A stretch of 64,000 nt of DNA from Armatimonadota bacterium (GCA_050942735.1 JBMNNW010000004.1:29632-93631); one strand, 5' to 3'; positions 1 through 64,000 are shown, counted from the stretch's first letter. Numbers and translations: made by a program. The notes: a model not told the origin generated them from the sequence alone.

Positions 1-49
1 CGGACTTGAGCGCCCGGCCCGCCCGGTGTTGTCACGGCATCTGCTCAGG

Positions 50-1132
50 CTACTTGATGTTGACGGCCCTGCCCGACTCGGCGGACTTGTACATCGCATC
101 GAGGATCTTCATGATGCGCAGGCCGTCGGTTCCGGGCGAGATCGGCTCCGTGCCCTCGACGAGGCAATCGACGAAATGCTCGACCGCCGTGTGCCGGCCC
201 ATCGCCTCATCCGGCTCGAGCTTGACGACGCGATCGACGGCCTCGCCCTGCTCCTGCGTGTAAAGCTCGAGGGTGTCCACGGCGGTATCGTCCACGCCGT
301 CGATGTCGAAGACGCGTTCGAGGCTCGCGCCCGCCTCGGTGCCCATCAACGTCGAGTAGACCCACTCGCGCTTGATACGCGACGCCCATGATGCCTCGAG
401 CATTATCGTCTGACCGTCCTCGAACTTGAGCATCCCCACCGCCATGTCCTCGACGTCGAATGCGCCCTTCCGGTTCGGGGTGCCCCACGGCCCGAGGCCC
501 TGCATCTGCGGCCCGAAGACCGAGTACGTGGAGGCCATGACCGTCACGGGCTTGGGATTGCCCATCAGCCACATGGTGAGATCGAGCATATGCACCGCAA
601 GGTCGATCAGCGGCCCGCCGCCCGCCATCTCCTTCTGCGTGAACCAGCCGCCCCAGCCGGGGATACCGTTGCGCCGAATCCAACCGCAGCGGGCGAAGTA
701 TATGTCACCGAAGGTGCCCGCGTCCACATGGCCCTTGAGCACCTGCGCCTCGGGCCGGAAGCGGTTGTTGAACTGGATCATGAGGGTCTTGCCGGCCGCC
801 TCGGCCGCCTCGATCATCTTCTGCCCCTCCCTGGCGGTGCGAGCGAGGGGCTTCTCGCACAGGACGTGCTTTCCGGCCTTGAGGCAGTCGATCGTGATCG
901 GCGCGTGGAACTTGTTCGGCACACATACGCTCACACAATCAATATCCGCGTCCAGCATCTCCTTGTAGTCGGTGAACAGGTGCGCGATCTCGTACTCGCC
1001 GCCCGTCTCCGCCAGCGCGTCCTCGTTGAGGTCGCACAGTGCGACGACCTCCGCGTCCGCGTGGGCCTGGTAGCCCTCAATGTGATAGGTGCCGATCCCG
1101 GCACCGATGACTCCCGCCTTGATCTTCGCCAC
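50..1132 (-). CDS. Gfo/Idh/MocA family NAD(P)-dependent oxidoreductase
   Basis: 360-aa ORF. N-terminal Rossmann motif KAGVIGAGIG and conserved EKP motif (HVLCEKPLA) typical of the family. GTG start preceded by GGGAGGG RBS. Confidence 0.85.
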   Translation of the reverse strand: MAKIKAGVIGAGIGTYHIEGYQAHADAEVVALCDLNEDALAETGGEYEIAHLFTDYKEMLDADIDCVSVCVPNKFHAPITIDCLKAGKHVLCEKPLARTAREGQKMIEAAEAAGKTLMIQFNNRFRPEAQVLKGHVDAGTFGDIYFARCGWIRRNGIPGWGGWFTQKEMAGGGPLIDLAVHMLDLTMWLMGNPKPVTVMASTYSVFGPQMQGLGPWGTPNRKGAFDVEDMAVGMLKFEDGQTIMLEASWASRIKREWVYSTLMGTEAGASLERVFDIDGVDDTAVDTLELYTQEQGEAVDRVVKLEPDEAMGRHTAVEHFVDCLVEGTEPISPGTDGLRIMKILDAMYKSAESGRAVNIK

Positions 1133-1325
1133 TTCGAACCCTCCCTGCTATGCTCCCGCATGCGTGTTAAGCATCGTCGCGCTCCTCGCTCTGAGGTTTC
1201 GACGCACGGCCGCCCGCACCTCCGTCGGCGAACGATGCGCCACCCGCGGCAGGTCTCGGAGGGCCGGTCGCGAAGGACTCCCCGGATACCACGCAGCATC
1301 AGCGCACCAGGGAGTGAGATGAACC

Positions 1326-3266
1326 GTGGCTGCATACGAGGCGCTGTTCTCCCCCGGCTCGATCGGATCGCTGAACGTTCCGAACCGCATCGTGATGGCC
1401 CCGATGGGCACCGGCTACGCCGATGAGCGGCATCACGTCACGGAGCGGCTGGTCGCCTATCACGTCGCGCGGGCACAGGGAGGCGTCGGCCTGCAGATCG
1501 CCGAGCACACGGCCGTGCACCCGCTGGGGCTGACAGGAGAGCGGATGCTGGCGGTGTACGATGATGAGATGATCCCGGGCCTGCGGCGTCTGACCGATGC
1601 GGTGCACGAAGCCGGTGGCCTGATCGCGCTGCAGCTTCAGCACGGCGGGCGCCAGGCGAGCGCCGACGTCATCGGCCGGCGCCCGCTGTCCCCGTCGGCG
1701 GTGAGCGTGCGGGGCGGCAACCAGCCTCAGAAGATGTCCGAGGAGCAGATCCGAGAGGCGATCGAGGCGTTCGGCGAGGGAGCGCGCAGGGCGCAGGAGG
1801 CGGGCTTCGACGGCGTGGAGGTCCACATGGCCCACGGCTACCTCGGCTGCTCGTTCCTCTCCCCGCTGCTGAACCGCCGTGATGACGACTGGGGTGGCGA
1901 CACAGAGCGCCGCACGCGCTTCGCACGTGAGGTGCGCGCGGCAATCGTGGAGCGGTGCGGTGAGGACTTCCCCTGCTGGTGCCGAGTCTCGGCGAATGAG
2001 TTCGTCGAGGGCGGAACCGACCTTGCGGAGGCCCGGCGGTTCGCGCCGCTTCTCGCGGAGATCGGCTACCAGGCCATCCATGTCTCGGCGGCCATCGGAG
2101 AGACGTCGCGCTTTGCATCCGCCCCCTACTACGTCGAGCGCGGACACCTCATCGAGTATGCCGAGGGCATCCGCGCGGTCGTGGACGTGCCGGTCATCGG
2201 CGTGGGACGGATCCTGGAGCCGGAGATGGCGAACGACGTGATCGCGAATGAGCGGTGCGACTTCGTCGCGCTCGGCCGTGCGCTACTGGCCGATCCGCAC
2301 TGGCCGGTCAAGGCCGCGGAGGGCCGTGAGGCTGAGATCATCCCGTGCATCGGCTGCAATCTCGGCTGCCTGCAGCGCTCGTATTCGGGGGGGCAGGCGC
2401 AGTGCACCTGCAACCCGTGGACCGGGCGCGAGCTGGACTGGCCGGGCTACCCGGGCGGACGCGGCGGTGAGCGCAAGCGGGTGCTGGTGGTCGGCGCGGG
2501 ACCGGGAGGGATGCAGGCCGCGATCATCGCCGCGCACCGGGGACACGAGGTGACCGTATGGGAGCGGCAGGGCGACGTCGGTGGAGCGTTCCGACTCGCT
2601 GCGATGGCCCCGGGTAAGAGCGAGCTTGCGAACCTGCTTGAGTGGCAGAAAGATGAGATGGATCGACTCGGGGTCTCGCTGCAGCTCATGACTCACGCCA
2701 CTGAGGACGCGGTGCTGCAGTTCGACCCCGACGCGCTGGTCATAGCGACGGGCTCGCAGCCGCTGGGCGCCGAGTCACTGCCGTTCGGTGGCGGCGGGCG
2801 GCACGTGCTGTCGGACCGGGTCTTCGAAGGGGCGGTCGATGTCACGAGCCCCGCGTTTGTCATCAGCAGGCGTGGAGCCGGGGCTGAGGTGGCGCATCTG
2901 CTCGCCCAGCAGGGCCATGCGGTCACGCTGCTTGAGTCGGGTGATGATCCCGCGCCGATGCTGCCCAGCGGACCGCGGGCGTTTCTGCTTGAGCGCATGG
3001 AGGAGCTTGGGGTGACGGTGCTCACCGGGCACCGGGTGCTGGGCATCGACGCGGAGGGTCTGATGGTGGAGACGGAGGACAGCTCCCAGAAGCGCTTCGA
3101 TGACCCGGGGACGATCGTGCTCGCGCTGGGCCGCCGCGCGAACAACGGCCTCGCCTCGGAGCTTGAGAGCCTGCCGATCACGATGATCGTGATCGGCGAC
3201 GCGGAGAAGCCGCGGCACGCGCAGGCGGCGGTCCACGAGGGCGCACTCGCCGGGCGCGACATCTGA
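1326..3266 (+). CDS. Old-Yellow-Enzyme family FMN oxidoreductase fused to FAD/NAD(P)-binding domain (2,4-dienoyl-CoA reductase / NADH:flavin oxidoreductase-like)
   Basis: 646 aa. N-terminal OYE TIM-barrel sequence (NRIVMAPMGT...HGGRQ). 4Fe-4S Cys cluster CIGCNLGCLQ...CTCNPW. C-terminal dinucleotide-binding GAGPGG. GTG start. Confidence 0.85.
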   Translation: MAAYEALFSPGSIGSLNVPNRIVMAPMGTGYADERHHVTERLVAYHVARAQGGVGLQIAEHTAVHPLGLTGERMLAVYDDEMIPGLRRLTDAVHEAGGLIALQLQHGGRQASADVIGRRPLSPSAVSVRGGNQPQKMSEEQIREAIEAFGEGARRAQEAGFDGVEVHMAHGYLGCSFLSPLLNRRDDDWGGDTERRTRFAREVRAAIVERCGEDFPCWCRVSANEFVEGGTDLAEARRFAPLLAEIGYQAIHVSAAIGETSRFASAPYYVERGHLIEYAEGIRAVVDVPVIGVGRILEPEMANDVIANERCDFVALGRALLADPHWPVKAAEGREAEIIPCIGCNLGCLQRSYSGGQAQCTCNPWTGRELDWPGYPGGRGGERKRVLVVGAGPGGMQAAIIAAHRGHEVTVWERQGDVGGAFRLAAMAPGKSELANLLEWQKDEMDRLGVSLQLMTHATEDAVLQFDPDALVIATGSQPLGAESLPFGGGGRHVLSDRVFEGAVDVTSPAFVISRRGAGAEVAHLLAQQGHAVTLLESGDDPAPMLPSGPRAFLLERMEELGVTVLTGHRVLGIDAEGLMVETEDSSQKRFDDPGTIVLALGRRANNGLASELESLPITMIVIGDAEKPRHAQAAVHEGALAGRDI

Positions 3267-3323
3267 GAGGGCGCAGGCGCGCCCGGGCGATTGCGCCGAC
3301 CGGAAACTGCCCGGTGAAACACC

Positions 3324-3352
3324 TTCACAACGAACGGAGAAGATGGTATACT
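3324..3352 (+). promoter_or_regulatory. Near-consensus sigma70 promoter with extended -10 (TTCACA, 17-nt spacer, TGgTATACT)
   Basis: TTCACA at 3324-3329 and TATACT at 3347-3352 with an exact 17-nt spacer and TG at -15/-14. Predicted TSS about 3359. Sits at the start of a visibly AT-richer 600-bp noncoding spacer. Confidence 0.4.
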
Positions 3353-3884
3353 GGGGGCGAAGTTGGTCGTGCAAAGCTGAACATAGCTGGGTAGTACCGG
3401 GCGTCTCCTGCGGCCGGGGTCGGCGACACGCGGAGCGCCCTGCAGCAGAGAAGCTGGCGTGGCCATAGAAGGAAGCACTGTGAGCGAACTTCCACCGTCG
3501 GCGTGACGTCTATGCAGGCGGGAACGATGCAACCAAAACGTTTTTCCCAACGGGGCCGACACCGCCCCGCACCCTAAGAAGACGCAAATCACGCAGGAGG
3601 TGATGCAGTTGGGCAATAGACATGACTGCATGGTTGAGGTGAAGGAGACCAGGACCATTGGGTGTGGTGTCGGCAGCTAAAGATGGCTGTCGGTGACCGC
3701 ATCCTGCTGAGGCGAAAGAATCTCAGTCAGTCTCCTCAGCTCGATCTGCGGTCTTTCAGCAAACGGACCCCGCCGCCAGACTGCCCTGTCTGTGTCGGCG
3801 GGGTCACCGTTTGTGCAGGTCCCTCATTGTGTCGCGAGGAAAAGTCCCGCCACTGACCAGCACCGACGCCCGGAGGAGACCCGC

Positions 3885-5807
3885 GTGAGGTACGCAGCCA
3901 CCATCGCGACGCTGCTCTTCATCACCAGCGCGCTCACTCTCGCCCCGGCCCAGGAAGCCCCCACAACCGGCGACCTTGCAGCCGCGATCGCCCAGGCGGA
4001 GGCAGAGATCCCCACGGGACAGCTGCGGGACGTCAATCTGCCGCTCGCGAAACTCAAGCTCAAGAAGGCCCGTCTGCTCGAGAGCGGCGGCTGGTACGCG
4101 GGCGGAAACCCGTCCGATGACATCCGGGAGGGGCTGCGGCTGGTGGAGATGGCCCGCGAGGGCGAGGTGCACGATCCACCGAAGGGCCTCCTCACCGAGA
4201 TGGCGTACATCACGGACAACGATGGCACGGTTCAGCCCTACTATCTGCACATCCCTCGCAGCTACACAGCGGAGCGTCAATGGCCGCTGATCGTCTTCCT
4301 CCACGGTTACGTTCCCGGTATCAGTGTGGTGGATCCGTGGGTTTTGAGCCCTGACGCGTGCAGGGTTGCCGAGGAAAACGGCTGTATCCTGCTCATTCCC
4401 TACGGCCGGCGCAACACCGACTTCCAGGGCGTCGGCGAGGTTGACATCTACCGGGCCATCACGGAGACTCAGCAGCGCCTTGAGATCGATCCCGCCCGCA
4501 TCTACCTCTCGGGCGTCTCGATGGGCGGGATGGGCGCATGGAACATGGCGCTGCGCAATCCGGGCTTCTTCGCCGCCATCACGCCGATCTCCGGACAGAC
4601 GGACATGTTCCGCTGGTGGCGCTGGAGTCCTGAGGGTATGGCGCCCTTCAAGCGCTTCCTCGTCGAGTGGGACAATCCCGAGGAGATGGCCGCCAACGCG
4701 CGCGGGCAGAACTTCTTCGTCCAGCACGGTGAACTGGACAACCTCATCCCCGTGATCGAGTCGCGTTCGATGGTCGCGAAGATGCGGTCACTGGGCATAG
4801 ATGTCGAGTACTACGAGTTCGCCGGTGAGGGACATTACATCTACTGGGACACCGCCTGCTACGAGAACGCGTGGCGGTGGAGCAAGGATTTCACGCTGGA
4901 GCCATCGCCTTCGCAGGTGACGTTCCGATGCTTCTCGCTCCAGCACAACCGCGCTTTCTGGCTGACGATCGACCGGCTGAAGCGCTGGGCGACTCCGGCA
5001 ACCGTCGATGCGAGGGTCGCGGATGATGGCAGCCGACTCGACATTCGGTGTGAGAACGTCGCGGCGCTGACGATCGACCTGGCGACCTGCCCGCTGCACA
5101 CCGACGAGCAGTTTCGGGTGACGGTCAACGGAGAGCGGCAGGAGGTGCGCCCGGAGGCGGGACGCCTCTCGATCGAGATCGAGCCCGCGCCGGAGCAGCA
5201 GTGGCCGCCACTGAAGCGTCGGGGGCTCTCCGGACCGGCGGAGGACGTCTTCAACACGCCCTTCATCGTGGTGCAGGGGACAGCCGGTGATGAGCGGCAG
5301 AACCTCGAACTGGCGCGGAAGGTCGGCACGTGGGTCGATGAGTGGGACCGCTTCGCCGATGGCGAGCCGCGCGTGTGCACCGACGCTGAACTCCTGCCCG
5401 AGCAGATCGAAAGCATGAACCTCGTTCTCTTCGGGACGCCCGAGACCAACTTAGTGCTGGCGCGCATCGCCGAGCGCCTGCCGATGCAGATCGGCGACCA
5501 CAAGTACTCCATCCTCGGCCACAGCTTCGAGGGCGACCACCTCGGGCTCGTGCTCTGCTACCCCAATCCCGAGCAGCCCGATCGCTATGTCCTGGTTTAC
5601 TCCGGGGAGCTTTACGGCCGCAAGCTGTCGATCAACCACAAGCACGACATGCTCCCGGATTTCCTGATCTTCGACAGCCGCCGCTTCACCGTCGGCGACA
5701 CCGAGGCGAACGTCTTCGGCGGCTGGTTCGACGTGGACTGGCTGCCGAAGGCGGATCTCGCGTGGGAGGGCGACGCCGAGCCTCCCGGGCGTGAGCCCGA
5801 GGGGTAG
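3885..5807 (+). CDS. Secreted alpha/beta-hydrolase fold esterase/peptidase (S9/prolyl-oligopeptidase-like)
   Basis: GTG start with GGAGGAG RBS. Signal peptide ending APAQE. HG oxyanion motif (IVFLHGY) and GxSxG nucleophile elbow (GVSMGG). About 640 aa with extra beta-rich C-terminal region. Confidence 0.7.
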   Translation: MRYAATIATLLFITSALTLAPAQEAPTTGDLAAAIAQAEAEIPTGQLRDVNLPLAKLKLKKARLLESGGWYAGGNPSDDIREGLRLVEMAREGEVHDPPKGLLTEMAYITDNDGTVQPYYLHIPRSYTAERQWPLIVFLHGYVPGISVVDPWVLSPDACRVAEENGCILLIPYGRRNTDFQGVGEVDIYRAITETQQRLEIDPARIYLSGVSMGGMGAWNMALRNPGFFAAITPISGQTDMFRWWRWSPEGMAPFKRFLVEWDNPEEMAANARGQNFFVQHGELDNLIPVIESRSMVAKMRSLGIDVEYYEFAGEGHYIYWDTACYENAWRWSKDFTLEPSPSQVTFRCFSLQHNRAFWLTIDRLKRWATPATVDARVADDGSRLDIRCENVAALTIDLATCPLHTDEQFRVTVNGERQEVRPEAGRLSIEIEPAPEQQWPPLKRRGLSGPAEDVFNTPFIVVQGTAGDERQNLELARKVGTWVDEWDRFADGEPRVCTDAELLPEQIESMNLVLFGTPETNLVLARIAERLPMQIGDHKYSILGHSFEGDHLGLVLCYPNPEQPDRYVLVYSGELYGRKLSINHKHDMLPDFLIFDSRRFTVGDTEANVFGGWFDVDWLPKADLAWEGDAEPPGREPEG

Positions 5808-5823
5808 CTCTGAGGCCGGGCGA

Positions 5824-7044
5824 TCAGAGCAGTACCATCAGTATGCCGAGCAGCGCGGTCGCGGAGGCGAATCTCCCGCCGAAGCGCCATCGCCGCAGTG
5901 CCACGCCCTGCACCCCGGCGAGCAGCAGCGCCGCCAACGCCAGCCGCCCGCGCAGGGCCGCCATCCCGCTGCCTGCCACGACCTGCAGATCGTCCCGCTC
6001 GGCCGCGGCGCCTATCACGATGTCCTCGGTCATCTGCTCGGGCGTCAGTCGCGTACGCATCCGTGTTACGTAGTAGCTGCGCCCCTGCTGAAGGATCGCG
6101 TCGAAGGGCGGCCGGTCAACCCACCACTGTGGCACGGCGCCGGCATACTCGACGACCAGTGCCCTGCCGCCGGCATCCGCGATGGTCTCCTCGAACCAGC
6201 CGTCGTAGACCGTGTCGAAATCCGACCCGCTCCAGATTGAGCGCGCCTTGATCGGCGCGGTTGTGTAGTTCTTCGCCTCGACACGGCCCGCGCTCAGGAC
6301 GTAAATGAGCACCTCCACCCGGCGCGTCGTGCTCACTCCGGAGATCCGCATCGGGAAGACAGGCTCCCCTGTCGCGAACGTCAGGCTCAGCGGGCGGAAC
6401 TGCTCCCCGCCGCCGCCTCCGCCGGTGTCGGCATGCGGGGAGATCTTGAATGCGACGAAGTACCAGCCCTTGTTGACGTAGTACGCGAGCATGGCGTCGT
6501 CGCCCGTCCCGAATGCGTATCCGTTGTCATTGAGCCACGTCGCCAGCTCACCGGACTCCTGAGCGCTCAGGACGGCGACATCCCACCTGTCCACGCTGAA
6601 CGAATCCCAGACGGTGACCCCACCAAGAGTCGGGCTGCCGTCGGTGCCGCCGCCGGCTCCCGCGCAGCCGCAGATGCCGGAGCTGCCCTCGTAGCCCGCA
6701 AGGTAGCGGGGAGCCGTGAGGTCGTGGAGGGTCTCGAAGATCGCCGGATCGGCGGTGCTGACCGCCGTCGCGCCGGCGATGCGGGTCGGGAGGGGTATGA
6801 CCCACGCGAACTCGGATGCATCGCCGTCGTAGCCTGTCTGCAGAACGATGGTCTGCGCATTACCGTGATCGATCACGATCGCTCGCTGGTCGGCAGTCTC
6901 CGCGACGCCCTCGAAGACCGGGAAGTACCCGCCGTCGGCCATGACCGTGAGACCTGTCACTATCAGCAGCCACATAACGACACTGGCGCGGTACGTCACA
7001 TTGCGGAGGGCGTGAAGCAGAACACGGCGCGTGGCGTGTTGCAT
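5824..7044 (-). CDS. Hypothetical secreted protein with C-terminal hydrophobic anchor (DUF2330-like)
   Basis: 406-aa ORF. N-terminal hydrophobic signal (MWLLIVTGLTVMA, possible internal start). Gly-rich stretches. Two C-terminal hydrophobic segments. Confidence 0.5.
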   Translation of the reverse strand: MQHATRRVLLHALRNVTYRASVVMWLLIVTGLTVMADGGYFPVFEGVAETADQRAIVIDHGNAQTIVLQTGYDGDASEFAWVIPLPTRIAGATAVSTADPAIFETLHDLTAPRYLAGYEGSSGICGCAGAGGGTDGSPTLGGVTVWDSFSVDRWDVAVLSAQESGELATWLNDNGYAFGTGDDAMLAYYVNKGWYFVAFKISPHADTGGGGGGEQFRPLSLTFATGEPVFPMRISGVSTTRRVEVLIYVLSAGRVEAKNYTTAPIKARSIWSGSDFDTVYDGWFEETIADAGGRALVVEYAGAVPQWWVDRPPFDAILQQGRSYYVTRMRTRLTPEQMTEDIVIGAAAERDDLQVVAGSGMAALRGRLALAALLLAGVQGVALRRWRFGGRFASATALLGILMVLL

Positions 7045-7074
7045 CGACTGACCTCCCCGCGACCTTTTGATCTG

Positions 7075-7902
7075 TCACCGATCAGACGAGGGGGGCTCGC
7101 CGGGAGTTCCGTCAGGCGGTATGATGACGATCATGTCGCACATCCAGCGATCACGAAAATGGTCGTACGAGTACGTCACTGAGCCTGCAAGAGGATCGCC
7201 CACCGTGATCTCATCACCCTCGATCGACAACACGAGTGCAGAGTGTGCCACCGTTCGGGTGAGCTTCCATCCGATGAGGACGGGCTTCGGCGCGGCCGCG
7301 AGATCCTCGCGGGAGGCGGGTCTGACGGCGTACGCATCGAGGCCGGCGTGGTGCAACGCTCGAAGCATCCCGCGGGTGCTGGTGCCACGCAGGGGGGCGG
7401 TCACGGCCAGTTCAGCCATCTGCCGCTCGGAGGCCGGGACGCCGTGCAGGCGGGCGGCCCAAGCCAGGGCAGCGGCTCCGCATGACCAGCCGGTTGACTG
7501 CATTACCTCCGGGGGACCTTCGGTGCTGGCCGAAAGCTGACCGGAGAAATGTGGCAGCGGGAGCGGGGCGGCGAGTTCGGCGATGGCGTAGAGACTGAAC
7601 ACCGCAGCGATGGTGCCGACCGCGAGCCGGACCAGTCGCCGGTCGAGCCGGCGCACGCAGATTGACAGCAGAAGGACGATGGACGCGTAGAGTGGCAGCC
7701 GCTCGAAGAAGAGCGCATCGTCCCATGGAACGATCCTCAGGGCCACGTATGTCAGCTGGTATCCGGCAAACCACGCGCCGATGGTGATGAGGCTGGCGAC
7801 AGCGGTCGCGATGAAGCGCCGATCGCCATCCGCCAGCCACGGACCGAGGCGCCACGCAGCGGCGAGCAGGAAAACCCCGAGGACCGTCGCAATGATGGCC
7901 AC
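7075..7902 (-). CDS. Membrane protein with C-terminal peptidase C39-like (papain-fold Cys peptidase) domain, no ABC transporter domain
   Basis: N-terminal about 4 TM helices. C-terminal Q..SCGAAALAWAARLHG motif matching the C39 catalytic Gln/Cys region, followed by His/Asp region (AHSALVL...GDEITVGDP). Confidence 0.6.
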   Translation of the reverse strand: MAIIATVLGVFLLAAAWRLGPWLADGDRRFIATAVASLITIGAWFAGYQLTYVALRIVPWDDALFFERLPLYASIVLLLSICVRRLDRRLVRLAVGTIAAVFSLYAIAELAAPLPLPHFSGQLSASTEGPPEVMQSTGWSCGAAALAWAARLHGVPASERQMAELAVTAPLRGTSTRGMLRALHHAGLDAYAVRPASREDLAAAPKPVLIGWKLTRTVAHSALVLSIEGDEITVGDPLAGSVTYSYDHFRDRWMCDMIVIIPPDGTPGEPPSSDR

Positions 7903-7954
7903 CGGGAGATCACACGTCCCTTCGCTGCGCGGAGACGGTCGTGTTCGCCATCGG

Positions 7955-9112
7955 TCACTCTCCGGGCGAGCCGTAGATCCGCGGGACGTCCGGGGGAACC
8001 GCGGTACGCCGCACCGGCAGGATCACGTCGTCGCCGGGCTCTACCTTCGACAGATCGGTCACATCCACCGTGCAATGATCCATCGCGATGCGCCCGATGA
8101 TCGGGGCCTCCTGCCCGCGGATTCGCACGACCGGCAGGTGCTTCGCCCTCCCCCACGCACCGGCGGTCCGTGACAGGAAGCCCTTCACCGCCGTCTGTGG
8201 ACGCTGCGCGACACTCATCGGCAGTACCCCGAGGCCGTGCGCATAACCGACAGGCACCGTCGCCAGCGTCGTCTCGCGGCGGGTGCGGAAGTCCCCTCCG
8301 TAGCCGATCTTCCCGCCCACGCCCACCGTCCCAATGTGGACAATCCGGCTGCGCAACTCAAATGTCTCACGGAGGTCGAGATCGCGGGCCTTCACATCCG
8401 CGGGATACTGACCGTAGAGCAGCGTGCCCACGCGCACCATCTCAAGATGAGTCTCCGGCTCGTCAAGCACAAGGCGGCTTGCGGCGCAGTGGATGATGAG
8501 ATCGCGCCGGTCGGCGGAGGTGCGCAGATCTTCGGCCAGCGCGCCGAACATCCGCGCCGAGACGCCCGACCTGAAGAGATCGAGCCCGTCCGCCATCGCG
8601 CCGGAGCCCGGTGGGCCGTAGTGCGTGTAAAGGCCGGTGATCTTCACCCCAAGCCCGCTCGCCATGTCAATCAGGTCGATCGCCCGATCCTCCGACGGCA
8701 TCCGAGCCAGCCCGGTGTCCACGAAAACGTGCGCGCCGGCGCTTCTGCCAACCAACTCAGCGGCCTCGTGGAGCCAGGTGACATGCTCAGAGCGGGCGAC
8801 CGTTCCTGTCAACGCCGCCTCCACGAGCGCCTCACACTCACCGGGCGCAGCGGGCATGAAGGTGAGGATCGGCGTCGCGAGACCCGCCTCGCGAAGCGCG
8901 ACGCCCTCCGCCACCGAGCTGACACCCAGCCATGTGGCTCCGGACGCGATGAATATGCGGGCGGCATCGACGAGTCCGTGCCCGTAGGCGTTGGCCTTGA
9001 CGACCGCCATCAGTCGGGCGCGCTCGGAAACGCGCTTGCGGACGGCGGCGGTGTTGTGCGCGAGGGCCTCGGGGTCAACCACCACGCGCGTCGTCGGGGT
9101 CATTATACTCAT
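7955..9112 (-). CDS. alr: Alanine racemase
   Basis: PLP-lysine motif VVKANAYGHG near N-terminus. Full-length 385 aa with C-terminal beta domain. Start overlaps the stop of the upstream gene. Confidence 0.9.
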   Translation of the reverse strand: MSIMTPTTRVVVDPEALAHNTAAVRKRVSERARLMAVVKANAYGHGLVDAARIFIASGATWLGVSSVAEGVALREAGLATPILTFMPAAPGECEALVEAALTGTVARSEHVTWLHEAAELVGRSAGAHVFVDTGLARMPSEDRAIDLIDMASGLGVKITGLYTHYGPPGSGAMADGLDLFRSGVSARMFGALAEDLRTSADRRDLIIHCAASRLVLDEPETHLEMVRVGTLLYGQYPADVKARDLDLRETFELRSRIVHIGTVGVGGKIGYGGDFRTRRETTLATVPVGYAHGLGVLPMSVAQRPQTAVKGFLSRTAGAWGRAKHLPVVRIRGQEAPIIGRIAMDHCTVDVTDLSKVEPGDDVILPVRRTAVPPDVPRIYGSPGE

Positions 9113-11103
9113 CGCTCATCAGCAGCGTTGCCGCGTGGCTGCAGCGACTGCACCGACTCGATTGCGAGTACCAGCAGCGCCAGCAGCGCGACCAGGGATG
9201 ATACGTCCGCCAGGCCCGCCCCCATCCGTCCGAGCAACGCGGGAAGCGCGTCCGCCTCAACGACGCTCGCCTCGAGAGGGCGCAGCCGCTCGAGCACCTC
9301 GCGGGCGGAGAGCCGGGTGGGGTCTGACTCAGCAGCGTCCAGGTTGACTGCAAAGGCCGCAATATCCTCCCCGGACGCCTGCAGCCTGAACGATCCCACC
9401 GTGCCCGGCGTGCATCGCCACCACGAATCCGTCACGTCGAGCGGCATCTCGTCGCCCTGGGCGCTGACCACGCGCAACTCCTCCGTTCCCGGCGGCAGCA
9501 GGCCCACGGTGGGCTCGCCAGGCGCACCGCCGAGGATCGTCGGTTCGGTGCCCGCGGCGAGGTGCAGCGCCAGCCTGTGCATCAGCGGCACGAACTCAGG
9601 CATTCGCACCAGGTCCGACCACGCGTCATCGGGAGCGGTGGCAAAGAGGATCGCGCGCCCTCGCCCCATCGCGCGCTCCAGCAGCGCCGGCGTTCCGTCA
9701 TCGTAGCGCGCGAGGGTGGTCAGCGCCGCCTTCTCCGCGATCTGCAGCCGCGGGATCGTCCCGAAGCGCGCCACCGTGAGGTCGCCTGCTCCCGGCATGG
9801 TGAAGCCCCACAGCGGCGGCCGCTCGATCGCAAGCTCTGCGAGCGAGGCCTCATCCTCGCGCGCGACCGGGTCGCCGATCGCCACCGCCGCGAAGCCCAG
9901 CGCATCGAGCGCTCGCCGATCTGCCGTCGCGAAGACGAGGACACCGGCACCGGCTTCCGCGCGCGCCTGCAGGTCTTCGATGGTCTGCTCCCGCAGACCC
10001 GGTCCCGTGACGATCGCGGCATCAACATCTCCGTCGACTGCATCTCCGCCGACGATCTCGACGGTCAGCCGTGGATCGCCCGCGGGATAGGGAGCCAGCG
10101 CCGCGGTGATGAAGCGGGTCCGCGAGGGCTCTCCGAGCACTGCGACGCGCAGTCGCTCCCGGACGAGCGTCGCGAAGATGCGGCGGTCATCTGATCTCAG
10201 CGCGTCGGAGGGGAGGCGGGCGGTCCAACTCTGCGATCCCGCGTGCTCAGGGTGCACCTCGACCGCCACCGGGGCGGACGCGTCGGGCAGCAGATCGAGC
10301 CCGACGGTGACTTCGTCCGCGTCTCCCTCGACCACCACCGGCACTCGCCCGGGGCTCGCTCCCCACGTGCGCGCCGTCAGCTCCAGCTCGATCGGCCGCC
10401 CGCGCAGGTGCACTCGATCTCGTGCAGACAGATCGGTCAAGGCGGAGTTGCCGTCCAGCTCGGCGCCCACGTCCACCGCGATGACGCTGGTCGATGCACT
10501 GCGGGCGGCGCGCACCGCGGTCAATGAGGTGGACTGCAGGTCGCTCAGCAGGACGATGCGCGCCGGGCGCGGTTCACGGTGCAGAAGCGCGGCGAGGTCC
10601 TCGCCCAGTCGAGCGCGCCGGTCCACGACCTCGGTGGAGGCGAGCACCCGTTCAGCCTCGCTCGCAACTGCGGTCATCGGGGCCCCACCGCCCACGACCA
10701 GCACGATCTCCTCTCCCTGCGGCAGCGCCTCGACGATCAGGCGCGCCGCATCCCGGGCACGATCGATGGGGCGCGGTCCGCTCATGCTCGCCGACATGCT
10801 CGGTGAGGTGTCGAGAACGATGGCCGTGGCCCCCGCCCGCTCGCCGAGGCCCGCAAGCGGCGGCCACGCGGTTATCGGCCCCGCGAGCACAACTGCCAGC
10901 AGCACCAGCGCCAGGCAGCGCAGGATCAGCGACACCACGCGCCGCAGGCGCGCGGTGCTGTGCCGCTCACTCTGCGCGCGCCGCAGCAGCATCAGCGATG
11001 GGAAACGCCGGGGGCGAGGGCGAGGGCGGCCGAAGAGGTGGATCAGGATCGGCACGATGATCGCCGCGGCCGCGGCCAGTCCGACAGGCGCTGCAAGCGT
11101 CAT
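9109..11103 (-). CDS. BatA-type N-terminal double-transmembrane domain protein with VWA domain
   Basis: Start at MTLAAP (ATG 11103). N-terminus VPILIHLFGRPRPRPRRFPSLMLL matches the aerotolerance BatA N-terminal double-TM domain. vWA-like region (IVLDTSPSMS). C-terminal TM. Confidence 0.75.
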   Translation of the reverse strand: MTLAAPVGLAAAAAIIVPILIHLFGRPRPRPRRFPSLMLLRRAQSERHSTARLRRVVSLILRCLALVLLAVVLAGPITAWPPLAGLGERAGATAIVLDTSPSMSASMSGPRPIDRARDAARLIVEALPQGEEIVLVVGGGAPMTAVASEAERVLASTEVVDRRARLGEDLAALLHREPRPARIVLLSDLQSTSLTAVRAARSASTSVIAVDVGAELDGNSALTDLSARDRVHLRGRPIELELTARTWGASPGRVPVVVEGDADEVTVGLDLLPDASAPVAVEVHPEHAGSQSWTARLPSDALRSDDRRIFATLVRERLRVAVLGEPSRTRFITAALAPYPAGDPRLTVEIVGGDAVDGDVDAAIVTGPGLREQTIEDLQARAEAGAGVLVFATADRRALDALGFAAVAIGDPVAREDEASLAELAIERPPLWGFTMPGAGDLTVARFGTIPRLQIAEKAALTTLARYDDGTPALLERAMGRGRAILFATAPDDAWSDLVRMPEFVPLMHRLALHLAAGTEPTILGGAPGEPTVGLLPPGTEELRVVSAQGDEMPLDVTDSWWRCTPGTVGSFRLQASGEDIAAFAVNLDAAESDPTRLSAREVLERLRPLEASVVEADALPALLGRMGAGLADVSSLVALLALLVLAIESVQSLQPRGNAADER

Positions 11104-11224
11104 CTCAGGGCCACCCGACCGATGGCGAGAGCGCACGGAGCTGCTCCGGGAAGGCAGACGGCATCCGTGCGCCACTCGATCGCGATTCCCTTCGGAATCG
11201 CAGGCAAAGAAACATGCGCTGCCA

Positions 11225-12505
11225 TCAGGAGGCCCCGGCGAGCGGCATTCGGATGGAGAAGTGCGTTCCGTCTGCGTCGGCCGAGATGCTCAGGGAAACG
11301 CCAATACGCTCGGCCAGCGTCGCGCACAGCGGCAGGCCCATCAGGGGTGGCGCAAGCGCATCCAGCGCATCATCAGAGGCAGGCGGCGTCGGCCGCGGCC
11401 GAATGTCCGCAGTGACCTCCGGTCCCGAGTCGCTTATCGTGATGACGAGATCATCGTCCTCCCGGCAGGCGTTCACGTGGACGATTCCCCCCTGTTCGCT
11501 CCGGTCCATGCTGTTGAGGATCAGGTGGTAGATGATCTGCTTGAACGCCCTCTCATCGGTCTCGACGTCCGGCAGGCCCTCCTCGAACGTCACGTCCATC
11601 TGCAACTCCTCGCGGCGCGCCTGTCCCGAAAGAAGGTTCTCCATGCGGCGGATCATCTCCACCGGCGGAAGCGGTGTCACCTCTCCGGTGAGGTAGTAAC
11701 TGCGACTGCGTCCGACATCCAGGATGTCGTTGATCAGCCGCAGCATTCGCTGCCCGCCCTCATGACACTCTTGCGCCGCATCGAGCTGGTTGTCGGCCAG
11801 TTCGCCGAGTGTTCCGGTGGTCAGCAGTTCCGAGAAGCCCATCACGACGTTCAGCGGGGTGCGCAGTTCGTGGCTGATATTCGACATCAGCCTCTCCTGT
11901 ACGCGGGCGAACTCCGCGACCGCCTCGTTCACCTCATTGCTCTGAAAGCCGACGATCACGAACCGCGTGTCCCCCGCCTCGTGCAGGCGAGCGGTCATCC
12001 GCATGATCTGCGGCCCCTTCGAATGCGTCCGCACGGGGCAGCCGTCCACCTCGGTTACACCGGACTCAAGTGCCGAGCGCCAGATCCGCCGACACTCCTC
12101 GGGAGAGCCCTTGCTGAGCAATTCGGTGAAATGACTGCCCACTGTCAGGCGGGCGGGCCCGAGGATCTCGCCCGCGCTCGCGTTGGCGGCCAGGATCCGT
12201 CCACTGTGAGTGTCCACGGCGACCGCGGGCACGAAAGCCGCCTCAACGATCACATCGATTGACTGTCCACCAGTGCTCTGCGTCTCCGGGCCGACAAGGT
12301 AGAGGAGGATCAGCACCAGTGAGGTCCCGGCTATGATGATGACGGGCAGACCCACCAGGGCGGCCGGACGCACACTGATCAGGTGGGCGGCCACCGACAT
12401 GACAAGCACCAGCGCAAGCAGAATCGCAGTGGCATAGAGCAACGCGCGGCGGCTCTGCGATGCCCCTGCCTCCCGCGACGACCTGACTGAACCCGGATCC
12501 GCCAA
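11225..12505 (-). CDS. Sensor histidine kinase (TM-PAS-HisKA-HATPase)
   Basis: Two N-terminal TM helices, a PAS-like region, H-box SHELRTPLN and a C-terminal ATPase domain. No response regulator adjacent. Confidence 0.85.
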   Translation of the reverse strand: MADPGSVRSSREAGASQSRRALLYATAILLALVLVMSVAAHLISVRPAALVGLPVIIIAGTSLVLILLYLVGPETQSTGGQSIDVIVEAAFVPAVAVDTHSGRILAANASAGEILGPARLTVGSHFTELLSKGSPEECRRIWRSALESGVTEVDGCPVRTHSKGPQIMRMTARLHEAGDTRFVIVGFQSNEVNEAVAEFARVQERLMSNISHELRTPLNVVMGFSELLTTGTLGELADNQLDAAQECHEGGQRMLRLINDILDVGRSRSYYLTGEVTPLPPVEMIRRMENLLSGQARREELQMDVTFEEGLPDVETDERAFKQIIYHLILNSMDRSEQGGIVHVNACREDDDLVITISDSGPEVTADIRPRPTPPASDDALDALAPPLMGLPLCATLAERIGVSLSISADADGTHFSIRMPLAGAS

Positions 12506-12703
12506 GTGCGAGCGCCTCCCTCAAAGTCCTGGGCAACCTCGCCGGCCGTCCGCCCCTCGCGGCCTGCGATGCTGACGCGGTGAGCTTACGTCGCATTCTT
12601 CGAGTAACCGTCAATGCCCTCCACGGCACCCTGACACGTTCACTCCACACTAAGCACGTCGCCCGCGGGCAGCTTTCCGGGAAACGTCCTCCGATCCCGG
12701 CGG

Positions 12704-13588
12704 CTACCCTCCCCGGCGAAGACCGACTCGAATGTCGTGCGCGAGGAGCCGTGCGGCGTAGCCGAGCCTCAGCAGCGCGATCGCGCCCTGATACTTCCAC
12801 CACGCCATCCTCCCCCGGTAGTGCTTGCGATAGAATCTCAGAAAGCTCCGATGCGACTCTCTGAGCATCCTTCGACGCACCTGACCTGTGGAGGCCCCTC
12901 CGACATGATCCATCGACGCCTCCGGCGTGAACCAGACCTCCCAGCCGGCATCCCACAGCCGCTTGCACAGGTCCACGTCATTGAAGAAGATCGGGAACTG
13001 CTCGTCCATCACGCCCATCTCCTTCAGCGCCTCCCCGCGGACGGTGATTGCGGACGCCATCGGTTGATCGACGGTCCGCTCATCGTCGTAGTTCCACCAG
13101 GTCATCCGGTATTTCCCGAACCTTCGGCTGCGCGGGAAGAGTCTGCTCAGTCCGAGAGCTTCATAGAGGACCACGTCGGGCGTCGGAAAGCTCCGGCAAC
13201 TCGCCTGCACCGAGCCGTCGGGGAGGATCAGTCGCGGAGCGACCGCGCCCGCCTGCGGATGGCTCTGCAAGAATCGCGCCAGCGTGTCTAATGCACCCTC
13301 ATGCACCACGATGTCAGGGTTCAGCAGCAGCAGGTGCTCGCCACGCGCCAGCGCGATCCCCTGGTTGTTCGCCGCCGCGTAGCCGCGATTGTCATCGTTC
13401 GCGATCAGCGTCACGTCCGGGTACCGCCGGGCGACCATCTCCGCGGTCCCGTCGGCAGATGCGTTGTCCACTACGATGACCTCCCGCGTCACCACATCGG
13501 GAGCATGATCGATGCTCCGCAGACAGGCGTCAAGGTAGTCTCGCGTGTTCCATGACACGATGACGATCGAGAGAGTCGGCCCGCTCAT
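12704..13588 (-). CDS. Family 2 glycosyltransferase (GT-A)
   Basis: LSIVIVSWNTRDYL...VVDNASADGT N-terminus with DxD-type motifs. Start overlaps the stop of the upstream GT4 (ATGA). Confidence 0.85.
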   Translation of the reverse strand: MSGPTLSIVIVSWNTRDYLDACLRSIDHAPDVVTREVIVVDNASADGTAEMVARRYPDVTLIANDDNRGYAAANNQGIALARGEHLLLLNPDIVVHEGALDTLARFLQSHPQAGAVAPRLILPDGSVQASCRSFPTPDVVLYEALGLSRLFPRSRRFGKYRMTWWNYDDERTVDQPMASAITVRGEALKEMGVMDEQFPIFFNDVDLCKRLWDAGWEVWFTPEASMDHVGGASTGQVRRRMLRESHRSFLRFYRKHYRGRMAWWKYQGAIALLRLGYAARLLAHDIRVGLRRGG

Positions 13589-14733
13589 ACTCGCGCCACC
13601 GCCCGCTCGTAGCCCGCGATGGTCCTCCGTGCTGTCTCCTCCCAGTCAAACGCACTCAGCCGGGCCAGCCCTCGCGCGGAGAGCGCGGCGCGCAGGTCCG
13701 CGTCGTCCAACAGACGCAGAAGGCCGTCGGCGATGGCATCCTCGTCACGCGGGTCCACCAGCACTGCGGCATCCCCCACGACCTCCGGCAGCGCCGAAAG
13801 GTTCGCGGCGACCACCGGTGTCCCGCACGCGAAGGCCTCCAGCACCGGGATCCCGAAGCCCTCATAGAGCGAAGGGAAGAGGAAGACGTCCGCGCCGGCG
13901 TAGAGACTCGGCAGGTCTGCGTCCGCGACGTACCCGATCGGCTGCACGTCCTCTCCGGCCGCGTCGATTGCCCGCTCGGTCTCGCCCGCCTGCCAGCCAC
14001 GCTTCCCGACGATCACCAGCCGGTGCGGCAGGCCCTCCCGTGACCTGGCTGCTGAGAAGGCGCGGATCGCGCGTGGGAGGTTCTTGCGCGGCTGTCGCAC
14101 CCCGACGAAGAGCACGTAGGGTTGCCGGACCCCGTGATGCTCGAGCACCTCCGGCACGCGCTGAGGGTCGGGCGGCCCGAAGCCTGGAGGCAGTGCGTTG
14201 TGTGTCACCGTGATGAGGTCGGGTTCAACGCCGTAGACCGCCTCAATGTCCGCGCGGGTACACTCGGATACCGCAAAGACGTGCCGCGCCACGGGCAGTG
14301 TTGCGCGCAGGCCCAGGTCGAGCACGAGTCGATCCTTCAGCGAGAACCACTCAGGAAAAAGCCGGAAGCTGATGTCATGCACGGTCGTTACGAGCGCCGG
14401 CCTGCTGATGCGCGGACCGTTGTACTGCACGTGCAGAACGTCCAGGCCCAGTTCGCGCGCGGCGCGGGGCAGCGCCAGCAGCGTCCAGAGCCGCGAGTTC
14501 CTCGCGGAGATGACCTGCGTGCGCCAGCCCTCGAGCAGTCTTCCGCCACGTATGCAGGGCAGGTCGCCGGGCGGCTCGCGGTCGAAGAAGAGCACGAACT
14601 GATGCTCCGTCCCCCCGCCATCTCGCACGCGAGCGAGGCCGTCGATCAGCCCCAGTGTGTAACTGCGGTCGCCGGTCTTGGGGTAGGAGACCGCGCGGGC
14701 GTCGATCCCAATGCGCAGGCTCCGATGATGCAT
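13585..14733 (-). CDS. Family 4 glycosyltransferase (GT-B, GT1 superfamily)
   Basis: C-terminal EGFGIPVLEAFACGTPVVA motif characteristic of GT4 enzymes. 382 aa. Confidence 0.85.
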   Translation of the reverse strand: MHHRSLRIGIDARAVSYPKTGDRSYTLGLIDGLARVRDGGGTEHQFVLFFDREPPGDLPCIRGGRLLEGWRTQVISARNSRLWTLLALPRAARELGLDVLHVQYNGPRISRPALVTTVHDISFRLFPEWFSLKDRLVLDLGLRATLPVARHVFAVSECTRADIEAVYGVEPDLITVTHNALPPGFGPPDPQRVPEVLEHHGVRQPYVLFVGVRQPRKNLPRAIRAFSAARSREGLPHRLVIVGKRGWQAGETERAIDAAGEDVQPIGYVADADLPSLYAGADVFLFPSLYEGFGIPVLEAFACGTPVVAANLSALPEVVGDAAVLVDPRDEDAIADGLLRLLDDADLRAALSARGLARLSAFDWEETARRTIAGYERAVARV

Positions 14734-14734
14734 C

Positions 14735-15700
14735 TCAGACCTCCCGGCCCCTCGTGGCGAAGAACGTCTCTTCCATCGCGATGGCGGTCTCGGCCACCCT
14801 GAAGTGAAGCTCGTGGTCGCTGATCAACTCGCGCTGCTCCCCGAGCACGGGCGCCATGATGTTCCAGAAGCTTCCTCGCAGCAGCCCGCCGGACATCACC
14901 AGCAGCCTCTGGGCCACCTCGGCGAGGTGCCCGTAGTGCTTGCCGAAGAAGCGGAAGGTCGCCCGGTGCGAGGCGATGATGCGGTCCTCTGAGGCGTCGG
15001 CCCAGCTTCCGGCCTCATGGTGCATGATCTCGGCGGAGGGCAGGTACCAGCGGTCGTAGCCGGCCTGCGCGAGACGGTGGCACCAGTCAACATCCTCAGC
15101 GTACATGAAGTACCCCTCATCAAGCGGCCCGACACGTTCCCAGACCGCCCGCGTCGTTGCAATGCACACGCCTGAGAGCCAGTCCACCGGCCGCGGCTCG
15201 GCGTGGTCCCACCACGTCATGTCATACGCGCCGAAGATGCGGCTGCGCGGAAACGCTCGATGCAGGCCAAGCTGGGCCACGAAAGTCAACCACGGCCGCG
15301 GGAATGCGTGACAGGTGTGCTGCAGGCGGCCATCAGGGCCGCGAACCGCCGGACCGCACGCCCCCACCTCGGGCCGCTCCCGAACGAAGCGCGCAAGCCT
15401 CTCCAGCGAGTCGGGGCCGACCTCCGTGTCGGGGTTCAGCAGCACAAAGGTGTCGGCGGCGGCCTGCTCGACCGCCAGGTTCGTCCCGCCCGCGAAGCCG
15501 AGGTTCTCCTCGCTGGCGACGGTCCGCACCTCCGGGAAGTCGGCACCGAGCATCTCCACGGTCCCGTCCGCCGAAGCGTTGTCAACCACGATGATCTCGA
15601 CCACGAGGGCTCCGGCTGTCCGCTCGATGCTCCGGAGGCACTCGGCGAGCAGTTCGCGGCAGTTGTAGGAGACGATACAGACGGACAGGTCGGCGCTCAG
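14735..15700 (-). CDS. Family 2 glycosyltransferase (GT-A), probable non-ATG (CTG) start
   Basis: Reading frame is open upstream of the first ATG and encodes the canonical GT2 N-terminus LSVCIVSYNCREL...VVDNASADGT. A CTG at 15700-15698 overlaps the TGA of the upstream gene (CTGA). Confidence 0.75.
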   Translation of the reverse strand: MSADLSVCIVSYNCRELLAECLRSIERTAGALVVEIIVVDNASADGTVEMLGADFPEVRTVASEENLGFAGGTNLAVEQAAADTFVLLNPDTEVGPDSLERLARFVRERPEVGACGPAVRGPDGRLQHTCHAFPRPWLTFVAQLGLHRAFPRSRIFGAYDMTWWDHAEPRPVDWLSGVCIATTRAVWERVGPLDEGYFMYAEDVDWCHRLAQAGYDRWYLPSAEIMHHEAGSWADASEDRIIASHRATFRFFGKHYGHLAEVAQRLLVMSGGLLRGSFWNIMAPVLGEQRELISDHELHFRVAETAIAMEETFFATRGREV

Positions 15701-16187
15701 TCGGATCGCCCCCCGGCTTCACCACGGCGAGTGAGCTGCTCAACGATGGCGTCACAGATCTCGCGCACCGCGCCGAATCCCCCGGGGCGGCGCGTGACCC
15801 AGTCCGCCTCCTCCCTCACCACGTCCACCGCGTCGGCCACGGCCACTCCAAGCCCCACCATGTGCAGAGCGGGCAGGTCGCTGATGTCGTCGCCGACGTA
15901 GACCGCACTTTCGGCCGGAAGCCCCGTCTCCTCAAGCAGTTCGCGCACGGCGGTCTGCTTGTCCATCCGGCCGAGCACGACGTACTGTATCCGCAGCACG
16001 TCGCAGCGCGCGGCACTGATCGCCGACTGATCGCCGCTGACCACCGCCGTCGGGAAGCCCATCTCGGCCAGCCGCACCAGCCCGAGGCCGTCCTTCACGT
16101 CGAATCGCTTCATCGCCTGCCCCGAAGCGTCGAAGTACATTCCTCCGTCGGTCATCACACCATCACAATCAAGCATCAGGATCCGCA
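15697..16187 (-). CDS. HAD-IIIA KdsC/YrbI-type sugar-acid phosphate phosphatase
   Basis: LMLDCDGVMTDG...KDG...GDD.SD...GAVRE motifs of 3-deoxy-manno-octulosonate-8-phosphate phosphatase family. The long ORF (to 16521) overlaps the neighbouring gene, so start is placed at VRILM. Confidence 0.75.
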
Positions 16188-16235
16188 CCGGGTCGGGCAG
16201 CGGAATCCGCGCACCGCAGACCTCTGTCACTGGAT

Positions 16236-17867
16236 CTATCCTCCATCCGTCAGGCAAAAGACGTAGAGCAGGGACACTCCGTGCTCCTCGACGGTCCCGC
16301 AGGGCTCCCGCGTGGCAAGCAACCGCCGGGAGTGCGGTGAGAACTCCGTGCTCTTGTTCTGAAAGACTGCGTAGTCCGCCCCGGCAATCGCCGCTTCCCC
16401 CGCGGTTGTGCGGATGTCGCCGCGCATGATGCCGAGATGCTGGTACATGCGCATCGTCGCCTCCACCCCCGGCGGCTCGATCCACGCGACCGCTCCCGGC
16501 GGAGCGTATTCGTTGAGCCACAGCGCCGCGTCGAGATAGGTCTCTCCCCAGTATGTCGGCTCCATCCCAGCCTCCGACGCCCCGGGGAGACCGCCGATCA
16601 GCATGTTGTAGTAGCTGAGTTGATGGGGATGGTAGCTCAGGACTGCCCGCAGCGGGAGAGCGAGTACAAGCGCCAACACCACGATCGCCGCGATCTGCGG
16701 CAGCCGCTCCCCCACCTCGACTGCCCGCTGCTCCAACTCCGCCCGCGCCGCCCGCGCCACCCAGCCGATCCCCACTCCGGCCAGCAGCGCGATCAGCGGG
16801 AAGACCGGCTGGAAGAGCCGCACCCCATTGTACTTCGGGGTCCCCGGCAATGAGTTAAGCACGAAGTTGATCAGCAGCGCCCACCCCAGGAGCGCTCCGA
16901 GCGCCTTCCGCTGAAATGCCTCATCGGCCCAACGCTCGCGCAGTCCCGCCAGATCTCCTGCCACTGATTCCGTGAGAGTCCGCGCGGCACCTGCAAGCGC
17001 GGCCAGCAAGGTCACGACCGGCGTGGTGATCGAGGTCATCACGATCGGGTAGTGCCACGGAGCGGGCGCATAGCGCTCGCCGAAGTACGTCACGTGAATC
17101 TGCCAGTGCCGAAAGTGAAAGGCCATGTACGCTCCAAGCCGCGTGATCGTGTCGTACCACAGCCACGGCCACGTGACCACAAACGTCAGCGGCCCCACCG
17201 TAGCGCCACAGACGACCGCGCGAATGAGCGTGTCTCGGGCATAGACCGCCATCCATGGCACGACGATCAGGGGGATGAAGAACGCGTTGACCTTAATGCT
17301 CAGCGCCACTCCCCAGACGGCGGCCGCGGCGGCTGCCCATCCCCAACTTCTGTGCCGCGCCGCGAGGAAAAAGAAGCTCAGTGAGATGAACGTCGCGGCC
17401 ATCACGGGCGCATCGAGGGCGAAGAGATGGGCGTGCGCGAAGGTGCGCGGCAGCGTCATCAGCGCGCCCACCGCCGCGACTCCCTCCAGCCGCCCCCACA
17501 CCGATGACGTCAGCAGGTAGAGCACCGCGCACGCCGCGCCCACCAGCAGATGGGTCCCAAAGCGCAGCGCGGCGAGGGTCGGCAGCACACCCGCCACCAG
17601 CGGCGTCGTCACCGCGCCCCACGTCTTGATGAAGCCCGGCTGCTGCTCGCTGCGCGCGTCCCAGTAGCGACGGATCCCCTCCTCACTGAACGCGGCCCCC
17701 GGATCGATCGTCACCAACCGCAGCCACGCGGACGCCTCCTGCATCCGCCCCATGTACACGGGCTCATCGTAGCCGAGCCCGTAGCTGTGCGCGGTCGTCG
17801 CGAGGATCACGACGACCACCGCGAAGACCGCACCCGCCTCGAGTCCTCGACGCAGTCTCAGGCTCAT
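16236..17867 (-). CDS. GT-C fold membrane glycosyltransferase, ArnT/PMT (GT39/GT83)-like
   Basis: About 11 TM helices with periplasmic loops, typical of polyprenyl-P-sugar-dependent transferases. Start ATGA-overlaps the upstream YfhO stop. Confidence 0.7.
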   Translation of the reverse strand: MSLRLRRGLEAGAVFAVVVVILATTAHSYGLGYDEPVYMGRMQEASAWLRLVTIDPGAAFSEEGIRRYWDARSEQQPGFIKTWGAVTTPLVAGVLPTLAALRFGTHLLVGAACAVLYLLTSSVWGRLEGVAAVGALMTLPRTFAHAHLFALDAPVMAATFISLSFFFLAARHRSWGWAAAAAAVWGVALSIKVNAFFIPLIVVPWMAVYARDTLIRAVVCGATVGPLTFVVTWPWLWYDTITRLGAYMAFHFRHWQIHVTYFGERYAPAPWHYPIVMTSITTPVVTLLAALAGAARTLTESVAGDLAGLRERWADEAFQRKALGALLGWALLINFVLNSLPGTPKYNGVRLFQPVFPLIALLAGVGIGWVARAARAELEQRAVEVGERLPQIAAIVVLALVLALPLRAVLSYHPHQLSYYNMLIGGLPGASEAGMEPTYWGETYLDAALWLNEYAPPGAVAWIEPPGVEATMRMYQHLGIMRGDIRTTAGEAAIAGADYAVFQNKSTEFSPHSRRLLATREPCGTVEEHGVSLLYVFCLTDGG

Positions 17868-20248
17868 CCACCCCGCCTCCACGTCAGCGCCGCGCCCGCA
17901 ACCGCGCCGAGCGCCGCCAGTGCCAGCAGGGTGCCGAACATCCCGAGCCGGAAGCTCGCGGGCAGATACACGAAGCGCACCTCGCGCGTGTCCCGGTCAG
18001 GGTGAACCGCTCGCCGCACCAGATCGGCGGGCACCACCCTCGTCTCCGCACCGTCAGCGAAGGCCCGCCAGCCGGGGTAAGCGACGTCCGCGAGCACCAC
18101 CCACGAACCTGCCCGCATCTCGCCTGTGATGAGGACTGAGTTCGCCCGGTAGTCGGCGATGGTCAACTCCGGCCGCTCCCCGGCCGTCCAGCGGCCGGCC
18201 TCACCGACCACTCTCGCGACGAGCGGATCTCCGCCCTCAACGATCTCGTCGAAGACGGCATCCTCATCAGGCATCGGCCGCACTTCGGACGGCACGAAGG
18301 CTCGCGGCACGGCCTCCTCGTTCTCGTAGAGCCGTGTCTCCGTCAGCGCCTTCAGCCGCCAGCCGTCGCTGGTGACCGGCACGGTGGCCGAGAGCCAGCG
18401 CACCGCCATGAAATCCACCAACGCGGAGTCAGGGTCCACCTGCTCATATCCGAACCGGTCGGACTGCGCCTCGGACAGCAGGCGGTGGTAGGGCGCGTAG
18501 ATCAGCGAGTCCGAGCCCTGCGCGGATTGGAGATCAAGGATCATGTGCGAGTTCGGAGAGACGCGGTTCAGGAAGTCCGGTCCGACCGTGGCCATCCGTT
18601 GCGGCCCCTCGACCTCGTGAATCCGTGCCACCAGCTCCGGCGCCACCGACAGGTAGTCGGTTCGCCCGGCGGGAGTGAACTTCACCGCGAAGTACCCAAG
18701 GTCCAGTGCGACCACCAGTGCCAGCGCATACCACGCCCACCGCGTTCGCTGCCCAGCACCCAGCGCGATCAGCGCCCAGCTTGCGACCAGCAGCCCGCCA
18801 AAGCGCGCGATCTGCGCGAGCGTGTAGCCGCCGAGGTCAAGCCGCACACCTGCCGCCTCCGCGGCCGCCTCGAGTCCTCCGGTGTACACCCACGTCGCTA
18901 GTCCGCCGCCGAGCCCTCCCAGCAGGATAACCACTGCCGCGCCGGATACCACCCTCCGTGCGCGATCATCGTTCCGCATCTGCATCAGCGTATCCGCGCC
19001 CAGCCCCGCGAGGACCGCCCCGGCGGTGCATGCCAGAACCACCGCCCTCCCGACACCGGTCAACTGCGTATACCCCGGGATCGCGGCCCGGAAGAGCGCG
19101 TTGAGCGGCGTCCCGAACGCCAGCCCCACCGCCAGCGCGAAGACTCCCAGCCAGAACCAGCGCTGCCCACCGGGTCGCAGACCCACCGCGGCGACCGCCA
19201 GCAGCAGCGGCGCGACTCCGATGTACCACGCTGTCTCAATGTAGCTGCGATCCGCTCTGCCGGAGAAACTCGTGCCCCAGTGATTGCTGTCCACGGGGTT
19301 GCCGAACACATCGGGCATCAGCAGGATCAGCAGCTGCTGAGCGGCGAGACCGTTGCTCACCTGGTCCGCGTAGCTCGCACCTCCGACGCGGTAGTTGAGC
19401 CGCACCATCTCCAGCGAGGGGCCAAGCTGGCACCCGGCCAGAGCGATGCCGCCGACCGTGGCTGCGATGACCAGCAGCCCGTAGCTCGCGGTTCGGGCCT
19501 TGCCGCGCTCTCGCATCGTGCCCAGCAGGCGGAAGAGCGCATACCCGGCGAGCGCCACGAGCACGTAGATGGAGATCTGCAGATGCCCGGCGAGAAACTG
19601 CATGCCCACGGCCAGCATCGTCAGGCCCAGCCAGCACGCCCGCCTCCGTTGCACCGTCAGCTCCACTCCGACGAGCGCCAGCGGCAGCCACGCGGCCACC
19701 GAGCGCAGCGACGGGAAGGTCAGCCAGCCGGTGAAGAACCCGCTGAGCATGAACGTGACCCCGCCGATCGCCCCCGCAAGTGGTGTCACGCCCAGCACCC
19801 TGAGCAGCAGGTACATCCCCCAGCCCGCGATCAGGTAGAACGCGAATGTCGCCCAGCCGAGGGCTTTGAGCGGGTTGATGACGTAGTGCAACCATGTCTC
19901 CGGATAGAAGATCGCGGACTGGCCGTTGCCGACGAACGGGGTGCCACAGAGCATCTGCGTGTTCCACAGCGGCACCTCGCCCTGCCGCACCACCCGCGAC
20001 GCGTGCAGCCGCCACGGGTAGAACTGCTGAACTGCGTCGAGGATCGGGTTGCGCACAGGCTCAGCGTCCGGGAACTCCGCCGCATGCGCCCGCCACGGTT
20101 GGAAGCGCAGGTAGAGTTCGGTCGGCAGCAAGGCGCGCGGCCCGACCGTCACCTGCCACGTCACGCCGAGCGCGACGGCCGCAATGAAGGCAAGCGCGAG
20201 GACATCGCGACGCAGGCACGCCCGCTCTGAGTTACGTGCATCACTCAT
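17864..20248 (-). CDS. YfhO-family polytopic membrane protein (GT-C-type glycosyltransferase)
   Basis: 794 aa. N-terminal motif QFYPWRLHA...WNTQMLCGTPFVGNGQSAIFYPE typical of YfhO. Many TM helices followed by a large extracytoplasmic C-terminal domain. Confidence 0.75.
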   Translation of the reverse strand: MSDARNSERACLRRDVLALAFIAAVALGVTWQVTVGPRALLPTELYLRFQPWRAHAAEFPDAEPVRNPILDAVQQFYPWRLHASRVVRQGEVPLWNTQMLCGTPFVGNGQSAIFYPETWLHYVINPLKALGWATFAFYLIAGWGMYLLLRVLGVTPLAGAIGGVTFMLSGFFTGWLTFPSLRSVAAWLPLALVGVELTVQRRRACWLGLTMLAVGMQFLAGHLQISIYVLVALAGYALFRLLGTMRERGKARTASYGLLVIAATVGGIALAGCQLGPSLEMVRLNYRVGGASYADQVSNGLAAQQLLILLMPDVFGNPVDSNHWGTSFSGRADRSYIETAWYIGVAPLLLAVAAVGLRPGGQRWFWLGVFALAVGLAFGTPLNALFRAAIPGYTQLTGVGRAVVLACTAGAVLAGLGADTLMQMRNDDRARRVVSGAAVVILLGGLGGGLATWVYTGGLEAAAEAAGVRLDLGGYTLAQIARFGGLLVASWALIALGAGQRTRWAWYALALVVALDLGYFAVKFTPAGRTDYLSVAPELVARIHEVEGPQRMATVGPDFLNRVSPNSHMILDLQSAQGSDSLIYAPYHRLLSEAQSDRFGYEQVDPDSALVDFMAVRWLSATVPVTSDGWRLKALTETRLYENEEAVPRAFVPSEVRPMPDEDAVFDEIVEGGDPLVARVVGEAGRWTAGERPELTIADYRANSVLITGEMRAGSWVVLADVAYPGWRAFADGAETRVVPADLVRRAVHPDRDTREVRFVYLPASFRLGMFGTLLALAALGAVAGAALTWRRGG

Positions 20249-22164
20249 CGCCGAGCCTCCTCGGTCGCGGGCGCAATCGTGGCGCCCGGTGGCGTAAGAC
20301 CCGGTCGAAACGCATACACGGTCACGTCGCCGTCCTCGAACACCGGAAGCAGAAAGCTTCTCGTGGTCTCGCGGAACTCGGCGGCCGGGTCATCAGGCGG
20401 CACGTTCTCCGACGCGAGCATCATCTGTTCCGCAAGCAGCGCCTCACGCGGTCCGTAAAACACGTAGCCTGCGCCGATCGCCTCCAGCGCCCCGCGCAGC
20501 ACCTGCGGGCTCCGCCCCGGCAGAAGGAACTGCCCGACGTAGTCCACGGCCCGCCCGAACTCCAGCGTCTCAGCCCAGTGACCCGCGAACACGAGGCACG
20601 AGGCCCGTGGCGGAATATGACTGCCCGTCAGCGACGATGACAGAACGATCTCATCCTCGCCTGCCTCCCGCGCGAGGTGGTTGATGCCGCGCACCTCCTC
20701 GAAAGTGAGGAACATCGGCGGCTGCAGGTAGGCCAGCAGATCGGCGTTGTTCGTGCGCACATGATGCAGGCAATCACTCACGAAGAGCGCGTTTGACGGC
20801 ATGCTCAGGACCACCGCCAGCGCGATCAGCAGACCGACTCTCGCGGCGGGGGGCCGCTCCGGGTCGCCGCCGTCGCGCGCGCGCGTCCCCGCCGGGAGCA
20901 CGCGCTGCTCGGCCCGGCCTCGCGCCCCCTCGCCCGCTGACGAGGACAGCCGTGGCGCAATCACCAGCGCCAGCCCCATCGCCGCGAGCAGGCACAGCGG
21001 CATGTGCAGGCCCTCCGCCATCTTCCGCTGGAAGCTGAAGAGCGGCTCCCAGTGAAACTCCGGCGCGGCCACCGGCTTCACCGCGTAGAGCAGGACCACG
21101 TTCGTCACAACCCAGCAGACCGGCAGCATCAGCCTGGGGCTGTCGCGCCACTGCCTCACGGCGTACCATGCCCCGGGGATCGCGAGCAGCAGGATCAGCC
21201 CGTACCCGGCCGCCATATCCAGCGCAGGCGGTGACAGCGTCGCCGTCTCCACCTTGGCCATGTATGAGGGGTCCTGATTTGCCGCCCACAGCGCCCACAC
21301 GGGCGAAGGCAGCGCGATCACAAACGCCACCGCGTAGAGCGCGGCGGCGTGGCCGAGACGAAGATGTCCCCGCACCACGCTCAGCAGCCCGAATGTCACG
21401 ATCGTCGCATGCAGAACAAAGAGGTCGTACCCGTGCACGTTGCCGATCAGAAGCAGCAGCATGCCCGTGATCGCGGCCCAGCCGAGACTTCTACGCTCGA
21501 GCGTCACCATCGCCGCGATCAACACCGCGCACATAAGCACCATCGACCAGACGAAGAGCGGGTTGAGCAGCAGCGACAGGAACGTGACGGCCTCAGGCTG
21601 CACCTGCCACGTCTGCGGCGGCAGCGGCGCGTAGTCGGGTGGGCGAAGCGGAAGAGGCGCGTGATCGGGGATCGTGCTCGCCCACGCCGCCGCGAGCCAG
21701 CCGAAGCCCGAGCCCAGTGACGCGAGAGCCAGCGCGCCCCATCGGACCGCCCTCGAGCGCGAGATGAACGCGGCCAGCAGATAGATCGAGACGAGCAGCA
21801 CGATGCCGCCCGCCAGACGCGCCGCGTGGAAGACGATCGCCGGATGCTGGCCGGTCCACGCCGTGACTTTCCCGAGGGAGACCAGAAACGCGTTGAAGAA
21901 GTGGGGGTTTTGCGGCAGCGTCGTGTACTGATTGCGCAACAGCACGCGGCCCTCGGCCGCCTGCCGCATCCACGACAGGTACACGTTGCCGTCATCGACG
22001 CCCCAGATGAAGCCCTGGAACTGCTCGCCCTCCGCCGCCTGTCCGACAGCCCAGACGTAGGGCAGCGCGGTCAGTGCCATGATCAGCACCGCCCACGCGA
22101 TCACCGGCGCGATCTCGCGCCAGGTCACCATCGGCCCCCGCTCCTGGTTCGCATCCCGCGTCAT
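20245..22164 (-). CDS. Polytopic membrane protein, probable GT-C-type glycosyltransferase (unclassified)
   Basis: About 12 predicted TM helices with a conserved acidic loop (GVDDGNVYLSWMRQ). Embedded between the radical SAM and YfhO genes with 2-4 nt spacing. ATG 22164 lies 2 nt after the upstream stop. Confidence 0.5.
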   Translation of the reverse strand: MTRDANQERGPMVTWREIAPVIAWAVLIMALTALPYVWAVGQAAEGEQFQGFIWGVDDGNVYLSWMRQAAEGRVLLRNQYTTLPQNPHFFNAFLVSLGKVTAWTGQHPAIVFHAARLAGGIVLLVSIYLLAAFISRSRAVRWGALALASLGSGFGWLAAAWASTIPDHAPLPLRPPDYAPLPPQTWQVQPEAVTFLSLLLNPLFVWSMVLMCAVLIAAMVTLERRSLGWAAITGMLLLLIGNVHGYDLFVLHATIVTFGLLSVVRGHLRLGHAAALYAVAFVIALPSPVWALWAANQDPSYMAKVETATLSPPALDMAAGYGLILLLAIPGAWYAVRQWRDSPRLMLPVCWVVTNVVLLYAVKPVAAPEFHWEPLFSFQRKMAEGLHMPLCLLAAMGLALVIAPRLSSSAGEGARGRAEQRVLPAGTRARDGGDPERPPAARVGLLIALAVVLSMPSNALFVSDCLHHVRTNNADLLAYLQPPMFLTFEEVRGINHLAREAGEDEIVLSSSLTGSHIPPRASCLVFAGHWAETLEFGRAVDYVGQFLLPGRSPQVLRGALEAIGAGYVFYGPREALLAEQMMLASENVPPDDPAAEFRETTRSFLLPVFEDGDVTVYAFRPGLTPPGATIAPATEEARR

Positions 22165-22166
22165 GA

Positions 22167-23534
22167 TCAGAACCTCTGAATCTTCAGCAGAGCCTTCCGA
22201 ATGCCGGAGACACCCAGCACCGACTGTATCGTCCGCCACAGCCGCTTCGGCCCGAGGTAGAACTTGACGTAACCCAGGCGCCTGAGTCGATTGAGCGTCT
22301 TCGCCGGGAGAACCTGCTCGCTCTCGTAGACCGGCGACTTGTAGTAATCAAAGTGCGAGAAGTCGGCAGCAATCATCTCGCGCGTCATGTCGTAAAGATG
22401 CGTGTGAGGCAGCGGCGTCGTCACGCTGAATGTAACGTCGTCAAGCGGGAGGTCATTCGCAAGCTTGATGCTCGCCCGCACCTCCTCCTCGGTCTCAGTC
22501 GGCGCGCCGAGCATGAAATACCCTCGCACCTTCAACCCGAGGTCGCTCGCCACCTGCGTCGTCTCGCGCACCTGCTCGATCGTGATGCCCTTGCTGTACA
22601 CCTCGTCGAGCACTCGCTGAGACGCCGACTCGATCCCCACGTGCACCATCCGAAGCCCGGCCTGCTGCATGATCTCGAGACTCTCGCGATCGCAGACATC
22701 GGCGCGGATGTTGCACCCCCAGATCAGCCCGAGATCAGCCTCGATGAACTGCTCGCACAGCCGCCGCATCCAGCCGCGGTCCAGCAGAAACGTGTCATCG
22801 AGCCACATGAGCCCCTCGATGCCAAAGCGCTCCCTGAGCTCGGCCGCCTCGGCCACAAGCGACTCGGGCGAGCGCCGTCTGACGCGCCTCCCGAAGATCG
22901 TCCCCAGCGTGGGCTGGCAGTATGAGCAGTGATAGGGGCAGCCCCGCGACGCCATGATCGACGTCCCCCGCACACCGTAGCGCACCGCGTCGAGCTGGTA
23001 CCACAGTGACAGGTAGCCCTCCATGTCGAGCAGGTCCCATGCGGGGAATGGGAGCGCATCAAGATCGACGACCGCGTCGCCCCGTTCATTGCGGACGATC
23101 TCCGCGCCCCGCATGTACCAGACCCCGGGCTGCTCCTCGAGCCTGAGCCCTGACTCAACCAGGCGCGGAAGCGTCTCCTCGGCCTCGCCGAGCATCACCG
23201 CATCGAACGCTCCCGTGCCGAGCGTGTGCTCGGGCGCGACGGTCGGGTGCGGCCCCCCGGCCACAACCATCGTCCCCGGGCTGACCTCGCGCACCAGCCC
23301 CCCGATCGCCGCGGCATCGGCGATCATCGACGTCAATACGCTTATACCGACGAGATCGTAGCGCTCGCGCTCGAGCAACTCCCGCAACGCGCGCATCGGC
23401 CGCCGCACAAAGGTCGCATCGAATATCTCGACATCGTGACCCCGCTCACGCAGCACGGCCGCCAGATACGCCACTCCCAGTGGGGGATCCCCCGACGGGT
23501 ACTTGAAACGCGGGAAGACCAGCAGTGTCCTCAA
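22167..23534 (-). CDS. B12-binding domain radical SAM enzyme
   Basis: N-terminal cobalamin-binding Rossmann domain (LLVFPRF...LGVAYLAAVLRERGHDVEIFD). Radical SAM CxxxCxxC (CPYHCSYC). 455 aa. Confidence 0.85.
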   Translation of the reverse strand: MRTLLVFPRFKYPSGDPPLGVAYLAAVLRERGHDVEIFDATFVRRPMRALRELLERERYDLVGISVLTSMIADAAAIGGLVREVSPGTMVVAGGPHPTVAPEHTLGTGAFDAVMLGEAEETLPRLVESGLRLEEQPGVWYMRGAEIVRNERGDAVVDLDALPFPAWDLLDMEGYLSLWYQLDAVRYGVRGTSIMASRGCPYHCSYCQPTLGTIFGRRVRRRSPESLVAEAAELRERFGIEGLMWLDDTFLLDRGWMRRLCEQFIEADLGLIWGCNIRADVCDRESLEIMQQAGLRMVHVGIESASQRVLDEVYSKGITIEQVRETTQVASDLGLKVRGYFMLGAPTETEEEVRASIKLANDLPLDDVTFSVTTPLPHTHLYDMTREMIAADFSHFDYYKSPVYESEQVLPAKTLNRLRRLGYVKFYLGPKRLWRTIQSVLGVSGIRKALLKIQRF

Positions 23535-23536
23535 TC

Positions 23537-25735
23537 TCAGTTATCTCTCCTGGTGCGTCGCCCTGCCGGAAGCGCCGCGGCCGCGATGACCGCGGCCAGC
23601 AGTCCCAGCGATGTGAGCGCGAAAAAGCACCCGGCGCGCACGGTCGCGGGCTCAAATACAAGACGCACCTCGGTCTCACCACCCCGGGTGCTCACGCCGC
23701 AGAAGGCGCCGAAGACCTGCATCACCTCGCGGCGCTCACTATCGACGTAAGCGTTCCAGCCGGGGTAGAAGGTTTCCGTGATGCACAACGTCCCCTGCGC
23801 GGCCGCCGCGGGAATATGAACTCGCATGACGCCGTTGCCGGTGCGCTCCCATCGCGCGGGGCCTGTCTCCAGAAGCGCCACCTCGCCCTCCGCCTGCAGT
23901 GCCACCGGATCGATCGTGTCCACCGTGAACGCCCGCGGCAACACCGGAGCGACCTCATACACCGCCACCCGCCCGTGGCTGCTCCGCAGGGTGACCGTCT
24001 GATCGGCCGATCGAATCGGCGGCCGTCTGTGCGCAAGCACCGTGCCCACACCCGCAAGCATCTGCCCGGAGCCGGTCGCCTGCTCGGACAGCAGCATGTT
24101 GCCGTTCACCGCAGGGGCCAGTTCGTCGCCTTCAGCCCGACTGAGGTAGGCGCGGTAATCCGTCACCATCAGCGAATCATAGCCGCCGATGCTGTCGTAT
24201 CCGTAGACGGTGGCCGCGTTCGGCGGCAGCACCGCGTGCGGAGCCCGCGCCATCCCCCACTCCTCCCGCGGCGTCACCTCCAGCACCCGCCCCTCCGCCG
24301 CCATGAGCCGCTCGATCGCCGGTGTGACCGGATACAGATGCTCGCGCCGGGTCCTCGGGAGGAACTCGTGCGCCCACGGCAGCAGCTCCCACGCCAGCAC
24401 CACCAGCAGGACGGCGCAGATCCCCGTCGAAGCCGTCAGATTCCACGGGCAGCGCCCCTCCAGTCGGCACGCATCCTCCCGCTCCCGCAGACGCCTGCAG
24501 ATCCCCTCAAGCCCCCACGCCGCGGCCATCGCAGCGGCGAACGTGAACACTGAGAGCATACGCGCGAAGCTCCCGGCCTGCCCCAGCCCCGGCACATGGA
24601 AATACATAAGCCTGGCAAGTGGGCCCGCTGAGGCCAGATGAAGGGCCCCCAGCGCAAGTAGCGCGAAGAAAACGAAGTGCCGCGTTCTGCAGAAGAAGAT
24701 CCCCGCGATCGCCAGCAGCAGCGTGACAATCCCGACGAAGCCGCAGTGCTCGGAGTAGGGGATCCCGGCGGGCGTGAGCTGGTGGTCACCATGCGCGGGA
24801 TTTCCGAACGCGTCGGGATCGAGGAACGCGATCCACTCCCATGACTGCAGGGCCAGACGCTCGTGGAACTCCCAGCCCGCCTCCGAAGGCCCGCCGTGGC
24901 CGCGCGGGGAATTCGCCGCCAGCTCAAGCGTCGGCAGGACCTGCGGTGCCGCGAGCAGAAGCCCCAGTCCCACCGCTGCAAGCAGCGCGGGCATCCTTGC
25001 GGGCCGGTGGTGAGCCGCCTCCCACAGCGCCCGGGCAAGCGCGTACAGCGCCGCGCTCATCCACACATACGCCGCGATCTGAAAGTGCCCGGCCAGCAAC
25101 GTCATCGCCAGCGACACGCTCAGCACCGGCACACCCCACCTGCTGCGCGCAAAGACCAGGACAACTCCCAGCAGCGCCCCAGGCAGCCACGCCGCCGAGT
25201 TCATCAGGGTCGGCAGTTCAGTCCACGTCACCATGAACCCGCCGAATGTGAACGCCACGGCAGCAAATGCCGCCGGCAGACGCCCGAGACCAAGGTTCCG
25301 ACAGAGAAGAGCGGTGAGGACCGCGGCGAGCGCGTAGTGAAGAGCGGCGAGCAGCCCCATCCCCCACGCGACATCGACCACCGCGAGTATCCAGTTCGGC
25401 GGATAGAAGAGCGCTAACTGCCCGTTCCCCACGATAGGATAGCCGCACATCTGGTGGGGATTCCACAGCGCCAGCTCTCCAGCTCGCAGGGTCCGCGCCG
25501 CAAAAAGCCTCCAGGGGTAGAACTGGGCCACTCCGTCCCAGAGCAGCGGAGACCACTGGCGATCCGTCCCGGGGAGATCGGCCTCGCTCGCCCACGGCTC
25601 CATCTGCGACTGAAAGCCCGCGGCCAGCGGCGCGTGGGGCCCGACCACGCAGTCGGCCCAGAACGCGCCCGTGAGGACGACGAGTCCGGCGATGAGGGCG
25701 ATCGTTGGGTAGCGGCGGGCCACGTCCGTGCTCAT
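23537..25735 (-). CDS. YfhO-family polytopic membrane protein (second copy)
   Basis: Motif QFYPWRLFAARTLRAGELALWNPHQMCGYPIVGNGQLALFYPP parallels the first YfhO. ORF opens at a TTG (25771), so the internal ATG (MSTDV) is the likely start. Confidence 0.75.
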   Translation of the reverse strand: MSTDVARRYPTIALIAGLVVLTGAFWADCVVGPHAPLAAGFQSQMEPWASEADLPGTDRQWSPLLWDGVAQFYPWRLFAARTLRAGELALWNPHQMCGYPIVGNGQLALFYPPNWILAVVDVAWGMGLLAALHYALAAVLTALLCRNLGLGRLPAAFAAVAFTFGGFMVTWTELPTLMNSAAWLPGALLGVVLVFARSRWGVPVLSVSLAMTLLAGHFQIAAYVWMSAALYALARALWEAAHHRPARMPALLAAVGLGLLLAAPQVLPTLELAANSPRGHGGPSEAGWEFHERLALQSWEWIAFLDPDAFGNPAHGDHQLTPAGIPYSEHCGFVGIVTLLLAIAGIFFCRTRHFVFFALLALGALHLASAGPLARLMYFHVPGLGQAGSFARMLSVFTFAAAMAAAWGLEGICRRLREREDACRLEGRCPWNLTASTGICAVLLVVLAWELLPWAHEFLPRTRREHLYPVTPAIERLMAAEGRVLEVTPREEWGMARAPHAVLPPNAATVYGYDSIGGYDSLMVTDYRAYLSRAEGDELAPAVNGNMLLSEQATGSGQMLAGVGTVLAHRRPPIRSADQTVTLRSSHGRVAVYEVAPVLPRAFTVDTIDPVALQAEGEVALLETGPARWERTGNGVMRVHIPAAAAQGTLCITETFYPGWNAYVDSERREVMQVFGAFCGVSTRGGETEVRLVFEPATVRAGCFFALTSLGLLAAVIAAAALPAGRRTRRDN

Positions 25736-25854
25736 GCGCTGGATTATACGCCAATGAGGGCTCGCGCACAAAGTCGAGACCTCAGCCGGGGTGCGACCAG
25801 ATCATGTGGGTGACGACGGCGACCTTCCCCGCCCTCACAGACACCATTCGGGCA

Positions 25855-26006
25855 CCCCCTCCCTGTGAGTTCGCTATGCGAACTTCGGCGGGAGGGGGAA
25901 TGAGTCCGCGTTCCGACCTGTCAAAGCCCTCTCGCATCTCCGGTTGCGCACCCCCCCTCTCCCGCCTGACGCATTTCGTGTATGCGTCCAGCGAAAGGGG
26001 GGCGCG
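25855..26006. other. Two tandem C/G-clamped hairpins in the 300-bp spacer between the ArnE-like gene and the YfhO operon
   Basis: Hairpin 1: CCCCCTCCC...GTTCGC-tat-GCGAAC...GGGAGGGGG (25855-25900). Hairpin 2: GCGCACCCCCCCT...GACGCAT-loop-ATGCGTC...AGGGGGGCGCG (25948-26006). Same nested-stem architecture, different inner stems. Confidence 0.4.
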
Positions 26007-26070
26007 GCCGACGTGAGCCCCTGGCCCCAGCAACCTGCAGAATACGGTCAGCCCCCCCTCAGCCGCCCTT

Positions 26071-26511
26071 TCAGGAGACGCCGGGGTCGGTCGGAGCCTG
26101 GATCGAGATGTGAGGCGTCCTCTCGGCCTGCATGGCCTCGGCCCGGTAGCTTGCCGCGACCGTGAACACGCCCGCCAGTATCAGCGCCAGCCCGATGAGG
26201 CGCAGCAGCGGCAGGGTCTCGTTGAGCAGATACCACGACAACACTGTGACCATCACAAAGCTCAACGCCACGAAGGGATACGCGTAGCTGAGATCAAGTT
26301 TCGAGAGCACGTTCAGGTAGATCAGTGAACTCAGGCCGTAGAAAACGAAGCCCCCGAAGACGAATGGGGTGAAGATGCCCTTGATGACGGCAAGCGGTGA
26401 CGCGCCCTCCCCCAGAAGCGTCACTCCGTATTTCAGGCAGAGCTGCCCGGCCGCCCCGAGTGAGACCGAGACGAGCAGCATGATGATTGCGCCGATGGGC
26501 ATCGGGTTCAC
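26071..26511 (-). CDS. Small 4-TM EamA/SMR-like transporter, ArnE-like polyprenyl-phosphate-sugar flippase subunit
   Basis: LLVSVSLGAAGQLCLKYGV closely resembles the ArnE N-terminal AGQLCQK region. Four hydrophobic helices, about 125-145 aa. GGGGAG RBS before ATG. Confidence 0.65.
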   Translation of the reverse strand: MNPMPIGAIIMLLVSVSLGAAGQLCLKYGVTLLGEGASPLAVIKGIFTPFVFGGFVFYGLSSLIYLNVLSKLDLSYAYPFVALSFVMVTVLSWYLLNETLPLLRLIGLALILAGVFTVAASYRAEAMQAERTPHISIQAPTDPGVS

Positions 26512-26619
26512 TCCCCGGAGAAATCCTCAGGCAGGTGGACGCACAGGGATCATCGCCGCACCGCTCATCGGCGGCGATGACCCCTGCGCAGGAAAGAATC
26601 GAGGGCCGCGGCCGACCCG

Positions 26620-27252
26620 CTACGCGAGAAGCTCAGCGACCTTGTCCACGGCGGACGCGGCATCGGGCGCGTAGCCGTCCGCGCCGATCTCGTCGGCGTA
26701 CGACTGCGTCACGGGTGCGCCACCGATGATGACCTTGACCTTATCCTTCAGGCCGGCCTCCACCAGCGCGTCCACGGTGTCCTTCATCGACGGCATCGTG
26801 GTGGTCAGCAGCGCCGAAAGGGCGATGCAGTCCGCGCCCTGCTCGCTGGCGGTTGAGACGAACTGCTCGGGCGACACATCGACCTCGAGGTCGATCACGT
26901 CGTAGCCGCCTCCCTCGAGCATCATCGCAACGAGGTTCTTGCCGATGTCATGCAGGTCGCCCTTGACTGTGCCGATGACGACGGTGCCCTTCGGCTGCAT
27001 CTCGCCCTCGGTCAGCAGGGGCTTGACATGCCCCATCGCCGCCTGCATCGCACGGGCTGCGATGAGCACCTCCGGAACGTAGAACTCGTTGTTCTTGAAC
27101 TTCTCGCCGACCACGCTCATGCCCGCGATGAGCCCGTCATTGATGATCGTGCTCGGCTTGATCCCTTCGTCAATGGCCTTCTGAGTCAGCGCCTCCGCCT
27201 CGTCCTTCTGACCATTGATGACAGCATCCGCCAGTGCCTGCAGGTCCGCCAT
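26620..27252 (-). CDS. Corrinoid (cobalamin)-binding protein, MtbC/MtmC/MttC-like
   Basis: N-terminal helical B12-binding_2 cap and Rossmann B12-binding domain with DxHxxG motif (DLHDIGKN). 210 aa. GGGAGG RBS. Confidence 0.85.
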   Translation of the reverse strand: MADLQALADAVINGQKDEAEALTQKAIDEGIKPSTIINDGLIAGMSVVGEKFKNNEFYVPEVLIAARAMQAAMGHVKPLLTEGEMQPKGTVVIGTVKGDLHDIGKNLVAMMLEGGGYDVIDLEVDVSPEQFVSTASEQGADCIALSALLTTTMPSMKDTVDALVEAGLKDKVKVIIGGAPVTQSYADEIGADGYAPDAASAVDKVAELLA

Positions 27253-27349
27253 TTGGATGAACCTCCCGTGGAATGCGCAGACATTCCTCTTCTAGTGCGT
27301 GCGTCTATGCCCCGGAACGCGCCCTCGTGGGCACGGATTGACGCCTTCA

Positions 27350-29185
27350 TCACACGTCTGGGAACATCATGCTGTCCGCGAACACGAGTTGGAAGCGCGG
27401 GTTGGCCATCAGTTCGACATGCTCCGCATCGCGCGCCAACTCCGCCGCCCGCTTCCTCTCGTCGAGTGACAGAAGCGCCGCCAGCGCGCCGGCACCCGCG
27501 GCGTTGCCGATCCCCCGTATCTGCTCGAGCCGCACATCCGGCAGCAGGCCCATTCGGAGCGCGCTGCGGCGGTCGATGTAGTTCCCAAATGCCCCGGCGA
27601 GCAGCACTTCCTCGATCTCATCGCAGCGTATGCCGGTCTCCGCGCAGAGCAGCTCGATCGCCGCCCGCACGGCCCCCTTCGCCAGCTGCACCTCGCGCAG
27701 ATCTTTCTGTGTGAAGGTGATCTCGCCGTTGCCGACGCCGCCCCCTTCGACAAGCACGAACTCCCGGTCCGGCCCCTCGCCGCGCAGCCGGGCGCGCAGC
27801 CCGGGTGACAGCGTCTCAGCGACCTCCTCCGTCGCGAGGCGGCCGGAACTGTCGGCGACTCCGCTGTCAAGCAGTGCCGCGACCGTGTCGAAGATCCCGG
27901 AGCCGCAGATGCCGTTGGGCCGCGCGCTGCCGATCGTTGCGTAGCCGATGCTGCCGTTGCGCAGCCAGACGCGCTCGATGGCCCCATCGGCCGCGCGCAC
28001 GCCGTGGCGGATCTCGCCGCCCTCAAAGGCCGGGCCCGCCGCACAGGAGGTCGTGAGCAGCCGCCCGTTGGCAGAGAGCATTACTTCGCCGTTGGTTCCG
28101 ATGTCGATCGCCAGCGTCGGGTGGTCTCGCTCCGCCATACGCGACATCAGCAGCACACCGACCGTGTCGGCGCCCACGAAGCCGGCTATGACCGGCAGGC
28201 AGTATACGTTGCCCGCGCGGTTGATTGCAAGCCCCGCCTCCTCCGCCGACAACTCGATCGGCTCACGCGTGACCGGCACGTAGGGCGCGTGTGCGAGATG
28301 TCGCGGATCCAGGCCGAGGAAGAGATGGTGCATGCAGGTGTTGCCGACGACCGCGACCTCGTAGATGTCACGCCGCCGCACTCCCGCTTCACCCGTCGCC
28401 TCCGCCAGCAGCCGGTTGATAAGGTCCACGATCAGCCGTCGGAGGTCCTCAAGTCCGGTCGCAGCACTCTGCACATGCTCGATGCGCGAGATGAGATCGT
28501 GCCCGTAGCGCGCCTGAGGGTTCAACTCCGAGGCCGTCGCGACCACCTCGCCGGTGCGCAGATCGACCAGGTAGGCCACGACGGTCGTGGTCCCGATGTC
28601 GATCGCAGCCCCGAGGCAGCAGGAGTCAGCGTTCGGCGGCCGAATCGCGGACACGACATCGCCCACGCGAACAACCCCGACGTGGAAGCCGTTTCCCCGC
28701 AGCACGGTCGGGAGCTGCGCGAGAGCGTCTCGGTGGACCTTCAACTCGCCGGGGGGCACGCCGAGCGCATCCGCCACGCGTTCGAAGTCGCTGCGCTGAT
28801 CGGCCAGACTCGGCTCGGCAACCTCGACCGCCCGCGCGATCACGTTGGGGCTGAGGACGATCTCCTCGCGCGCGTCGTCGGAGAGTATCTTGCCCGTGAC
28901 GGTGCGGGAGTCGCCCGGGAGGATAATCTGCGCGTCCTCAATCAGCCTCGCCTCACAGGCAAGCCGCACGCCGTTGCGCAGTTCCTCGCCGGTCAGAAGA
29001 TCGGTCTCCGCCTGCGTCGGAGGGGCGCAGCCCTTCTCGGCGATCACGCGGCAACGCCCGCAGCGCCCGCGCCCACCGCAGGGGGCGTTGATCGAGACCC
29101 CCATCGATTCGGCGGCCGCGAGGATCGTGGTTTCCCGTTCGACCTCCCCCATCTCGCCGCCCGGTTTGAAGCTGACCGTGATCAT
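27350..29185 (-). CDS. RACo-type reductive activator of corrinoid protein (2Fe-2S ferredoxin + ASKHA ATPase)
   Basis: N-terminal plant-type ferredoxin Cys pattern (PCGGRGRCGRCRV...C). C-terminal ASKHA/acetate-sugar-kinase fold region. 611 aa, the size and architecture of RACo/RamA-like activases. Confidence 0.8.
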   Translation of the reverse strand: MITVSFKPGGEMGEVERETTILAAAESMGVSINAPCGGRGRCGRCRVIAEKGCAPPTQAETDLLTGEELRNGVRLACEARLIEDAQIILPGDSRTVTGKILSDDAREEIVLSPNVIARAVEVAEPSLADQRSDFERVADALGVPPGELKVHRDALAQLPTVLRGNGFHVGVVRVGDVVSAIRPPNADSCCLGAAIDIGTTTVVAYLVDLRTGEVVATASELNPQARYGHDLISRIEHVQSAATGLEDLRRLIVDLINRLLAEATGEAGVRRRDIYEVAVVGNTCMHHLFLGLDPRHLAHAPYVPVTREPIELSAEEAGLAINRAGNVYCLPVIAGFVGADTVGVLLMSRMAERDHPTLAIDIGTNGEVMLSANGRLLTTSCAAGPAFEGGEIRHGVRAADGAIERVWLRNGSIGYATIGSARPNGICGSGIFDTVAALLDSGVADSSGRLATEEVAETLSPGLRARLRGEGPDREFVLVEGGGVGNGEITFTQKDLREVQLAKGAVRAAIELLCAETGIRCDEIEEVLLAGAFGNYIDRRSALRMGLLPDVRLEQIRGIGNAAGAGALAALLSLDERKRAAELARDAEHVELMANPRFQLVFADSMMFPDV

Positions 29186-29250
29186 ATCACCAGAGCCGGA
29201 CCCGTCGGCGCTGTCCTCCGCCGATGGTCCGGCATCCCACTGCCTCCGGC

Positions 29251-29610
29251 CTATTCGTAGTAAGAGAGCTGCTTCTGCGCTTCGGAGCCATACTTCGACG
29301 CGGCGTCGATGACGAGAACCTTCTCAAAGAACGGCTTCGCCTCGTCGTACATCCCCAACATCGTATAGTGTTTCCCTGCGTCAAGGAGGTAGAGCTGATT
29401 GTCAGGCTCGATCTCGGCCGCCTGGCAGATCTTCGCCAATGCCTCATCGAAGTCGCCGCTGTTCATCAGTGACAGACCGACGCCCCAGAGCGCCTCCGCG
29501 TGCTCCGGATCCTCTTCGAGCACCTGTTGATACAGCTCAATCGCCTCATCGTACTGGCCATTGATCCGGCACTCGTGGGCCTGTTGCAGTGTATCGCTCT
29601 CCGCGGCCAT
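29251..29610 (-). CDS. TPR-repeat protein
   Basis: Three tetratricopeptide-like repeats (AIELYQQVLEEDPEHAEALWGVG...). Start placed at the ATG with GGAGG RBS. The longer form to 29691 is also open. Confidence 0.55.
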   Translation of the reverse strand: MAAESDTLQQAHECRINGQYDEAIELYQQVLEEDPEHAEALWGVGLSLMNSGDFDEALAKICQAAEIEPDNQLYLLDAGKHYTMLGMYDEAKPFFEKVLVIDAASKYGSEAQKQLSYYE

Positions 29611-29694
29611 CACGTTGCGTCCTCCGAGCTCGAGCTGGTAATCGCTGCTTGCGTTGCGGCTGGCCTCTGCCGTCCCCTGCGCTCCCGGCACCCG

Positions 29695-30633
29695 TCACCC
29701 GAACCTGTCGCCGACGTCGAGCCTGGCCCCGCGCAGGAATTCCTCCCCGGACATGGGTTTCTTACCAGCGGGCTGCAGCCGCGTGAGCTGCAGTGCATCG
29801 CGCCCGCACAAAACGACCGGCCCTCCCGAGGATGGAAGTTCGACGATCTCTCCCGGCGTTCCTTCATTCCTTAAGACATATTGCACCACATGGACGTCCT
29901 GGACCTTCATCCGCTCTCCATCCAGCACGCACCACGCACCCGGCCATGGGGTGCAGGCACGGACCATATCCCGCAACTCGTCCGCGGGCAGTGACCAGTC
30001 CAACCGGCAGTCATCACTGTGCACGCGGCCGATGTAGCTCGCCCGTGCCTCGTCCTGCGGCACTCGTGGAGCGGTGCCGTCGGCAATCATCTCAAGCGCG
30101 TCCATCAGCGCCGTCACACCGAGGTCCGTGAGGCGATCTGTCAGCGTTCCTCGGTTGTCATCCTCGGCGATTTCGATCTCCCGCCGCAGGATCACGTCCC
30201 CCGCGTCGAGCTTCTGCGCCATGTGCTGGATCGTGACACCCGTGCGGTCCAGCCCTCGCCGAAGCGCTGCATAGACCGGCGCCGCGCCCCGCAGTTCGGG
30301 CAGCAGCGAGTAATGCACGTTGATGAAGCCCTTCGGCGGCAGCTCCAGCAACTTCGGCACAAGAATCTCGCCGTAGGCCACGACGACGCCGAGCTGCGGC
30401 TCAGTGGCGGCCAGATCGTCAATGAACCGCGGATCCGACGCGTCCTCGGGCGTGAACACCGACAGGCCGAGTTCCTCGGCACGTATCTTCACAGGGCTGG
30501 GCCGGACCTCCCGGCCCCGTCCGGCAGGTCGATCGGGTTGTGTGACCACCGCGACCACGTCATGGCCGCTAAGGGCCAGCGCATCGAGATAGGGCACCGA
30601 GGGCGGTGGCGTGCCGAAGAATGCGATGCGCAT
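29695..30633 (-). CDS. fmt: Methionyl-tRNA formyltransferase
   Basis: MRIAFFGTP N-terminus, formyltransferase core (HYSLLPELRGAAP) and C-terminal Fmt domain. 312 aa. Confidence 0.9.
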   Translation of the reverse strand: MRIAFFGTPPPSVPYLDALALSGHDVVAVVTQPDRPAGRGREVRPSPVKIRAEELGLSVFTPEDASDPRFIDDLAATEPQLGVVVAYGEILVPKLLELPPKGFINVHYSLLPELRGAAPVYAALRRGLDRTGVTIQHMAQKLDAGDVILRREIEIAEDDNRGTLTDRLTDLGVTALMDALEMIADGTAPRVPQDEARASYIGRVHSDDCRLDWSLPADELRDMVRACTPWPGAWCVLDGERMKVQDVHVVQYVLRNEGTPGEIVELPSSGGPVVLCGRDALQLTRLQPAGKKPMSGEEFLRGARLDVGDRFG

Positions 30634-30636
30634 CCG

Positions 30637-31206
30637 TCAGGACCCCTTCTGCCGCGCCCGGAGTCGCTCGAACGCCTCCTGCGCTTCCTCGAGCGTGGTC
30701 GGCTCCGTCCGGTAGCCATCCTCCTCATCGACATCAGGCCGCAGCCAGCAGAGGCTGTCGGCCTCCACAGCGTCGATGAACAGACGACCGGCAAGGTGGT
30801 CGAGTTCGTGGGAGAGACATCGGGCCATCATCCCCTCGCCCTCGACGAAGATCTCCTCACCGTCCCGATCCACGGCCTCGACCGCCGTGCGGGTTGGGCG
30901 CACGACCGTGCCTCGCAGCGTCGGCAGGCTCAGGCAGCCCTCCGTCCCGCTCTCCTCCCCTTCGATCTCAATGATCCGAGGGTTGATCAGCTCAATGACC
31001 TCGTCGCTGTCGGCCCCACGCCGCACAACCACCACGGACGTGGATACGCCCACCTGGGCGGCCGCCAGCCCGAGGCCGTTGGCCTCAAGCATCGTCTCGG
31101 CAAGGTCGTCGAGCAACGAACAGATGTCATCGTCGATCCTGCGCACTCGTGACGCTTTCCTGCGCAGCACAGGATCACCGCAGTAGACAATACGTCGGAC
31201 GGCCAT
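30637..31206 (-). CDS. def: Peptide deformylase
   Basis: Motifs GLGLAAAQVG, EGCLSLP and HELDHL (metal ligands). Confidence 0.9.
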   Translation of the reverse strand: MAVRRIVYCGDPVLRRKASRVRRIDDDICSLLDDLAETMLEANGLGLAAAQVGVSTSVVVVRRGADSDEVIELINPRIIEIEGEESGTEGCLSLPTLRGTVVRPTRTAVEAVDRDGEEIFVEGEGMMARCLSHELDHLAGRLFIDAVEADSLCWLRPDVDEEDGYRTEPTTLEEAQEAFERLRARQKGS

Positions 31207-31246
31207 CGGACTGATTCCTCACTGAAGCGGACTCTGGTTGCCCCGC

Positions 31247-33853
31247 TTACATCATGTCGAGCGGGTCCACGTCAACTGTCACATGCGCGGCGTCGTCTTC
31301 GAGCGCATCGAGCGCAGCCAGAAGGGCGCCTCGCAGTTGATCAATGCGCTCACCCTTGAGCAGAAGGTGGTAGCGGAACTGCCGTCTAAGCCGCGCCAGC
31401 GGCGCCGGCGCCGGTCCCATGAACTGCATCGGCGCCCGGCGTTCGTGCCTGACCCCGCGTTCCTGCAACTCGTACGCCATCCGCCTCGCGAGCTTCAGCG
31501 CCGTGTCGGCATCTTCATGGCTGACGGTGAGATTGATCAGCCGCGCAAAGGGAGGATACATGTTATTGCGACGGTTTTCAAGTTCGTGACGGTAGAACGC
31601 GTCATAGTCGTGGCGTGAGGCGCTGACGATGGCCGGGTGATCGGGGTTGTACGTCTGCACGAGCACCCGTCCGGGCTTGTCGGCGCGCCCCGCTCTGCCC
31701 GCCACCTGGGTGAGAAGCTGGAATGTCGCCTCCGAGGCGCGGAAGTCGGGCCGGTTGAGGCCGGTGTCCGCGTTCAGCACGCCCACCAGCGTCACGTTCG
31801 GGAAGTCATGCCCCTTGGCGATCATCTGCGTGCCGATCAGCACGTTCGCCTCGCCGCGCCCGAAGCGGCGCAGGATGTCGGCGTGGGCACCCTTGCGCGA
31901 GGTCGTGTCGCGGTCCATCCGAAGCACCGAGGCCTCCGCGAACTCCCGCCGTACCTGGTCGGCCACCCGCTCGGTGCCGAGGCCCCTGTACCCGATGTCC
32001 TCCGACTCGCACGAGGGGCAGATCTCCGGCATCGGGACGTGGTAGTCGCAGTGATGGCAGCGCATCTCGCGCGAGGCGTGATGGTAGATCAGCGACACCG
32101 AGCAGTCGCGGCACTTGAGCGTGAAGCCGCACTCACGGCACATCACGAAGGTCGAGAAGCCCCGGCGGTTGAGAAAGAGCATCGCCTGCTCTCCGCGCCG
32201 CAGGCACGCCTCCAGTGCGTCGAGCAACCGCTGACTGAAAGTGCCACCTTTGCCCATCAGCGTCTCCCCGCGCAGGTCCACGATCTCCACCGCGGGCAGC
32301 GGCCGGTCGTCGATCCGCTCCGGCAGGTCGCACAGCGCGAGATCGCCGCCGTCCTCACGCGCCTCGCAGAAGCTCTCAAGCGAGGGAGTGGCGCTGCCGA
32401 GGATCAGCACGGCGCCGTGCTGCCGCGCGCGCTTCTTCGCAACCTCCACCGCGTGATAGCGAGGCGGGGCGTCCTGCTTGTAGGCGCGCTCATGCTCCTC
32501 ATCTATCACGATCACGCCGATGTCATCGAGCGGCGCGAAGATCGCTGACCGCGCGCCGACGACCACGTCCGCCTCTCCGACCTGAACGCGCATCCACTCG
32601 TCGTAGCGCTCGCCCGCGCCCATCTGGCTGTGTAGCAGGGCCAGCCGCTCGCCGAACCGTGCCTCGAAGCGCCCCACCATCTGCGGCGTCAGCGAGATCT
32701 CCGGAACAAGCACGATCGCGCCGCGTCCTCTTCGAAGCGCTGAGTCGATCGCATGCAGATAGACCTCCGTCTTGCCCGAGCCGGTGACTCCGTGCAACAC
32801 CAGTCCCGCGTAGTACGCGCCCTCCAGCGCCGAATCGACGCGATCGAATGCACACCGCTGGGCCTCTGTCAGGCAGAGGAACTCCGTCTCCTCACCCTCT
32901 GTCCCCGCGCCCTCCGGCCTGCGGTGGACGCGCTCCTCGCTCACCGTTACAAGGCCCTTCTCCGCGAGCGCCGTGACCGCCCCGCGGTTGAGATCGGCGA
33001 CCGGAAGCCCCTCGTCCGCCGCCATCAGCGCCTCGATCGCCTCCGCCTGCCGCGGGGCGCGCAGACCGATCTCCTCACACACGGCCTCCCACTCGCGATC
33101 GCCCGCCAGCCGCGCGACCTGCTGGCGCAGCTCGCGAACCCGCGGGCGACCGAGGCTGCGGCGGATCTGCGCCAGGCCTCGCTCCTCGAGCGAGCGAACT
33201 GCCGACGCGACAACCGCGCGGGTCGCGGAGGTGTCGTCTGCCTCAAGCTCAGCCACGAGCTCTTCGAGCAGCGGCTCCTCCGTCGCCATCGCACGGAGCG
33301 CGTCGAGGACCTGCCGCTGCCGTGGGGCCCGCGACAGCGAGCGCGGATCCGCCTCACGGCCGGGCGCGGTGAGCGCGACGAACGTCTCCGGCTCCCGCGC
33401 GGCTCCGGGCGGGAGCAGGCAGCGCAGGCAGTCCCGCAGGCTCGCGAGGTAGTGTTCGGAGATCCATCGCGCGAGCTTCAGACCGCGCTCGTCGAAGACC
33501 GGACCGTCAACGAGGGTGCCGATGATGCTTTTCACGCGGAAGTCGGGCCGATCGGAGGTGAGCCCGGTGATCCATCCCGAGAGCCGGCGGCGCCCGAAGG
33601 GCACGAGAACGTAGCTGCCCACCCCGAGATCGCTCTCGAGGTGGGCAGGAACTGCGTAAGTGAACTCGCGTTCAAGACCGCGTCCCGGCTGATCTACGAC
33701 GACCAGGGCGTAACGCCCCGCCTCGTGCGGGGGCTCGGGAGGCTCCTGGTGCTCCTCCGGTAGCTCGGCATCGAAGAGACGGGGCTGAGGTGGGCGCTGC
33801 GTCAAAGTCCCGCCTCTTCCTTCAGCATCTCCACTGCGTCCAGCCGCTCCCAT
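31247..33853 (-). CDS. priA: Primosomal protein N' (replication restart helicase)
   Basis: Walker [17 protein letters not shown] box and two C-terminal Cys4 zinc fingers (CRECG...CRDC / CHHC...CPSC). N-terminal extension of the long ORF is uncertain. Confidence 0.9.
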
Positions 33854-34950
33854 GTGAAGTCCTTGTCCTCGCGGCCGAAGTGACCGTAGGCGGCCGTCTT
33901 GCGGAAGATCGGCCGTCGGAGGTCGAGCCTTTCAATCATCGCGCGCGGGGAGAAGTCGAAGTTCTTGCGGATGATCTTCTCGATCTGCTCCTCCGGGATC
34001 GTCTCGGTCCCGAAGCAGAAGACTGCGATGGAGAAGGGATCCGGATCGCCGATTGCGTATGAGACCTCGATCTCGCACTTGCGCGCGAGGCCCGCCGCAA
34101 CCACGTTCTTGGCGACGTAGCGGGAGAAGTACGCGCCGGACCGATCAACCTTCGTGGCATCCTTCCCGGAAAACGCGCCGCCACCGTGCCGGGCGTAGCC
34201 GCCGTAGGTGTCAACGATGATCTTCCGCCCGGTCACGCCGCTGTCGGCCTGCGGGCCGCCGATCTCGAAGACACCGGTGCGGTTCACGAGGCAGTCCATC
34301 CCGTCAGCGCACATCTCCCGAGGGATGACCGGCTCCACGACAAACTGCAGCAGGTCGGAGCGGATGTCGTCCTGGTTCATCCCGCGCTGGTGCTGCGCGG
34401 CCAGGAGGACCTTGGTCACCTCGACAGGCTCGTCGTTCTCGTAGCGGACTGTCACCTGCGTCTTCCCGTCGGGGCGGAGGTACTCCAGCTCTCCGGTCTT
34501 GCGGACGTAGGCCAGCCGCTCGGCGAGCCGGTGCGCGAGGTGGATCGGCAGCGGCATGTACGTCTTCGTCTCGTCGCAGGCGAAGCCGAACATCATGCCC
34601 TGGTCGCCCGCCCCTCCTGTGTCCACGCCCTGCGCGATGTTGGGCGACTGCGAGTGGATGGCGGTGAGGACGCCCACGGTCTCCGAATCGAAGCCGTATT
34701 TCGCGCGGGTGTAGCCGATATCGGCGATGACCTCCCGAGCGACATCATCGACCGGAACGTAGCACTCGGTCGTCATCTCACCGGCCACCACGCAGGTGCC
34801 GGTGGTGACCAGCGTCTCGATTGCCACGCGCCCGGACGGGTCCTCCTTCATGACGTAGTCAAGAACCGCATCTGAAACCTGGTCGCACACCTTGTCGGGA
34901 TGGCCCTCTGTCACTGACTCGGACGTGAACTGATAGGACTTCGTAGACAC
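33802..34950 (-). CDS. metK: S-adenosylmethionine synthase
   Basis: [25 protein letters not shown]-terminus and GGGAFSGKD motif. 382 aa. Confidence 0.95.
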
Positions 34951-34986
34951 GCGCGTCTCCTCCTTGGGGCGAGCACGACCGGTCTG

Positions 34987-36207
34987 TCACTGGCTCTCCC
35001 TGCTCATGATGAGTTCCCCGGCCCGGTCCAGGATCGCAGCGGCCACATCCCGCTTGCTCATCAGCGGCAGGTCTGTTTCGCGCCCGATGACATCGATCAG
35101 CGTCACCCTGTTGGTTTGCACGTCGAATCCCGCTCCGGGAGCGGTCACGTCGTTCGCAACAATCATGTCCATCCCCTTGCGGCGCATCTTCTCCACCGCA
35201 TGGGCGACAGCATCCTCAGTCTCGGCCGCAAACCCGACGATCAGCGGCCTTGGATCCCACTGCGCGACCCCCGCGATGATGTCCGGCGTGCGGACCATCC
35301 GCAGACTCAACTCGTCGCGCCCGTCCTTCTTCAGCTTCTGCCCGCCCGCCTCAGCGGGCCGCCAGTCGGCCACCGCCGCTGCGCCGATGAACACGTCGGT
35401 CTCCCCCGCGCGATTCTGCACCGCCTCATGCATCTCAGCCGCGCACATCACGCCGACATGCTCCACCCCCGCCGGCGCCTCCAGCGTTGTCGGGCCACTC
35501 ACCAGCGTCACCGCCGCGCCCCGCCGCGCAGCCTCGGCCGCCAGCGCGTAGCCCATCCGCCCTGAGGACGGGTTCGAGATGAACCGCACCGGATCGATCG
35601 CCTCGCGTGTCGGCCCGGCTGTCACGAGCACTCGCAGCCCGGCCAGCGGACCGCCGCACGCATTCACGGCATCACACAGCGCCTCGACGAGCGCGTCGGT
35701 TCCGGGCAGCCGCCCCGCGCCGGTCTCTCCGCAGGCCAGCCAGCCCTCCTCCGGCTCGATCACATGCACACCGCGCTCCTGCAGGGTGCGAACATTCGCC
35801 TGAACCGGCGCGCTGCAGAGCATCCGCGAGTTCATCGCGGGAGCGACCACCACCGGACAGGTGAGCGCCAGCAGGCAGGTCGAGGCGAGGTCGTCGGCGA
35901 TCCCGTTGGCGTACTTGCCGATGATGTTCGCGGTCGCGGGCGCCACGATCGCCACGTCGGCGAAATCCGCCAGCGCCACATGCTCCACGTCACCACGCTC
36001 CGCCCACATGTTGTGCGCAACCGGCCTGCCGCTGAGGGTGGCGAATGTCACCTCACCGACGAAGCGGCGCGCGTGCTCGGTCATCACCACTCGCACCCTC
36101 GCCCCGGCCTTCGTCAGGGTGCTGACCAGCTCGCAGACCTTGTACGCGGCGATCCCACCCGTGACAATCACCAGGACGCCTCTGCCCTTCAGCTCAGTCA
36201 CCCGCAC
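34987..36207 (-). CDS. coaBC: Bifunctional phosphopantothenoylcysteine decarboxylase / phosphopantothenate-cysteine ligase
   Basis: N-terminal flavoprotein domain (VIVTGGIAAYK) plus C-terminal CoaB ligase domain. 406 aa. Confidence 0.9.
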   Translation of the reverse strand: MRVTELKGRGVLVIVTGGIAAYKVCELVSTLTKAGARVRVVMTEHARRFVGEVTFATLSGRPVAHNMWAERGDVEHVALADFADVAIVAPATANIIGKYANGIADDLASTCLLALTCPVVVAPAMNSRMLCSAPVQANVRTLQERGVHVIEPEEGWLACGETGAGRLPGTDALVEALCDAVNACGGPLAGLRVLVTAGPTREAIDPVRFISNPSSGRMGYALAAEAARRGAAVTLVSGPTTLEAPAGVEHVGVMCAAEMHEAVQNRAGETDVFIGAAAVADWRPAEAGGQKLKKDGRDELSLRMVRTPDIIAGVAQWDPRPLIVGFAAETEDAVAHAVEKMRRKGMDMIVANDVTAPGAGFDVQTNRVTLIDVIGRETDLPLMSKRDVAAAILDRAGELIMSRESQ

Positions 36208-36213
36208 GGCCGC

Positions 36214-36891
36214 TCAGCCCTCCAGGTCGTCCAGCAGACGATCTCGCAGTTCCCGCCAGTGCGCCCGCGTCGTACGCTGCCGCTCGGCGAGGTAGATCGC
36301 CTCAAGCGCGGCGATGGCCTCGTCGAGGTCGTCATTGACGATGAGGTGCCCGAACATCCCGATATGCTCAAACTCCGTCCGAGCGCTGCGCAGGCGGCGA
36401 CGCACCGCCTCGCCGGTCTCGGTGTTGCGGCCGGTCAGACGTTCCTGCAGCGCCGTCACGCTCGGAGGCGCCACGAAGACCAGCACGGCCTCAGGCAGCG
36501 CCGCCCTCATGCTCCGGGCACCCTGATAGTCGATCTCAATGACCATGTCGCGGCCGGCGGCCAGCGCCTCCTCGACCGGTGCGCGCGGCGTTCCGTAGAA
36601 GTCGTGGCGATGCACGACCGCCCACTCGAGCAGTTCGCCCGCGCGCGCCATGCGCAGGAATTGCTCGTGGCTGATGAAGTGGTAGTCCCGGCCGTCCACC
36701 TCACCCTGGCGGGCGTCCCGTGTGGTGCACGAGACCGACCACTCGATCCCCTCGTGCCTCTCACGCAGCCCCCGGATGAGGGTGCCTTTGCCGACTCCCG
36801 ACGGGCCCGCGACGACCAGCAGAATCCCGCGCCCCGCGGCCCGTGCGCCTGCATTCCTCACAGCACTCGCTCCACGCTCAAGTCTCTTCAT
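36214..36891 (-). CDS. gmk: Guanylate kinase
   Basis: P-loop GPSGVGKGT at the MKRLERG start (ATG 36891). The long ORF to 37308 carries 140 non-protein-like residues and overlaps the divergent gene. Stop overlaps the coaBC start. Confidence 0.9.
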   Translation of the reverse strand: MKRLERGASAVRNAGARAAGRGILLVVAGPSGVGKGTLIRGLRERHEGIEWSVSCTTRDARQGEVDGRDYHFISHEQFLRMARAGELLEWAVVHRHDFYGTPRAPVEEALAAGRDMVIEIDYQGARSMRAALPEAVLVFVAPPSVTALQERLTGRNTETGEAVRRRLRSARTEFEHIGMFGHLIVNDDLDEAIAALEAIYLAERQRTTRAHWRELRDRLLDDLEG

Positions 36892-37029
36892 CTGACGAGG
36901 GCGAAGTGTACCACACTCCCCGCCCGAATGCAATTTCGCCCACGTCACTCCGACGGCCTTGCCGCCGGCCCCGCAATCCGCTATCCTTATCCCAGATGGT
37001 GATCTTGCGGTGGAGGAGAGAGCCCGCTC

Positions 37030-37785
37030 ATGGCCCTGCCAATCATCGACGCGCGAGTGCATGTCAGCCGCTCGACCGCCCCCTGGCCGAAGGTTCGTGA
37101 GGTGCTGCGACGGGCCGGCGTGGACACCGCCCTGCTGTCCATGCACCCGGAGAGCCCGCAGCCCGAACATGACATGAGCCTCCCGCTCGACGTTGCGGCC
37201 AAGGACGGGCCGTGGGCCGCGTACTACGTCGGCGGGCTGCCCTTTGAGGGGCACCGCGGCGGTCCGGTGAGGATCCCCGCCGACTTTGACCGCTACGCGG
37301 CCCTGCACATACGCTGCTATCTGTCACCGTCGCTGGACTTCGGCGGCGCAACCACCTCCGCGCACTGGGATGCCGAGAGCCTTAGCGCGGCGGTTGAGCG
37401 CGAGGACCTCGGAGCCATCATCGACGCCGCCCGCGAGCGGGAGATGCCCGTCTGGCTGGTCGAGCACTTCCCCATCACCCTCGGGCTCATCGAGCGCTTC
37501 CCCGACGTGCGCTTCGTCATCCCGAAGATGGGCGCCATGAACGGGGGCTCGGCGGCGGTGATCAACGCGCTGGCGGGCCACTCGCACATCTGCTTCGACA
37601 CCTCGTGCGGCGAGCTTCACGAGTCGATCGTCAAACGCCTCGGCTTCCGCCGCATCCTCTTCGCGTCAGGTTACCCGTTCAACGAACCTGCCGAGGCGCT
37701 TGAGCAGCTCTGCGGCATGGACCTGCACGATGAGCAGATCGGCGCGATGGCCGGAGGGAATCTGCTGGACCTGATCGCTAACTGA
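37030..37785 (+). CDS. Amidohydrolase-2 family metal-dependent TIM-barrel hydrolase
   Basis: 251 aa with a His-rich beta-strand pattern (IDARVHV...) and a conserved C-terminal Asp region. Divergent from gmk. Confidence 0.65.
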   Translation: MALPIIDARVHVSRSTAPWPKVREVLRRAGVDTALLSMHPESPQPEHDMSLPLDVAAKDGPWAAYYVGGLPFEGHRGGPVRIPADFDRYAALHIRCYLSPSLDFGGATTSAHWDAESLSAAVEREDLGAIIDAAREREMPVWLVEHFPITLGLIERFPDVRFVIPKMGAMNGGSAAVINALAGHSHICFDTSCGELHESIVKRLGFRRILFASGYPFNEPAEALEQLCGMDLHDEQIGAMAGGNLLDLIAN

Positions 37786-37878
37786 AGCGAGGTCTCGCCG
37801 ACCGGATGGCGAATACTGCCACGTGACTCGACGACAGGCGCTCGCGCCGCGCGCGGTCGCTTCATATCACCAGGGAGA

Positions 37879-38550
37879 GTGACGACAATGCCGACACGAC
37901 TTCAGACGATCAACTGGATCACAGACTGCGGGATGGCCGCGGTTATCCGCGCTAAGAGCAGCGACCACCTCATGCAGGTCGCCGACGCCATCAAGCAGGG
38001 CGGCATCGACGTGATCGAGGTCACGATGACCACCCCCAACGCCCTTCAGGTCATCGAGGAGGTCGCCGAAAAGTACGGCGACGAGGTCCTCATCGGCGTC
38101 GGAACGGTGCTCGACGCAGAGACCTGCCGGATGGCGATCCTCTCGGGCGCGGAGTTCGTCGTGGGCCCGTGCCTCGACCGCGACATGATCGAGATGGCGC
38201 ACCGCTACGACAAGCCGGTGCTGCCCGGCGCATTCACACCGACCGAGATCAAGCAGGCCTGGGATTGGGGAGCCGACATGGTGAAGGTCTTCCCCGCGGA
38301 CGTCGGTGGCCCGGGCTACTTTAAGGCCATCCTCGGCCCGCTGCCCCAGATCCGTCTCGTCCCGACCGGCGGGGTTGACATCGACACCACCCCCGCGTTC
38401 CTCAAGGCGGGCGCCGTTGCGCTCTGCGCTGGCGGGGCGCTGGTGGACAGCAAGGCCGTGGCCGAGGGCCGCTTCGACGTGGTCACCGAGACCGCCCGCA
38501 GGTTCCGCGAGGTGATCGACCAGACCCGCGAGGAAATGGCCGCCGGCTGA
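37879..38550 (+). CDS. eda: KDPG / KHG aldolase
   Basis: Family-typical sequence (DCGMAAVIRAK...IEVTMTTPNAL...KVFPA...VPTGGV). 223 aa. Confidence 0.85.
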   Translation: MTTMPTRLQTINWITDCGMAAVIRAKSSDHLMQVADAIKQGGIDVIEVTMTTPNALQVIEEVAEKYGDEVLIGVGTVLDAETCRMAILSGAEFVVGPCLDRDMIEMAHRYDKPVLPGAFTPTEIKQAWDWGADMVKVFPADVGGPGYFKAILGPLPQIRLVPTGGVDIDTTPAFLKAGAVALCAGGALVDSKAVAEGRFDVVTETARRFREVIDQTREEMAAG

Positions 38551-38728
38551 GCCATCCCTATCGCCGAACCGCTCCGCATCGTGCAGGGGCCGTGCCTTAT
38601 CTCGGGGCGCGGCCCCCTGGTTGTTGCAGGTCCTGTTCTCAGCGCGTCGAACAACGTGCATACTGGGGCCGACATACCAGTTGATGTAATCAACTCGCAT
38701 CCTCCGGCGGCCAGCGAGCGGGCCGCCG

Positions 38729-39628
38729 TTGACGGGCTGGTGGTCGAGAGTGAGCCGAACGCGGATCGCAGCACTCATCACACTCACGCTGACGCTCACA
38801 GGTGGATGGGCTGATCTCCCCCCCGACGGGCCGAACGCCCCCTTCCAGCCGGAGCCCCCGGATATCGGGCTCGCCGCCCCCGCCGCTGGTCCGGAGCAGA
38901 CTCACGAGGCGTTCTTCGTTCGTCTTGTCTCACCCGCTGACGATGGCGAGGTTCTTGAGGGACAGCGGGCGCTGATACGCTGGGACAGCGGCGGCCCGAT
39001 CGAGCGCGTGCGGCTGTACTACTCGTACGACAACTGCCGCCTGGCCGGACGCTCCCGCGGACAGGTCGGCAGGGTCATCTTCGGCCAGATGATCCCGAAC
39101 TTCGGGGAGGCCCCATGGACGATTCCGTGGATGGACACCGACGCGTTCCGCCTCCGAATCGCCGCGTACGGCGCGGACGATGAACTGATCGCCTCGGACG
39201 AGATCGGAGTGCGCTTCCGCCCCGCGGAGCTTGCCGAACTCCCCAGCCACGCCATCGGGATCATCAAGAAAAGACAGCGCCTCTACTACTACGAGGGCGG
39301 GAAGATCCGGAGGATGCACATCGTCTCCACCGCCGCACCAGGCTACGTGACGCCAACCATGCGGCCGGGCAGCCACGACCCGCGCCGCGGCGCCATGGGA
39401 AAGGTCTTCGGGAAGCAGTGGAGTGCGTGGAGCCGCTCCTACCAGACAGCGATGCCCTTCTGGCTGCAGATCACCGCGTCGGGAAGTCACGGCATACACG
39501 CGACGAGCCCAAGGTACTACGGCTATCTCGGCCGCCCCGCCTCCCACGGCTGCGTACGCCAGCACGCTGAGGACGCGAAGGTGCTCTACGGGATGGTGGA
39601 GGTAGGCACGCCGGTCTTCATCTTCTGA
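38729..39628 (+). CDS. L,D-transpeptidase (YkuD domain) with signal peptide
   Basis: C-terminal catalytic motif HGIHATS...YLGRPASHGCVRQ. N-terminal signal-like segment and a beta-rich middle domain. Confidence 0.8.
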   Translation: MTGWWSRVSRTRIAALITLTLTLTGGWADLPPDGPNAPFQPEPPDIGLAAPAAGPEQTHEAFFVRLVSPADDGEVLEGQRALIRWDSGGPIERVRLYYSYDNCRLAGRSRGQVGRVIFGQMIPNFGEAPWTIPWMDTDAFRLRIAAYGADDELIASDEIGVRFRPAELAELPSHAIGIIKKRQRLYYYEGGKIRRMHIVSTAAPGYVTPTMRPGSHDPRRGAMGKVFGKQWSAWSRSYQTAMPFWLQITASGSHGIHATSPRYYGYLGRPASHGCVRQHAEDAKVLYGMVEVGTPVFIF

Positions 39629-39662
39629 CCGATGCTTCGGGGGGGATGCGTCCGGGGCGCGA

Positions 39663-40574
39663 TCACTTCGCCGCGACCATCTCGACCTCGGCTTCGGACG
39701 AGCCACTCATCTGCGCGAGCACCTCGCCCATCGGCGCGAACTCGAACTCAGAGCACAGGTGCAGCAGGCGCGAACGGGTCTTGGACAGGTTCACGGTGTG
39801 CTGGAAGCGGTGCAGGCGGCTGTTGGGCTTCACGGGCGGGTTCGGATCAAGCTCCCACGGGTGCAGGTAGATCATCGCCGGCCGTCCGGCGGCGTTCAGC
39901 CGGTAGGTCGCCCAGCGCGTGATCATGAACGGGTAGAGCCGGAAATACCCCCCTCCCCCAAAGGGCAGCGCGACCGGTCCGACCTCCATCGTCGCGGCAG
40001 GGAACTCCCAGAGCCCGTTCTCGAGGCGGTGGGGCACCTTCGCGACGCCTTCGGCCCCGTAGTGACGCATCCGCAACGGAACGATGCTCGCATCGTACAC
40101 GAAGCCCAGCTCGGCGACGATGTCGAGCGCCCACAGACAACTGTCGTTGATCGAAAAGGACGGGGCGCGGTAGCCCACCGGCATACGACCGGTGACCTGT
40201 GCGATCGCGTCAACGGATCGGGACACATCATCGCGGAACTCACCGGGCGACTGCCTGAAGACCAGCTCGTGCGAGTATCCGTGGCTGCCGATTTCGTGAC
40301 CGCGGTCACGGATCTCGCGCAGAAGGTACGGCTCGCGATCGGCCACCCAGCCGAGGACGAAGAACGTGGCGCGGATCTCATGCTGCTCGAGGATGCGCAG
40401 CGTCTCGAGTGTATGTGGGACGCACCGGCTCTCAAGCTCTCCCCAGCGTTCGCAGGGCATCGCGTCGCCCGGGTAGGCGTAACAGAAATACTCCTCGACG
40501 TCTATCGTCAACGCGTTCACCACGCGACGCACCTCCCCTGGCCCCGACACCCCGGTCGATCCCGGACCTTCCAT
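39663..40574 (-). CDS. Polysaccharide deacetylase family protein (NodB-like with DUF3473-type C-terminal domain)
   Basis: NodB motifs TIDVEEYF and His motif HEIGSHGYSHE. 303 aa. Confidence 0.8.
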   Translation of the reverse strand: MEGPGSTGVSGPGEVRRVVNALTIDVEEYFCYAYPGDAMPCERWGELESRCVPHTLETLRILEQHEIRATFFVLGWVADREPYLLREIRDRGHEIGSHGYSHELVFRQSPGEFRDDVSRSVDAIAQVTGRMPVGYRAPSFSINDSCLWALDIVAELGFVYDASIVPLRMRHYGAEGVAKVPHRLENGLWEFPAATMEVGPVALPFGGGGYFRLYPFMITRWATYRLNAAGRPAMIYLHPWELDPNPPVKPNSRLHRFQHTVNLSKTRSRLLHLCSEFEFAPMGEVLAQMSGSSEAEVEMVAAK

Positions 40575-40817
40575 CCACCGCTAAACCGTGTGTGATGGTA
40601 CTCGTTTCGGCGATCCAGCGCAAGGGATCCAGCGGATTCCTCTCGGATTCGCCTCGATAGTCACGCGCAGGTCGCCGGTACGCGATGATTCTTACACACT
40701 TCTGCGCATTACGCGAACAACAACTGTGTCAGAACTACCGGCGGCGGCAGAAAGGTTGCCGGGCCTCGCCCGCGGAAATCGCCGGCACTGTCGAACGAGA
40801 GAACGCAGTCCGGGGAG

Positions 40818-41510
40818 ATGGCGATGGATTACAGCAGGGTGCTGGTCTTCGGCGCACATCCCGACGATGAGCTCACGATGGCTCCGACGATGGCGATGCT
40901 CGCGGAGCAGGGCGTTGAGGTCTACATCTGCATCTCGACGAACGGCTCTGAGGGCTACCCGAGGCCCGAGTGGAAAGACGAGATCGTCCAGATGCGCGCG
41001 CGGGAGATGGCAGATGCCGACGCCATCATCGGGACGACCGAGCGCATTGCCATCGGGGCCGATGACATGGGGCTGGCGAACGATAAAGCGACCTTCAGGG
41101 AGTTCATCCACGTGGTACGGCAGGTACGGCCGGAAGTCGTCTTCACGCACGGCCCGCATGACATGCACCGAGACCACCTGAACACACACGCGATCTCCCG
41201 GGAGGCGGTCTGGCAGGCGGGCAACCCCGTCTCGGCCGAACTCGGTGAGGTCTGGAAGGTGCGCTACCTGCTGTACTACAAGGGCGTGCAGGATCGTCAG
41301 CCCGACGTGGTACTGGACGTGAGTGATTACGCGCACATCCGCCCGCTCACGCAGGCAACGCAGCGGACGCAGCTTACGCTCTGGAGCACTACCGTGGAAC
41401 AGCTTGAGGCCGAGGCGGAGCGCCTGCGCAGTTCCGACGAGCCGTTCACCAACACGTTCTGGTTCGAGGAGCGGATGCACCTTGATTATCTGCCGGGGCT
41501 CCGAGGATAG
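40818..41510 (+). CDS. PIG-L/LmbE family N-acetylglucosaminyl deacetylase
   Basis: VLVFGAHPDDE motif plus the HxDH region (HRDHLNTH). 230 aa. Confidence 0.8.
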   Translation: MAMDYSRVLVFGAHPDDELTMAPTMAMLAEQGVEVYICISTNGSEGYPRPEWKDEIVQMRAREMADADAIIGTTERIAIGADDMGLANDKATFREFIHVVRQVRPEVVFTHGPHDMHRDHLNTHAISREAVWQAGNPVSAELGEVWKVRYLLYYKGVQDRQPDVVLDVSDYAHIRPLTQATQRTQLTLWSTTVEQLEAEAERLRSSDEPFTNTFWFEERMHLDYLPGLRG

Positions 41511-41625
41511 GGGTGCCGCGCGTTCCCGTCATCGGCGCCGGCCGAGGTGCCGTGGGTTGACGGAACCTCAGGGGCGATACGTCAAGGCCGGGAGGGGGTG
41601 CGGTGGTTGGCGCTCGCCGATCTGA

Positions 41626-42999
41626 TCACTCACCGGCGAACTGCGGCAGCAGGTCCTTCGACGCCGCCAGCAGCTCGTCTACCATCGCCTCGGTACGGTC
41701 GGGCGGGATTGACATCTCGTCCACCAGGCAGGCCTGCACCACCAGGTCGCGGTCGCCCGTGACCGCCGCGTCCGCCACCAGTTCCTGCCAGACGATCCGC
41801 TTCTCCAGCATCCCTTTGAGCACCGGCGGGGCCTCGCCCATCTGCAGCCCTCTCACTCCGCCGCAGTCCGTCACGCCTTCCACCTCCAGCAGGGCGTGCG
41901 CCGGGAGGTTCGGGACACATCCGCCGTTCGGGATGTTCACCACGCAGGTCGTCCGCCTGCCCGTGGCGATCGACGCGACGATCTCCCCCACGCCCTCCCC
42001 CATCAGCGTGTCCGAGGGGCCATCAGGCAGGCTCACATCGCCAACCAGTTCGCGGTACTCGGCCATGAACGCCCTCCGCACCTCGGGCGCGGGCTCCTCG
42101 GCAGACGGCATCGCGGTCGGCAGATCATCCCACAGCTTCTGTGCGTCCGCGGCCATGTCGTAGGGCAACTCCGCCGGCGCATCGGTCTGCGTCAGCCACG
42201 GATAGAACTCGATCACATGGTCGTCCTCCGGGTAGACGATCTGATAGCCGTAGGCGAGCGAGAGATCGCGCGACATCCCCCGCCCCACCGGGGCCTCGAC
42301 CGCACGCAGCCGCCGCATCAACTCGGGATAGACGTCGTGCCCGCGATGCAGCAGGCGCGTAAACCAGTAGTAGTGGTTCGTGCCGACCCACGTGGCGCTG
42401 AGTTCGCGCGGATCGACGTGCAAGAGCTCCGCGGCGTAGCGGATCCCCGCCTGGACGCCATGGCAGATGCCGATGGAATTGATCCGCGTGTGCTTCACCA
42501 TCGCGCGGCAGAGCACGGCCATCGGGTTGGAGTGGTTCAGGAGGATCGCGTCCGGGCAGCGCCGCTCCATCTCGCGGCATATCTCCATATACGCAGGCAC
42601 AGCGCGCAGCGCCATCATCATCCCCGCCGGCCCGCAGGTGTCGCCGACGATCTGCTGGATGCCGTACTTCGCCGGGATGCGGATATCCGCGGCGTGATAG
42701 GCCGACTGGTAGACGCGCGAGCCGATGGCCGCTCCGGAGCCGCCGATCGACGAGAGCGCGAAATCCGAGCCGTCAACGGCATCGGCGAGATCATCGGTGG
42801 CCCGTACACGGCATCCGGTTCCGGCCTGTCGGGCCAGCGCCTCGTGAACCGCGCTCATCGCCTCGACCTTCTCACGGTCGATGTCATAGAGCACGATCTC
42901 CGATCCCGCGAGGTCCGGGTTCACCAGCAGGTCGGGCACCGCGCGCCTGAAGTAGAGACTGCCCCCACCGAGACATACGATCTTCTTCGATTCTGCCAC
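41626..42999 (-). CDS. Glycoside hydrolase family 4 (NAD+/Mn2+-dependent glycosidase)
   Basis: N-terminal KIVCLGGGS Rossmann motif. Conserved NHSNP and CHG motifs. 457 aa. Confidence 0.85.
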   Translation of the reverse strand: MAESKKIVCLGGGSLYFRRAVPDLLVNPDLAGSEIVLYDIDREKVEAMSAVHEALARQAGTGCRVRATDDLADAVDGSDFALSSIGGSGAAIGSRVYQSAYHAADIRIPAKYGIQQIVGDTCGPAGMMMALRAVPAYMEICREMERRCPDAILLNHSNPMAVLCRAMVKHTRINSIGICHGVQAGIRYAAELLHVDPRELSATWVGTNHYYWFTRLLHRGHDVYPELMRRLRAVEAPVGRGMSRDLSLAYGYQIVYPEDDHVIEFYPWLTQTDAPAELPYDMAADAQKLWDDLPTAMPSAEEPAPEVRRAFMAEYRELVGDVSLPDGPSDTLMGEGVGEIVASIATGRRTTCVVNIPNGGCVPNLPAHALLEVEGVTDCGGVRGLQMGEAPPVLKGMLEKRIVWQELVADAAVTGDRDLVVQACLVDEMSIPPDRTEAMVDELLAASKDLLPQFAGE

Positions 43000-43018
43000 C
43001 GATCTCTTCTCCCCTCGG

Positions 43019-43900
43019 TCACTCGCTCATTCGGCAGATCTCGCCGTAGATCTCCGGGCGCCGGGTCTGCAGGTTGAAGCATCGCGCCCGCCGCCGCAGG
43101 TCGAAGAGTTCGGCCTCCAGGTCGCACAGCACGATCTCGTCTTCAATCAGCTCAGTCTGCGACTCGGCGAGTACGTCGCCCGACGGATCGATGAACAGCA
43201 CACCCCCGCAGTGGTTCGTATCGCTGCCGGCGTGACCGGCCTGATTGCAGTAGATAACGAACATGCCGTTGTCCCACGCCCGCGATCGGAAGGTCATGCG
43301 CGCATTGCTCTTCACCCGAGCGACCCTGTTACGCTGCTTCTCCGGGGCGTCGATCCACTGCCCACACCGCGCGGCATGCGGTGCCAGATAGACCTCCGCA
43401 CCCTTGATCGCGGCGATGCGCGCGGTCTCAGGGAAGACGGTGTCGTAGCAGATCCCGATCCCGAGCCTGCACAGTCCGATGTCGACGACGTTGATCGATG
43501 CGCCCATGCGAAAATGGAAGTACTCGTCTGCGGACATGTGCAGCTTGCGCTGTTTGCCGACGAAGCCCTCCGGGCCGATGATCATCTGCGTGTTGTACGC
43601 GACGCCCGCCTCGCGCTCGGCGATCCCGACCGACAGGTAGCAGCCAAGGTCCCACGCGAGCTTCTCCAGCCGCCTGCAACTGGGCCCGTCGGGGACCGGT
43701 TCGGCTATGCCCCAGATCTCGCCGGAGCACCAGTGCCCGGAGATGGCCAGCTCGGGGAAGCAGACCAGCCGCGCTCCCTCACCGACAGCCCGTCCGGCGT
43801 AACTCTCGATGCGGTCGAGGTTCGCCTCAACCTCGCCCAGCGGCGCGTTCATCTGCACGGCTGCAGCCCTGAAGTCCTCCATGCTGCCCTCCCGGCGCAA
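43019..43900 (-). CDS. Carbon-nitrogen hydrolase (nitrilase superfamily)
   Basis: Glu-Lys-Cys triad context: CFPEL, KQRKLH, GIGICYD. 293 aa. Confidence 0.85.
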   Translation of the reverse strand: MRREGSMEDFRAAAVQMNAPLGEVEANLDRIESYAGRAVGEGARLVCFPELAISGHWCSGEIWGIAEPVPDGPSCRRLEKLAWDLGCYLSVGIAEREAGVAYNTQMIIGPEGFVGKQRKLHMSADEYFHFRMGASINVVDIGLCRLGIGICYDTVFPETARIAAIKGAEVYLAPHAARCGQWIDAPEKQRNRVARVKSNARMTFRSRAWDNGMFVIYCNQAGHAGSDTNHCGGVLFIDPSGDVLAESQTELIEDEIVLCDLEAELFDLRRRARCFNLQTRRPEIYGEICRMSE

Positions 43901-44021
43901 GGTTCATTGCATGACCATGTCGAAGTGGCGAACTGTTCGCAGTCGAGTCGATGATACCTGCCCGGCCGCCAAGTTGTGGGCCGCTGAGGGCCGCGGCAGG
44001 GCCGAAAAGGGGAATAACCCG

Positions 44022-44189
44022 ATGTCCTTCTGGCGAGCTGTGCTGTGCCTGATCTTCCCGCCGCTGGCGGTCCTCGACTACGGTTGCGGGACCGTGCTGA
44101 TCGTCGCGGCGCTCTCGATGGTCGGATGGGTGCCGGGCGTGCTCGCGGCGCTCTACGTCAACATCGAGCATTCATCAAAGGGCCGGTGA
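44022..44189 (+). CDS. YqaE/Pmp3 (UPF0057) small membrane proteolipid
   Basis: 55 aa with two hydrophobic helices (FWRAVLCLIFPPLAVLDYGCGTVLIVAALSMVGWVPGVLAALYV). AAAAGGGGA RBS. Confidence 0.7.
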   Translation: MSFWRAVLCLIFPPLAVLDYGCGTVLIVAALSMVGWVPGVLAALYVNIEHSSKGR

Positions 44190-44192
44190 TTC

Positions 44193-44573
44193 TCAGCCGC
44201 TCTTGATGTCAAGCACCGGCGAACCATCGAATGCGTCGAGGTCCTCGACGGTCAGTCTCAGTCCGTCGCGGCCCAGAAGCCGAACACGCGTCATGCCGAT
44301 CGGGTTGGGTCGCATCTGCGAGTGCGTCGCGAAGACCCCGGTGAGCGGGTTGGTGCGATCGCCACGCGGATGCACCTGTGTGACCTCGCGGTCGTCCGGC
44401 TCAAGCTCGCTCATCCAGTAGAGTATCCACAGGTGCTCGCATTCCTCGATGCGCAGCAGACAGGCCTCGTGCCGAGCGAGCACGTCGATGTGCCGGCGGA
44501 GCGGCTCTCCCCCGTCGTCCTCGGGCGGATCAATGACGAATGCGACCGGTGCGACGGTGATCGGGAGCATCAT
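44193..44573 (-). CDS. TsaA/TrmO (YaeB)-like SAM-dependent tRNA methyltransferase domain protein
   Basis: C-terminal signature GVFATHSQMRPNPIGMTRVRLL...DGSPVLDIK. Start placed at MMLPIT (long ORF to 44789 has a low-complexity N-terminus). Confidence 0.65.
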   Translation of the reverse strand: MMLPITVAPVAFVIDPPEDDGGEPLRRHIDVLARHEACLLRIEECEHLWILYWMSELEPDDREVTQVHPRGDRTNPLTGVFATHSQMRPNPIGMTRVRLLGRDGLRLTVEDLDAFDGSPVLDIKSG

Positions 44574-44730
44574 GCGGCATCCTCTCGGTGATGACCCGTG
44601 GTGACCGGCGGTCGGTGTGCCCGCTCGTGTCATTCCTCGCGCGGAGGGGCTTCCCTCCCGCGGCTGCAGGTTCGCCATCTCCGGCGGCGAAGATACTCGG
44701 GCGACTGATGCCGCGCCATGGAGCAGCTCC

Positions 44731-46248
44731 ATGCACATTCCGCGCCTCCGACAGATCAGCCTGAGGCACCTCACCTGGGTACTGCTCATCTACCTGGGGA
44801 TCGTTGCCGCCGCATGGCCGCGGCGCACGTACGACATCTGGTGGCACATCGCGACCGGCAAGTGGATTCTCCAGAACGGACAGGTTCCGCGCGTTGATCC
44901 GTTCACATGGACGCGCGAGGGCACCCCGTGGACCGCCCACGGCTGGGCGTGGGACGTACCGATGTTCCTCTTCTACTCAAACTGGGGCCACGACGGCTTG
45001 ATGGTCCTGCGGATGCTGGTGGCGGCCGTCGCCTGCGGCCTGCTGGCCTGGCTACTTTTCCGCCGAGGCGCGGCCCCGATGGCGGCGATGACGGCCGGGA
45101 CGCTGGCGATCCTGGCCGCACGGCCGCTCTTCAACGACCGACCGCAGGCTCTGACACTGGTCTTCTTCGTCGCCATGCTCTGCCTGATCGAGCAGGCGGA
45201 ACGAGGCAAGCAGCGGTGGCTGCTGATTGGCGCGCCGCTGCTGATGATCCCGTGGGTGAACTTCCACGGCGGTTTCATCTACGGGCCGGCGCTCATCGGG
45301 CTCTACGCACTGTGCAAGGTACCTGACTGGTACAGGCAGTGGCGCGGGGACGAGGTGCTTTCCCCCTGTCCGGGCTTCGTTCTCGGCGCCATTGCGCTCG
45401 CCGCCGTCGCGTGTCTCGCCAACCCCAACGGCGTTAGTGGCGCCGTGTACCCGCTGACGTATATCTCAGGCGGACACTCCCAGGCGGTCATCTCGGAGTA
45501 CAACTCGCCGGACTTCTCCTCCGCGACCTTCCGTCTCCTCGGCTATCTGATCGTCGTGACGACGGCGGTCTTCGCGGCCTCCGGTCGGCGAAGCGGCGTG
45601 TGGGAGTTGGCGCTGACGGCGATTTTCCTCTACACTGCTCTGCAGTGGCAGCGAAATACCGCTCTTTTCTCCTTCGCCATCGCACCGGTGCTGGCCATGC
45701 ATCTCACCGAAGCGATGGCCCGGTGGAACCTCTCGGGGCAGTCTGAGGAGAGTGGCTCCCGCCCACCGTCTTTCCTGTACCCGGCGATCATCCTCGCCCT
45801 CGCCGTCTCGACGGCTTTCGCAATCCCGTCGGCCGGGGCGCGCGCTGAGGCCGCGTTCAGGGGGGACATGCCCGTCCGATGTGTCGAGTACGTCAAGCAA
45901 AGCGGGCTTCAGGGGCGCGTCTTCAACACGTATCGCTGGGGCGGCTATCTGATCTGGCACCTCTGGCCCGAGCACAAAGTGATGGTGGACGGCCGCGCGG
46001 ATGTGCTCGGCCCGGAGCTGATCTCCGACTGGCGGAGGGCGCATCGCCTCGAGGACGGCTGGCAGGAGGTGCTGGACGACTACGCCGTCGATTGGGCGAT
46101 CATCGCGGCGGATGCGCCGCTGGTGCGCGCCCTCGAGCTTCATCCGGACTGGCGGCTCGTGTGCGAGGAGCCGACAGGAAGTCTCTTCGTCCGGCGGGGC
46201 TCGATCGCAGATCGCACCGCGGACCCCGCGGTAAGCTACGACGACTGA
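44731..46248 (+). CDS. Polytopic membrane protein, GT-C-like putative glycosyltransferase
   Basis: About 12 TM helices. N-terminal loop with conserved acidic and aromatic residues (DIWWHIATGKWILQNGQVPRVDPFTWT). Extracytoplasmic C-terminal domain. Confidence 0.5.
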   Translation: MHIPRLRQISLRHLTWVLLIYLGIVAAAWPRRTYDIWWHIATGKWILQNGQVPRVDPFTWTREGTPWTAHGWAWDVPMFLFYSNWGHDGLMVLRMLVAAVACGLLAWLLFRRGAAPMAAMTAGTLAILAARPLFNDRPQALTLVFFVAMLCLIEQAERGKQRWLLIGAPLLMIPWVNFHGGFIYGPALIGLYALCKVPDWYRQWRGDEVLSPCPGFVLGAIALAAVACLANPNGVSGAVYPLTYISGGHSQAVISEYNSPDFSSATFRLLGYLIVVTTAVFAASGRRSGVWELALTAIFLYTALQWQRNTALFSFAIAPVLAMHLTEAMARWNLSGQSEESGSRPPSFLYPAIILALAVSTAFAIPSAGARAEAAFRGDMPVRCVEYVKQSGLQGRVFNTYRWGGYLIWHLWPEHKVMVDGRADVLGPELISDWRRAHRLEDGWQEVLDDYAVDWAIIAADAPLVRALELHPDWRLVCEEPTGSLFVRRGSIADRTADPAVSYDD

Positions 46249-46283
46249 CGCGGCGGAGCGCGAGAACGGCGTGAACGAAGAGC

Positions 46284-47441
46284 GTGCTTCTCTTCCCGAT
46301 CGGCACAGAAAGGCAGCGCAGCGGCTTCCCGTGGGTGACGGTCGTGCTGATCGTCGCCAACGTCTACGTGTACCTCTATCTGCAGGCCGGCCCCGCCGCG
46401 GCGAACTTCGCACTCGTCTTCGGCCGCTTCGACTGGTGGATGCCGATCACGTACATGTTCGCGCATGGCGGGCTGCTGCACCTTGCCGGCAACATGCTCT
46501 TCCTGTGGGTATTCGGCCCGCACGCGGAGGACGCCCTCGGCCGCGGCCGGTTCATCCTGGTGTACTTCAGCGCGGGCTTCGCGTCCGCGGCACTGCATGT
46601 CTTGGCGTCAATCGGGCTCTACCCCGACGACACCGGCATCGGGCTGGTCGGGGCGTCCGGCGCGATCATGGGGGTCGTCGCGCTCTTCGTCCTGCGCTTC
46701 CACGGGGTCCGGGTCCGCTTCCTCTTCTGGTGGATCCTTCCATACGTCTTCCACGTGCGCGCCCTTTGGGTCGGGATCGCGTTCGTCGGCTGGGACTTCG
46801 TGCATGCGCTCCTGATGGTCAACCAGGGCGGGCTGGGCGGTGTTGCGCACTGGGCGCACATCGGCGGCTTCGCGGCGGGAGCCTGCTGGGCGTGGGCGCT
46901 GAGACTCACCCGCGAGGGCACTCACGAGATCAAGCATGATGAGGCCCGTGAGTTGATCGCCGCCGGATCGTGGCTGGCGGCGGCGAACAGACTCGAGGAG
47001 CGGATCGCCGAACGTCCCGGAGATGTGCAGTTGCACGCCGAGGCCGCCTCGTGCTACGAGATGGTTACCGGGAGGCACGAGGAGGCCGCGCGTCACTGGA
47101 ATGAGCACCTCCGGCTTCTGCTGCTGGCCGGGCGATGGGAGGAAGCCGTCACTCGCTTCAGCCGCCTGACCGACCGCTTCACGCCGGGTGACTTCGATCC
47201 GGCGGTGCTCACCCGGCTGGGCGCGGGGAGGGACGACACTGCGCTGGCCACGCTCATGGCGGTGGTGGAGGCTCACCCCGACAGCGAGCAGGCGCCGGGC
47301 GCGGCCCTGCGAGCCGCGAGACTTCTAAGCAGGCATGACCGCATCGAACGGTCAATAGAGATCCTGGAGGCCATCGTGAACCGGTGGCCGGATTCTGAGG
47401 CCGCGTTGACCGCCGAGACGCGGCTGCGGCGAATGTCGTAG
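46284..47441 (+). CDS. Rhomboid-family intramembrane serine protease with C-terminal TPR domain
   Basis: Catalytic GASGAIMG Ser motif and AHIGGF His motif across 6 TM helices. C-terminal TPR-like helical repeats. Confidence 0.8.
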   Translation: MLLFPIGTERQRSGFPWVTVVLIVANVYVYLYLQAGPAAANFALVFGRFDWWMPITYMFAHGGLLHLAGNMLFLWVFGPHAEDALGRGRFILVYFSAGFASAALHVLASIGLYPDDTGIGLVGASGAIMGVVALFVLRFHGVRVRFLFWWILPYVFHVRALWVGIAFVGWDFVHALLMVNQGGLGGVAHWAHIGGFAAGACWAWALRLTREGTHEIKHDEARELIAAGSWLAAANRLEERIAERPGDVQLHAEAASCYEMVTGRHEEAARHWNEHLRLLLLAGRWEEAVTRFSRLTDRFTPGDFDPAVLTRLGAGRDDTALATLMAVVEAHPDSEQAPGAALRAARLLSRHDRIERSIEILEAIVNRWPDSEAALTAETRLRRMS

Positions 47442-47538
47442 GAGATCCCGAGCGCTCCGGCAGGCGGGGCGAGTTCGAGCGAATCTCCGCGGCAGTCACT
47501 TCAGCACTCAGTCACCGCCTCAAGGGGGCGAGAGAGAA

Positions 47539-48069
47539 ATGATCCGCGCACTGCATCGAAGACGTGGTTCGGCGGCCGGCGGCGTGATCGTGGTGCTCGT
47601 GTTGGCGCTCGCGGCCGGCGCGCTGTGGTACTTCGTCCTGCGCTCAACGCCGCAAAAGACCGTCGGTGGTTTGCTGGAGGCGGCTCGGGTGGGCGATGAG
47701 CAGATGATGCTCGAATACCTGACACCACAGTCGCGCAGCGAGCCGGGGCTCGTGATCGGGCTGACCCGCAGGCTCGCCGGCGAGCCTGCGGGAGAGCCGC
47801 AGTACTCGATCGGCGAGCCGGTGGTCGGCGAGACGACCGCCACCGTGCCGGTTGAGTTCCCGGTCGGCAACACCATCGCGACGCTTACAGGGATGAGGAC
47901 GCTCACAGTGCCCTACGTCCTGCACCGAGAGGGACAGACGTGGCTGGTGGATACCGCCGCGACGCAGGAGGAGATCGGCCGAAGGCTCACAGACAGCGCC
48001 CTGGAGATGCTCAGGCGCTTCATCATGTCCGGAGGGCCGATCGGCTCGCCGGACGGAAGACGGATCTGA
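47539..48069 (+). CDS. Hypothetical single-pass membrane protein
   Basis: Basic cytoplasmic N-terminus, one TM (VIVVLVLALAAGALWYFVL) and a roughly 130-aa periplasmic domain. Confidence 0.45.
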   Translation: MIRALHRRRGSAAGGVIVVLVLALAAGALWYFVLRSTPQKTVGGLLEAARVGDEQMMLEYLTPQSRSEPGLVIGLTRRLAGEPAGEPQYSIGEPVVGETTATVPVEFPVGNTIATLTGMRTLTVPYVLHREGQTWLVDTAATQEEIGRRLTDSALEMLRRFIMSGGPIGSPDGRRI

Positions 48070-48141
48070 TCTCCGCGGACGTCCGGGCGCTCAACCAGCG
48101 ATCGGACCTGATGCACAATCGAACGAAGATGGGAGCAACGC

Positions 48142-49203
48142 ATGATGAATGACCAGCAGGAAGCAGGAGATGAGGGCACACAAGGAGACGAGTTGCTCGC
48201 CGAACCCGCTGAGGCGTCGGAGGGCGACAGCGTATCCCCCGACGGGGACCGCCCGGCAGGCGCGCAGCGCCGCCCGGCGACCATCGCGGTGACGGCACTT
48301 GTGGTACTTGCGATCATCGCAATCGCGATCTGGGCGCTACCGATGATATTGCGTCCGGACGCGCGGACGCTGCTTGAGGAGGCTGTCGCCGGTTACCACG
48401 ATGCGCAGGAGATTCACGTCGAGAGCAACATGTCCTACGAGATGTCGATGGGCGACCAGCGACAGGCGATGGAGTTGCCGACCACCGCGTGGTTCAGTCG
48501 GCCGAACCGGATGTTCTTTGAGAGCGGGGACGAGACACAGCGGAGCAGGGCTGTGAGCGACGGCGAATACCTCTTTCTCGAGGTCGGGATGTTCAACGGC
48601 GTCATCAAGCTGCCCGCACCGGCGTCCTTCGACGAGATGCCGCTGGAGAATCTGAGCATGAGCGGGGGTGCGGGGATAGAGAGCATGAAGCTCCCCGACA
48701 TCGCCTCAATCCTCTCAGGCGCATTCGATGTCGGGGGCCTCGCGAGTGTTGAGCACGGGCTCGACGAGGGCGCGGAGTGGCTCAGGTCCCTCGATGCCCC
48801 CGCCGGGACGTGGGCGCTGACGGTGCGATCGGAGGCAGGTCCGTCGGTGGCGGTGTGGATCGACAGGACACAGAGGGTCGTGCGCAAGTACGCCGCGCAG
48901 ATCGACTTCGACACGATGATCGCGGCCAACCCCGAGATGGAGCAGTATCTCGAGCAGATGCCATCCGAGCAGCAGGAGAGCTTCCGACAGATGCTGACGC
49001 GCTTCGAGACCGACGTGCACACGGTTGAGCTTGGGAGACAGCCGCCCGAGGGGACTTTCGCCTATGAGCCCGCCGAGGGGGCTGAGGTCGTCGAGGCAGA
49101 TACTCTCGAGGAGGGCATTCAGAAGCTCCTCGCATCGGTGATGGAGCGCCGGCCCCCGATGGATGCCCCGCTGCCACCCGAGGACGCGCCGGCCGACGAG
49201 TAG
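48142..49203 (+). CDS. Hypothetical single-pass membrane protein with acidic N-terminus and LolA/RseB-like periplasmic domain (speculative)
   Basis: GGGAG RBS. Acidic cytoplasmic head, TM (IAVTALVVLAIIAIAIWAL), a roughly 280-aa periplasmic region and an acidic Pro-rich tail. Confidence 0.5.
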   Translation: MMNDQQEAGDEGTQGDELLAEPAEASEGDSVSPDGDRPAGAQRRPATIAVTALVVLAIIAIAIWALPMILRPDARTLLEEAVAGYHDAQEIHVESNMSYEMSMGDQRQAMELPTTAWFSRPNRMFFESGDETQRSRAVSDGEYLFLEVGMFNGVIKLPAPASFDEMPLENLSMSGGAGIESMKLPDIASILSGAFDVGGLASVEHGLDEGAEWLRSLDAPAGTWALTVRSEAGPSVAVWIDRTQRVVRKYAAQIDFDTMIAANPEMEQYLEQMPSEQQESFRQMLTRFETDVHTVELGRQPPEGTFAYEPAEGAEVVEADTLEEGIQKLLASVMERRPPMDAPLPPEDAPADE

Positions 49204-49288
49204 ACCTGCTGCCGACGCAGGATAGCGCGAACTGAGACGAGCGCGCGGCGGCCTCTGCCGCGCGCTCGTTCACTCGGGCGCACGTGCC

Positions 49289-49720
49289 TCAGGTCGGTGT
49301 CACGCCCTTCTTCAGGATGATGTTCCCGTACTTCGCGGTCTCGCCCGTCATCACGACCGCGAAAGCGCCACGGGCGCGGTCGTAGAACGCGAAGCGGTCG
49401 ATCCTGCGGATCTCGGGCGCTTCGGGCGCGTGGCGGTCCACGGCCTCTCGGTAGGCCGCCTCCACCGCCGGGTCGAGCGATTCGCTCTCGACCGCCGCCA
49501 TCATCACCAGCGGATCGCCAACGTAGGCGTCCAGTTCGAAGAGCGGGAGGATCGCGTCGAGCAGGTCGGCGATGCGTAGGCCGTCTGCGCGCACGACGCG
49601 CGCGTTCATCGTCTCCCCCGGAAAGTGCGCGTCGGCGAGCACGATCTCATCCCCGTGCCCCATGCGCGCAAGCACCGCCAGCAGCTCCGGACTGATCAGC
49701 GGCGAGATTCCCTTGAGCAT
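49289..49720 (-). CDS. fucU: RbsD/FucU family sugar mutarotase (L-fucose mutarotase-like)
   Basis: [34 protein letters not shown] matches the FucU/RbsD N-terminus. 143 aa with GGGAGG RBS. The longer 299-aa ORF is a low-complexity extension over the sulfatase C-terminus in another frame. Confidence 0.8.
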
Positions 49721-49733
49721 CGTGAGACCTCCC

Positions 49734-51164
49734 TTAACCGTGGTGCACCGAGTCGGGCCCGAGATCGAAGAAGCGCAGCGACCAGTAGTGCGAGTTCGCC
49801 AGCACCTCGTCGCCGGTCTCGTGCACATGGCGCCAGATCCCGCGCAGCATCTCATCCTTGCGCTGCGCGTACGCCGGGTCGTCGGCCACGTTGCGCATCT
49901 CGTGAGGATCCACCTCAAGGTCATACATCTCATCGAAGTCGTAGGCGTTGAAGATGTACTTGATCCCGTCACGCCAGAGGATGCGCTGGGTGAAGAAGTA
50001 CCGCTGACCGTGGAACTCAGCGTAGGCCTCATCATCCCAGTCATCCCGGTGCGGCTCGTCGAGCAGCGGTCTGAGCGAGCGGAAGTGCGCCTCATCGAAG
50101 GGGTCGCAGCCTGCAAGCTCCAGCACGGTCGGGCAGAGGTCGCCGATGGAGACCACGCGGTCGCTGTCCTGCCCGTTGCCCGCGGCATTGGGGTCCCGGA
50201 CGATCAGCGGGATGTTGTAGACTTCCTCGTAGGGCGTGATGCCCTTCGTCAGCAGCCGGTGCGCTCCCATCATGTCGCCGTGGTCGGTGACGTAGACGAT
50301 CACGGTGTTCTCCCACTGGCCGGACGCCACGAGCGCGTCGAGCACCCGCCCTACGTGATCGTCCAGCATTGAGCACACTCCGAGGTAGCAGGCCGTCATC
50401 TGCCGGAACTCGTCCTCCGTCAGTGCTTCGAAGACCCGCTGCATGCGCTTGAGAACGTTCGGCTTGCCCGCGAGGTCATCGTCGAAGCTCGCGGGCAGCT
50501 CGATCTCTGCCGGGTCGTAGCGCTCGTAGTACTCAGCCGGGCAGACGTAGGCGTCATGCGGCTCGGGAGTGGAGATGGCCATGCACCACGGCTCATCCCC
50601 TCCCGCGAAGTGCTCGTCGAAGTACTGCAGCGCGCGTTCGTAGATGCAGCCGGGCCGCTGCGCGCCTCCCGGCTCGTCGATCACCGCGTAAAGCTCGCGC
50701 TCTTCGTACGCGCGCCCGCCGAGACTCTTCGACAGCAGGCGCGGAGCGGGGCCGTCGTGGCCACGCTCGCTCCGCCACTGCGCGAGGTCGCGGCACTCGT
50801 CGAAGTGCCTCCAGCCGAACTGCGACAGGTCCTGCGTGCGCTCGACATGCCACTTGCCGAAGTACGCGTTGTGATAGCCGCCTGCGGCGAGCGACTCGGA
50901 CCAGGTGGGGAGGTCGGCGCGGAAGTTCGCACGCGCCTCATCGGACGCGTGGGTGCAATCGTACATCCCGTGCCCGTGCACGTGCAGCCCGGTGAACAGC
51001 GACGCGCGCGTCGGTGAGCAGATGGCGTTGACGGTGTACGCGCGGTTGAAGCGCACGCCCTCGCCGATGATACGGTCGATGTTCGGCGTGTGGCAGATGT
51101 CGGTGTTGACGGTCCGCGCCTGCTGCTGGTCGGTCATCAGAAAGAGGAAGTTCGGCTGACTCAT
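49734..51164 (-). CDS. Sulfatase (formylglycine-dependent arylsulfatase family)
   Basis: Sulfatase signature [11 protein letters not shown] (C-x-P-x-R). Metal-binding LFLMTDQQ N-terminus. 476 aa. Confidence 0.9.
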
Positions 51165-51317
51165 GGCGATCTCTCCCGGTCAATGGCTGGCGGCACCGGC
51201 ACGGTTCGCCATCGGCGGTTCCATCGCCTGCTGCAAGGTCTCCCGAGAAACGAGGCGAAACACGCTCCACGGATACTGCCGTTCGGGACTGTCGGCCCGA
51301 AGGTGAGGGGATCGTCG

Positions 51318-52667
51318 ATGATCCATGAAACGCGTGTTCAGAGGCTCTCAGACGCCCCGGTGCGGGAGCGGGAGTTCGTGTTGTACTGGATGCAGGCGTC
51401 GCAGCGGGCCCGCTTCAACCACGCGCTGGAGTACGCCTCCCGGCAGGCCGACGAGCTGAAGGTCCCGCTCGTCGTCGGCTTCGGCCTCGACGCGACCTAC
51501 CCGGAGGCCAACGCCCGCCACTTCGCCTTCATGCTGCAGGGCCTGCAGGAGACGGCCCTGGCGCTGCGGGAGCGCGGGGTCACCCTCGCGGTGCGCAAGG
51601 CACCACCCGACGACGCAGCGCTCGAGTTCTCCCACCGAGCCTGCATGGTCGTCTGCGACCGTGGCTACCTCCGCCATCAGAAGAGGTGGCGCGAGCGAGT
51701 TGCCGATGAGGCAGACTGCCGCGTGGTGCAGGTGGAGACGGACGTGGTGGTGCCGGTCGAGGTCGCCTCCGACAGGGAGGAGTACGCCGCGAGGACGATC
51801 CGGCCGAAGCTGCACAGGCATATTGATGATTACCTCGTTGACCTGGCGGAGAGCGGTCCTGAGCGCGACTCGCTGGACCTGGGCTTCAACTCCGCCGACG
51901 TGAGCGACCCGGCGGCCGCCCTCGATCGCCTCGACGTGGACCGCTCGGTCCAGCCGGTCAGTGAGTACACCGGCGGGACCTCCGAGGCAGAGCGACTGCT
52001 CGATGAGTTCATCGCCAGTCGCCTGGCGGATTATGACGAGCGGCGCAATGAGCCGGCGGACAACTGGGTCTCGCACATGAGTCCCTACCTGCACTTCGGG
52101 CAGATATCCCCGGTCTACGTAGCCTCGCAGGTGGCGGGCCACGAGGGCGATGAGGCCTACCTCGAGGAGCTGATCGTGCGCCGCGAGCTTGCGATCAACT
52201 TCTGTCACTTCAACCCGCGCTACGACTCCATCGATGCCCTCCCCGACTGGGCGCTGACGACACTCGCCGAGCACTCCAGCGACGGGCGCCCCTATGTGTA
52301 CACCGCGCAGCAGTTCGAGCGCGCCGAAACGCACGATGAGTACTGGAACGCGGCGCAGATGGAGATGGTGCTGACCGGGAAGATGCACAATTACATGCGC
52401 ATGTACTGGGGCAAGAAGATCCTCGAGTGGACCGAAGACGCCTCCGACGCGCACGCGATTATCGCATGGCTCAACAACAGGTACGAGCTTGACGGCCGCG
52501 ATCCGGTCTCGTGGGGGAACTTCGCGTGGATCTTCGGCAAGCACGACCGCCCGTGGCAGGAGCGGGAGATCGTCGGGAAGGTGCGCTGGCTGGCCGCCTC
52601 CGGCCTTGAGCGGAAGTTCGATATCGACGCGTACGTCGAGAAGGTCGAGCGTCGCCGTCAGCCCTGA
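51318..52667 (+). CDS. phr: Class II CPD deoxyribodipyrimidine photolyase
   Basis: FVLYWMQASQRARFNHAL N-terminal motif of class II photolyases. FAD-binding C-terminal domain. Start at MIHETRV with AGGTGAGGGG RBS. Confidence 0.85.
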   Translation: MIHETRVQRLSDAPVREREFVLYWMQASQRARFNHALEYASRQADELKVPLVVGFGLDATYPEANARHFAFMLQGLQETALALRERGVTLAVRKAPPDDAALEFSHRACMVVCDRGYLRHQKRWRERVADEADCRVVQVETDVVVPVEVASDREEYAARTIRPKLHRHIDDYLVDLAESGPERDSLDLGFNSADVSDPAAALDRLDVDRSVQPVSEYTGGTSEAERLLDEFIASRLADYDERRNEPADNWVSHMSPYLHFGQISPVYVASQVAGHEGDEAYLEELIVRRELAINFCHFNPRYDSIDALPDWALTTLAEHSSDGRPYVYTAQQFERAETHDEYWNAAQMEMVLTGKMHNYMRMYWGKKILEWTEDASDAHAIIAWLNNRYELDGRDPVSWGNFAWIFGKHDRPWQEREIVGKVRWLAASGLERKFDIDAYVEKVERRRQP

Positions 52668-52791
52668 GGCGCGCAGCCGCCCTCGGCAGGTCTTCGCTCC
52701 GTCCGCGGCGAACGGTTCCTCACCTGCGCCTGAAATCACGTGCCGCCGCCGGGACGGGCGGCGCGTTTCGGTTCGGAAGGCCTGATCGCTG

Positions 52792-55700
52792 ATGCGCCCC
52801 GGAAAGCCCGCCCTCATGCTCCTCGCCGCCGCATTGCTGTGCGCGGCAGCGGCGCTGGCCCAGCCCGCCCTGGTACCACGCGTCACCGATCACACGCCCG
52901 CACCGCCCGCCGAAGGGCTGCCGCCCGCACTCGCCGATCTTGCGCTGCCACAGGGCGCGCTCGACCGGCTTGCTGAAGTCCACTCCGGCACTGAGGGCGT
53001 GTTATCCGTGCAGGTCGCGTGGCTGTCGGGCGACCGCTATCTCTGGCGCGTCGAACTGGACGAGCCACTGGAGGGCCGGCAGACCCTCAGCCTCTACGTG
53101 GACGCCGACTCAGACCCGGCGACCGGGCGCGAGGATGCCCGAGGCGCGGACATCCTCGCCCAGGCGGGTCCGGAGCAGCCTCGCCTCAGCGAGTGGATGG
53201 CCGACGGCGCGCTCAGCGACGACCGTGGCCTCCGCACCGCGATCGACGGGACAACGCTCTGGATGACGATCGATCACCCGATGGCGATCGCGGACGGCGA
53301 GGCGCGCTTCGTCTTCTGGATCACATCGCCCCTCGGCGGCGCCGAGGCCGTCCAGGCCTCCATCCCGGCGCAGGGCCCACGGCCTGTGCGTTTTCATGAT
53401 GGCTCGGAGGTGGGCGGCGACCTCGCCCTGCGGCTCGAACCCGCTGACGCATCCGCCACGCGCGTCACCGTCACGAACACGGGAGACACTGAGCGGTGGA
53501 TCGATCTGAGCCTTCCCCACGCGCTCCAGCTCAATGCCCCTGTCCGTTGGTTCGACGGCTTCAACTTCACCCCGCATGACCTGGGCGACGCCGCGCTTGA
53601 GTATCACGGCATCTCCGCGGTCCTCCCGCTCACCTGCGCGTGGGATGGAGAAAGCGGCGTCGCGATGGCGTTCGACCCGATGGACTGGTACACCGAGGCG
53701 CACTTCGGCCTTCGCCAGACGAACACCGGCCAGCAGATGCGGATCAGCTCACGCCTCGCCCTGATGCCCGGCGAGAACCACACCTTCACCGTGCACGTCT
53801 TCAGCTATGACGGAAGCCTGGGGTGGCGAGGGGCCTTTGAAAGGTACTGGCGGATGTTCCCGGAGGTCTTCGAGCGCGCGCGCGACATCGATCAGCGCTT
53901 TCATCAGGCCTCCGGCGGCGGCCTCTACCGCAACGCGCTGGATCCATCCGACGAAGCTTTCGCGTCTGATCTGCTCCGCCGGATGCGCGGGCACTGGGAA
54001 TGGGGCTACGCGCCCGCACCGCGTCCCGGCGAGTGGGCCGTCACCGAGAAGTCCATCGGCGAATGGACACGCAGCGCCGGTGAGGTTAAGAGGTCCCTCG
54101 ATGAGGAGGGACTGCGCGAGGCACAGACGCGCATCAGGCGGTGGGTGCGCGAGACCGCCACGACCTCGCCGACGTCGCGGTCGCGTACTACATGCACCTC
54201 AAGAACGTTGAGAAGGGGCTTATGGAGCAGCACTGGTCTGACAGCTACTTCCAGGACCGGCAGATCGAGTACCTCGGGTATTACCAGCGAACGCCGTGCT
54301 GGTTCGCCTACCCGTGGGCCAACAGCTACGGAGACTACCTCGCCGATGCGATCCCGTCGGTCGCTGAGCGCTTCCAGCCCGCAGGAGTCGCGTTTGACTC
54401 GGTCTTCGGCTTCATCGCGCACTGGGGCCCGAGCGCCGATCGCTCGCCGGGCACGACCTTCGAGAACGGCCGCGCCTTCGTGGGTGAGGGCATCGGCTTC
54501 GCGAAACAGATGGACGTTGTGCGGGAGCAGTACACCGGCGGCTTCCGCACAGCGATGGTTACGAACCTCAAGCTCCCGACGCTCTCGGCCGACGCCGTCC
54601 GCACCGACACGGCCCTGCTGGAGTTCCACCCGATGGGCAACCCGCTCTACCGCGAGCGCATCCTGCGTCTGAGAATGCTCTCTGGCGAGGTCATGTTCAA
54701 CTGGTGGCACAACTACGATCCGGGCCTCTACCGCTGGATCCCGTGGGATAGTCTGACCGCGGAGCAGACGCTCGACGCATTCCGCCGTCTGCGCGATGAC
54801 ATCCTCATCCACTCGCTCTACTACGGCGGCGCCCCCAACGGCCGATTCGCGGTGGGCATCCCGAAGGTCATGCGCGCCCTCCCGATGCTCATCGAGACCG
54901 CCGACCTCGGCTGGCGACCGGTCATCGCCGCCAGGCCCGCGACCAGCGACCTGCTCATCAGCCGCTACGGCGAGGGCCCAACGCTCGCGCTGGGCGTGGG
55001 CAACCAGGGCTACCACGCGGTCGAGGACCGCGTCATCATCGACCGCGCGCAGGCCACCGGCGGCGGCGACGCGGTGCTGATGGAGTGGTCGGGCGCCCGC
55101 ACCGTCACCGACCTCGGGGAGACGCTCGCGCTCAACGTCGGCGTCCCGCATCGCGACATACGCGCCTTCCGCACGGTGATGCAGTTGCCGGCGGGCGTCG
55201 CTGAACAGGCGGTCGCCTCCGCCGAGTTGCGTGACCACGAGCCTTCGAGCGTGACGATGGTGCTCGAATGTCCGCAGGCAGCGGAGGTCCCCGTAACCGT
55301 CTGGCTGCCCGCTGGAGCCACGGAGCCGACCTTCCAGCCCGCGGGCTGTGCCACCGCGCTCAGCCGCGCCGCCGACGGCATGCTGAGGGCCAGGCTGTCG
55401 CTGCGCGAGGGCGCGAACACCATCGTCGTCTCCTGGCGGCCACGCGTCGCGCTGATGGGCGACCGCGACGCGCTGCTGGACTACCGGTTCGTCGCTGACG
55501 GCGCGCCGCACTGCAACATCATCGCTGCGGGCGACACCGCGGACCTCGCATTCCGCGTGCAGGAGTATTTCCGCGAGTATTACCGCTGGGCGCTCGACGA
55601 GCCGCAGACGGTGAAGCTGCCGATCGTTTCGGCGAATCAGGCACCTGACGGCCGACGTGTGATCATCGGACTGCTTGACGACTTCCCCGCCGACCTCAGC

Positions 55701-55991
55701 ATGGCCATCGAGGAAGACGAGGCGTACTTCGGCGCGACGGGCGAGGTCGTTTACGCGACCGCACGAACGCCGGAGATGCTCGCACGCGCGGTCAACGGGC
55801 TGCTCTCCACCCTGGATGAGCGCTACGAGTGGTGGGGGCCCTACTACCCGACACAGAGTTTCTTCCGCGGAGACCCGGGCAACTCGCCGGAGGCGATCCG
55901 GCAGGCGGAGATGGCGGGGAAGTACCTCACCGGCGACGACACCGGTTCGCTGCGCGAGATCATCGAACTGCCGGACCTGATCGAGTGGTGA
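52792..55991 (+). pseudogene. Large (about 1060 aa) secreted protein of unknown function, disrupted by a -1 frameshift near 54105-54160
   Basis: Signal peptide MRPGKPALMLLAAALLCAAAALAQP. The protein-like reading frame switches from frame 1 to frame 0 at about 54145. The frame-1 continuation is TSR-rich low-complexity. Confidence 0.6.
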
Positions 55992-56007
55992 CCGACGGAG
56001 GCTTATC

Positions 56008-59000
56008 ATGAAGATGCGAACCGCGATTGCGCTCGTGCTGGGCGCGCTGATTGCCATGACCGCCACATACGCACAGAACGGGACCGCACAACCGACAGAG
56101 AACCTCTTCGCGAATCCCTCATTCGAGGAGGGATTCGCCGAGCGCGGTGACCTGAGAATCCCCGACGGCTGGACGCTCTACGCCGGCACCGGCGTTGGCA
56201 TGGCGCTCGAGCCGACCGATGATGCGCACGAGGGTGAGACCGCGCTGATTGTCCGCGACGGCGACCCGAACGCGGAGATCGGCATTCAGCAGACGATCGA
56301 GGCCGAGGGCGGCATCGCCTATGAGGCCTCGGCGATGGTGAAGGCGCTCAAGCCCGGCGGCGGGGCGGGCGCGTACATTCAGCTTCGCTTCCTTCCGTCG
56401 AACGAGTTTGAGCAGGTCAGTCTGGGCAGCGCGAATGAGGCGGCCTTCCGCAGGGTCTCCGTGGTCGGCCTGGCTCCTGAGGACACCACGACCGTCCGCG
56501 TGTACTACTACACCCACGCGGGTCCGGTGCCGGAGTTCATCATCGACGCGGTGAGGCTGGTCGGTGGCGTGGAGCCGCCCCCTCCCCCGCCCCCGCCTCC
56601 CCCGCCGCTGGACCCTCCCGTGTACGACACGCTCAAGGATCTTCACCTGCAGACCGAACTCGTCGGTGACGGTGAGGCGCGGGCTGCGATCATCTCGCCC
56701 GGGCGCTACACCGAGCAGGCCGGGCAGATCGCGGCCGCGATCGAGCGCATCACCGGCGTGCGCCCGGAGATCGTGGCCGATGACGATGCGCGGGCGGCCG
56801 TGCCGGACGATGGCGAGCACCTCGCCGGCAGCTTCATAGTGCTGGGCAACCGCTCAACCAACGCGATGCTCGAGCAGTTGTACAACCGTTTCTTCACGCT
56901 GCTTGACCTGCGTTACCCCGGCGAGGGCGGTCATGTCGTCCGCACCTGCCACAACCCGTTCGGCGGCGGCCACAACCTCATCCTCGTCGGTGGCAGTGAT
57001 GACGCGGGCGTCGCCGCGGCCGCCGAGACGCTCATCGCGAGGCTCGAGGAGGCGGGCGGCGCGCAGGGAGCCCTCTCCGTGGGCTGGATCCGGGAGATCG
57101 CGCTCGGCGACGACGTCGAGTTCTCGCACGATCCTGAGGAGATCCTCCACTGGGACGCCTCAGCGGGCTACCGCTCCATCGGGTACTTCGGCGGGAACTC
57201 GATCTCCAAGCACATGGCCGCGTACTACATGACCGGCGACGAGTACCACGCCCGCGAGTTCCTGCGGCTGGCTTTCCCGGACGAGCAGGCGAAACGGGAT
57301 ATCACCCGCGTCGATGGCGAGCGCATCGAGAACAAGGACGATCCGCTCGCAGGACCCTACCACTACAACGCGCACATGATGATCCTCTTCTGGGACCTCA
57401 TCGAGGAGGACCCGTTCTTCAGCGACGAGGACCGCCTGCGCATCACCAACGCCTTCGCGCGGCATCTGCTGCATGAGTGGCGCGAGGGAAGCGCCCCGTA
57501 CGCGCTGCAGCGCCCCGCGAATGCCGTCGGCAGTCGCCACGGTCAGTACTCAGCACTCGCTCTGTACTGCCTGTCACGCTACTTCGCGAAGGATTACAGC
57601 GACCCGGTCTGGCGGCAGGGCCTGCTGGGCTCGCAGATGGCGTTTGCGCCGCTGGAGGAGCACGGCTGGGTCTCGGGCGAGTCGGACAATCTCTTCTGGT
57701 ACAACACCGGCCACGCCCCGATCCTGCGCTTCATGCTGCTGTCGGGCTGGCGCGGTCCGCTGGAGAGCGGCGTCCTCGACGAGCTTCTGCGCGGCCAGGA
57801 GATCCTCGCCACGGGCAAGTCGGAGGACTGGGACCTGCGCTCTGCCTCGATCACGTTCCTGCACCGCGCGGCCTATCTCAAACAGGACGGCCGCTGGCTG
57901 GAGTACCTGCGCCGCACGGGCGTGAACACCGATCCGCCGAGGGTCGGGCAGTCGTTCTGGCCCGAGGAGCACCTGCAGCCGGAGCTGCCGATGGACATGG
58001 TCGGGCACTGGAGCATCCACCCGCTGCCGGAGCCGATGTGGGCGAACCGCGGGAGCGGGCTGCCGTTGGAGCATTCGTTCCAGTTCGGCAGCTTCCGCTC
58101 GGCCCCCGATGCGACCGGCGACTTCATCCTGCTCGACGGCTTCAACGGCGCGTCGCGCAACCCCTACCACGCCTTCGCGATACTCGAACTGCGGCTCGGC
58201 GGCCACACGCTGCTGAAGGGCTACCGCAACCAGGTGCTCACGCGCCTCGACGGGATGGTCGAGCCGCGTGTTGCGATGGACGGGGCGCTGCGGCACCGTG
58301 ACGTGATCGGCAGGGTCGCCGCCGCCGTCGGCGAGGTACCCGCCGCCGCCTACTGTAACTGGCGCCGGACGCTCGCTCAGCGGGTCGGAGAGTACGCGCT
58401 GGTGGTCGATGAGCTGACCATGACCGAGAGCAGCGAGAACATCCAGGTGCAGACGCTCTGGGAAGCGCCGAGTGGTTCGTGGGATGACTCGCGCAACTCC
58501 ATCGTCGTCACCGACACGCCCGGCGCGCACACACCGGTCGGCTGGCGGAGCATACTCGCGCTGGAAAGTCCCTACACAAGCCACCCCGCCGGTGATGAGC
58601 ATATCGTCAGACTCGCCAGCCACGGCACGCTGCTGCTGCGCGCGACAGAGCCGGGCGAGTGGCTTGAGATGCAGTTCGCACTCGATGAACCGCTCGAGGG
58701 TGAGTTCCACGCCGACCTTCTCAGATACACCGACCGCGGCGTCGTCCGAATCCTGCTCGACGGCGAGGAGGCCGTTGAACGCTACGACTCGTGGGCCGCG
58801 ACCGCCGACCCCGCGCGCGTCGAACTCGGCCACCATCGCCTCGACGCGGGAGAGCACACGCTTCGTGTCGAGGTCGTCGAGCGCGGGCGGGGCGGCGAGC
58901 GCTCCAACATCGGACTGATCGGCCTCAGCATCAGGCCCGATGAGGCGGATGATGCGCCGGTCGAGGAACTGCGCCGTGAGATCGTCTACTCCGATCCCGT

Positions 59001-60774
59001 GCAGACCCTCCGCGAGGGTAGCGTCTTCACGCTCGAATGGACCGGCTCAGCCGTTGAGGGCGAGACACTCGCGTTCTTCTCGGTCATCGGCTCCAGCGTC
59101 AGCGGCGCGGACGAGCAGCTCGCCAGCCTGCGCCTGAGCGACAACGCGGCCGTGCTCGGACTGCCGCAGCCGGCCGTCGCCGTCTCGGGCGAGTACCAGG
59201 GCACCGATGCGGAGCTGGCGATCATCGCGGAGGACCATCTCTACGCACGCGGTGCGACAGCCGTCGCCGCCGACCACCCACTGCTCAGCGCCGACCGGCC
59301 TGTCACGCTCGACTGGGACTTCGAGAGCGGAACGCTCGCTGTCATCGCCGATGCCAACACCCGCCTGGCGCTACGCATCGCGGACGGCGAGGGGCTCGCG
59401 CTCAACGGGCAGCCAATCTCCGCCGAACGCGAAGGCGACCTTCTCGCCGTCGAGATCCCCGCGGGCGAACACAGCCTCTCGGCGCTGACTCCATCTGAGG
59501 CCGCGCTCGGCGGCCTCGGCGAGTGGCTGGGCGGGCGGCAGTCCGCGGCGGCGCGGATCCGCGCCGAGGCCGAGGCCATCGACCCGCCAGGCGCGCTGCC
59601 CGAGGTGCCCGAGCTTGCGCGGGTGCTCTCTGCAGACCTCGACCGGTCGATCGCACACACGATGCTGATCCCCGATGGCGCAGGCGGGCAGCTTATCGCC
59701 ACCGCCGGCGGCGAGCAGATCACCCTGCTGCGCACCGACGGGAGCGAGCGCGCGATCATGGAGACAGACGGGCCGATCCGCGTTATCCACTGGTGGGACG
59801 ACCATGAGCTGCTGATCGCAGGCTGCACCGACGAGAAGGTCATCGCGTTCAACCGCGATGGTGAGCGGCAGTGGGTCTACGTCTCGGAGATGCATCCGGA
59901 TGTGTTCCGCGCCGCGAAGGACTACTGGTTCAAGTCCGCCTATCCGGGCATCTACGGCCTGCACAGCGGGGAGTTCATCGGCGGCGAAAGCCAGCTCTTC
60001 GTCGGCAGCGCCTGCACGCTGGAGATACTCGACGCGCGGGGTCAGCTCCTCGAACATCTCGCGGTCTTCTGGGGCAACGGCTGGAAGTTTGAGCTGCTGG
60101 ACCGCGACGACGGCTCCCGCGACCTGCTGATCGCCCGATGGCGCAACGGCACCGACCAGCTCTCGATCGTCAACAGCGACACGCTCGCGGTGACGCGCGG
60201 CTTCTACGGCGTCCCCGGCGGGCACACGATGGTCGGTGGGTGGACGGCGCAGAACCGCACGGGGATTGAGCTCGCGGACGTCAACGGCGACGGTTCGCAG
60301 GAACTCGTCAGCGTCACCAACGGCGTCTGGAACCGCGTGACCGTCTTTAACGACCGGGGCTCACCGATGCACAACGCGCAGTTCGGCCCGGGGCCGAGCA
60401 GCGAACCCTACTCCTCGATGCGGGATCTCGTGGTCGCCGACCTGACCGGCGATGGCATGATGGAGATCGTCACTGCGACCGCAAGCGGCCTGGTCGTCTG
60501 CTTCGACCACGAACTGAACCGTCAGTGGGCCCGGGCCCTGCCGTCCGCTGCGACCGTCATGATGGCCGCGCCAGCCGGCGAAGGAACGGCAGTGCTGGTT
60601 GCGTGCGATGACGGCACCGTCGCGCTGCTCGATGCCTCGGGGGCGGTGGTGCGCACCGCCGAGATCGACGGGCGCCCGGTGCGGCACGGGATGTCGCTGC
60701 TGGAGACCGACGACGGCCCGATCGCCGTGATCGGCGTCGCCGCCGGCGGCGTCGCGGGGCTCGCTCTTCAGTGA
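56008..60774 (+). CDS. Giant secreted multidomain protein: CBM4/9-like N-terminal domain, poly-Pro linker, large central domain, C-terminal FG-GAP/VCBS-like beta-propeller repeats
   Basis: Signal peptide MKMRTAIALVLGALIAMTATYA. NLFANPSFEEGF...GW carbohydrate-binding-module-like start. P11 linker. Repeats of DVNGDGSQELVS / DLTGDGMMEIV near C-terminus. 1588 aa. Confidence 0.8.
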   Translation: MKMRTAIALVLGALIAMTATYAQNGTAQPTENLFANPSFEEGFAERGDLRIPDGWTLYAGTGVGMALEPTDDAHEGETALIVRDGDPNAEIGIQQTIEAEGGIAYEASAMVKALKPGGGAGAYIQLRFLPSNEFEQVSLGSANEAAFRRVSVVGLAPEDTTTVRVYYYTHAGPVPEFIIDAVRLVGGVEPPPPPPPPPPPLDPPVYDTLKDLHLQTELVGDGEARAAIISPGRYTEQAGQIAAAIERITGVRPEIVADDDARAAVPDDGEHLAGSFIVLGNRSTNAMLEQLYNRFFTLLDLRYPGEGGHVVRTCHNPFGGGHNLILVGGSDDAGVAAAAETLIARLEEAGGAQGALSVGWIREIALGDDVEFSHDPEEILHWDASAGYRSIGYFGGNSISKHMAAYYMTGDEYHAREFLRLAFPDEQAKRDITRVDGERIENKDDPLAGPYHYNAHMMILFWDLIEEDPFFSDEDRLRITNAFARHLLHEWREGSAPYALQRPANAVGSRHGQYSALALYCLSRYFAKDYSDPVWRQGLLGSQMAFAPLEEHGWVSGESDNLFWYNTGHAPILRFMLLSGWRGPLESGVLDELLRGQEILATGKSEDWDLRSASITFLHRAAYLKQDGRWLEYLRRTGVNTDPPRVGQSFWPEEHLQPELPMDMVGHWSIHPLPEPMWANRGSGLPLEHSFQFGSFRSAPDATGDFILLDGFNGASRNPYHAFAILELRLGGHTLLKGYRNQVLTRLDGMVEPRVAMDGALRHRDVIGRVAAAVGEVPAAAYCNWRRTLAQRVGEYALVVDELTMTESSENIQVQTLWEAPSGSWDDSRNSIVVTDTPGAHTPVGWRSILALESPYTSHPAGDEHIVRLASHGTLLLRATEPGEWLEMQFALDEPLEGEFHADLLRYTDRGVVRILLDGEEAVERYDSWAATADPARVELGHHRLDAGEHTLRVEVVERGRGGERSNIGLIGLSIRPDEADDAPVEELRREIVYSDPVQTLREGSVFTLEWTGSAVEGETLAFFSVIGSSVSGADEQLASLRLSDNAAVLGLPQPAVAVSGEYQGTDAELAIIAEDHLYARGATAVAADHPLLSADRPVTLDWDFESGTLAVIADANTRLALRIADGEGLALNGQPISAEREGDLLAVEIPAGEHSLSALTPSEAALGGLGEWLGGRQSAAARIRAEAEAIDPPGALPEVPELARVLSADLDRSIAHTMLIPDGAGGQLIATAGGEQITLLRTDGSERAIMETDGPIRVIHWWDDHELLIAGCTDEKVIAFNRDGERQWVYVSEMHPDVFRAAKDYWFKSAYPGIYGLHSGEFIGGESQLFVGSACTLEILDARGQLLEHLAVFWGNGWKFELLDRDDGSRDLLIARWRNGTDQLSIVNSDTLAVTRGFYGVPGGHTMVGGWTAQNRTGIELADVNGDGSQELVSVTNGVWNRVTVFNDRGSPMHNAQFGPGPSSEPYSSMRDLVVADLTGDGMMEIVTATASGLVVCFDHELNRQWARALPSAATVMMAAPAGEGTAVLVACDDGTVALLDASGAVVRTAEIDGRPVRHGMSLLETDDGPIAVIGVAAGGVAGLALQ

Positions 60775-60864
60775 CCGCCGAGGCGCCAAGGAGCGTCTGA
60801 GGCGCACAGGGCCGGCGTCCCGCCCATCTCGGGTGGCGACCGCCGGCCTCCGTCGCGCGGACGC

Positions 60865-61620
60865 TCACTCCTCGCCGGTGGGTAGGGCGGCCTGCCGCCA
60901 GAACTCCGACGCGCGCGTGATCTCAGCGGCCCTGAACAGGCTCTCGGGTGTTCCCGCGTCAGACCACTCGCACTCCATCACGTCGGCGGTCAACTCCCCC
61001 GCTTCGCGGTAGGCGTTGTTCACGTCGGTGATCTCAAGCTGCCCGCGGGCCGAGGGCGTCAGCGTCGGAAGGATCTCCCACAGCCGCTGATCGTACATGT
61101 ACACGCCGACGACCGCGAGGTCGGTCTTCGGCCGCTCGGGCTTCTCCTCGATCGAGACAACGCGCCCCTGCTCGTCGATCTCTGCCACGCCGAAGCGCTC
61201 CGGGTCGTGCACCTGCTTGAGCAGGATCTTCGCGCCGGATGGCTGCTCGCAGTAGGCCTCCGCGTGCCTGCGGATGGAGCCGCCGAGTATGTTGTCGCCG
61301 AGCATGACGGCCACGCGGTCGTCACCAACGAAGCTCCGCGCGAGGCGCAGCGCGTCGGCGATCCCGCCAGCGCCACGCTGATAGGTGAACGTCAGGTGCT
61401 TCAGGCCGAACTCCGAGCCGTCGTGGAGCAACTCCATGAAGTCACCGGGCGCGTTCCCGCCGGTCACGATCATGATATCCCGCACGCCGGCCTCGACGAG
61501 GATGTAGAGCGGATAGTACACCATCGGGAAACGCCCGACGGGCAGCAGGTGCTTGTTGGTCACGCGGGTCATCGGCAGCAACCGCGTGCCCAACCCTCCG
61601 ACCAGGATGACGCCCTTCAT
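60865..61620 (-). CDS. Sugar-1-phosphate nucleotidyltransferase (RmlA/glucose-1-phosphate thymidylyltransferase-like, short form)
   Basis: MKGVILVGGLGTRLLPMT signature. 251 aa. Confidence 0.8.
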   Translation of the reverse strand: MKGVILVGGLGTRLLPMTRVTNKHLLPVGRFPMVYYPLYILVEAGVRDIMIVTGGNAPGDFMELLHDGSEFGLKHLTFTYQRGAGGIADALRLARSFVGDDRVAVMLGDNILGGSIRRHAEAYCEQPSGAKILLKQVHDPERFGVAEIDEQGRVVSIEEKPERPKTDLAVVGVYMYDQRLWEILPTLTPSARGQLEITDVNNAYREAGELTADVMECEWSDAGTPESLFRAAEITRASEFWRQAALPTGEE

Positions 61621-61757
61621 GGAGATCCCTCGATTCGATGTCGTTCGGAGGGGCCGGTCGCCGACCGGCCCGTCGTCCCTGACGACCTGCAGATCACGAG
61701 GCTTGTTCCGGTATCCCCGCGGACATAGGGGAGTGAGAGGAAGCGACCGACGGTCCT

Positions 61758-62339
61758 CTACTCCTCGATCATCTCAAGGAAGTACTTCTGCACCCGCCGG
61801 TCGTCGGTCAGTTCCGGGTGAAACGCGCTCGCCAGCAGCTTCCCCTGCCGGCAGAGGACGATCTTACCGTCGAACTCGGCGAGCACATCCACGCCGCATT
61901 CCTCGCAGACTTCGCGAACATAGGGGGCCCGGATGAAGATCGCGCGCACCGGCTCGTCGATGCCCTTCACCGGCAGATCGATCTCGAAGCTGTCCACCTG
62001 GCGGCCGAACGCGTTGCGCTCGACGGTGATGTCCATCAGCCCCAGCCGCCACTGGTCGCTCCCAACGATCTCCTTCGCAAGCACGATCATGCCCGCGCAG
62101 GTTCCCCAGATGGGCCTGCCCGCCTCGGCCATCTCCCGGACAGGCGCGTCGATCCCGAAGCGCTCCATCAGCTTGCCGATCGTGGTGCTCTCGCCCCCGG
62201 GGATGACCAGCGCGTCGCAGGCCTCGATCTGCTCGCGCGTCTTGACGGGCCGGGCCTCGACGCCCTCGATCTCGTTGAACGCCTCGATGTGCTCTCTGAA
62301 ATCTCCCTGCAGCGCCAGTACGCCAACGATCTTCGGCAT
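61758..62339 (-). CDS. pdxT: Pyridoxal 5'-phosphate synthase glutaminase subunit
   Basis: KIVGVLALQGDFREH N-terminus and catalytic GTCAG Cys motif. 193 aa. Confidence 0.9.
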   Translation of the reverse strand: MPKIVGVLALQGDFREHIEAFNEIEGVEARPVKTREQIEACDALVIPGGESTTIGKLMERFGIDAPVREMAEAGRPIWGTCAGMIVLAKEIVGSDQWRLGLMDITVERNAFGRQVDSFEIDLPVKGIDEPVRAIFIRAPYVREVCEECGVDVLAEFDGKIVLCRQGKLLASAFHPELTDDRRVQKYFLEMIEE

Positions 62340-62542
62340 CGGTCAGCATCTCCGTGTTCTGCAGCATGGGGTGACGGCGAGGGGCATTGTACGACCGCCC
62401 GGTCTCAAGGTCAAGGACGTACGCGCCGAACACCCGCAGTCCGGGCGCCTCGCCCGAACGACGTTCCCGTGGCCCGACTCTCCAGGCGAGGGCGCCTGCA
62501 AAGCGGAGTCTGAGGGCCCGGAGGGTCCTCCCTGCCAACTCG

Positions 62543-63226
62543 TCATCCGAGCATCTCGACCACGCCGTGAAGGTCCTCGCAGCGCCGCTGCGCCTCGGCC
62601 TCTCGCCGCACGAGGATCGCGGGGATGCCCGCCGCCTCGGCGCCCTGCACATCCGCGACCGGGTTGTCTCCGACCATCCACACCTCGTCGGCGTCGCCCG
62701 TGGCGCGAAGCCCGATCGCGAACGCCTCCGGGTGGGGCTTCTCGTAGCCGATCAGCGCGGAGGAGATCACGTCATCGAAGAGCGGCAGGATGCCAAGCTC
62801 GCGCACCAGGTTGGGCAACTCGGGCACGTGGTTCGAGAGGATCACGTGCCGCCAGCCCGCCTCGCGCAGCGCTTCGAGCGCGGGGATGCTGTCGGCGTAG
62901 AGCGCGAATGAGGTTGCGTCGGAGTAGACGATGCGTGTGGCCGCCGCCAGCTTTTCTGCGCAATCGTCATCGAAACCGAGGTCGCGAAGGACCCACGCCA
63001 GGTGCGCGAGCAGACACGCCCACCACCGGTCCGGGCGGTTCAGATGAGTGTGAGTAACGTCCGGGGAGTTCCACGGGAAGCCGGGCACGATCCGCGGATG
63101 GATGTCCTCGCGGCTGAAACCATGCCCGGGGCAATGCCGGTCCAGCGCCTCAAGCAGCGCGCCGCTCCAGACTCCCTCGCGCCACGCGAGTGTGCCGTCG
63201 AAGTCCCACAGAATCGCTCGGCTCAT
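62543..63226 (-). CDS. HAD-superfamily hydrolase
   Basis: Motif I WDFDGTL, motif II SNHV-type, motif IV GDNPVADVQGA. 227 aa. Confidence 0.75.
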   Translation of the reverse strand: MSRAILWDFDGTLAWREGVWSGALLEALDRHCPGHGFSREDIHPRIVPGFPWNSPDVTHTHLNRPDRWWACLLAHLAWVLRDLGFDDDCAEKLAAATRIVYSDATSFALYADSIPALEALREAGWRHVILSNHVPELPNLVRELGILPLFDDVISSALIGYEKPHPEAFAIGLRATGDADEVWMVGDNPVADVQGAEAAGIPAILVRREAEAQRRCEDLHGVVEMLG

Positions 63227-63235
63227 CTCAGTCGG

Positions 63236-64000
63236 CTACCCGTAGGCCCTGACTTCGAAGATGCGCGCCTGTTCTGCACCGTTGGTCTTCTCACAGATAA
63301 CGCGTACCCGCCGGGCGGTCAGAGGCTCAAATGTGTGCACGCGTCGGCGGTGGTAGTTGCCGTGCACGTGCGCGACCTCCACCCAGCGGTCTCCGCACTC
63401 AACCGCGACGGTGTAGTCGCGGACCGTCTCCGGCTGGGCCCCCCGTGTGATCTTCTCGTTGAAGCGCTCGGAGTGCGTGAGCGTCAGCGGTCGCTCGAAG
63501 CCGGTGTCGAAGGTGATCTGCAGGCTTCGCAGTTCCCGCGGCTCATCCCAGCTCAGCTCAACATGCTGGGGCATCTCCTCGCCGGCCGCTGAGCACCACT
63601 GGTGGTCGTCGCCGTGACGGTGCCGCGTGACACCCGAGAGCAGCTTCTGCGGCTCAAAGCCGGGCTCGTGGCTGGAGGCGCTGAGGGTCGCCTGGCGCGC
63701 GATGTCGTCGGCATCCTCGTTCGCCAGGTGCGGGATGAAGTGGTCCTCCCGAAGAAGCTGCTGCTGGATCGAGCTTATGTCGGAGTCGGTGAGATCGCCC
63801 GGCAGGCAGAGGAAGTCCACGCAGCGGGCGGCAGCGACGCCGACCGCCTGCCCCATCGCGGCCCCGGTGGCCGCCACTCGCGTCGAACCCATCGCCATGT
63901 GCGTGCAGCTCGCGCAGCGCCCGGCCATGAAGAGGTTCGGCACGTTGCGCGAGTAGAGCGCACTGAGAGGGATCGAGTAGACGTCCTCGAACTGCCTGTG
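63236..64000 (-). CDS. FAD-dependent oxidoreductase (C-terminal part; gene runs off the 3' end of the window)
   Basis: Frame stays open to the window edge, with ...YSRNVPNLFMAGRCASCTHMAMGSTRVAATGAAMGQAVG typical of the C-terminal FAD-binding region of the pfam12831-type family. Confidence 0.6.
   Translation of the reverse strand, partial: HRQFEDVYSIPLSALYSRNVPNLFMAGRCASCTHMAMGSTRVAATGAAMGQAVGVAAARCVDFLCLPGDLTDSDISSIQQQLLREDHFIPHLANEDADDIARQATLSASSHEPGFEPQKLLSGVTRHRHGDDHQWCSAAGEEMPQHVELSWDEPRELRSLQITFDTGFERPLTLTHSERFNEKITRGAQPETVRDYTVAVECGDRWVEVAHVHGNYHRRRVHTFEPLTARRVRVICEKTNGAEQARIFEVRAYG

Follow-up and report, generated by a model that had tools for sequence, protein, structure and literature searches.

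The window, by which we mean the whole 64,000-nucleotide stretch of DNA that was analysed, originates from an uncultured Armatimonadota MAG related to the class Zipacnadia and carries what we regard, with a probability of about one half, as a lineage-conserved two-module envelope-glycosylation operon, in which a radical-SAM enzyme with a B12-binding domain (rSAM) would tailor a lipid-linked sugar before this sugar is flipped across the membrane and transferred by GT-C enzymes. This reading builds on the gene content with its four GT-C enzymes, on intact catalytic motifs, on synteny and on an association of GT2, rSAM and GT-C genes across phyla.

Nine minus-strand genes are packed into positions 12704-25735 with intergenic spacings of -4 to +5 nt and encode four membrane GT-C enzymes, three cytoplasmic glycosyltransferases, a phosphatase and the B12-type rSAM enzyme. 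In operon order from YfhO1 to GT2b, the junctions are +2, +2, -4, -4, +5, -4, +1 and -4 nt, with three ATGA overlaps and one CTGA overlap. Nine co-directional genes no more than 5 nt apart, syntenic in approximately 28 Armatimonadota MAG loci, are far beyond chance. The gene order and coordinates of the initial annotation were correct and all ten genes that it listed lie on the minus strand. It had described a ten-gene coupled operon with spacings of -4 to +2 nt; tight coupling with ATGA/CTGA overlaps is indeed present, but the largest gap is +5 nt and only nine genes are coupled, while the tenth, for an ArnE-like protein of the SMR type, is uncoupled here and lies 335 nt upstream of YfhO1. 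The corresponding distance is ~20-55 nt in relatives, and this spacer (25736..26070, minus strand) is unique to the source genome except for its last ~40 nt, which are common to relatives. It has no match in Rfam, and the sequence TTGTGC-17-TATAAT sits 8 nt ahead of the YfhO1 ATG. On the other side, a terminator-like hairpin (26618-26603) parts the SMR gene from the genes for a corrinoid protein (26620-27252, minus strand) and the RACo corrinoid activase (27350-29185, minus strand), given here as context only. Both are syntenic in all Armatimonadota loci, as is priA-def-fmt-TPR, and neither was found near rSAM orthologs outside the Armatimonadota.

All four large membrane proteins, claimed earlier to be GT-C transferases, proved to belong to this class on the basis of Pfam matches, paralogy or a structure model. 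YfhO1 (23537..25735, minus strand) scores 48.9 bits against Pfam YfhO (cut-off 28.5), has at least nine TM segments and contains, in the first-loop motif W-D-x-x-A-Q-x-Y-P-W-R, an Asp67 that is invariant across 22 orthologs. The second YfhO-family protein, YfhO2 (17864..20248, minus strand), was assigned by its paralogy to YfhO1 (35% identity over 431 aa, E 8e-50); with Pfam YfhO it stays under the reporting level itself, and PF09586 is present in most of its homologs. An ArnT/PMT-like protein (16236..17867, minus strand) matches Pfam PMT_2 with 28.7 bits (cut-off 26.1), again has at least nine TM segments and exhibits a loop-1 motif, Y33-D34-E35, that is invariant across 12 orthologs. The fourth protein, here called Munk (639 aa; 20245..22164, minus strand), has no match in Pfam, NCBIfam or PDB sequences, and its GT-C nature therefore had to come from structure prediction. 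A Foldseek search with its AF2 model (pLDDT 88.3, pTM 0.89) gave 27 hits with E<=1e-3, every one a GT-C enzyme, headed by AftA (8if8, E 3e-9) and including STT3/AglB/PglB, DPY19, ArnT and AftD, and the invariant residues D57-D58 reside within the first-loop sequence G-V-D-D-G-N-V-Y. According to this confident model, Munk is a GT-C enzyme with an AftA/STT3-like fold, predicted to represent a new family.

It is conceivable, albeit unlikely, that these GT-C enzymes glycosylate Ser/Thr/Asn residues of secreted or membrane proteins in an O-mannosylation-like or PgfS/PgfM-like process. The PMT_2 domain and its D-E motif resemble protein O-mannosyltransferases, the Munk fold fits STT3/AglB/PglB nearly as well as AftA, and the GT2 that accompanies rSAM in other phyla (see below) finds its best NCBIfam match in PgfS from a streptococcal protein-glycosylation system. 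However, the broad PMT_2 family also comprises ArnT-like lipid A transferases, the likeness of Munk to oligosaccharyltransferases is one of fold only (9-15% identity, no detectable sequence similarity), and the cluster encodes no candidate acceptor protein. In addition, the phosphatase of the operon and the LPS genes reported for the lineage (PMC10290634) favour a glycolipid.

The uncoupled upstream gene (26071..26511, minus strand) specifies a half-size SMR/DMT protein with four hydrophobic segments, and its position ahead of the cluster is conserved in 22 Armatimonadota loci. The protein surpasses the Pfam EamA cut-off (29.4 versus 28.2 bits), and its designation as ArnE-like was apt since ArnF (48.7 bits) and ArnE (39.6 bits) are the most similar NCBIfam families, although both scores fall under the equivalog cut-offs. 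A function as a polyprenyl-phosphate-sugar flippase would fit this similarity.

The predicted tailoring enzyme, rSAM (455 aa, TTG start; 22167..23534, minus strand), contains both domains originally ascribed to it (Pfam B12-binding, 83.2 bits; Radical_SAM, 91.4 bits) and an invariant C199-x3-C203-x2-C206 motif. It reaches no NCBIfam equivalog (HpnJ, 176 versus a cut-off of 577.6; BchE, 175 versus 481), and the nearest PDB sequence is that of AprD4 (6fd2, E 8e-27), an enzyme with a soluble aminoglycoside as substrate. B12-type rSAM enzymes that tailor lipid-linked sugars are known, namely HpnJ (acting after HpnI and HpnK), Cds and MoeK5, the latter of which groups with HpnJ (PMC13459092, PMC9204698). 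All of them share the B12-binding plus radical SAM architecture of the operon enzyme.

Orthologs of rSAM (42-50% identical, ~455 aa) occur in Woesearchaeota, Undinarchaeota, Nitrospira, Myxococcota, Deltaproteobacteria, Fermentibacteria and unclassified MAGs, and their genetic neighbourhoods proved informative. In 12 loci outside the Armatimonadota, the same strand encodes a small GT2 0-90 nt ahead of rSAM, and in at least five other lineages a DPMS/ArnC/GtrB-like polyprenyl-phosphate GT2 directly upstream of rSAM is combined with an adjoining GT-C gene. The best matches of this partner GT2 are DPMS (80 bits), ArnC (57) and GtrB (54), with PgfS, PpgS and AglJ also among them. Six Armatimonadota loci (L007, L008, L010, L025, L027 and L028) have a DPMS-type GT2 right after Munk that shares 35-42% identity with the partner GT2 of other phyla; such a donor-synthase GT2 was not found in the operon or in the rest of the 64-kb window. 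Large polytopic membrane proteins account for 44 of 242 genes within three genes of rSAM as compared with 7 of 193 genes (odds ratio 5.9, p 1.6e-6), values that are inflated by related Fermentibacteria loci, and in 12 of the 40 informative loci both GT2 enzymes and large membrane proteins are lacking within this distance. Other neighbours include PMT_2 proteins, paired small EamA (4-TM) proteins, and a YdjC deacetylase or a class-I methyltransferase.

In Fermentibacteria, a YdjC (HpnK-family) deacetylase gene immediately follows that of the rSAM ortholog and a TM-bearing GT2 is encoded four genes further on, such that all three HpnI/K/J-type functions are united in one cluster. This would suit a pathway for membrane-lipid head groups like that of HpnI/HpnK/HpnJ or of calditol, in which a membrane lipid glycosylated by a GT2 would have its sugar ring contracted to a cyclitol by rSAM and would be elongated or used as a glycolipid by the GT-C enzymes; moreover, HpnJ is the top NCBIfam match of rSAM, and HpnJ and Cds have been proposed to be ring-contracting enzymes acting on lipid-linked hexoses (PMC13459092). 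We nevertheless deem such a pathway quite improbable. With HpnJ, rSAM scores far under the cut-off and at the level of BchE, which indicates neither orthology nor any specific relationship; the GT2 accompanying rSAM belongs to the polyprenyl-phosphate type, its closest relatives being polyprenyl-phosphate sugar synthases and not HpnI; and no hopanoid genes were found in the window. A flippase together with four GT-C enzymes implies that a carrier lipid delivers the sugar, and the modified sugar is therefore probably a donor and not a final head group as for HpnJ, Cds and MoeK5.

The phosphatase (177 aa, GTG start; 15697..16230, minus strand) was correctly addressed as KdsC-type. It passes the threshold of the KdsC/YrbI subfamily of HAD-IIIA sugar-acid-phosphate phosphatases (TIGR01670, 127.7 bits; cut-off 107), remains under the equivalog cut-offs for KdsC (145.6 versus 208) and KDN-9-P phosphatase (119.6 versus 180), matches KdsC/YrbI proteins in the PDB with E values of 1e-33 to 1e-35, and has invariant HAD motifs (D21-x-D23 and G-D114-D115). 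It was the sole basis for proposing an ulosonic sugar, an idea that found no further support, as a profile search of the cluster detected neither KdsA, KdsB or NeuB nor a Kdo- or sialyl-transferase-type enzyme (GT30/GT99/GT107-type). A normal Kdo/LPS pathway has been reported for the lineage (PMC10290634), and hence the phosphatase may simply serve LPS. Alternatively, along the lines of the modified, possibly C-methylated or ulosonic sugar of the initial annotation, rSAM could act on a soluble sugar phosphate or nucleotide sugar, which KdsC would dephosphorylate and the Leloir-type GT2 and GT4 enzymes would incorporate. The AprD4 relationship, the nucleotide-linked substrates of Fom3 and OxsB-type B12-rSAM enzymes (PMC9204698) and the presence of an apparently intact, translationally coupled phosphatase point in this direction, yet we give this route little credence. 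KdsC is absent from loci with the core genes only, from L033 and from all rSAM neighbourhoods outside the Armatimonadota, which argues that rSAM does not depend on it; the partner conserved across phyla is a polyprenyl-phosphate GT2 and not a nucleotidyltransferase or phosphatase; and the missing ulosonic-acid genes also speak against it.

Three cytoplasmic transferases complete the operon. GT2a (14735..15706, minus strand; Pfam Glycos_transf_2, 57.3 bits) lacks an ATG, GTG or TTG start and would begin at ATC 15706 or CTG 15700, in a region overlapping the KdsC stop; its frame aligns to the paralog GT2b from the CTG onwards (40% identity, alignment from residue 5). The start is ATG in L003, L007, L008 and L028, and ATC...CTG in the window, L002 and L006. 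GT4 (13585..14733, minus strand), a Leloir glycosyltransferase of GT-B fold (Glycos_transf_1, 119.8 bits; Glyco_transf_4, 50.8 bits) that matches MshA, PimA and WaaG in the PDB across the donor domain, is a variable member: orthologs were detected only in the closest relatives, L007 and L008 have a different, distantly related GT4 in its place, and L012-type loci have none. GT2b (12704..13588, minus strand; Glycos_transf_2, 75.9 bits) resembles WbbL/rhamnosyltransferases, with MftF, rhamnosyltransferase and EpsD as top NCBIfam matches, all under cut-off, and 6p61 as the best PDB match, compared with only 22.5 bits for DPMS. Neither GT2 contains TM segments, and we rejected both as donor synthases of the CsbB/GtrB type. 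The suggested parallel to GT2(CsbB)/flippase(GtcA)/YfhO systems consequently applies to the general logic, which is backed by the cross-phylum association, but not to the operon's own GT2 enzymes.

Within the Armatimonadota, the array falls into a core module, SMR-YfhO1-rSAM-Munk, and an accessory module, YfhO2-PMT_2-KdsC-GT2-(GT4)-GT2. The core is present in every sufficiently long locus, including those whose membrane proteins share no more than ~40% identity; it stands without the accessory module in L022, L026 and L029, and is rearranged to SMR-rSAM-Munk-YfhO in L033. As synteny runs on through priA-def-fmt, conserved gene order alone is weak functional evidence within this phylum. This conservation well past the cluster and the accessory genes that differ among loci would also be expected for an ordinary LPS or exopolysaccharide locus whose rSAM, KdsC and GT-C genes happen to be neighbours but function independently. 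We consider this very improbable, because eight junctions of at most 5 nt, four of them overlapping, indicate co-translation, and because the rSAM-GT2-GT-C association repeats in unrelated phyla and archaea.

The proposed lipid-linked-sugar operon combines features of several known systems. With GtrA/GtrB/GtrV, CsbB/GtcA/YfhO (PMC5836110, PMC8035078), PgfS/PgfM and PpgS/Rv3779 it shares a small 4-TM putative flippase, a YfhO/GT-C component and, in the clusters of relatives and other phyla, a DPMS/GtrB/ArnC-like GT2. These systems have one GT-C instead of four, a GtrA/GtcA-type instead of an SMR/EamA-type flippase, and no integral, conserved B12-domain rSAM enzyme; moreover, the donor-synthase GT2 is missing from the cluster studied here, whose two resident GT2 enzymes are soluble and WbbL-like. 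The Arn pathway (ArnC, ArnD, ArnE/F, ArnT) and Francisella FlmF2/NaxD/FlmK follow the same logic of a lipid-linked sugar, cytoplasmic tailoring, an SMR-type flippase and an ArnT-like GT-C, and the YdjC deacetylase next to rSAM in Fermentibacteria adds to this likeness. The parallel to Arn drawn initially is thus borne out for the ArnE/F-like protein and the ArnT-like PMT_2 enzyme, but ArnA, ArnB, ArnC and ArnD orthologs are absent from the operon, its 4-TM protein and GT-C stay under the ArnE/F/T equivalog thresholds, a single SMR gene replaces the heterodimer pair, and the tailoring enzyme would be a radical-SAM protein in place of a deformylase or deacetylase. Finally, systems combining an SMR flippase, a HAD phosphatase and GT-C enzymes are known (PMC11127046): in mycobacterial arabinogalactan/pentofuranose pathways (AftA-D/Emb, Rv3789, Rv3807c or HAD phosphatase, WbbL/GlfT), soluble WbbL-type GT2 enzymes prime a glycan inside the cell that is then the substrate of several GT-C enzymes on the outside, and the fold of Munk matches AftA best. 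Here, in contrast, UbiA-type phosphoribosyltransferase and DprE1/2 are missing, the phosphatase belongs to the KdsC/YrbI type, the operon includes a radical-SAM enzyme and the host is an LPS-encoding diderm (PMC10290634).

In our model, a DPMS/ArnC/GtrB-type GT2, cluster-encoded in relatives but not encoded in this window, would attach a sugar to polyprenyl phosphate on the cytoplasmic side of the membrane. rSAM would then tailor it at the step held by ArnD or NaxD in known pathways, with C-methylation as the most likely and, judged from sequence, plausible chemistry, and HpnJ/Cds-like ring contraction or AprD4-like dehydration as alternatives. The ArnE/F-like protein would flip the donor, and GT-C enzymes would pass the sugar to an extracytoplasmic acceptor. 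YfhO2 and the PMT_2 enzyme may add further transfers on the outside, while the cytoplasmic Leloir enzymes may build or extend the acceptor glycan; the cluster encodes no acceptor, Wzx/Wzy, ABC exporter or priming phosphoglycosyltransferase, and an LPS-core/O-chain-like or other lipid-linked envelope glycan appears to be the most likely acceptor. The occurrence of rSAM relatives beside genes for lipid-linked sugars in many bacteria and archaea suggests a hitherto undescribed modification of sugars before their attachment to the cell surface.

The operon lies on the minus strand in a window of 65-69% G+C, and ORF listing, family scans and junction lengths bore out the gene order, coordinates and compactness described in the initial annotation. 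The series begins with the gene for SMR, a 4-TM EamA/ArnE-F-like protein (26071-26511), followed by YfhO1, a YfhO protein (23537-25735), rSAM, a radical SAM enzyme with a B12-binding domain (22167-23534), Munk, a 639-aa membrane protein without family match (20245-22164), YfhO2, a second YfhO-like protein (17864-20248), a PMT_2 protein (16236-17867), a KdsC/YrbI-type HAD phosphatase, here called KdsC (15697-16230), GT2a (14735-15700 or 15706), GT4 (13585-14733) and a second GT2, GT2b (12704-13588). Between YfhO1 and GT2b there are eight junctions, of +2, +2, -4, -4, +5, -4, +1 and -4 nt. The proposed coupled operon behind an ArnE-like gene therefore stands for these nine tightly packed genes but not for SMR, which is uncoupled from YfhO1 in this genome because a gap of 335 nt (25736-26070) separates the two. 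This spacer is unique to the window genome (~20-55 nt in close relatives), and only its last ~40 nt are common to the window and the relatives. An origin from a repeat or mobile element was rejected, as neither the window nor the relatives' loci hold a further copy. A TTGTGC-17 nt-TATAAT sequence in the spacer stops 8 nt before the YfhO1 ATG and would make the transcript nearly leaderless. An Rfam scan of the window including the spacer returned no cobalamin riboswitch and no other RNA at gathering thresholds, nor were there any tRNAs. Internal promoter and terminator scans gave sites no more numerous than in shuffled sequence, and the sole site that looks meaningful is a hairpin after the upstream corrinoid protein gene. 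A histidine kinase of PAS/HisKA/HATPase architecture that has two TM segments at its N-terminus (11225-12505) is encoded on the same strand 198 nt downstream of GT2b, with no adjoining response regulator. Farther away, a DUF2330 protein (5824-7044) adjoins one whose C-terminal domain is peptidase C39-like (7075-7902), and an alanine racemase and a BatA/VWA protein come next; the DUF2330/C39-like neighbourhood is unrelated to the glycosylation operon.

The start of GT2a is unusual. The gene has no ATG, GTG or TTG start, its reading frame follows a stop codon at 15719-15721, and it aligns to its paralog GT2b (40% identity) from a CTG at 15700 that overlaps the TGA of KdsC; the CTGA overlap in the initial annotation is correct, and the structural reading as a whole was accurate. 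Orthologs in four homologous loci (L003, L007, L008 and L028) start with ATG, which is replaced by ATC in the window and in two further loci, L002 and L006. In these three, ATC-xxx-CTG overlaps the KdsC stop, and L003 carries its ATG at the position of the ATC codon (window 15697-15706). Since ATC also occurs in L002 and L006, the non-canonical start is real and not a sequencing error, and it suggests either that translation begins at a rare start codon or that it is coupled by termination and reinitiation. The change from ATG to ATC adds two codons to KdsC.

For rSAM, the radical SAM step with a B12-binding domain noticed earlier is borne out by both Pfam domains (PF02310, B12-binding, 83.2 bits; PF04055, radical SAM, 91.4 bits) and by a CxxxCxxC motif, C199/C203/C206, that is invariant across 15 diverse orthologs. 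By its sequence, the protein has the architecture of class B, i.e., cobalamin-dependent, radical SAM enzymes. It may bind cobalamin, although AprD4-type relatives do without it; AprD4 is the solved sequence closest to rSAM. All 35 NCBIfam matches fell under their cut-offs, and the best two, HpnJ (176, cut-off 577.6) and BchE (174.9, cut-off 481), are in a virtual tie. Judged by these scores, rSAM is not an equivalog of HpnJ, BchE or a known class B methylase.

All four large membrane proteins of the operon classify as GT-C enzymes, YfhO2 as a probable YfhO-family member by homology, in agreement with the four extracytoplasmic GT-C transferases of the initial annotation. YfhO1 matches Pfam YfhO (PF09586) with 48.9 bits (cut-off 28.5), covering the N-terminal 210 profile positions. 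For YfhO2, nothing was reported against this profile at E<=0.01, and DUF7657 reached 20 bits, under its cut-off; the protein shares 35% identity with YfhO1 over 431 aa (E 8e-50), and PF09586 is present in the majority of the 423 homologs detected for it. Five of these homologs (P0333, P0334, P0338, P0341 and P0348) are fusions of ~1330-1385 aa that combine a Wzx/MurJ/MATE-type flippase domain (PF01943, PF13440 or PF03023) with YfhO, an arrangement consistent with the use of flipped lipid-linked donors by YfhO enzymes. The PMT_2 protein passes Pfam PMT_2 narrowly (28.7 versus 26.1 bits) and has a loop-1 motif, Y33-D34-E35, invariant across 12 orthologs; no NCBIfam family matched it at E<=0.01, so that it is not assigned as an ArnT equivalog.

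Munk was recognized by its fold. It has no match in Pfam or NCBIfam, its profile found nothing among PDB sequences, BLASTP against the PMT_2 protein was empty, and Pfam scans of 14 orthologs gave a weak DUF6541 in three and nothing else. Every named one of its ~157 homologs is a 'hypothetical protein' from Armatimonadota. An AlphaFold2 model built from 38 homologs (pLDDT 88.3, pTM 0.89) was compared with the PDB using Foldseek: the 27 significant matches are all GT-C proteins, as are the top 35, led by AftA (E 3e-9, TM 0.52-0.54) and followed by STT3/AglB/PglB, DPY19, ArnT and AftD. D57-D58, within a GVDDGNVY motif after the first TM helix, is invariant. On this confident model, Munk is a predicted GT-C fold glycosyltransferase. 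Simple hydropathy counting gave 9-11 TM segments for YfhO1, YfhO2, PMT_2 and Munk, four for SMR and zero for KdsC, GT2a, GT4 and GT2b. The best NCBIfam matches of SMR, ArnF (48.7, cut-off 99) and ArnE (39.6, cut-off 92), are both under cut-off; it passes Pfam EamA (29.4 bits, cut-off 28.2) and is encoded by a single gene, not a pair.

The phosphatase belongs to the KdsC/YrbI subfamily (TIGR01670, 127.7 bits, cut-off 106.95), matches solved KdsC/YrbI proteins in the PDB at E 1e-33 to 1e-35 and has invariant HAD motifs (D21-x-D23, K91, D114-D115). It stays under the equivalog cut-offs for KdsC (PRK09484, 145.6 versus 208) and KDN-9-P phosphatase (119.6 versus 180), so the likeness to KDO-8-P phosphatase holds at the level of the subfamily but not of the Kdo-8-P equivalog. 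The suggestion of a ulosonic sugar finds no support beyond this phosphatase: Pfam and NCBIfam scans of the cluster turned up neither a ulosonic-acid synthase nor a cytidylyltransferase nor a transferase of GT30/GT99/GT107 type. Wherever KdsC is present, its gene overlaps the PMT_2 gene or directly adjoins it, and both are missing jointly from loci that hold only the first four genes, which hints at a module-specific role for KdsC. The best matches of GT2a and GT2b are soluble GT2s of the WbbL/rhamnosyltransferase/MftF/EpsD type; against dolichol-phosphate mannose synthase (DPMS) they reach 22.5 bits only, and neither matches GtrB or ArnC. GT4 resembles MshA, PimA and WaaG over its donor-binding half only.

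The window's rSAM and Munk sequences match proteins from an Armatimonadota MAG (MGI5816758/MGI5816759) with full identity. A genome collection was scanned with the rSAM alignment, which yielded 80 loci, and these were searched with the window proteins by tblastn. In the loci of relatives labelled Armatimonadota, candidate division WS1 or Candidatus Zipacnadia, the order priA-def-fmt-TPR-RACo-corrinoid protein-SMR-YfhO1-rSAM-Munk-YfhO2-PMT_2-KdsC-GT2-(GT4)-GT2 is kept, also at those where identity between the membrane proteins drops to 38-45%. SMR-YfhO1-rSAM-Munk was found wherever contig extent permits. YfhO1 and Munk flank rSAM in every Armatimonadota locus, and L033, whose rSAM is 50% identical, has the order SMR-rSAM-Munk-YfhO. 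Three loci (L022, L026 and L029) contain only the SMR-YfhO1-rSAM-Munk core, and an orthologous GT4 was detected in the closest relatives only; the operon thus consists of a conserved core and an accessory module. Gene order within the lineage is, on its own, weak functional evidence, since the upstream housekeeping genes are equally syntenic. The same applies to a stand-alone corrinoid protein (B12-binding_2 and B12-binding domains, DxHxxG) and a RACo-type reductive activase encoded directly upstream of the cluster (26620-29185, minus strand), with no corrinoid methyltransferase gene beside them. This pair is kept in all Armatimonadota loci including L033, within a priA-def-fmt-TPR-RACo-corrinoid stretch that is syntenic as a whole, and it is absent near rSAM orthologs elsewhere; its membership in the system is unproven, and we do not claim it.

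The neighbourhoods of rSAM in other phyla are the most informative result. Orthologs of ~455 aa and 42-50% identity occur in Woesearchaeota, Undinarchaeota, Methanobacterium, Nitrospira, Myxococcota, Deltaproteobacteria, Fibrobacterota and Fermentibacteria, and their annotated neighbourhoods contain small GT2s, PMT/PMT_2 proteins, unannotated polytopic proteins of 400-770 aa, pairs of ~120-aa EamA proteins and other glycosyltransferases. Large polytopic membrane proteins account for 44 of the 242 genes at most three genes from rSAM and for 7 of the 193 at a distance of over five genes (odds ratio 5.9, p 1.6e-6, for loci that are not phylogenetically independent). Neither a GT2 nor a large polytopic membrane protein is present in 12 of 40 informative loci, mainly of one Fermentibacteria type. 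At 12 loci, which represent at least five lineages, rSAM is preceded at 0-90 nt and in the same orientation by the gene for a GT2 of 230-330 aa; along its entire length, this GT2 shares 35-42% identity with a 255-aa GT2 whose gene directly follows Munk at six loci of Armatimonadota (L007, L008, L010, L025, L027 and L028). The best matches of this partner GT2 (L008, 13232-13996) are DPMS (80 bits), ArnC (57) and GtrB (54), which identify it as a polyprenyl-phosphate sugar synthase type; PgfS, PpgS, dolichyl-phosphate hexose transferase and AglJ follow. The 64-kb window contains no ortholog of it. When the Munk profile was compared by hhalign with the proteins downstream of rSAM in Fibrobacterota and an archaeon, no similarity was found, so the GT-C partner belongs to a different family across phyla. 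The conserved unit is a donor-synthase GT2, rSAM and a GT-C protein, often with a small 4-TM protein.

A locus of Candidatus Sabulitectum (Fermentibacteria; L070, 8691-18129) reads PMT_2-rSAM-YdjC deacetylase-PMT_2-GT9-second B12-rSAM (30% identical)-GT2 with TM segments-Bac_transf priming transferase, and one deltaproteobacterial and one Fibrobacterota locus have a class-I methyltransferase in the place of YdjC. Other loci, L051, L053 and L068 among them, show a different Fermentibacteria context, in which two rSAMs are paired without nearby GT-C candidates. Two archaeal loci, L083 from Woesearchaeota and L084 (both 1-19368), hold up to three B12-rSAM genes among small GT2s, unannotated polytopic proteins of 510-580 aa, ~115-aa 4-TM proteins, GT9, GT4 and PMT; L084 adds a UbiA prenyltransferase and an adjoining pair of EamA-like proteins of 116 and 124 aa. 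Two proteins encoded in the window ~14 kb from the operon, which has no YdjC, are possible candidates for sugar de-N-acetylation: one of the polysaccharide deacetylase/DUF3473 type (39663-40574, minus) and one from the PIG-L family of de-N-acetylases (40818-41510, plus).

The GT2-rSAM-GT-C unit parallels the ArnC-ArnD-ArnE/F-ArnT and FlmF2-NaxD-FlmK schemes. Moenomycin biosynthesis includes the methylation of a lipid-linked sugar by MoeK5. In sequence networks, MoeK5 falls together with HpnJ and Fom3 (PMC9204698); HpnJ acts on a lipid-anchored sugar after the GT2 HpnI and the YdjC-type HpnK, and calditol synthase is another B12-type radical SAM enzyme acting on a lipid-anchored sugar (PMC13459092). 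The unit also parallels CsbB-GtcA-YfhO (PMC5836110; PMC8035078) and pentofuranose systems that combine a flippase of the SMR type with a HAD phosphatase (PMC11127046). The CsbB/GtcA/YfhO analogy was right in kind but had been mapped onto the wrong genes: the three-component CsbB/GtrB system needs a polyprenyl-phosphate GT2 encoded alongside, which L008 has and the window lacks, and the operon's own GT2s are not CsbB/GtrB-like. The Arn parallel does not extend to ArnA, ArnB, ArnC or ArnD, which no cluster or window protein matched.

Given the known GT2-flippase-GT-C parallels and the precedents for B12-type radical SAM enzymes on lipid-anchored sugars, we propose that rSAM would tailor a polyprenyl-phosphate-linked sugar at the cytoplasmic face, that SMR would flip the product, and that YfhO1 and Munk would transfer the tailored sugar outside. 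YfhO2 and PMT_2 of the accessory module might perform further outside steps, while GT2a, GT4 and GT2b would build or extend the acceptor inside. KdsC could supply Kdo for an LPS-type acceptor or dephosphorylate a sugar-phosphate intermediate; genes for KdsABCD, KdtA and Lpx enzymes are reported from Zipacnadia MAGs (PMC10290634). The reaction of rSAM, its binding of cobalamin and the identity of the acceptor are inferred. As a whole, we give a probability of roughly three in ten to the tentative reading that the rSAM orthogroup is a fourth component of polyprenyl-phosphate-sugar/GT-C glycosylation in Bacteria and Archaea, converting a lipid-linked hexose or hexosamine into a C-methylated or ring-contracted carbocycle donor that dedicated GT-C enzymes, including an Armatimonadota-specific AftA/STT3-like family, install on the cell surface, with the corrinoid protein and RACo perhaps servicing the cobalamin in Armatimonadota.

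Multi-component transmembrane glycosylation is well known, and lipid-linked monosaccharide donors underlie Gtr serotype conversion, Arn polymyxin resistance, teichoic-acid decoration, mycobacterial arabinan and protein O-mannosylation. To our knowledge, the known donor sugars are tailored by hydrolytic or redox enzymes at most. We did not find a conserved radical SAM member described, and no link between a cobalamin-type radical SAM enzyme, undecaprenyl phosphate and glycosyltransferases was found reported in the literature; no curated model covers rSAM in NCBIfam or the Munk GT-C family in Pfam or NCBIfam. The analysis offers a lead to the function of a large unannotated radical SAM family now mislabelled 'BchE' or 'YgiQ', and another to a GT-C family, that of Munk, recognized by no profile library. 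The significance would rise if rSAM makes a non-canonical lipid-linked donor: if the proposal is true, radical chemistry, in the form of C-methylation or carbocycle formation, would join the repertoire of lipid-linked donors from Woesearchaeota to Myxococcota.

Follow-up and report, generated by a model that had tools for sequence, protein, structure and literature searches.

An FG-GAP propeller protein with a predicted uronate-polysaccharide lyase or epimerase core, encoded beside an unrelated sulfatase–FucU bicistron in an Armatimonadota genome

When a sulfatase gene and an L-fucose mutarotase gene lie beside two very large secreted proteins, do they form one locus for the degradation of sulfated fucan, as an earlier note on this DNA had proposed? 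The window analysed here is a stretch of 64,000 nucleotides from an Armatimonadota MAG (GC 67%). All of the genes described earlier are real, with codon bias of the coding type (GC3 0.82–0.90), but the earlier inventory contained small coordinate errors and omitted a photolyase gene that separates the sulfatase from the giant genes (Table 1). In our view the interval 49289–60774 is not supported as one sulfated-fucan locus and consists of three unrelated units. We consider it probable, although by no means assured, that these units are functionally independent and that the core of the 1588-aa protein is lyase- or epimerase-like and acts on a uronate polysaccharide, the catalytic activity being a prediction. 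The remainder of the window holds housekeeping genes and an envelope-glycan biosynthesis cluster.

Table 1. Features of the interval, with window coordinates, strand and the basis of each assignment
Feature	Coordinates	Strand	Basis
L-Fucose mutarotase (FucU/RbsD family), 143 aa, second gene of bicistron	49289..49720	-	PF05025 E 2.7e-43
Cys-type (formylglycine) S1 sulfatase, 476 aa	49734..51164	-	PF00884 E 4.5e-41 and SGSH_C
Class II CPD photolyase, 449 aa	51318..52667	+	TIGR00591 E 1.6e-154 (NCBIfam), PF00875
Secreted ~1065-aa protein, first gene of conserved pair, frameshifted	52792..55991	+	Homologues ~1067 aa
2-nt 'AC' insertion causing the frameshift	54160..54161	+	Orthologue comparison
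1588-aa secreted multidomain protein	56008..60774	+	ORF; homologues in four phyla
Signal peptide (MKMRTAIALVLGALIAMTATYA, then cleavage before QN)	56008..56073	+	Read from translation
Head (residues 23–189, presumed beta-jelly-roll) and P11 linker (190–200)	56074..56607	+	P11 read; fold presumed
Alpha/beta domain, residues 215–365	56650..57102	+	Secondary structure of model
Alpha-helical toroid, residues 395–640, putative catalytic domain	57190..57927	+	~11 helices, pLDDT >90
First beta-sandwich, residues 665–835, packed on toroid as in lyase clan	58000..58512	+	Model, Foldseek
CBM-like beta-sandwich insert, residues about 840–985, optional	58525..58962	+	MiXBM 7ehg
Further beta-sandwiches (986–1160) and long connecting helix (1164–1190)	58963..59577	+	Model
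C-terminal FG-GAP/PQQ-like beta-propeller, residues 1195–1588	59590..60771	+	FG-GAP_3

The sulfatase matches PF00884 with 141.6 bits (cutoff 25) and SGSH_C with 63 bits, and its translation contains the formylglycine motif C49-S-P-T-R53-A-S-L-F-T-G at residues 49–59, so that the formylglycine-type assignment made earlier stands. The identity of FucU also holds, with 225.2 bits against the NCBIfam L-fucose mutarotase equivalog NF011949 (cutoff 141) and only 41.7 bits, below the cutoff of 93, against the D-ribose pyranase model. The two genes share a strand as had been described, but the gap between them is 13 nt and not four; it follows the sulfatase stop codon, holds a GGGAGG Shine–Dalgarno sequence and precedes the FucU ATG at 49720. 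Each ORF begins at the most upstream possible start codon, so no N-terminal extension is possible for either protein; both therefore lack a signal peptide and are predicted to be cytoplasmic. The closest solved structures to the sulfatase are the GlcNAc-6-O-sulfatase BT4656 (5G2V) and an exo-2S-iota-carrageenan sulfatase (6PT4, aligned over its full length), both with E 2.4e-43. The window enzyme shares the sulfatase fold domains and the CSPTR motif with these S1 sulfatases but differs in lacking a signal peptide, which points to a cytoplasmic location, and the similarity is too low for a substrate to be assigned.

Orthologues of the sulfatase with 78–82% identity are present in four further loci (L009–L012). 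In three of these (L010, L011 and L012) it stands next to genes for a DUF6785/6784 membrane protein, a GHL6/GH42M-like hydrolase and FucU, with no giant proteins beside it. The bicistron may be the remnant of a small sugar-utilisation unit that is fuller in relatives, where the membrane protein and the GHL6-like hydrolase accompany it. The sulfatase plausibly desulfates an imported sulfated mono- or oligosaccharide, and FucU would equilibrate the anomers of L-fucose.

A fucoidan-degradation locus comprising the sulfatase, FucU, GH4 and both giant proteins as depolymerases would draw on the score of FucU above the equivalog cutoff, on its operon partnership with the sulfatase, on the carbohydrate-enzyme fold predicted for the 1588-aa protein and on the presence of a sulfatase within 5–6 kb of some distant members of the 1588-aa family (L002, L019). 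Against this, the genes are neither co-directional nor contiguous, the sulfatase–FucU unit and the giant genes being on opposite strands with the photolyase gene separating them, and their linkage is not kept in relatives. None of the orthologous loci examined (L001, L005, L006 and L008) has the sulfatase–FucU unit next to the pair, and conversely the pair does not accompany the sulfatase in L010 or L011. The GH4 gene, which had been described as lying nearby, does exist (41626–42999, minus strand), but it is 6.3 kb from FucU behind at least five unrelated genes encoding a nitrilase-family protein, an unknown 543-aa ORF, a rhomboid-TPR protein and two unknown ORFs. A Pfam search of the ORFs scanned between 37.9 and 62.3 kb and in the rest of the window, which cover the greater part of the window, detected no GH29, GH95, GH107, GH141 or GH168 fucosidase or fucanase. 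The predicted cytoplasmic location of the sulfatase and FucU also speaks against such a locus, as does the fact that the toroid–sandwich lyase clan acts on uronates whereas the fucan backbone is not a uronate. The fucoidan-locus model is already contradicted by synteny, and we regard it as very improbable. The photolyase gene diverges from the sulfatase gene over a 153-bp spacer and is also found upstream of the giant-protein pair in L001 and L006; it is without relation to glycan metabolism.

The frameshifted secreted protein reported previously at ~1060 aa is real, with a confirmed signal peptide and a length of ~1065 aa once the inserted nucleotides are removed. The frameshift splits the gene into 52792–54159 (frame 1) and 54162–55991 (frame 3). 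In all orthologues WV is followed by eight residues and then by VAVAYYMHLKN, whereas the window has eight codons plus two nucleotides at this point, and removal of the inserted dinucleotide restores the reading frame. The insertion is real: the Logan assemblies of two separate sequencing runs (L020 and L021) carry it in identical form, and an assembly error was rejected as its cause on these grounds. Programmed frameshifting at 54160 was also rejected, there being no slippery heptamer and the orthologues simply being in frame.

This protein has 26 close homologues of ~1067 aa, with a best identity of 73%, which belong to Armatimonadota wherever the organism is named; a profile search extends the superfamily to 746 cluster representatives at E<=1e-3. 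The family had no sequence match in Pfam, NCBIfam or the PDB. Apart from an appended Laminin_G_3 domain and a PEP-CTERM motif, eight distant superfamily members had no Pfam match, and hhalign found no relationship to the 1045-aa protein encoded upstream of the Kiritimatiellae orthologue of the 1588-aa protein. A predicted model of one homologue (P0121) has an overall pLDDT of 67.7, falling below 50 for the central residues 363–640. Its top Foldseek matches are of the GH36/GH31/GH101/GH129 type (E 7e-9 to 1e-5), but with a TM of ~0.2 and with the centre of the model at low confidence. The model weakly resembles the arrangement of these enzymes, an N-terminal super-sandwich, a (beta/alpha)8 barrel and a C-terminal sandwich, and the conserved centre of the protein alternates beta and alpha elements as in the GH36/GH31 type; there is no sequence-level match to any of the four families. 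Asp536, Asp606 and Glu611 are invariant or nearly so. The resemblance to GH36/GH31-type enzymes is weak, and we treat it only as a low-confidence lead.

The ORF of the 1588-aa protein starts 16 nt after the stop codon of the ~1065-aa gene, with GGAGG in the spacer, and its translation is an exact match to a protein of an Armatimonadota MAG at NCBI. Its length, signal peptide, P11 linker and FG-GAP-like propeller are all as the earlier note described them. The head is another matter: a CBM4/9-like domain was not detected, with no PF02018 match in the protein at E<=10, and PF02018 (CBM_4_9) is listed for only six of 120 homologues in precomputed lists. Only a weak HpiC1-like match (E 0.003) was found for the head. 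The signal peptide is the least conserved segment of the family. The alpha/beta domain resembles the N-terminal domain of GH115 (4zmh and 6nps, E about 1e-8), with a low global TM. The CBM-like insert matches MiXBM 7ehg (Foldseek TMt 0.79; profile E 6.9e-5) and is missing from a ~1430-aa subfamily and from the homologue P0014; the further beta-sandwich region is of low conservation.

The propeller, scanned alone as the C-terminal 394 aa, matches FG-GAP_3 with 38.2 bits; it also matches the designer 'Cake' propellers (E 9e-7), in the profile search of the PDB, and 7% of its positions are invariant in the family. Scanned alone it also reaches 30.1 bits (cutoff 26.8) against Beta-prop_CGLA (PF25292) of the GH150 lambda-carrageenases, and many homologues carry a precomputed match to this model. 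The likeness is confined to 80 of the 316 profile positions (32–111; 24.7–30.1 bits), with none beyond the propeller, and generic FG-GAP and PQQ propellers match this stretch as well; the full-length architecture of GH150 is not found here. No solved structure of GH150 exists for comparison (PMC12549532).

Sequence searches gave no family for the central region of either giant protein, in keeping with the statement of the earlier note that no motif could be assigned there. Neither phmmer nor profile hmmsearch against the PDB, nor Pfam searches of whole proteins and sub-domains, yielded a name. Eight orthologous cores of the 1588-aa family compared with Pfam at E<=10 matched no lyase family (Hepar_II_III, Hepar_II_III_N or Alginate_lyase), the core had no NCBIfam match, the family profile matched no lyase sequence in the PDB, and a tblastn search of plasmids with the core returned only noise. 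Literature searches found neither giant-protein family described.

The predicted structure is more informative. An AlphaFold model of residues 196–1200, with a pLDDT of 93.1 and a pTM of 0.90, contains the alpha/beta domain, the helical toroid, the beta-sandwiches and the CBM-like insert. Foldseek comparison of the predicted central domain of 56008–60774, the check that had been proposed earlier, matched polysaccharide lyases and dermatan sulfate epimerase. The best PDB match is the PL39 alginate lyase Dp0100 (E 7.5e-15, TMt 0.49, 917 columns), followed by PL12 heparinase III, PL15 Atu3025, human dermatan sulfate epimerase 1, PL33 and PL8, with a Foldseek probability of 1.00 to 6jp4, 5jmd, 4mmh and 3a0o; GH146 and other (alpha/alpha)6 hydrolases are among the weaker matches. 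The earlier suggestion that the central domains might be polysaccharide-active is thus borne out for the 1588-aa core at the level of a lyase-type model, but for the frameshifted protein it finds only the weak GH36/GH31 likeness described above.

In the model a toroid is followed by an antiparallel beta-sandwich, the architecture of PL39 Dp0100 (6JP4/6JPN) and of PL12, PL15, PL17, PL21 and PL40. The 1588-aa core differs from this clan in its sequence, with identities of ~10–12% and no profile-level similarity, and the whole protein carries extra modules: the front alpha/beta domain, the CBM-like insert, two sandwiches and the C-terminal propeller. Human dermatan sulfate epimerase 1 (6HZN) shares the toroid and two beta-sandwiches (E 3.5e-9, 956 columns, TMt 0.43), but it is a eukaryotic Golgi enzyme with no detected sequence similarity to the core, and propeller or CBM modules like those of the 1588-aa protein were not seen in the comparison. 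Dermatan sulfate epimerase 1 uses a lyase-like abstraction of the C5 proton.

Conservation within the family peaks in the toroid, where 13% of positions are invariant. Across four phyla there are 32 invariant positions in the toroid (21 polar or aromatic) and 14 in the first beta-sandwich (12 polar or aromatic). Those of the toroid include Tyr451, His452, Tyr453, His456, Arg510, His511, Arg524, Tyr525, Asp560 and Trp564, and invariant His, Tyr, Arg and Asp residues stand at the starts of every second toroid helix (451–456, 510–511 and 560–564). The first sandwich contributes Asn713, Arg717, Tyr720, His721, Arg729 and Asp748 (N-x3-R-x2-Y-H). An Asn/Tyr/Asp/His set is described for PL39 and PL40 enzymes, and in the PL40 enzyme Uly1040 it is Asn245, Tyr305, Asp358 and His485 (PMC12915356). 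Along the sequence, the invariant residues of the 1588-aa core resemble this set in kind, and the spacing of His452/Tyr453/His456, Arg510-His511, Tyr525, Asp560 and Tyr720-His721 is compatible with it, which makes them candidate catalytic residues. The clan typically combines an Asn or His neutraliser, a Tyr acid and a His or Tyr base in the sandwich, often with a metal-binding His. The core lacks the HxH metal motif and has Y-H in its place.

Homologues of the 1588-aa protein (598 listed, full-length, 47–67% identity) are found in Armatimonadota, Planctomycetota, Kiritimatiellae and Lentisphaeria. The ~1067-aa and ~1580-aa genes are adjacent in L001, L006 and L008, and when all retrieved loci were scanned with HMMs, pair partners appeared only in the close clade; the secreted pair is clade-specific. 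Within Armatimonadota the neighbourhood of the 1588-aa gene (NTP-transferase, PdxT, HAD, FAD-oxidoreductase, MreB, MurA and ATP synthase) is kept down to 51% identity, while in other lineages the neighbours include GH42, GH129, GH39/CBM11 and beta-helix proteins.

The most likely interpretation of the model is that the 1588-aa protein represents a new sequence family, a predicted lyase or epimerase of uronate polysaccharides joined to an FG-GAP propeller. Beyond the gene identities, synteny, fold and conservation pattern described above, we infer the chemistry, the substrate and the functions of the accessory domains as follows. A Sec signal peptide would export a protein whose domains are ordered as a beta-jelly-roll head, a poly-Pro linker, the alpha/beta domain, the (alpha/alpha) toroid, a beta-sandwich, the CBM-like insert, further sandwiches and the FG-GAP propeller. 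An acidic, uronate-containing polysaccharide would bind in the cleft between the toroid and the sandwich, where the conserved His/Tyr set would abstract the C5 proton, leading to beta-elimination as in a lyase or, less likely, to C5 epimerisation. Binding to the substrate or to the cell surface would fall to the head, the CBM-like insert and the propeller. The upstream ~1065-aa gene would probably encode a glycoside-hydrolase-like partner, inactivated in this strain by the 2-nt insertion. Several observations count against the lyase reading: there is no sequence-level link to any PL family, the weaker fold matches include GH146 and other (alpha/alpha)6 hydrolases, and in Armatimonadota the gene is surrounded by housekeeping genes instead of a polysaccharide-utilisation cluster, an unusual setting for a catabolic lyase.

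The same synteny bears on whether the 1588-aa protein could instead be a housekeeping remodeller of the cell's own envelope or exopolysaccharide, a uronyl C5-epimerase or trimming lyase with no part in nutrient acquisition. The long-kept Armatimonadota neighbourhood with MreB, MurA and ATP synthase would fit such a role, as would the place of dermatan sulfate epimerase 1 among the top structural matches and a full-length conservation that is unusually high across phyla. The synteny partners, however, are on the opposite strand and may reflect only vertical inheritance, no polysaccharide-export genes are adjacent, and the gene has catabolic CAZymes and beta-helix proteins beside it in other lineages; we consider this role unlikely, though worth keeping in mind. 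A related and similarly doubtful possibility is an unrecognised uronate lyase/C5-epimerase family, with a variant set of His-rich helix starts and Y-H and a fused propeller, encoded by a vertically inherited Armatimonadota core gene that serves the organism's own acidic surface polysaccharide. Less probable again is a non-catalytic surface adhesin or glycan binder whose lyase-like core has lost its activity. Several modules are of a binding type (head, CBM-like insert and propeller), no sequence match to active lyase families was found, and the core does not obviously keep the canonical Tyr and HxH positions. What is most conserved, however, is the toroid/sandwich core and not these modules, and the mostly polar or aromatic character of its 32 and 14 invariant positions is typical of an active site, which argues against an inactive adhesin.

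For annotation, the lesson is that a sulfatase and FucU adjoining large secreted proteins are no evidence of a fucoidan locus here. In anoxic sediments and digesters, the phyla in which the 1588-aa family occurs are recognised as degraders of complex acidic or sulfated glycans. None of the ~600 listed members of this family is functionally named, and the superfamily of the upstream partner, with ~750 cluster representatives, is a second one without a name. If the core of the 1588-aa protein is active, it would represent a new lyase or epimerase family of the CAZy type, overlooked by current sequence-based annotation.

All genes proposed between positions 49289 and 60774 are long ORFs whose codon bias is of the coding type (GC3 0.82-0.90), in a window with a GC content of 65-69% throughout. 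The gene layout of the earlier note holds, with corrections. It left out the class II photolyase between the sulfatase and the pair formed by the split gene and the 1588-aa ORF. The photolyase gene is divergent from that of the sulfatase, whose start lies 153 bp away. The sulfatase TAA stop is followed by a spacer containing GGGAGG and then by the FucU ATG, so the operon-like pairing stands but the gap is 13 nt, not 4 nt; GGAGG also lies within the spacer between the two genes of the pair. A GH4 gene is indeed present but is not close, being separated from FucU by at least five unrelated or unknown genes (a nitrilase-family gene, an unknown 543-aa ORF, a rhomboid-TPR protein and two further unknown ORFs). 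The remaining window holds housekeeping genes (PriA, MetK, CoaBC, Gmk, alanine racemase) and an envelope-glycan biosynthesis cluster, whose B12-binding radical-SAM gene lies a few kb from a RACo-type corrinoid activase.

Features of the window, domains of the 1588-aa protein (AlphaFold2 model, full-length residue numbering) and genes at loci of other MAGs (L008, L010, L012)
Feature	Position	Strand	Remarks
Envelope-glycan run	12704-25771	-	Co-directional: GT2, GT4, GT2, PMT_2-like, B12-binding radical-SAM, YfhO-like membrane protein, two large ORFs
Large ORFs of this run	17864-20248, 20245-22239		No Pfam match
B12-binding radical-SAM	22167-23534
RACo-type corrinoid activase	27350-29185	-	Fer2 + RACo domains, E 3e-76
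GH4	41626-42999	-
Three ORFs	44617-46248, 47539-48069, 48142-49203	+	Coding-type codon bias; Pfam matches none or sub-threshold
FucU, 143 aa	ATG at 49720	-	NCBIfam L-fucose mutarotase equivalog
Sulfatase, 476 aa	49734-51164	-	PF00884 E 4.5e-41 + SGSH_C
Class II photolyase	51318-52667	+	TIGR00591 E 1.6e-154
Split gene	52792-55991	+	1065-aa gene in two ORF parts; 2-nt insertion at 54160-54161
Small alpha/beta domain, C-terminal region of 1065-aa protein	55440-55988
1588-aa ORF	56008-60774	+	Start 16 nt past split-gene stop
Small alpha/beta domain, pre-toroid, 1588-aa protein	56650-57102
RmlA-like nucleotidyltransferase, then PdxT	Downstream of 1588-aa ORF		Convergent to it
Alpha/beta domain	Residues ~215-365		The pre-toroid domain at 56650-57102
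Toroid	Residues 395-640		~11 helices
First beta-sandwich	Residues 665-835
Further sandwich module	Residues 840-985		CBM-like
More sandwiches	After residue 985		Long helix 1164-1190
L008, 837-aa paralogue	15408-17942	+	hmmsearch E 6e-24
L010, DUF6785/6784 membrane protein	1158-3236	-	Beside sulfatase + FucU
L010, GHL6/GH42M-like hydrolase, 701 aa	5929-8034	+	Beside sulfatase + FucU
L012, DUF6785/DUF6784 membrane protein	1883-3889	-	Beside sulfatase

The sulfatase-FucU unit and the pair do not form one locus. Three related MAGs have the orthologous pair (~1067 aa, then ~1580 aa) side by side; a photolyase lies upstream in two (L001, L006), while the third (L008) is rearranged, with the pair following MreB, and no sulfatase or FucU was found near the pair in any of them. 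At L005, where the orthologue is 51% identical, the downstream block (NTP-transferase, PdxT, HAD, FAD-oxidoreductase, MreB, MurA, ATP synthase) is kept and glycolysis genes lie upstream of the 1580-aa gene. Giant proteins were not found near the sulfatase in the examined flanks of L010, L011 and L012, and none of the window ORFs scanned matched a fucosidase or fucanase family. The close sulfatase orthologues are 77-82% identical. FucU is just downstream of the sulfatase in L011; in L010 FucU is followed by the GHL6/GH42M-like hydrolase, with the divergent DUF6785/6784 membrane protein (assigned at E 1e-136) upstream of the sulfatase; in L012 a photolyase gene comes first, then DUF6785/6784 and the sulfatase, and FucU is missing. 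The sulfatase, membrane protein, FucU and hydrolase genes look like a small conserved sugar-utilisation unit. Since the pair and the sulfatase have different neighbours in the relatives, the sulfatase-FucU of the window is a reduced copy of such a separate unit, which here happens to lie beside the photolyase. The sulfatase translation has the formylglycine motif C49-S-P-T-R53-ASLFTG, and FucU scores 225 bits against the equivalog cutoff of 141. Both ORFs start at the most upstream possible position and their family alignments begin at residue 2-3, leaving no possible signal peptide, so both are cytoplasmic. We note that a 353-aa ORF, one of the three at 44617-49203, has a weak DUF2092/LolA-like match and a homologue near the unit in L010 and L011.

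Members of the 1580-aa family outside the close clade have varied neighbours and no conserved partner. These neighbours include a 637-639-aa protein (CBM11/GH39-like in L002, without a Pfam match in L017), GH42 and GH129 at L002 and L017, Pel9A-like and NosD-type beta-helix proteins at L003 and L019, URO-D-like genes at L002, L004 and L018, and a sulfatase 4-6 kb or less away at L002 and L019. Prepilin-like N_methyl proteins occur at L004 and L006. The varied neighbourhood is compatible with a carbohydrate role.

The frameshift reported for the ~1060-aa gene was borne out. Intact homologues (n = 26, best 73% identity, all Armatimonadota wherever the source names the organism) are ~1067 aa long, and all orthologues have W-V, eight residues and VAVAYYMHLKN, where the window has eight codons and an extra 'AC'. 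Logan assemblies of two different runs (SRR31066034 and SRR31065934; L020 and L021) are 100% identical to the window over 5.1-5.3 kb, insertion included, which rules out assembly error and makes the insertion real in this population. Programmed frameshifting was rejected, as no slippery sequence was found at the insertion. The insertion is a genuine gene inactivation and, with no further lesions and codon bias kept on both sides, apparently a recent one. The downstream 1588-aa gene is intact.

A profile of 25 close homologues of the split gene detected 746 cluster representatives at E<=1e-3, most of them 900-950 aa long and aligned to profile positions ~210-1030. No Pfam domain was found in the shared core of eight members tested; Laminin_G_3 is appended in one of them and a PEP-CTERM motif is present in another. 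A 92-sequence profile gave no PDB sequence match. The model of one homologue (P0121) was poor (pLDDT 67.7; residues 363-640 below 50), and its Foldseek matches (GH36 alpha-galactosidases and galactosaminidase, GH31, GH101, GH129, and the YidC or aldose-epimerase super-sandwich) had good E-values but TM of only ~0.2. The conserved centre shows beta/alpha alternation in secondary structure; D536 is invariant and D606 and E611 near-invariant across the superfamily. A GH-like architecture of super-sandwich, barrel and sandwich may be taken as a lead, nothing more. Adjacency of this superfamily to the 1580-aa family is confined to the close clade (L001, L006, L008 and the window). Two genes downstream of its 1586-aa orthologue, L008 carries a second and distant paralogue. 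The small alpha/beta domains of the two proteins are apparently of the same kind, with the pattern 'F/LVADG..P...I/V...A..A..L..Y/I'; they are reminiscent of GH115/GH20b N-terminal domains, and a weak alignment to the S-layer protein domain 9fsa was also obtained.

The 1588-aa protein exactly matches an NCBI Armatimonadota MAG protein. Its family (598 members detected, mostly 1550-1600 aa, 47-67% identical over full length) comes from Armatimonadota, Planctomycetota, Kiritimatiellae and Lentisphaeria and is annotated only as 'hypothetical', 'VCBS' or 'FG-GAP repeat' protein. Sequence methods recognised the C-terminal propeller and a CBM-like stretch and nothing else; the CBM4/9-like head proposed earlier went undetected. 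The AlphaFold2 model of residues 196-1200, from 102 sequences, is confident (pLDDT 93.1, pTM 0.90) and shows a lyase-like fold for the core. Its top Foldseek match in the PDB is the PL39 alginate lyase Dp0100 (E 7.5e-15, 917 columns, target TM 0.49), followed by PL12 heparinase III, PL15 Atu3025, human dermatan-sulfate epimerase 1, and PL33 and PL8. The alpha/beta domain matches GH115, and residues ~840-985 match the xylan-binding module MiXBM (TM 0.79); the latter module is absent from a ~1430-aa subfamily and is thus an optional insert. At the level of the predicted fold, the model supports the earlier suggestion of a novel polysaccharide-active domain: the sequence family and domain architecture are new, the structural kind already known. 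The family also includes a 1368-aa protein (P0014) that bears a Thermoguttaceae (Planctomycetota) label. Over residues 206-840 it shares 80% identity with the window protein, more than most Armatimonadota members do, and this suggests either recent transfer or mis-binning.

Over 93 full-length members conservation is highest in the toroid, where 13% of positions are invariant (including Y451 H452 Y453 H456, R510 H511, R524 Y525, D560 W564), compared with 8% in the first sandwich (including N713 R717 Y720 H721), 7% in the propeller and ~2% in the CBM-like and later sandwiches. The invariant toroid residues lie at the start of every second helix in the model and alignment, which puts them all on the same face of the toroid, an arrangement shared with the lyase clan. 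In PL39 and PL40 the catalytic set has been defined as Asn (neutraliser), Tyr (acid), Asp, and His in the sandwich as base, joined by another His that binds metal (PMC12915356). The spacing here is compatible, with helix-start clusters ~56-58 and then ~50 residues apart and the sandwich His ~265 residues further on. R510-H511 may stand at the 'Tyr' position, and the HxH motif reads Y-H in this family. These equivalences are judged by spacing, so that the model shows the fold, while the chemistry is our inference.

The single sulfated-fucan locus of the earlier note is contradicted by strand, localisation and synteny, and we regard it as very improbable. A purely adhesive 1588-aa protein is scarcely more probable, because conservation peaks in the core and not in the binding modules. 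Remodelling of the cell's own surface polysaccharide is somewhat less unlikely, in keeping with housekeeping synteny in Armatimonadota and strong conservation over the full length. In our view, the 1588-aa protein is probably a multimodular enzyme exported by Sec. Its toroid/sandwich core would abstract the C5 proton in an acidic, uronate-containing polysaccharide. The most likely outcome would be beta-elimination, with epimerisation as the main alternative, and binding or anchoring would fall to the head, the CBM-like insert and the propeller.
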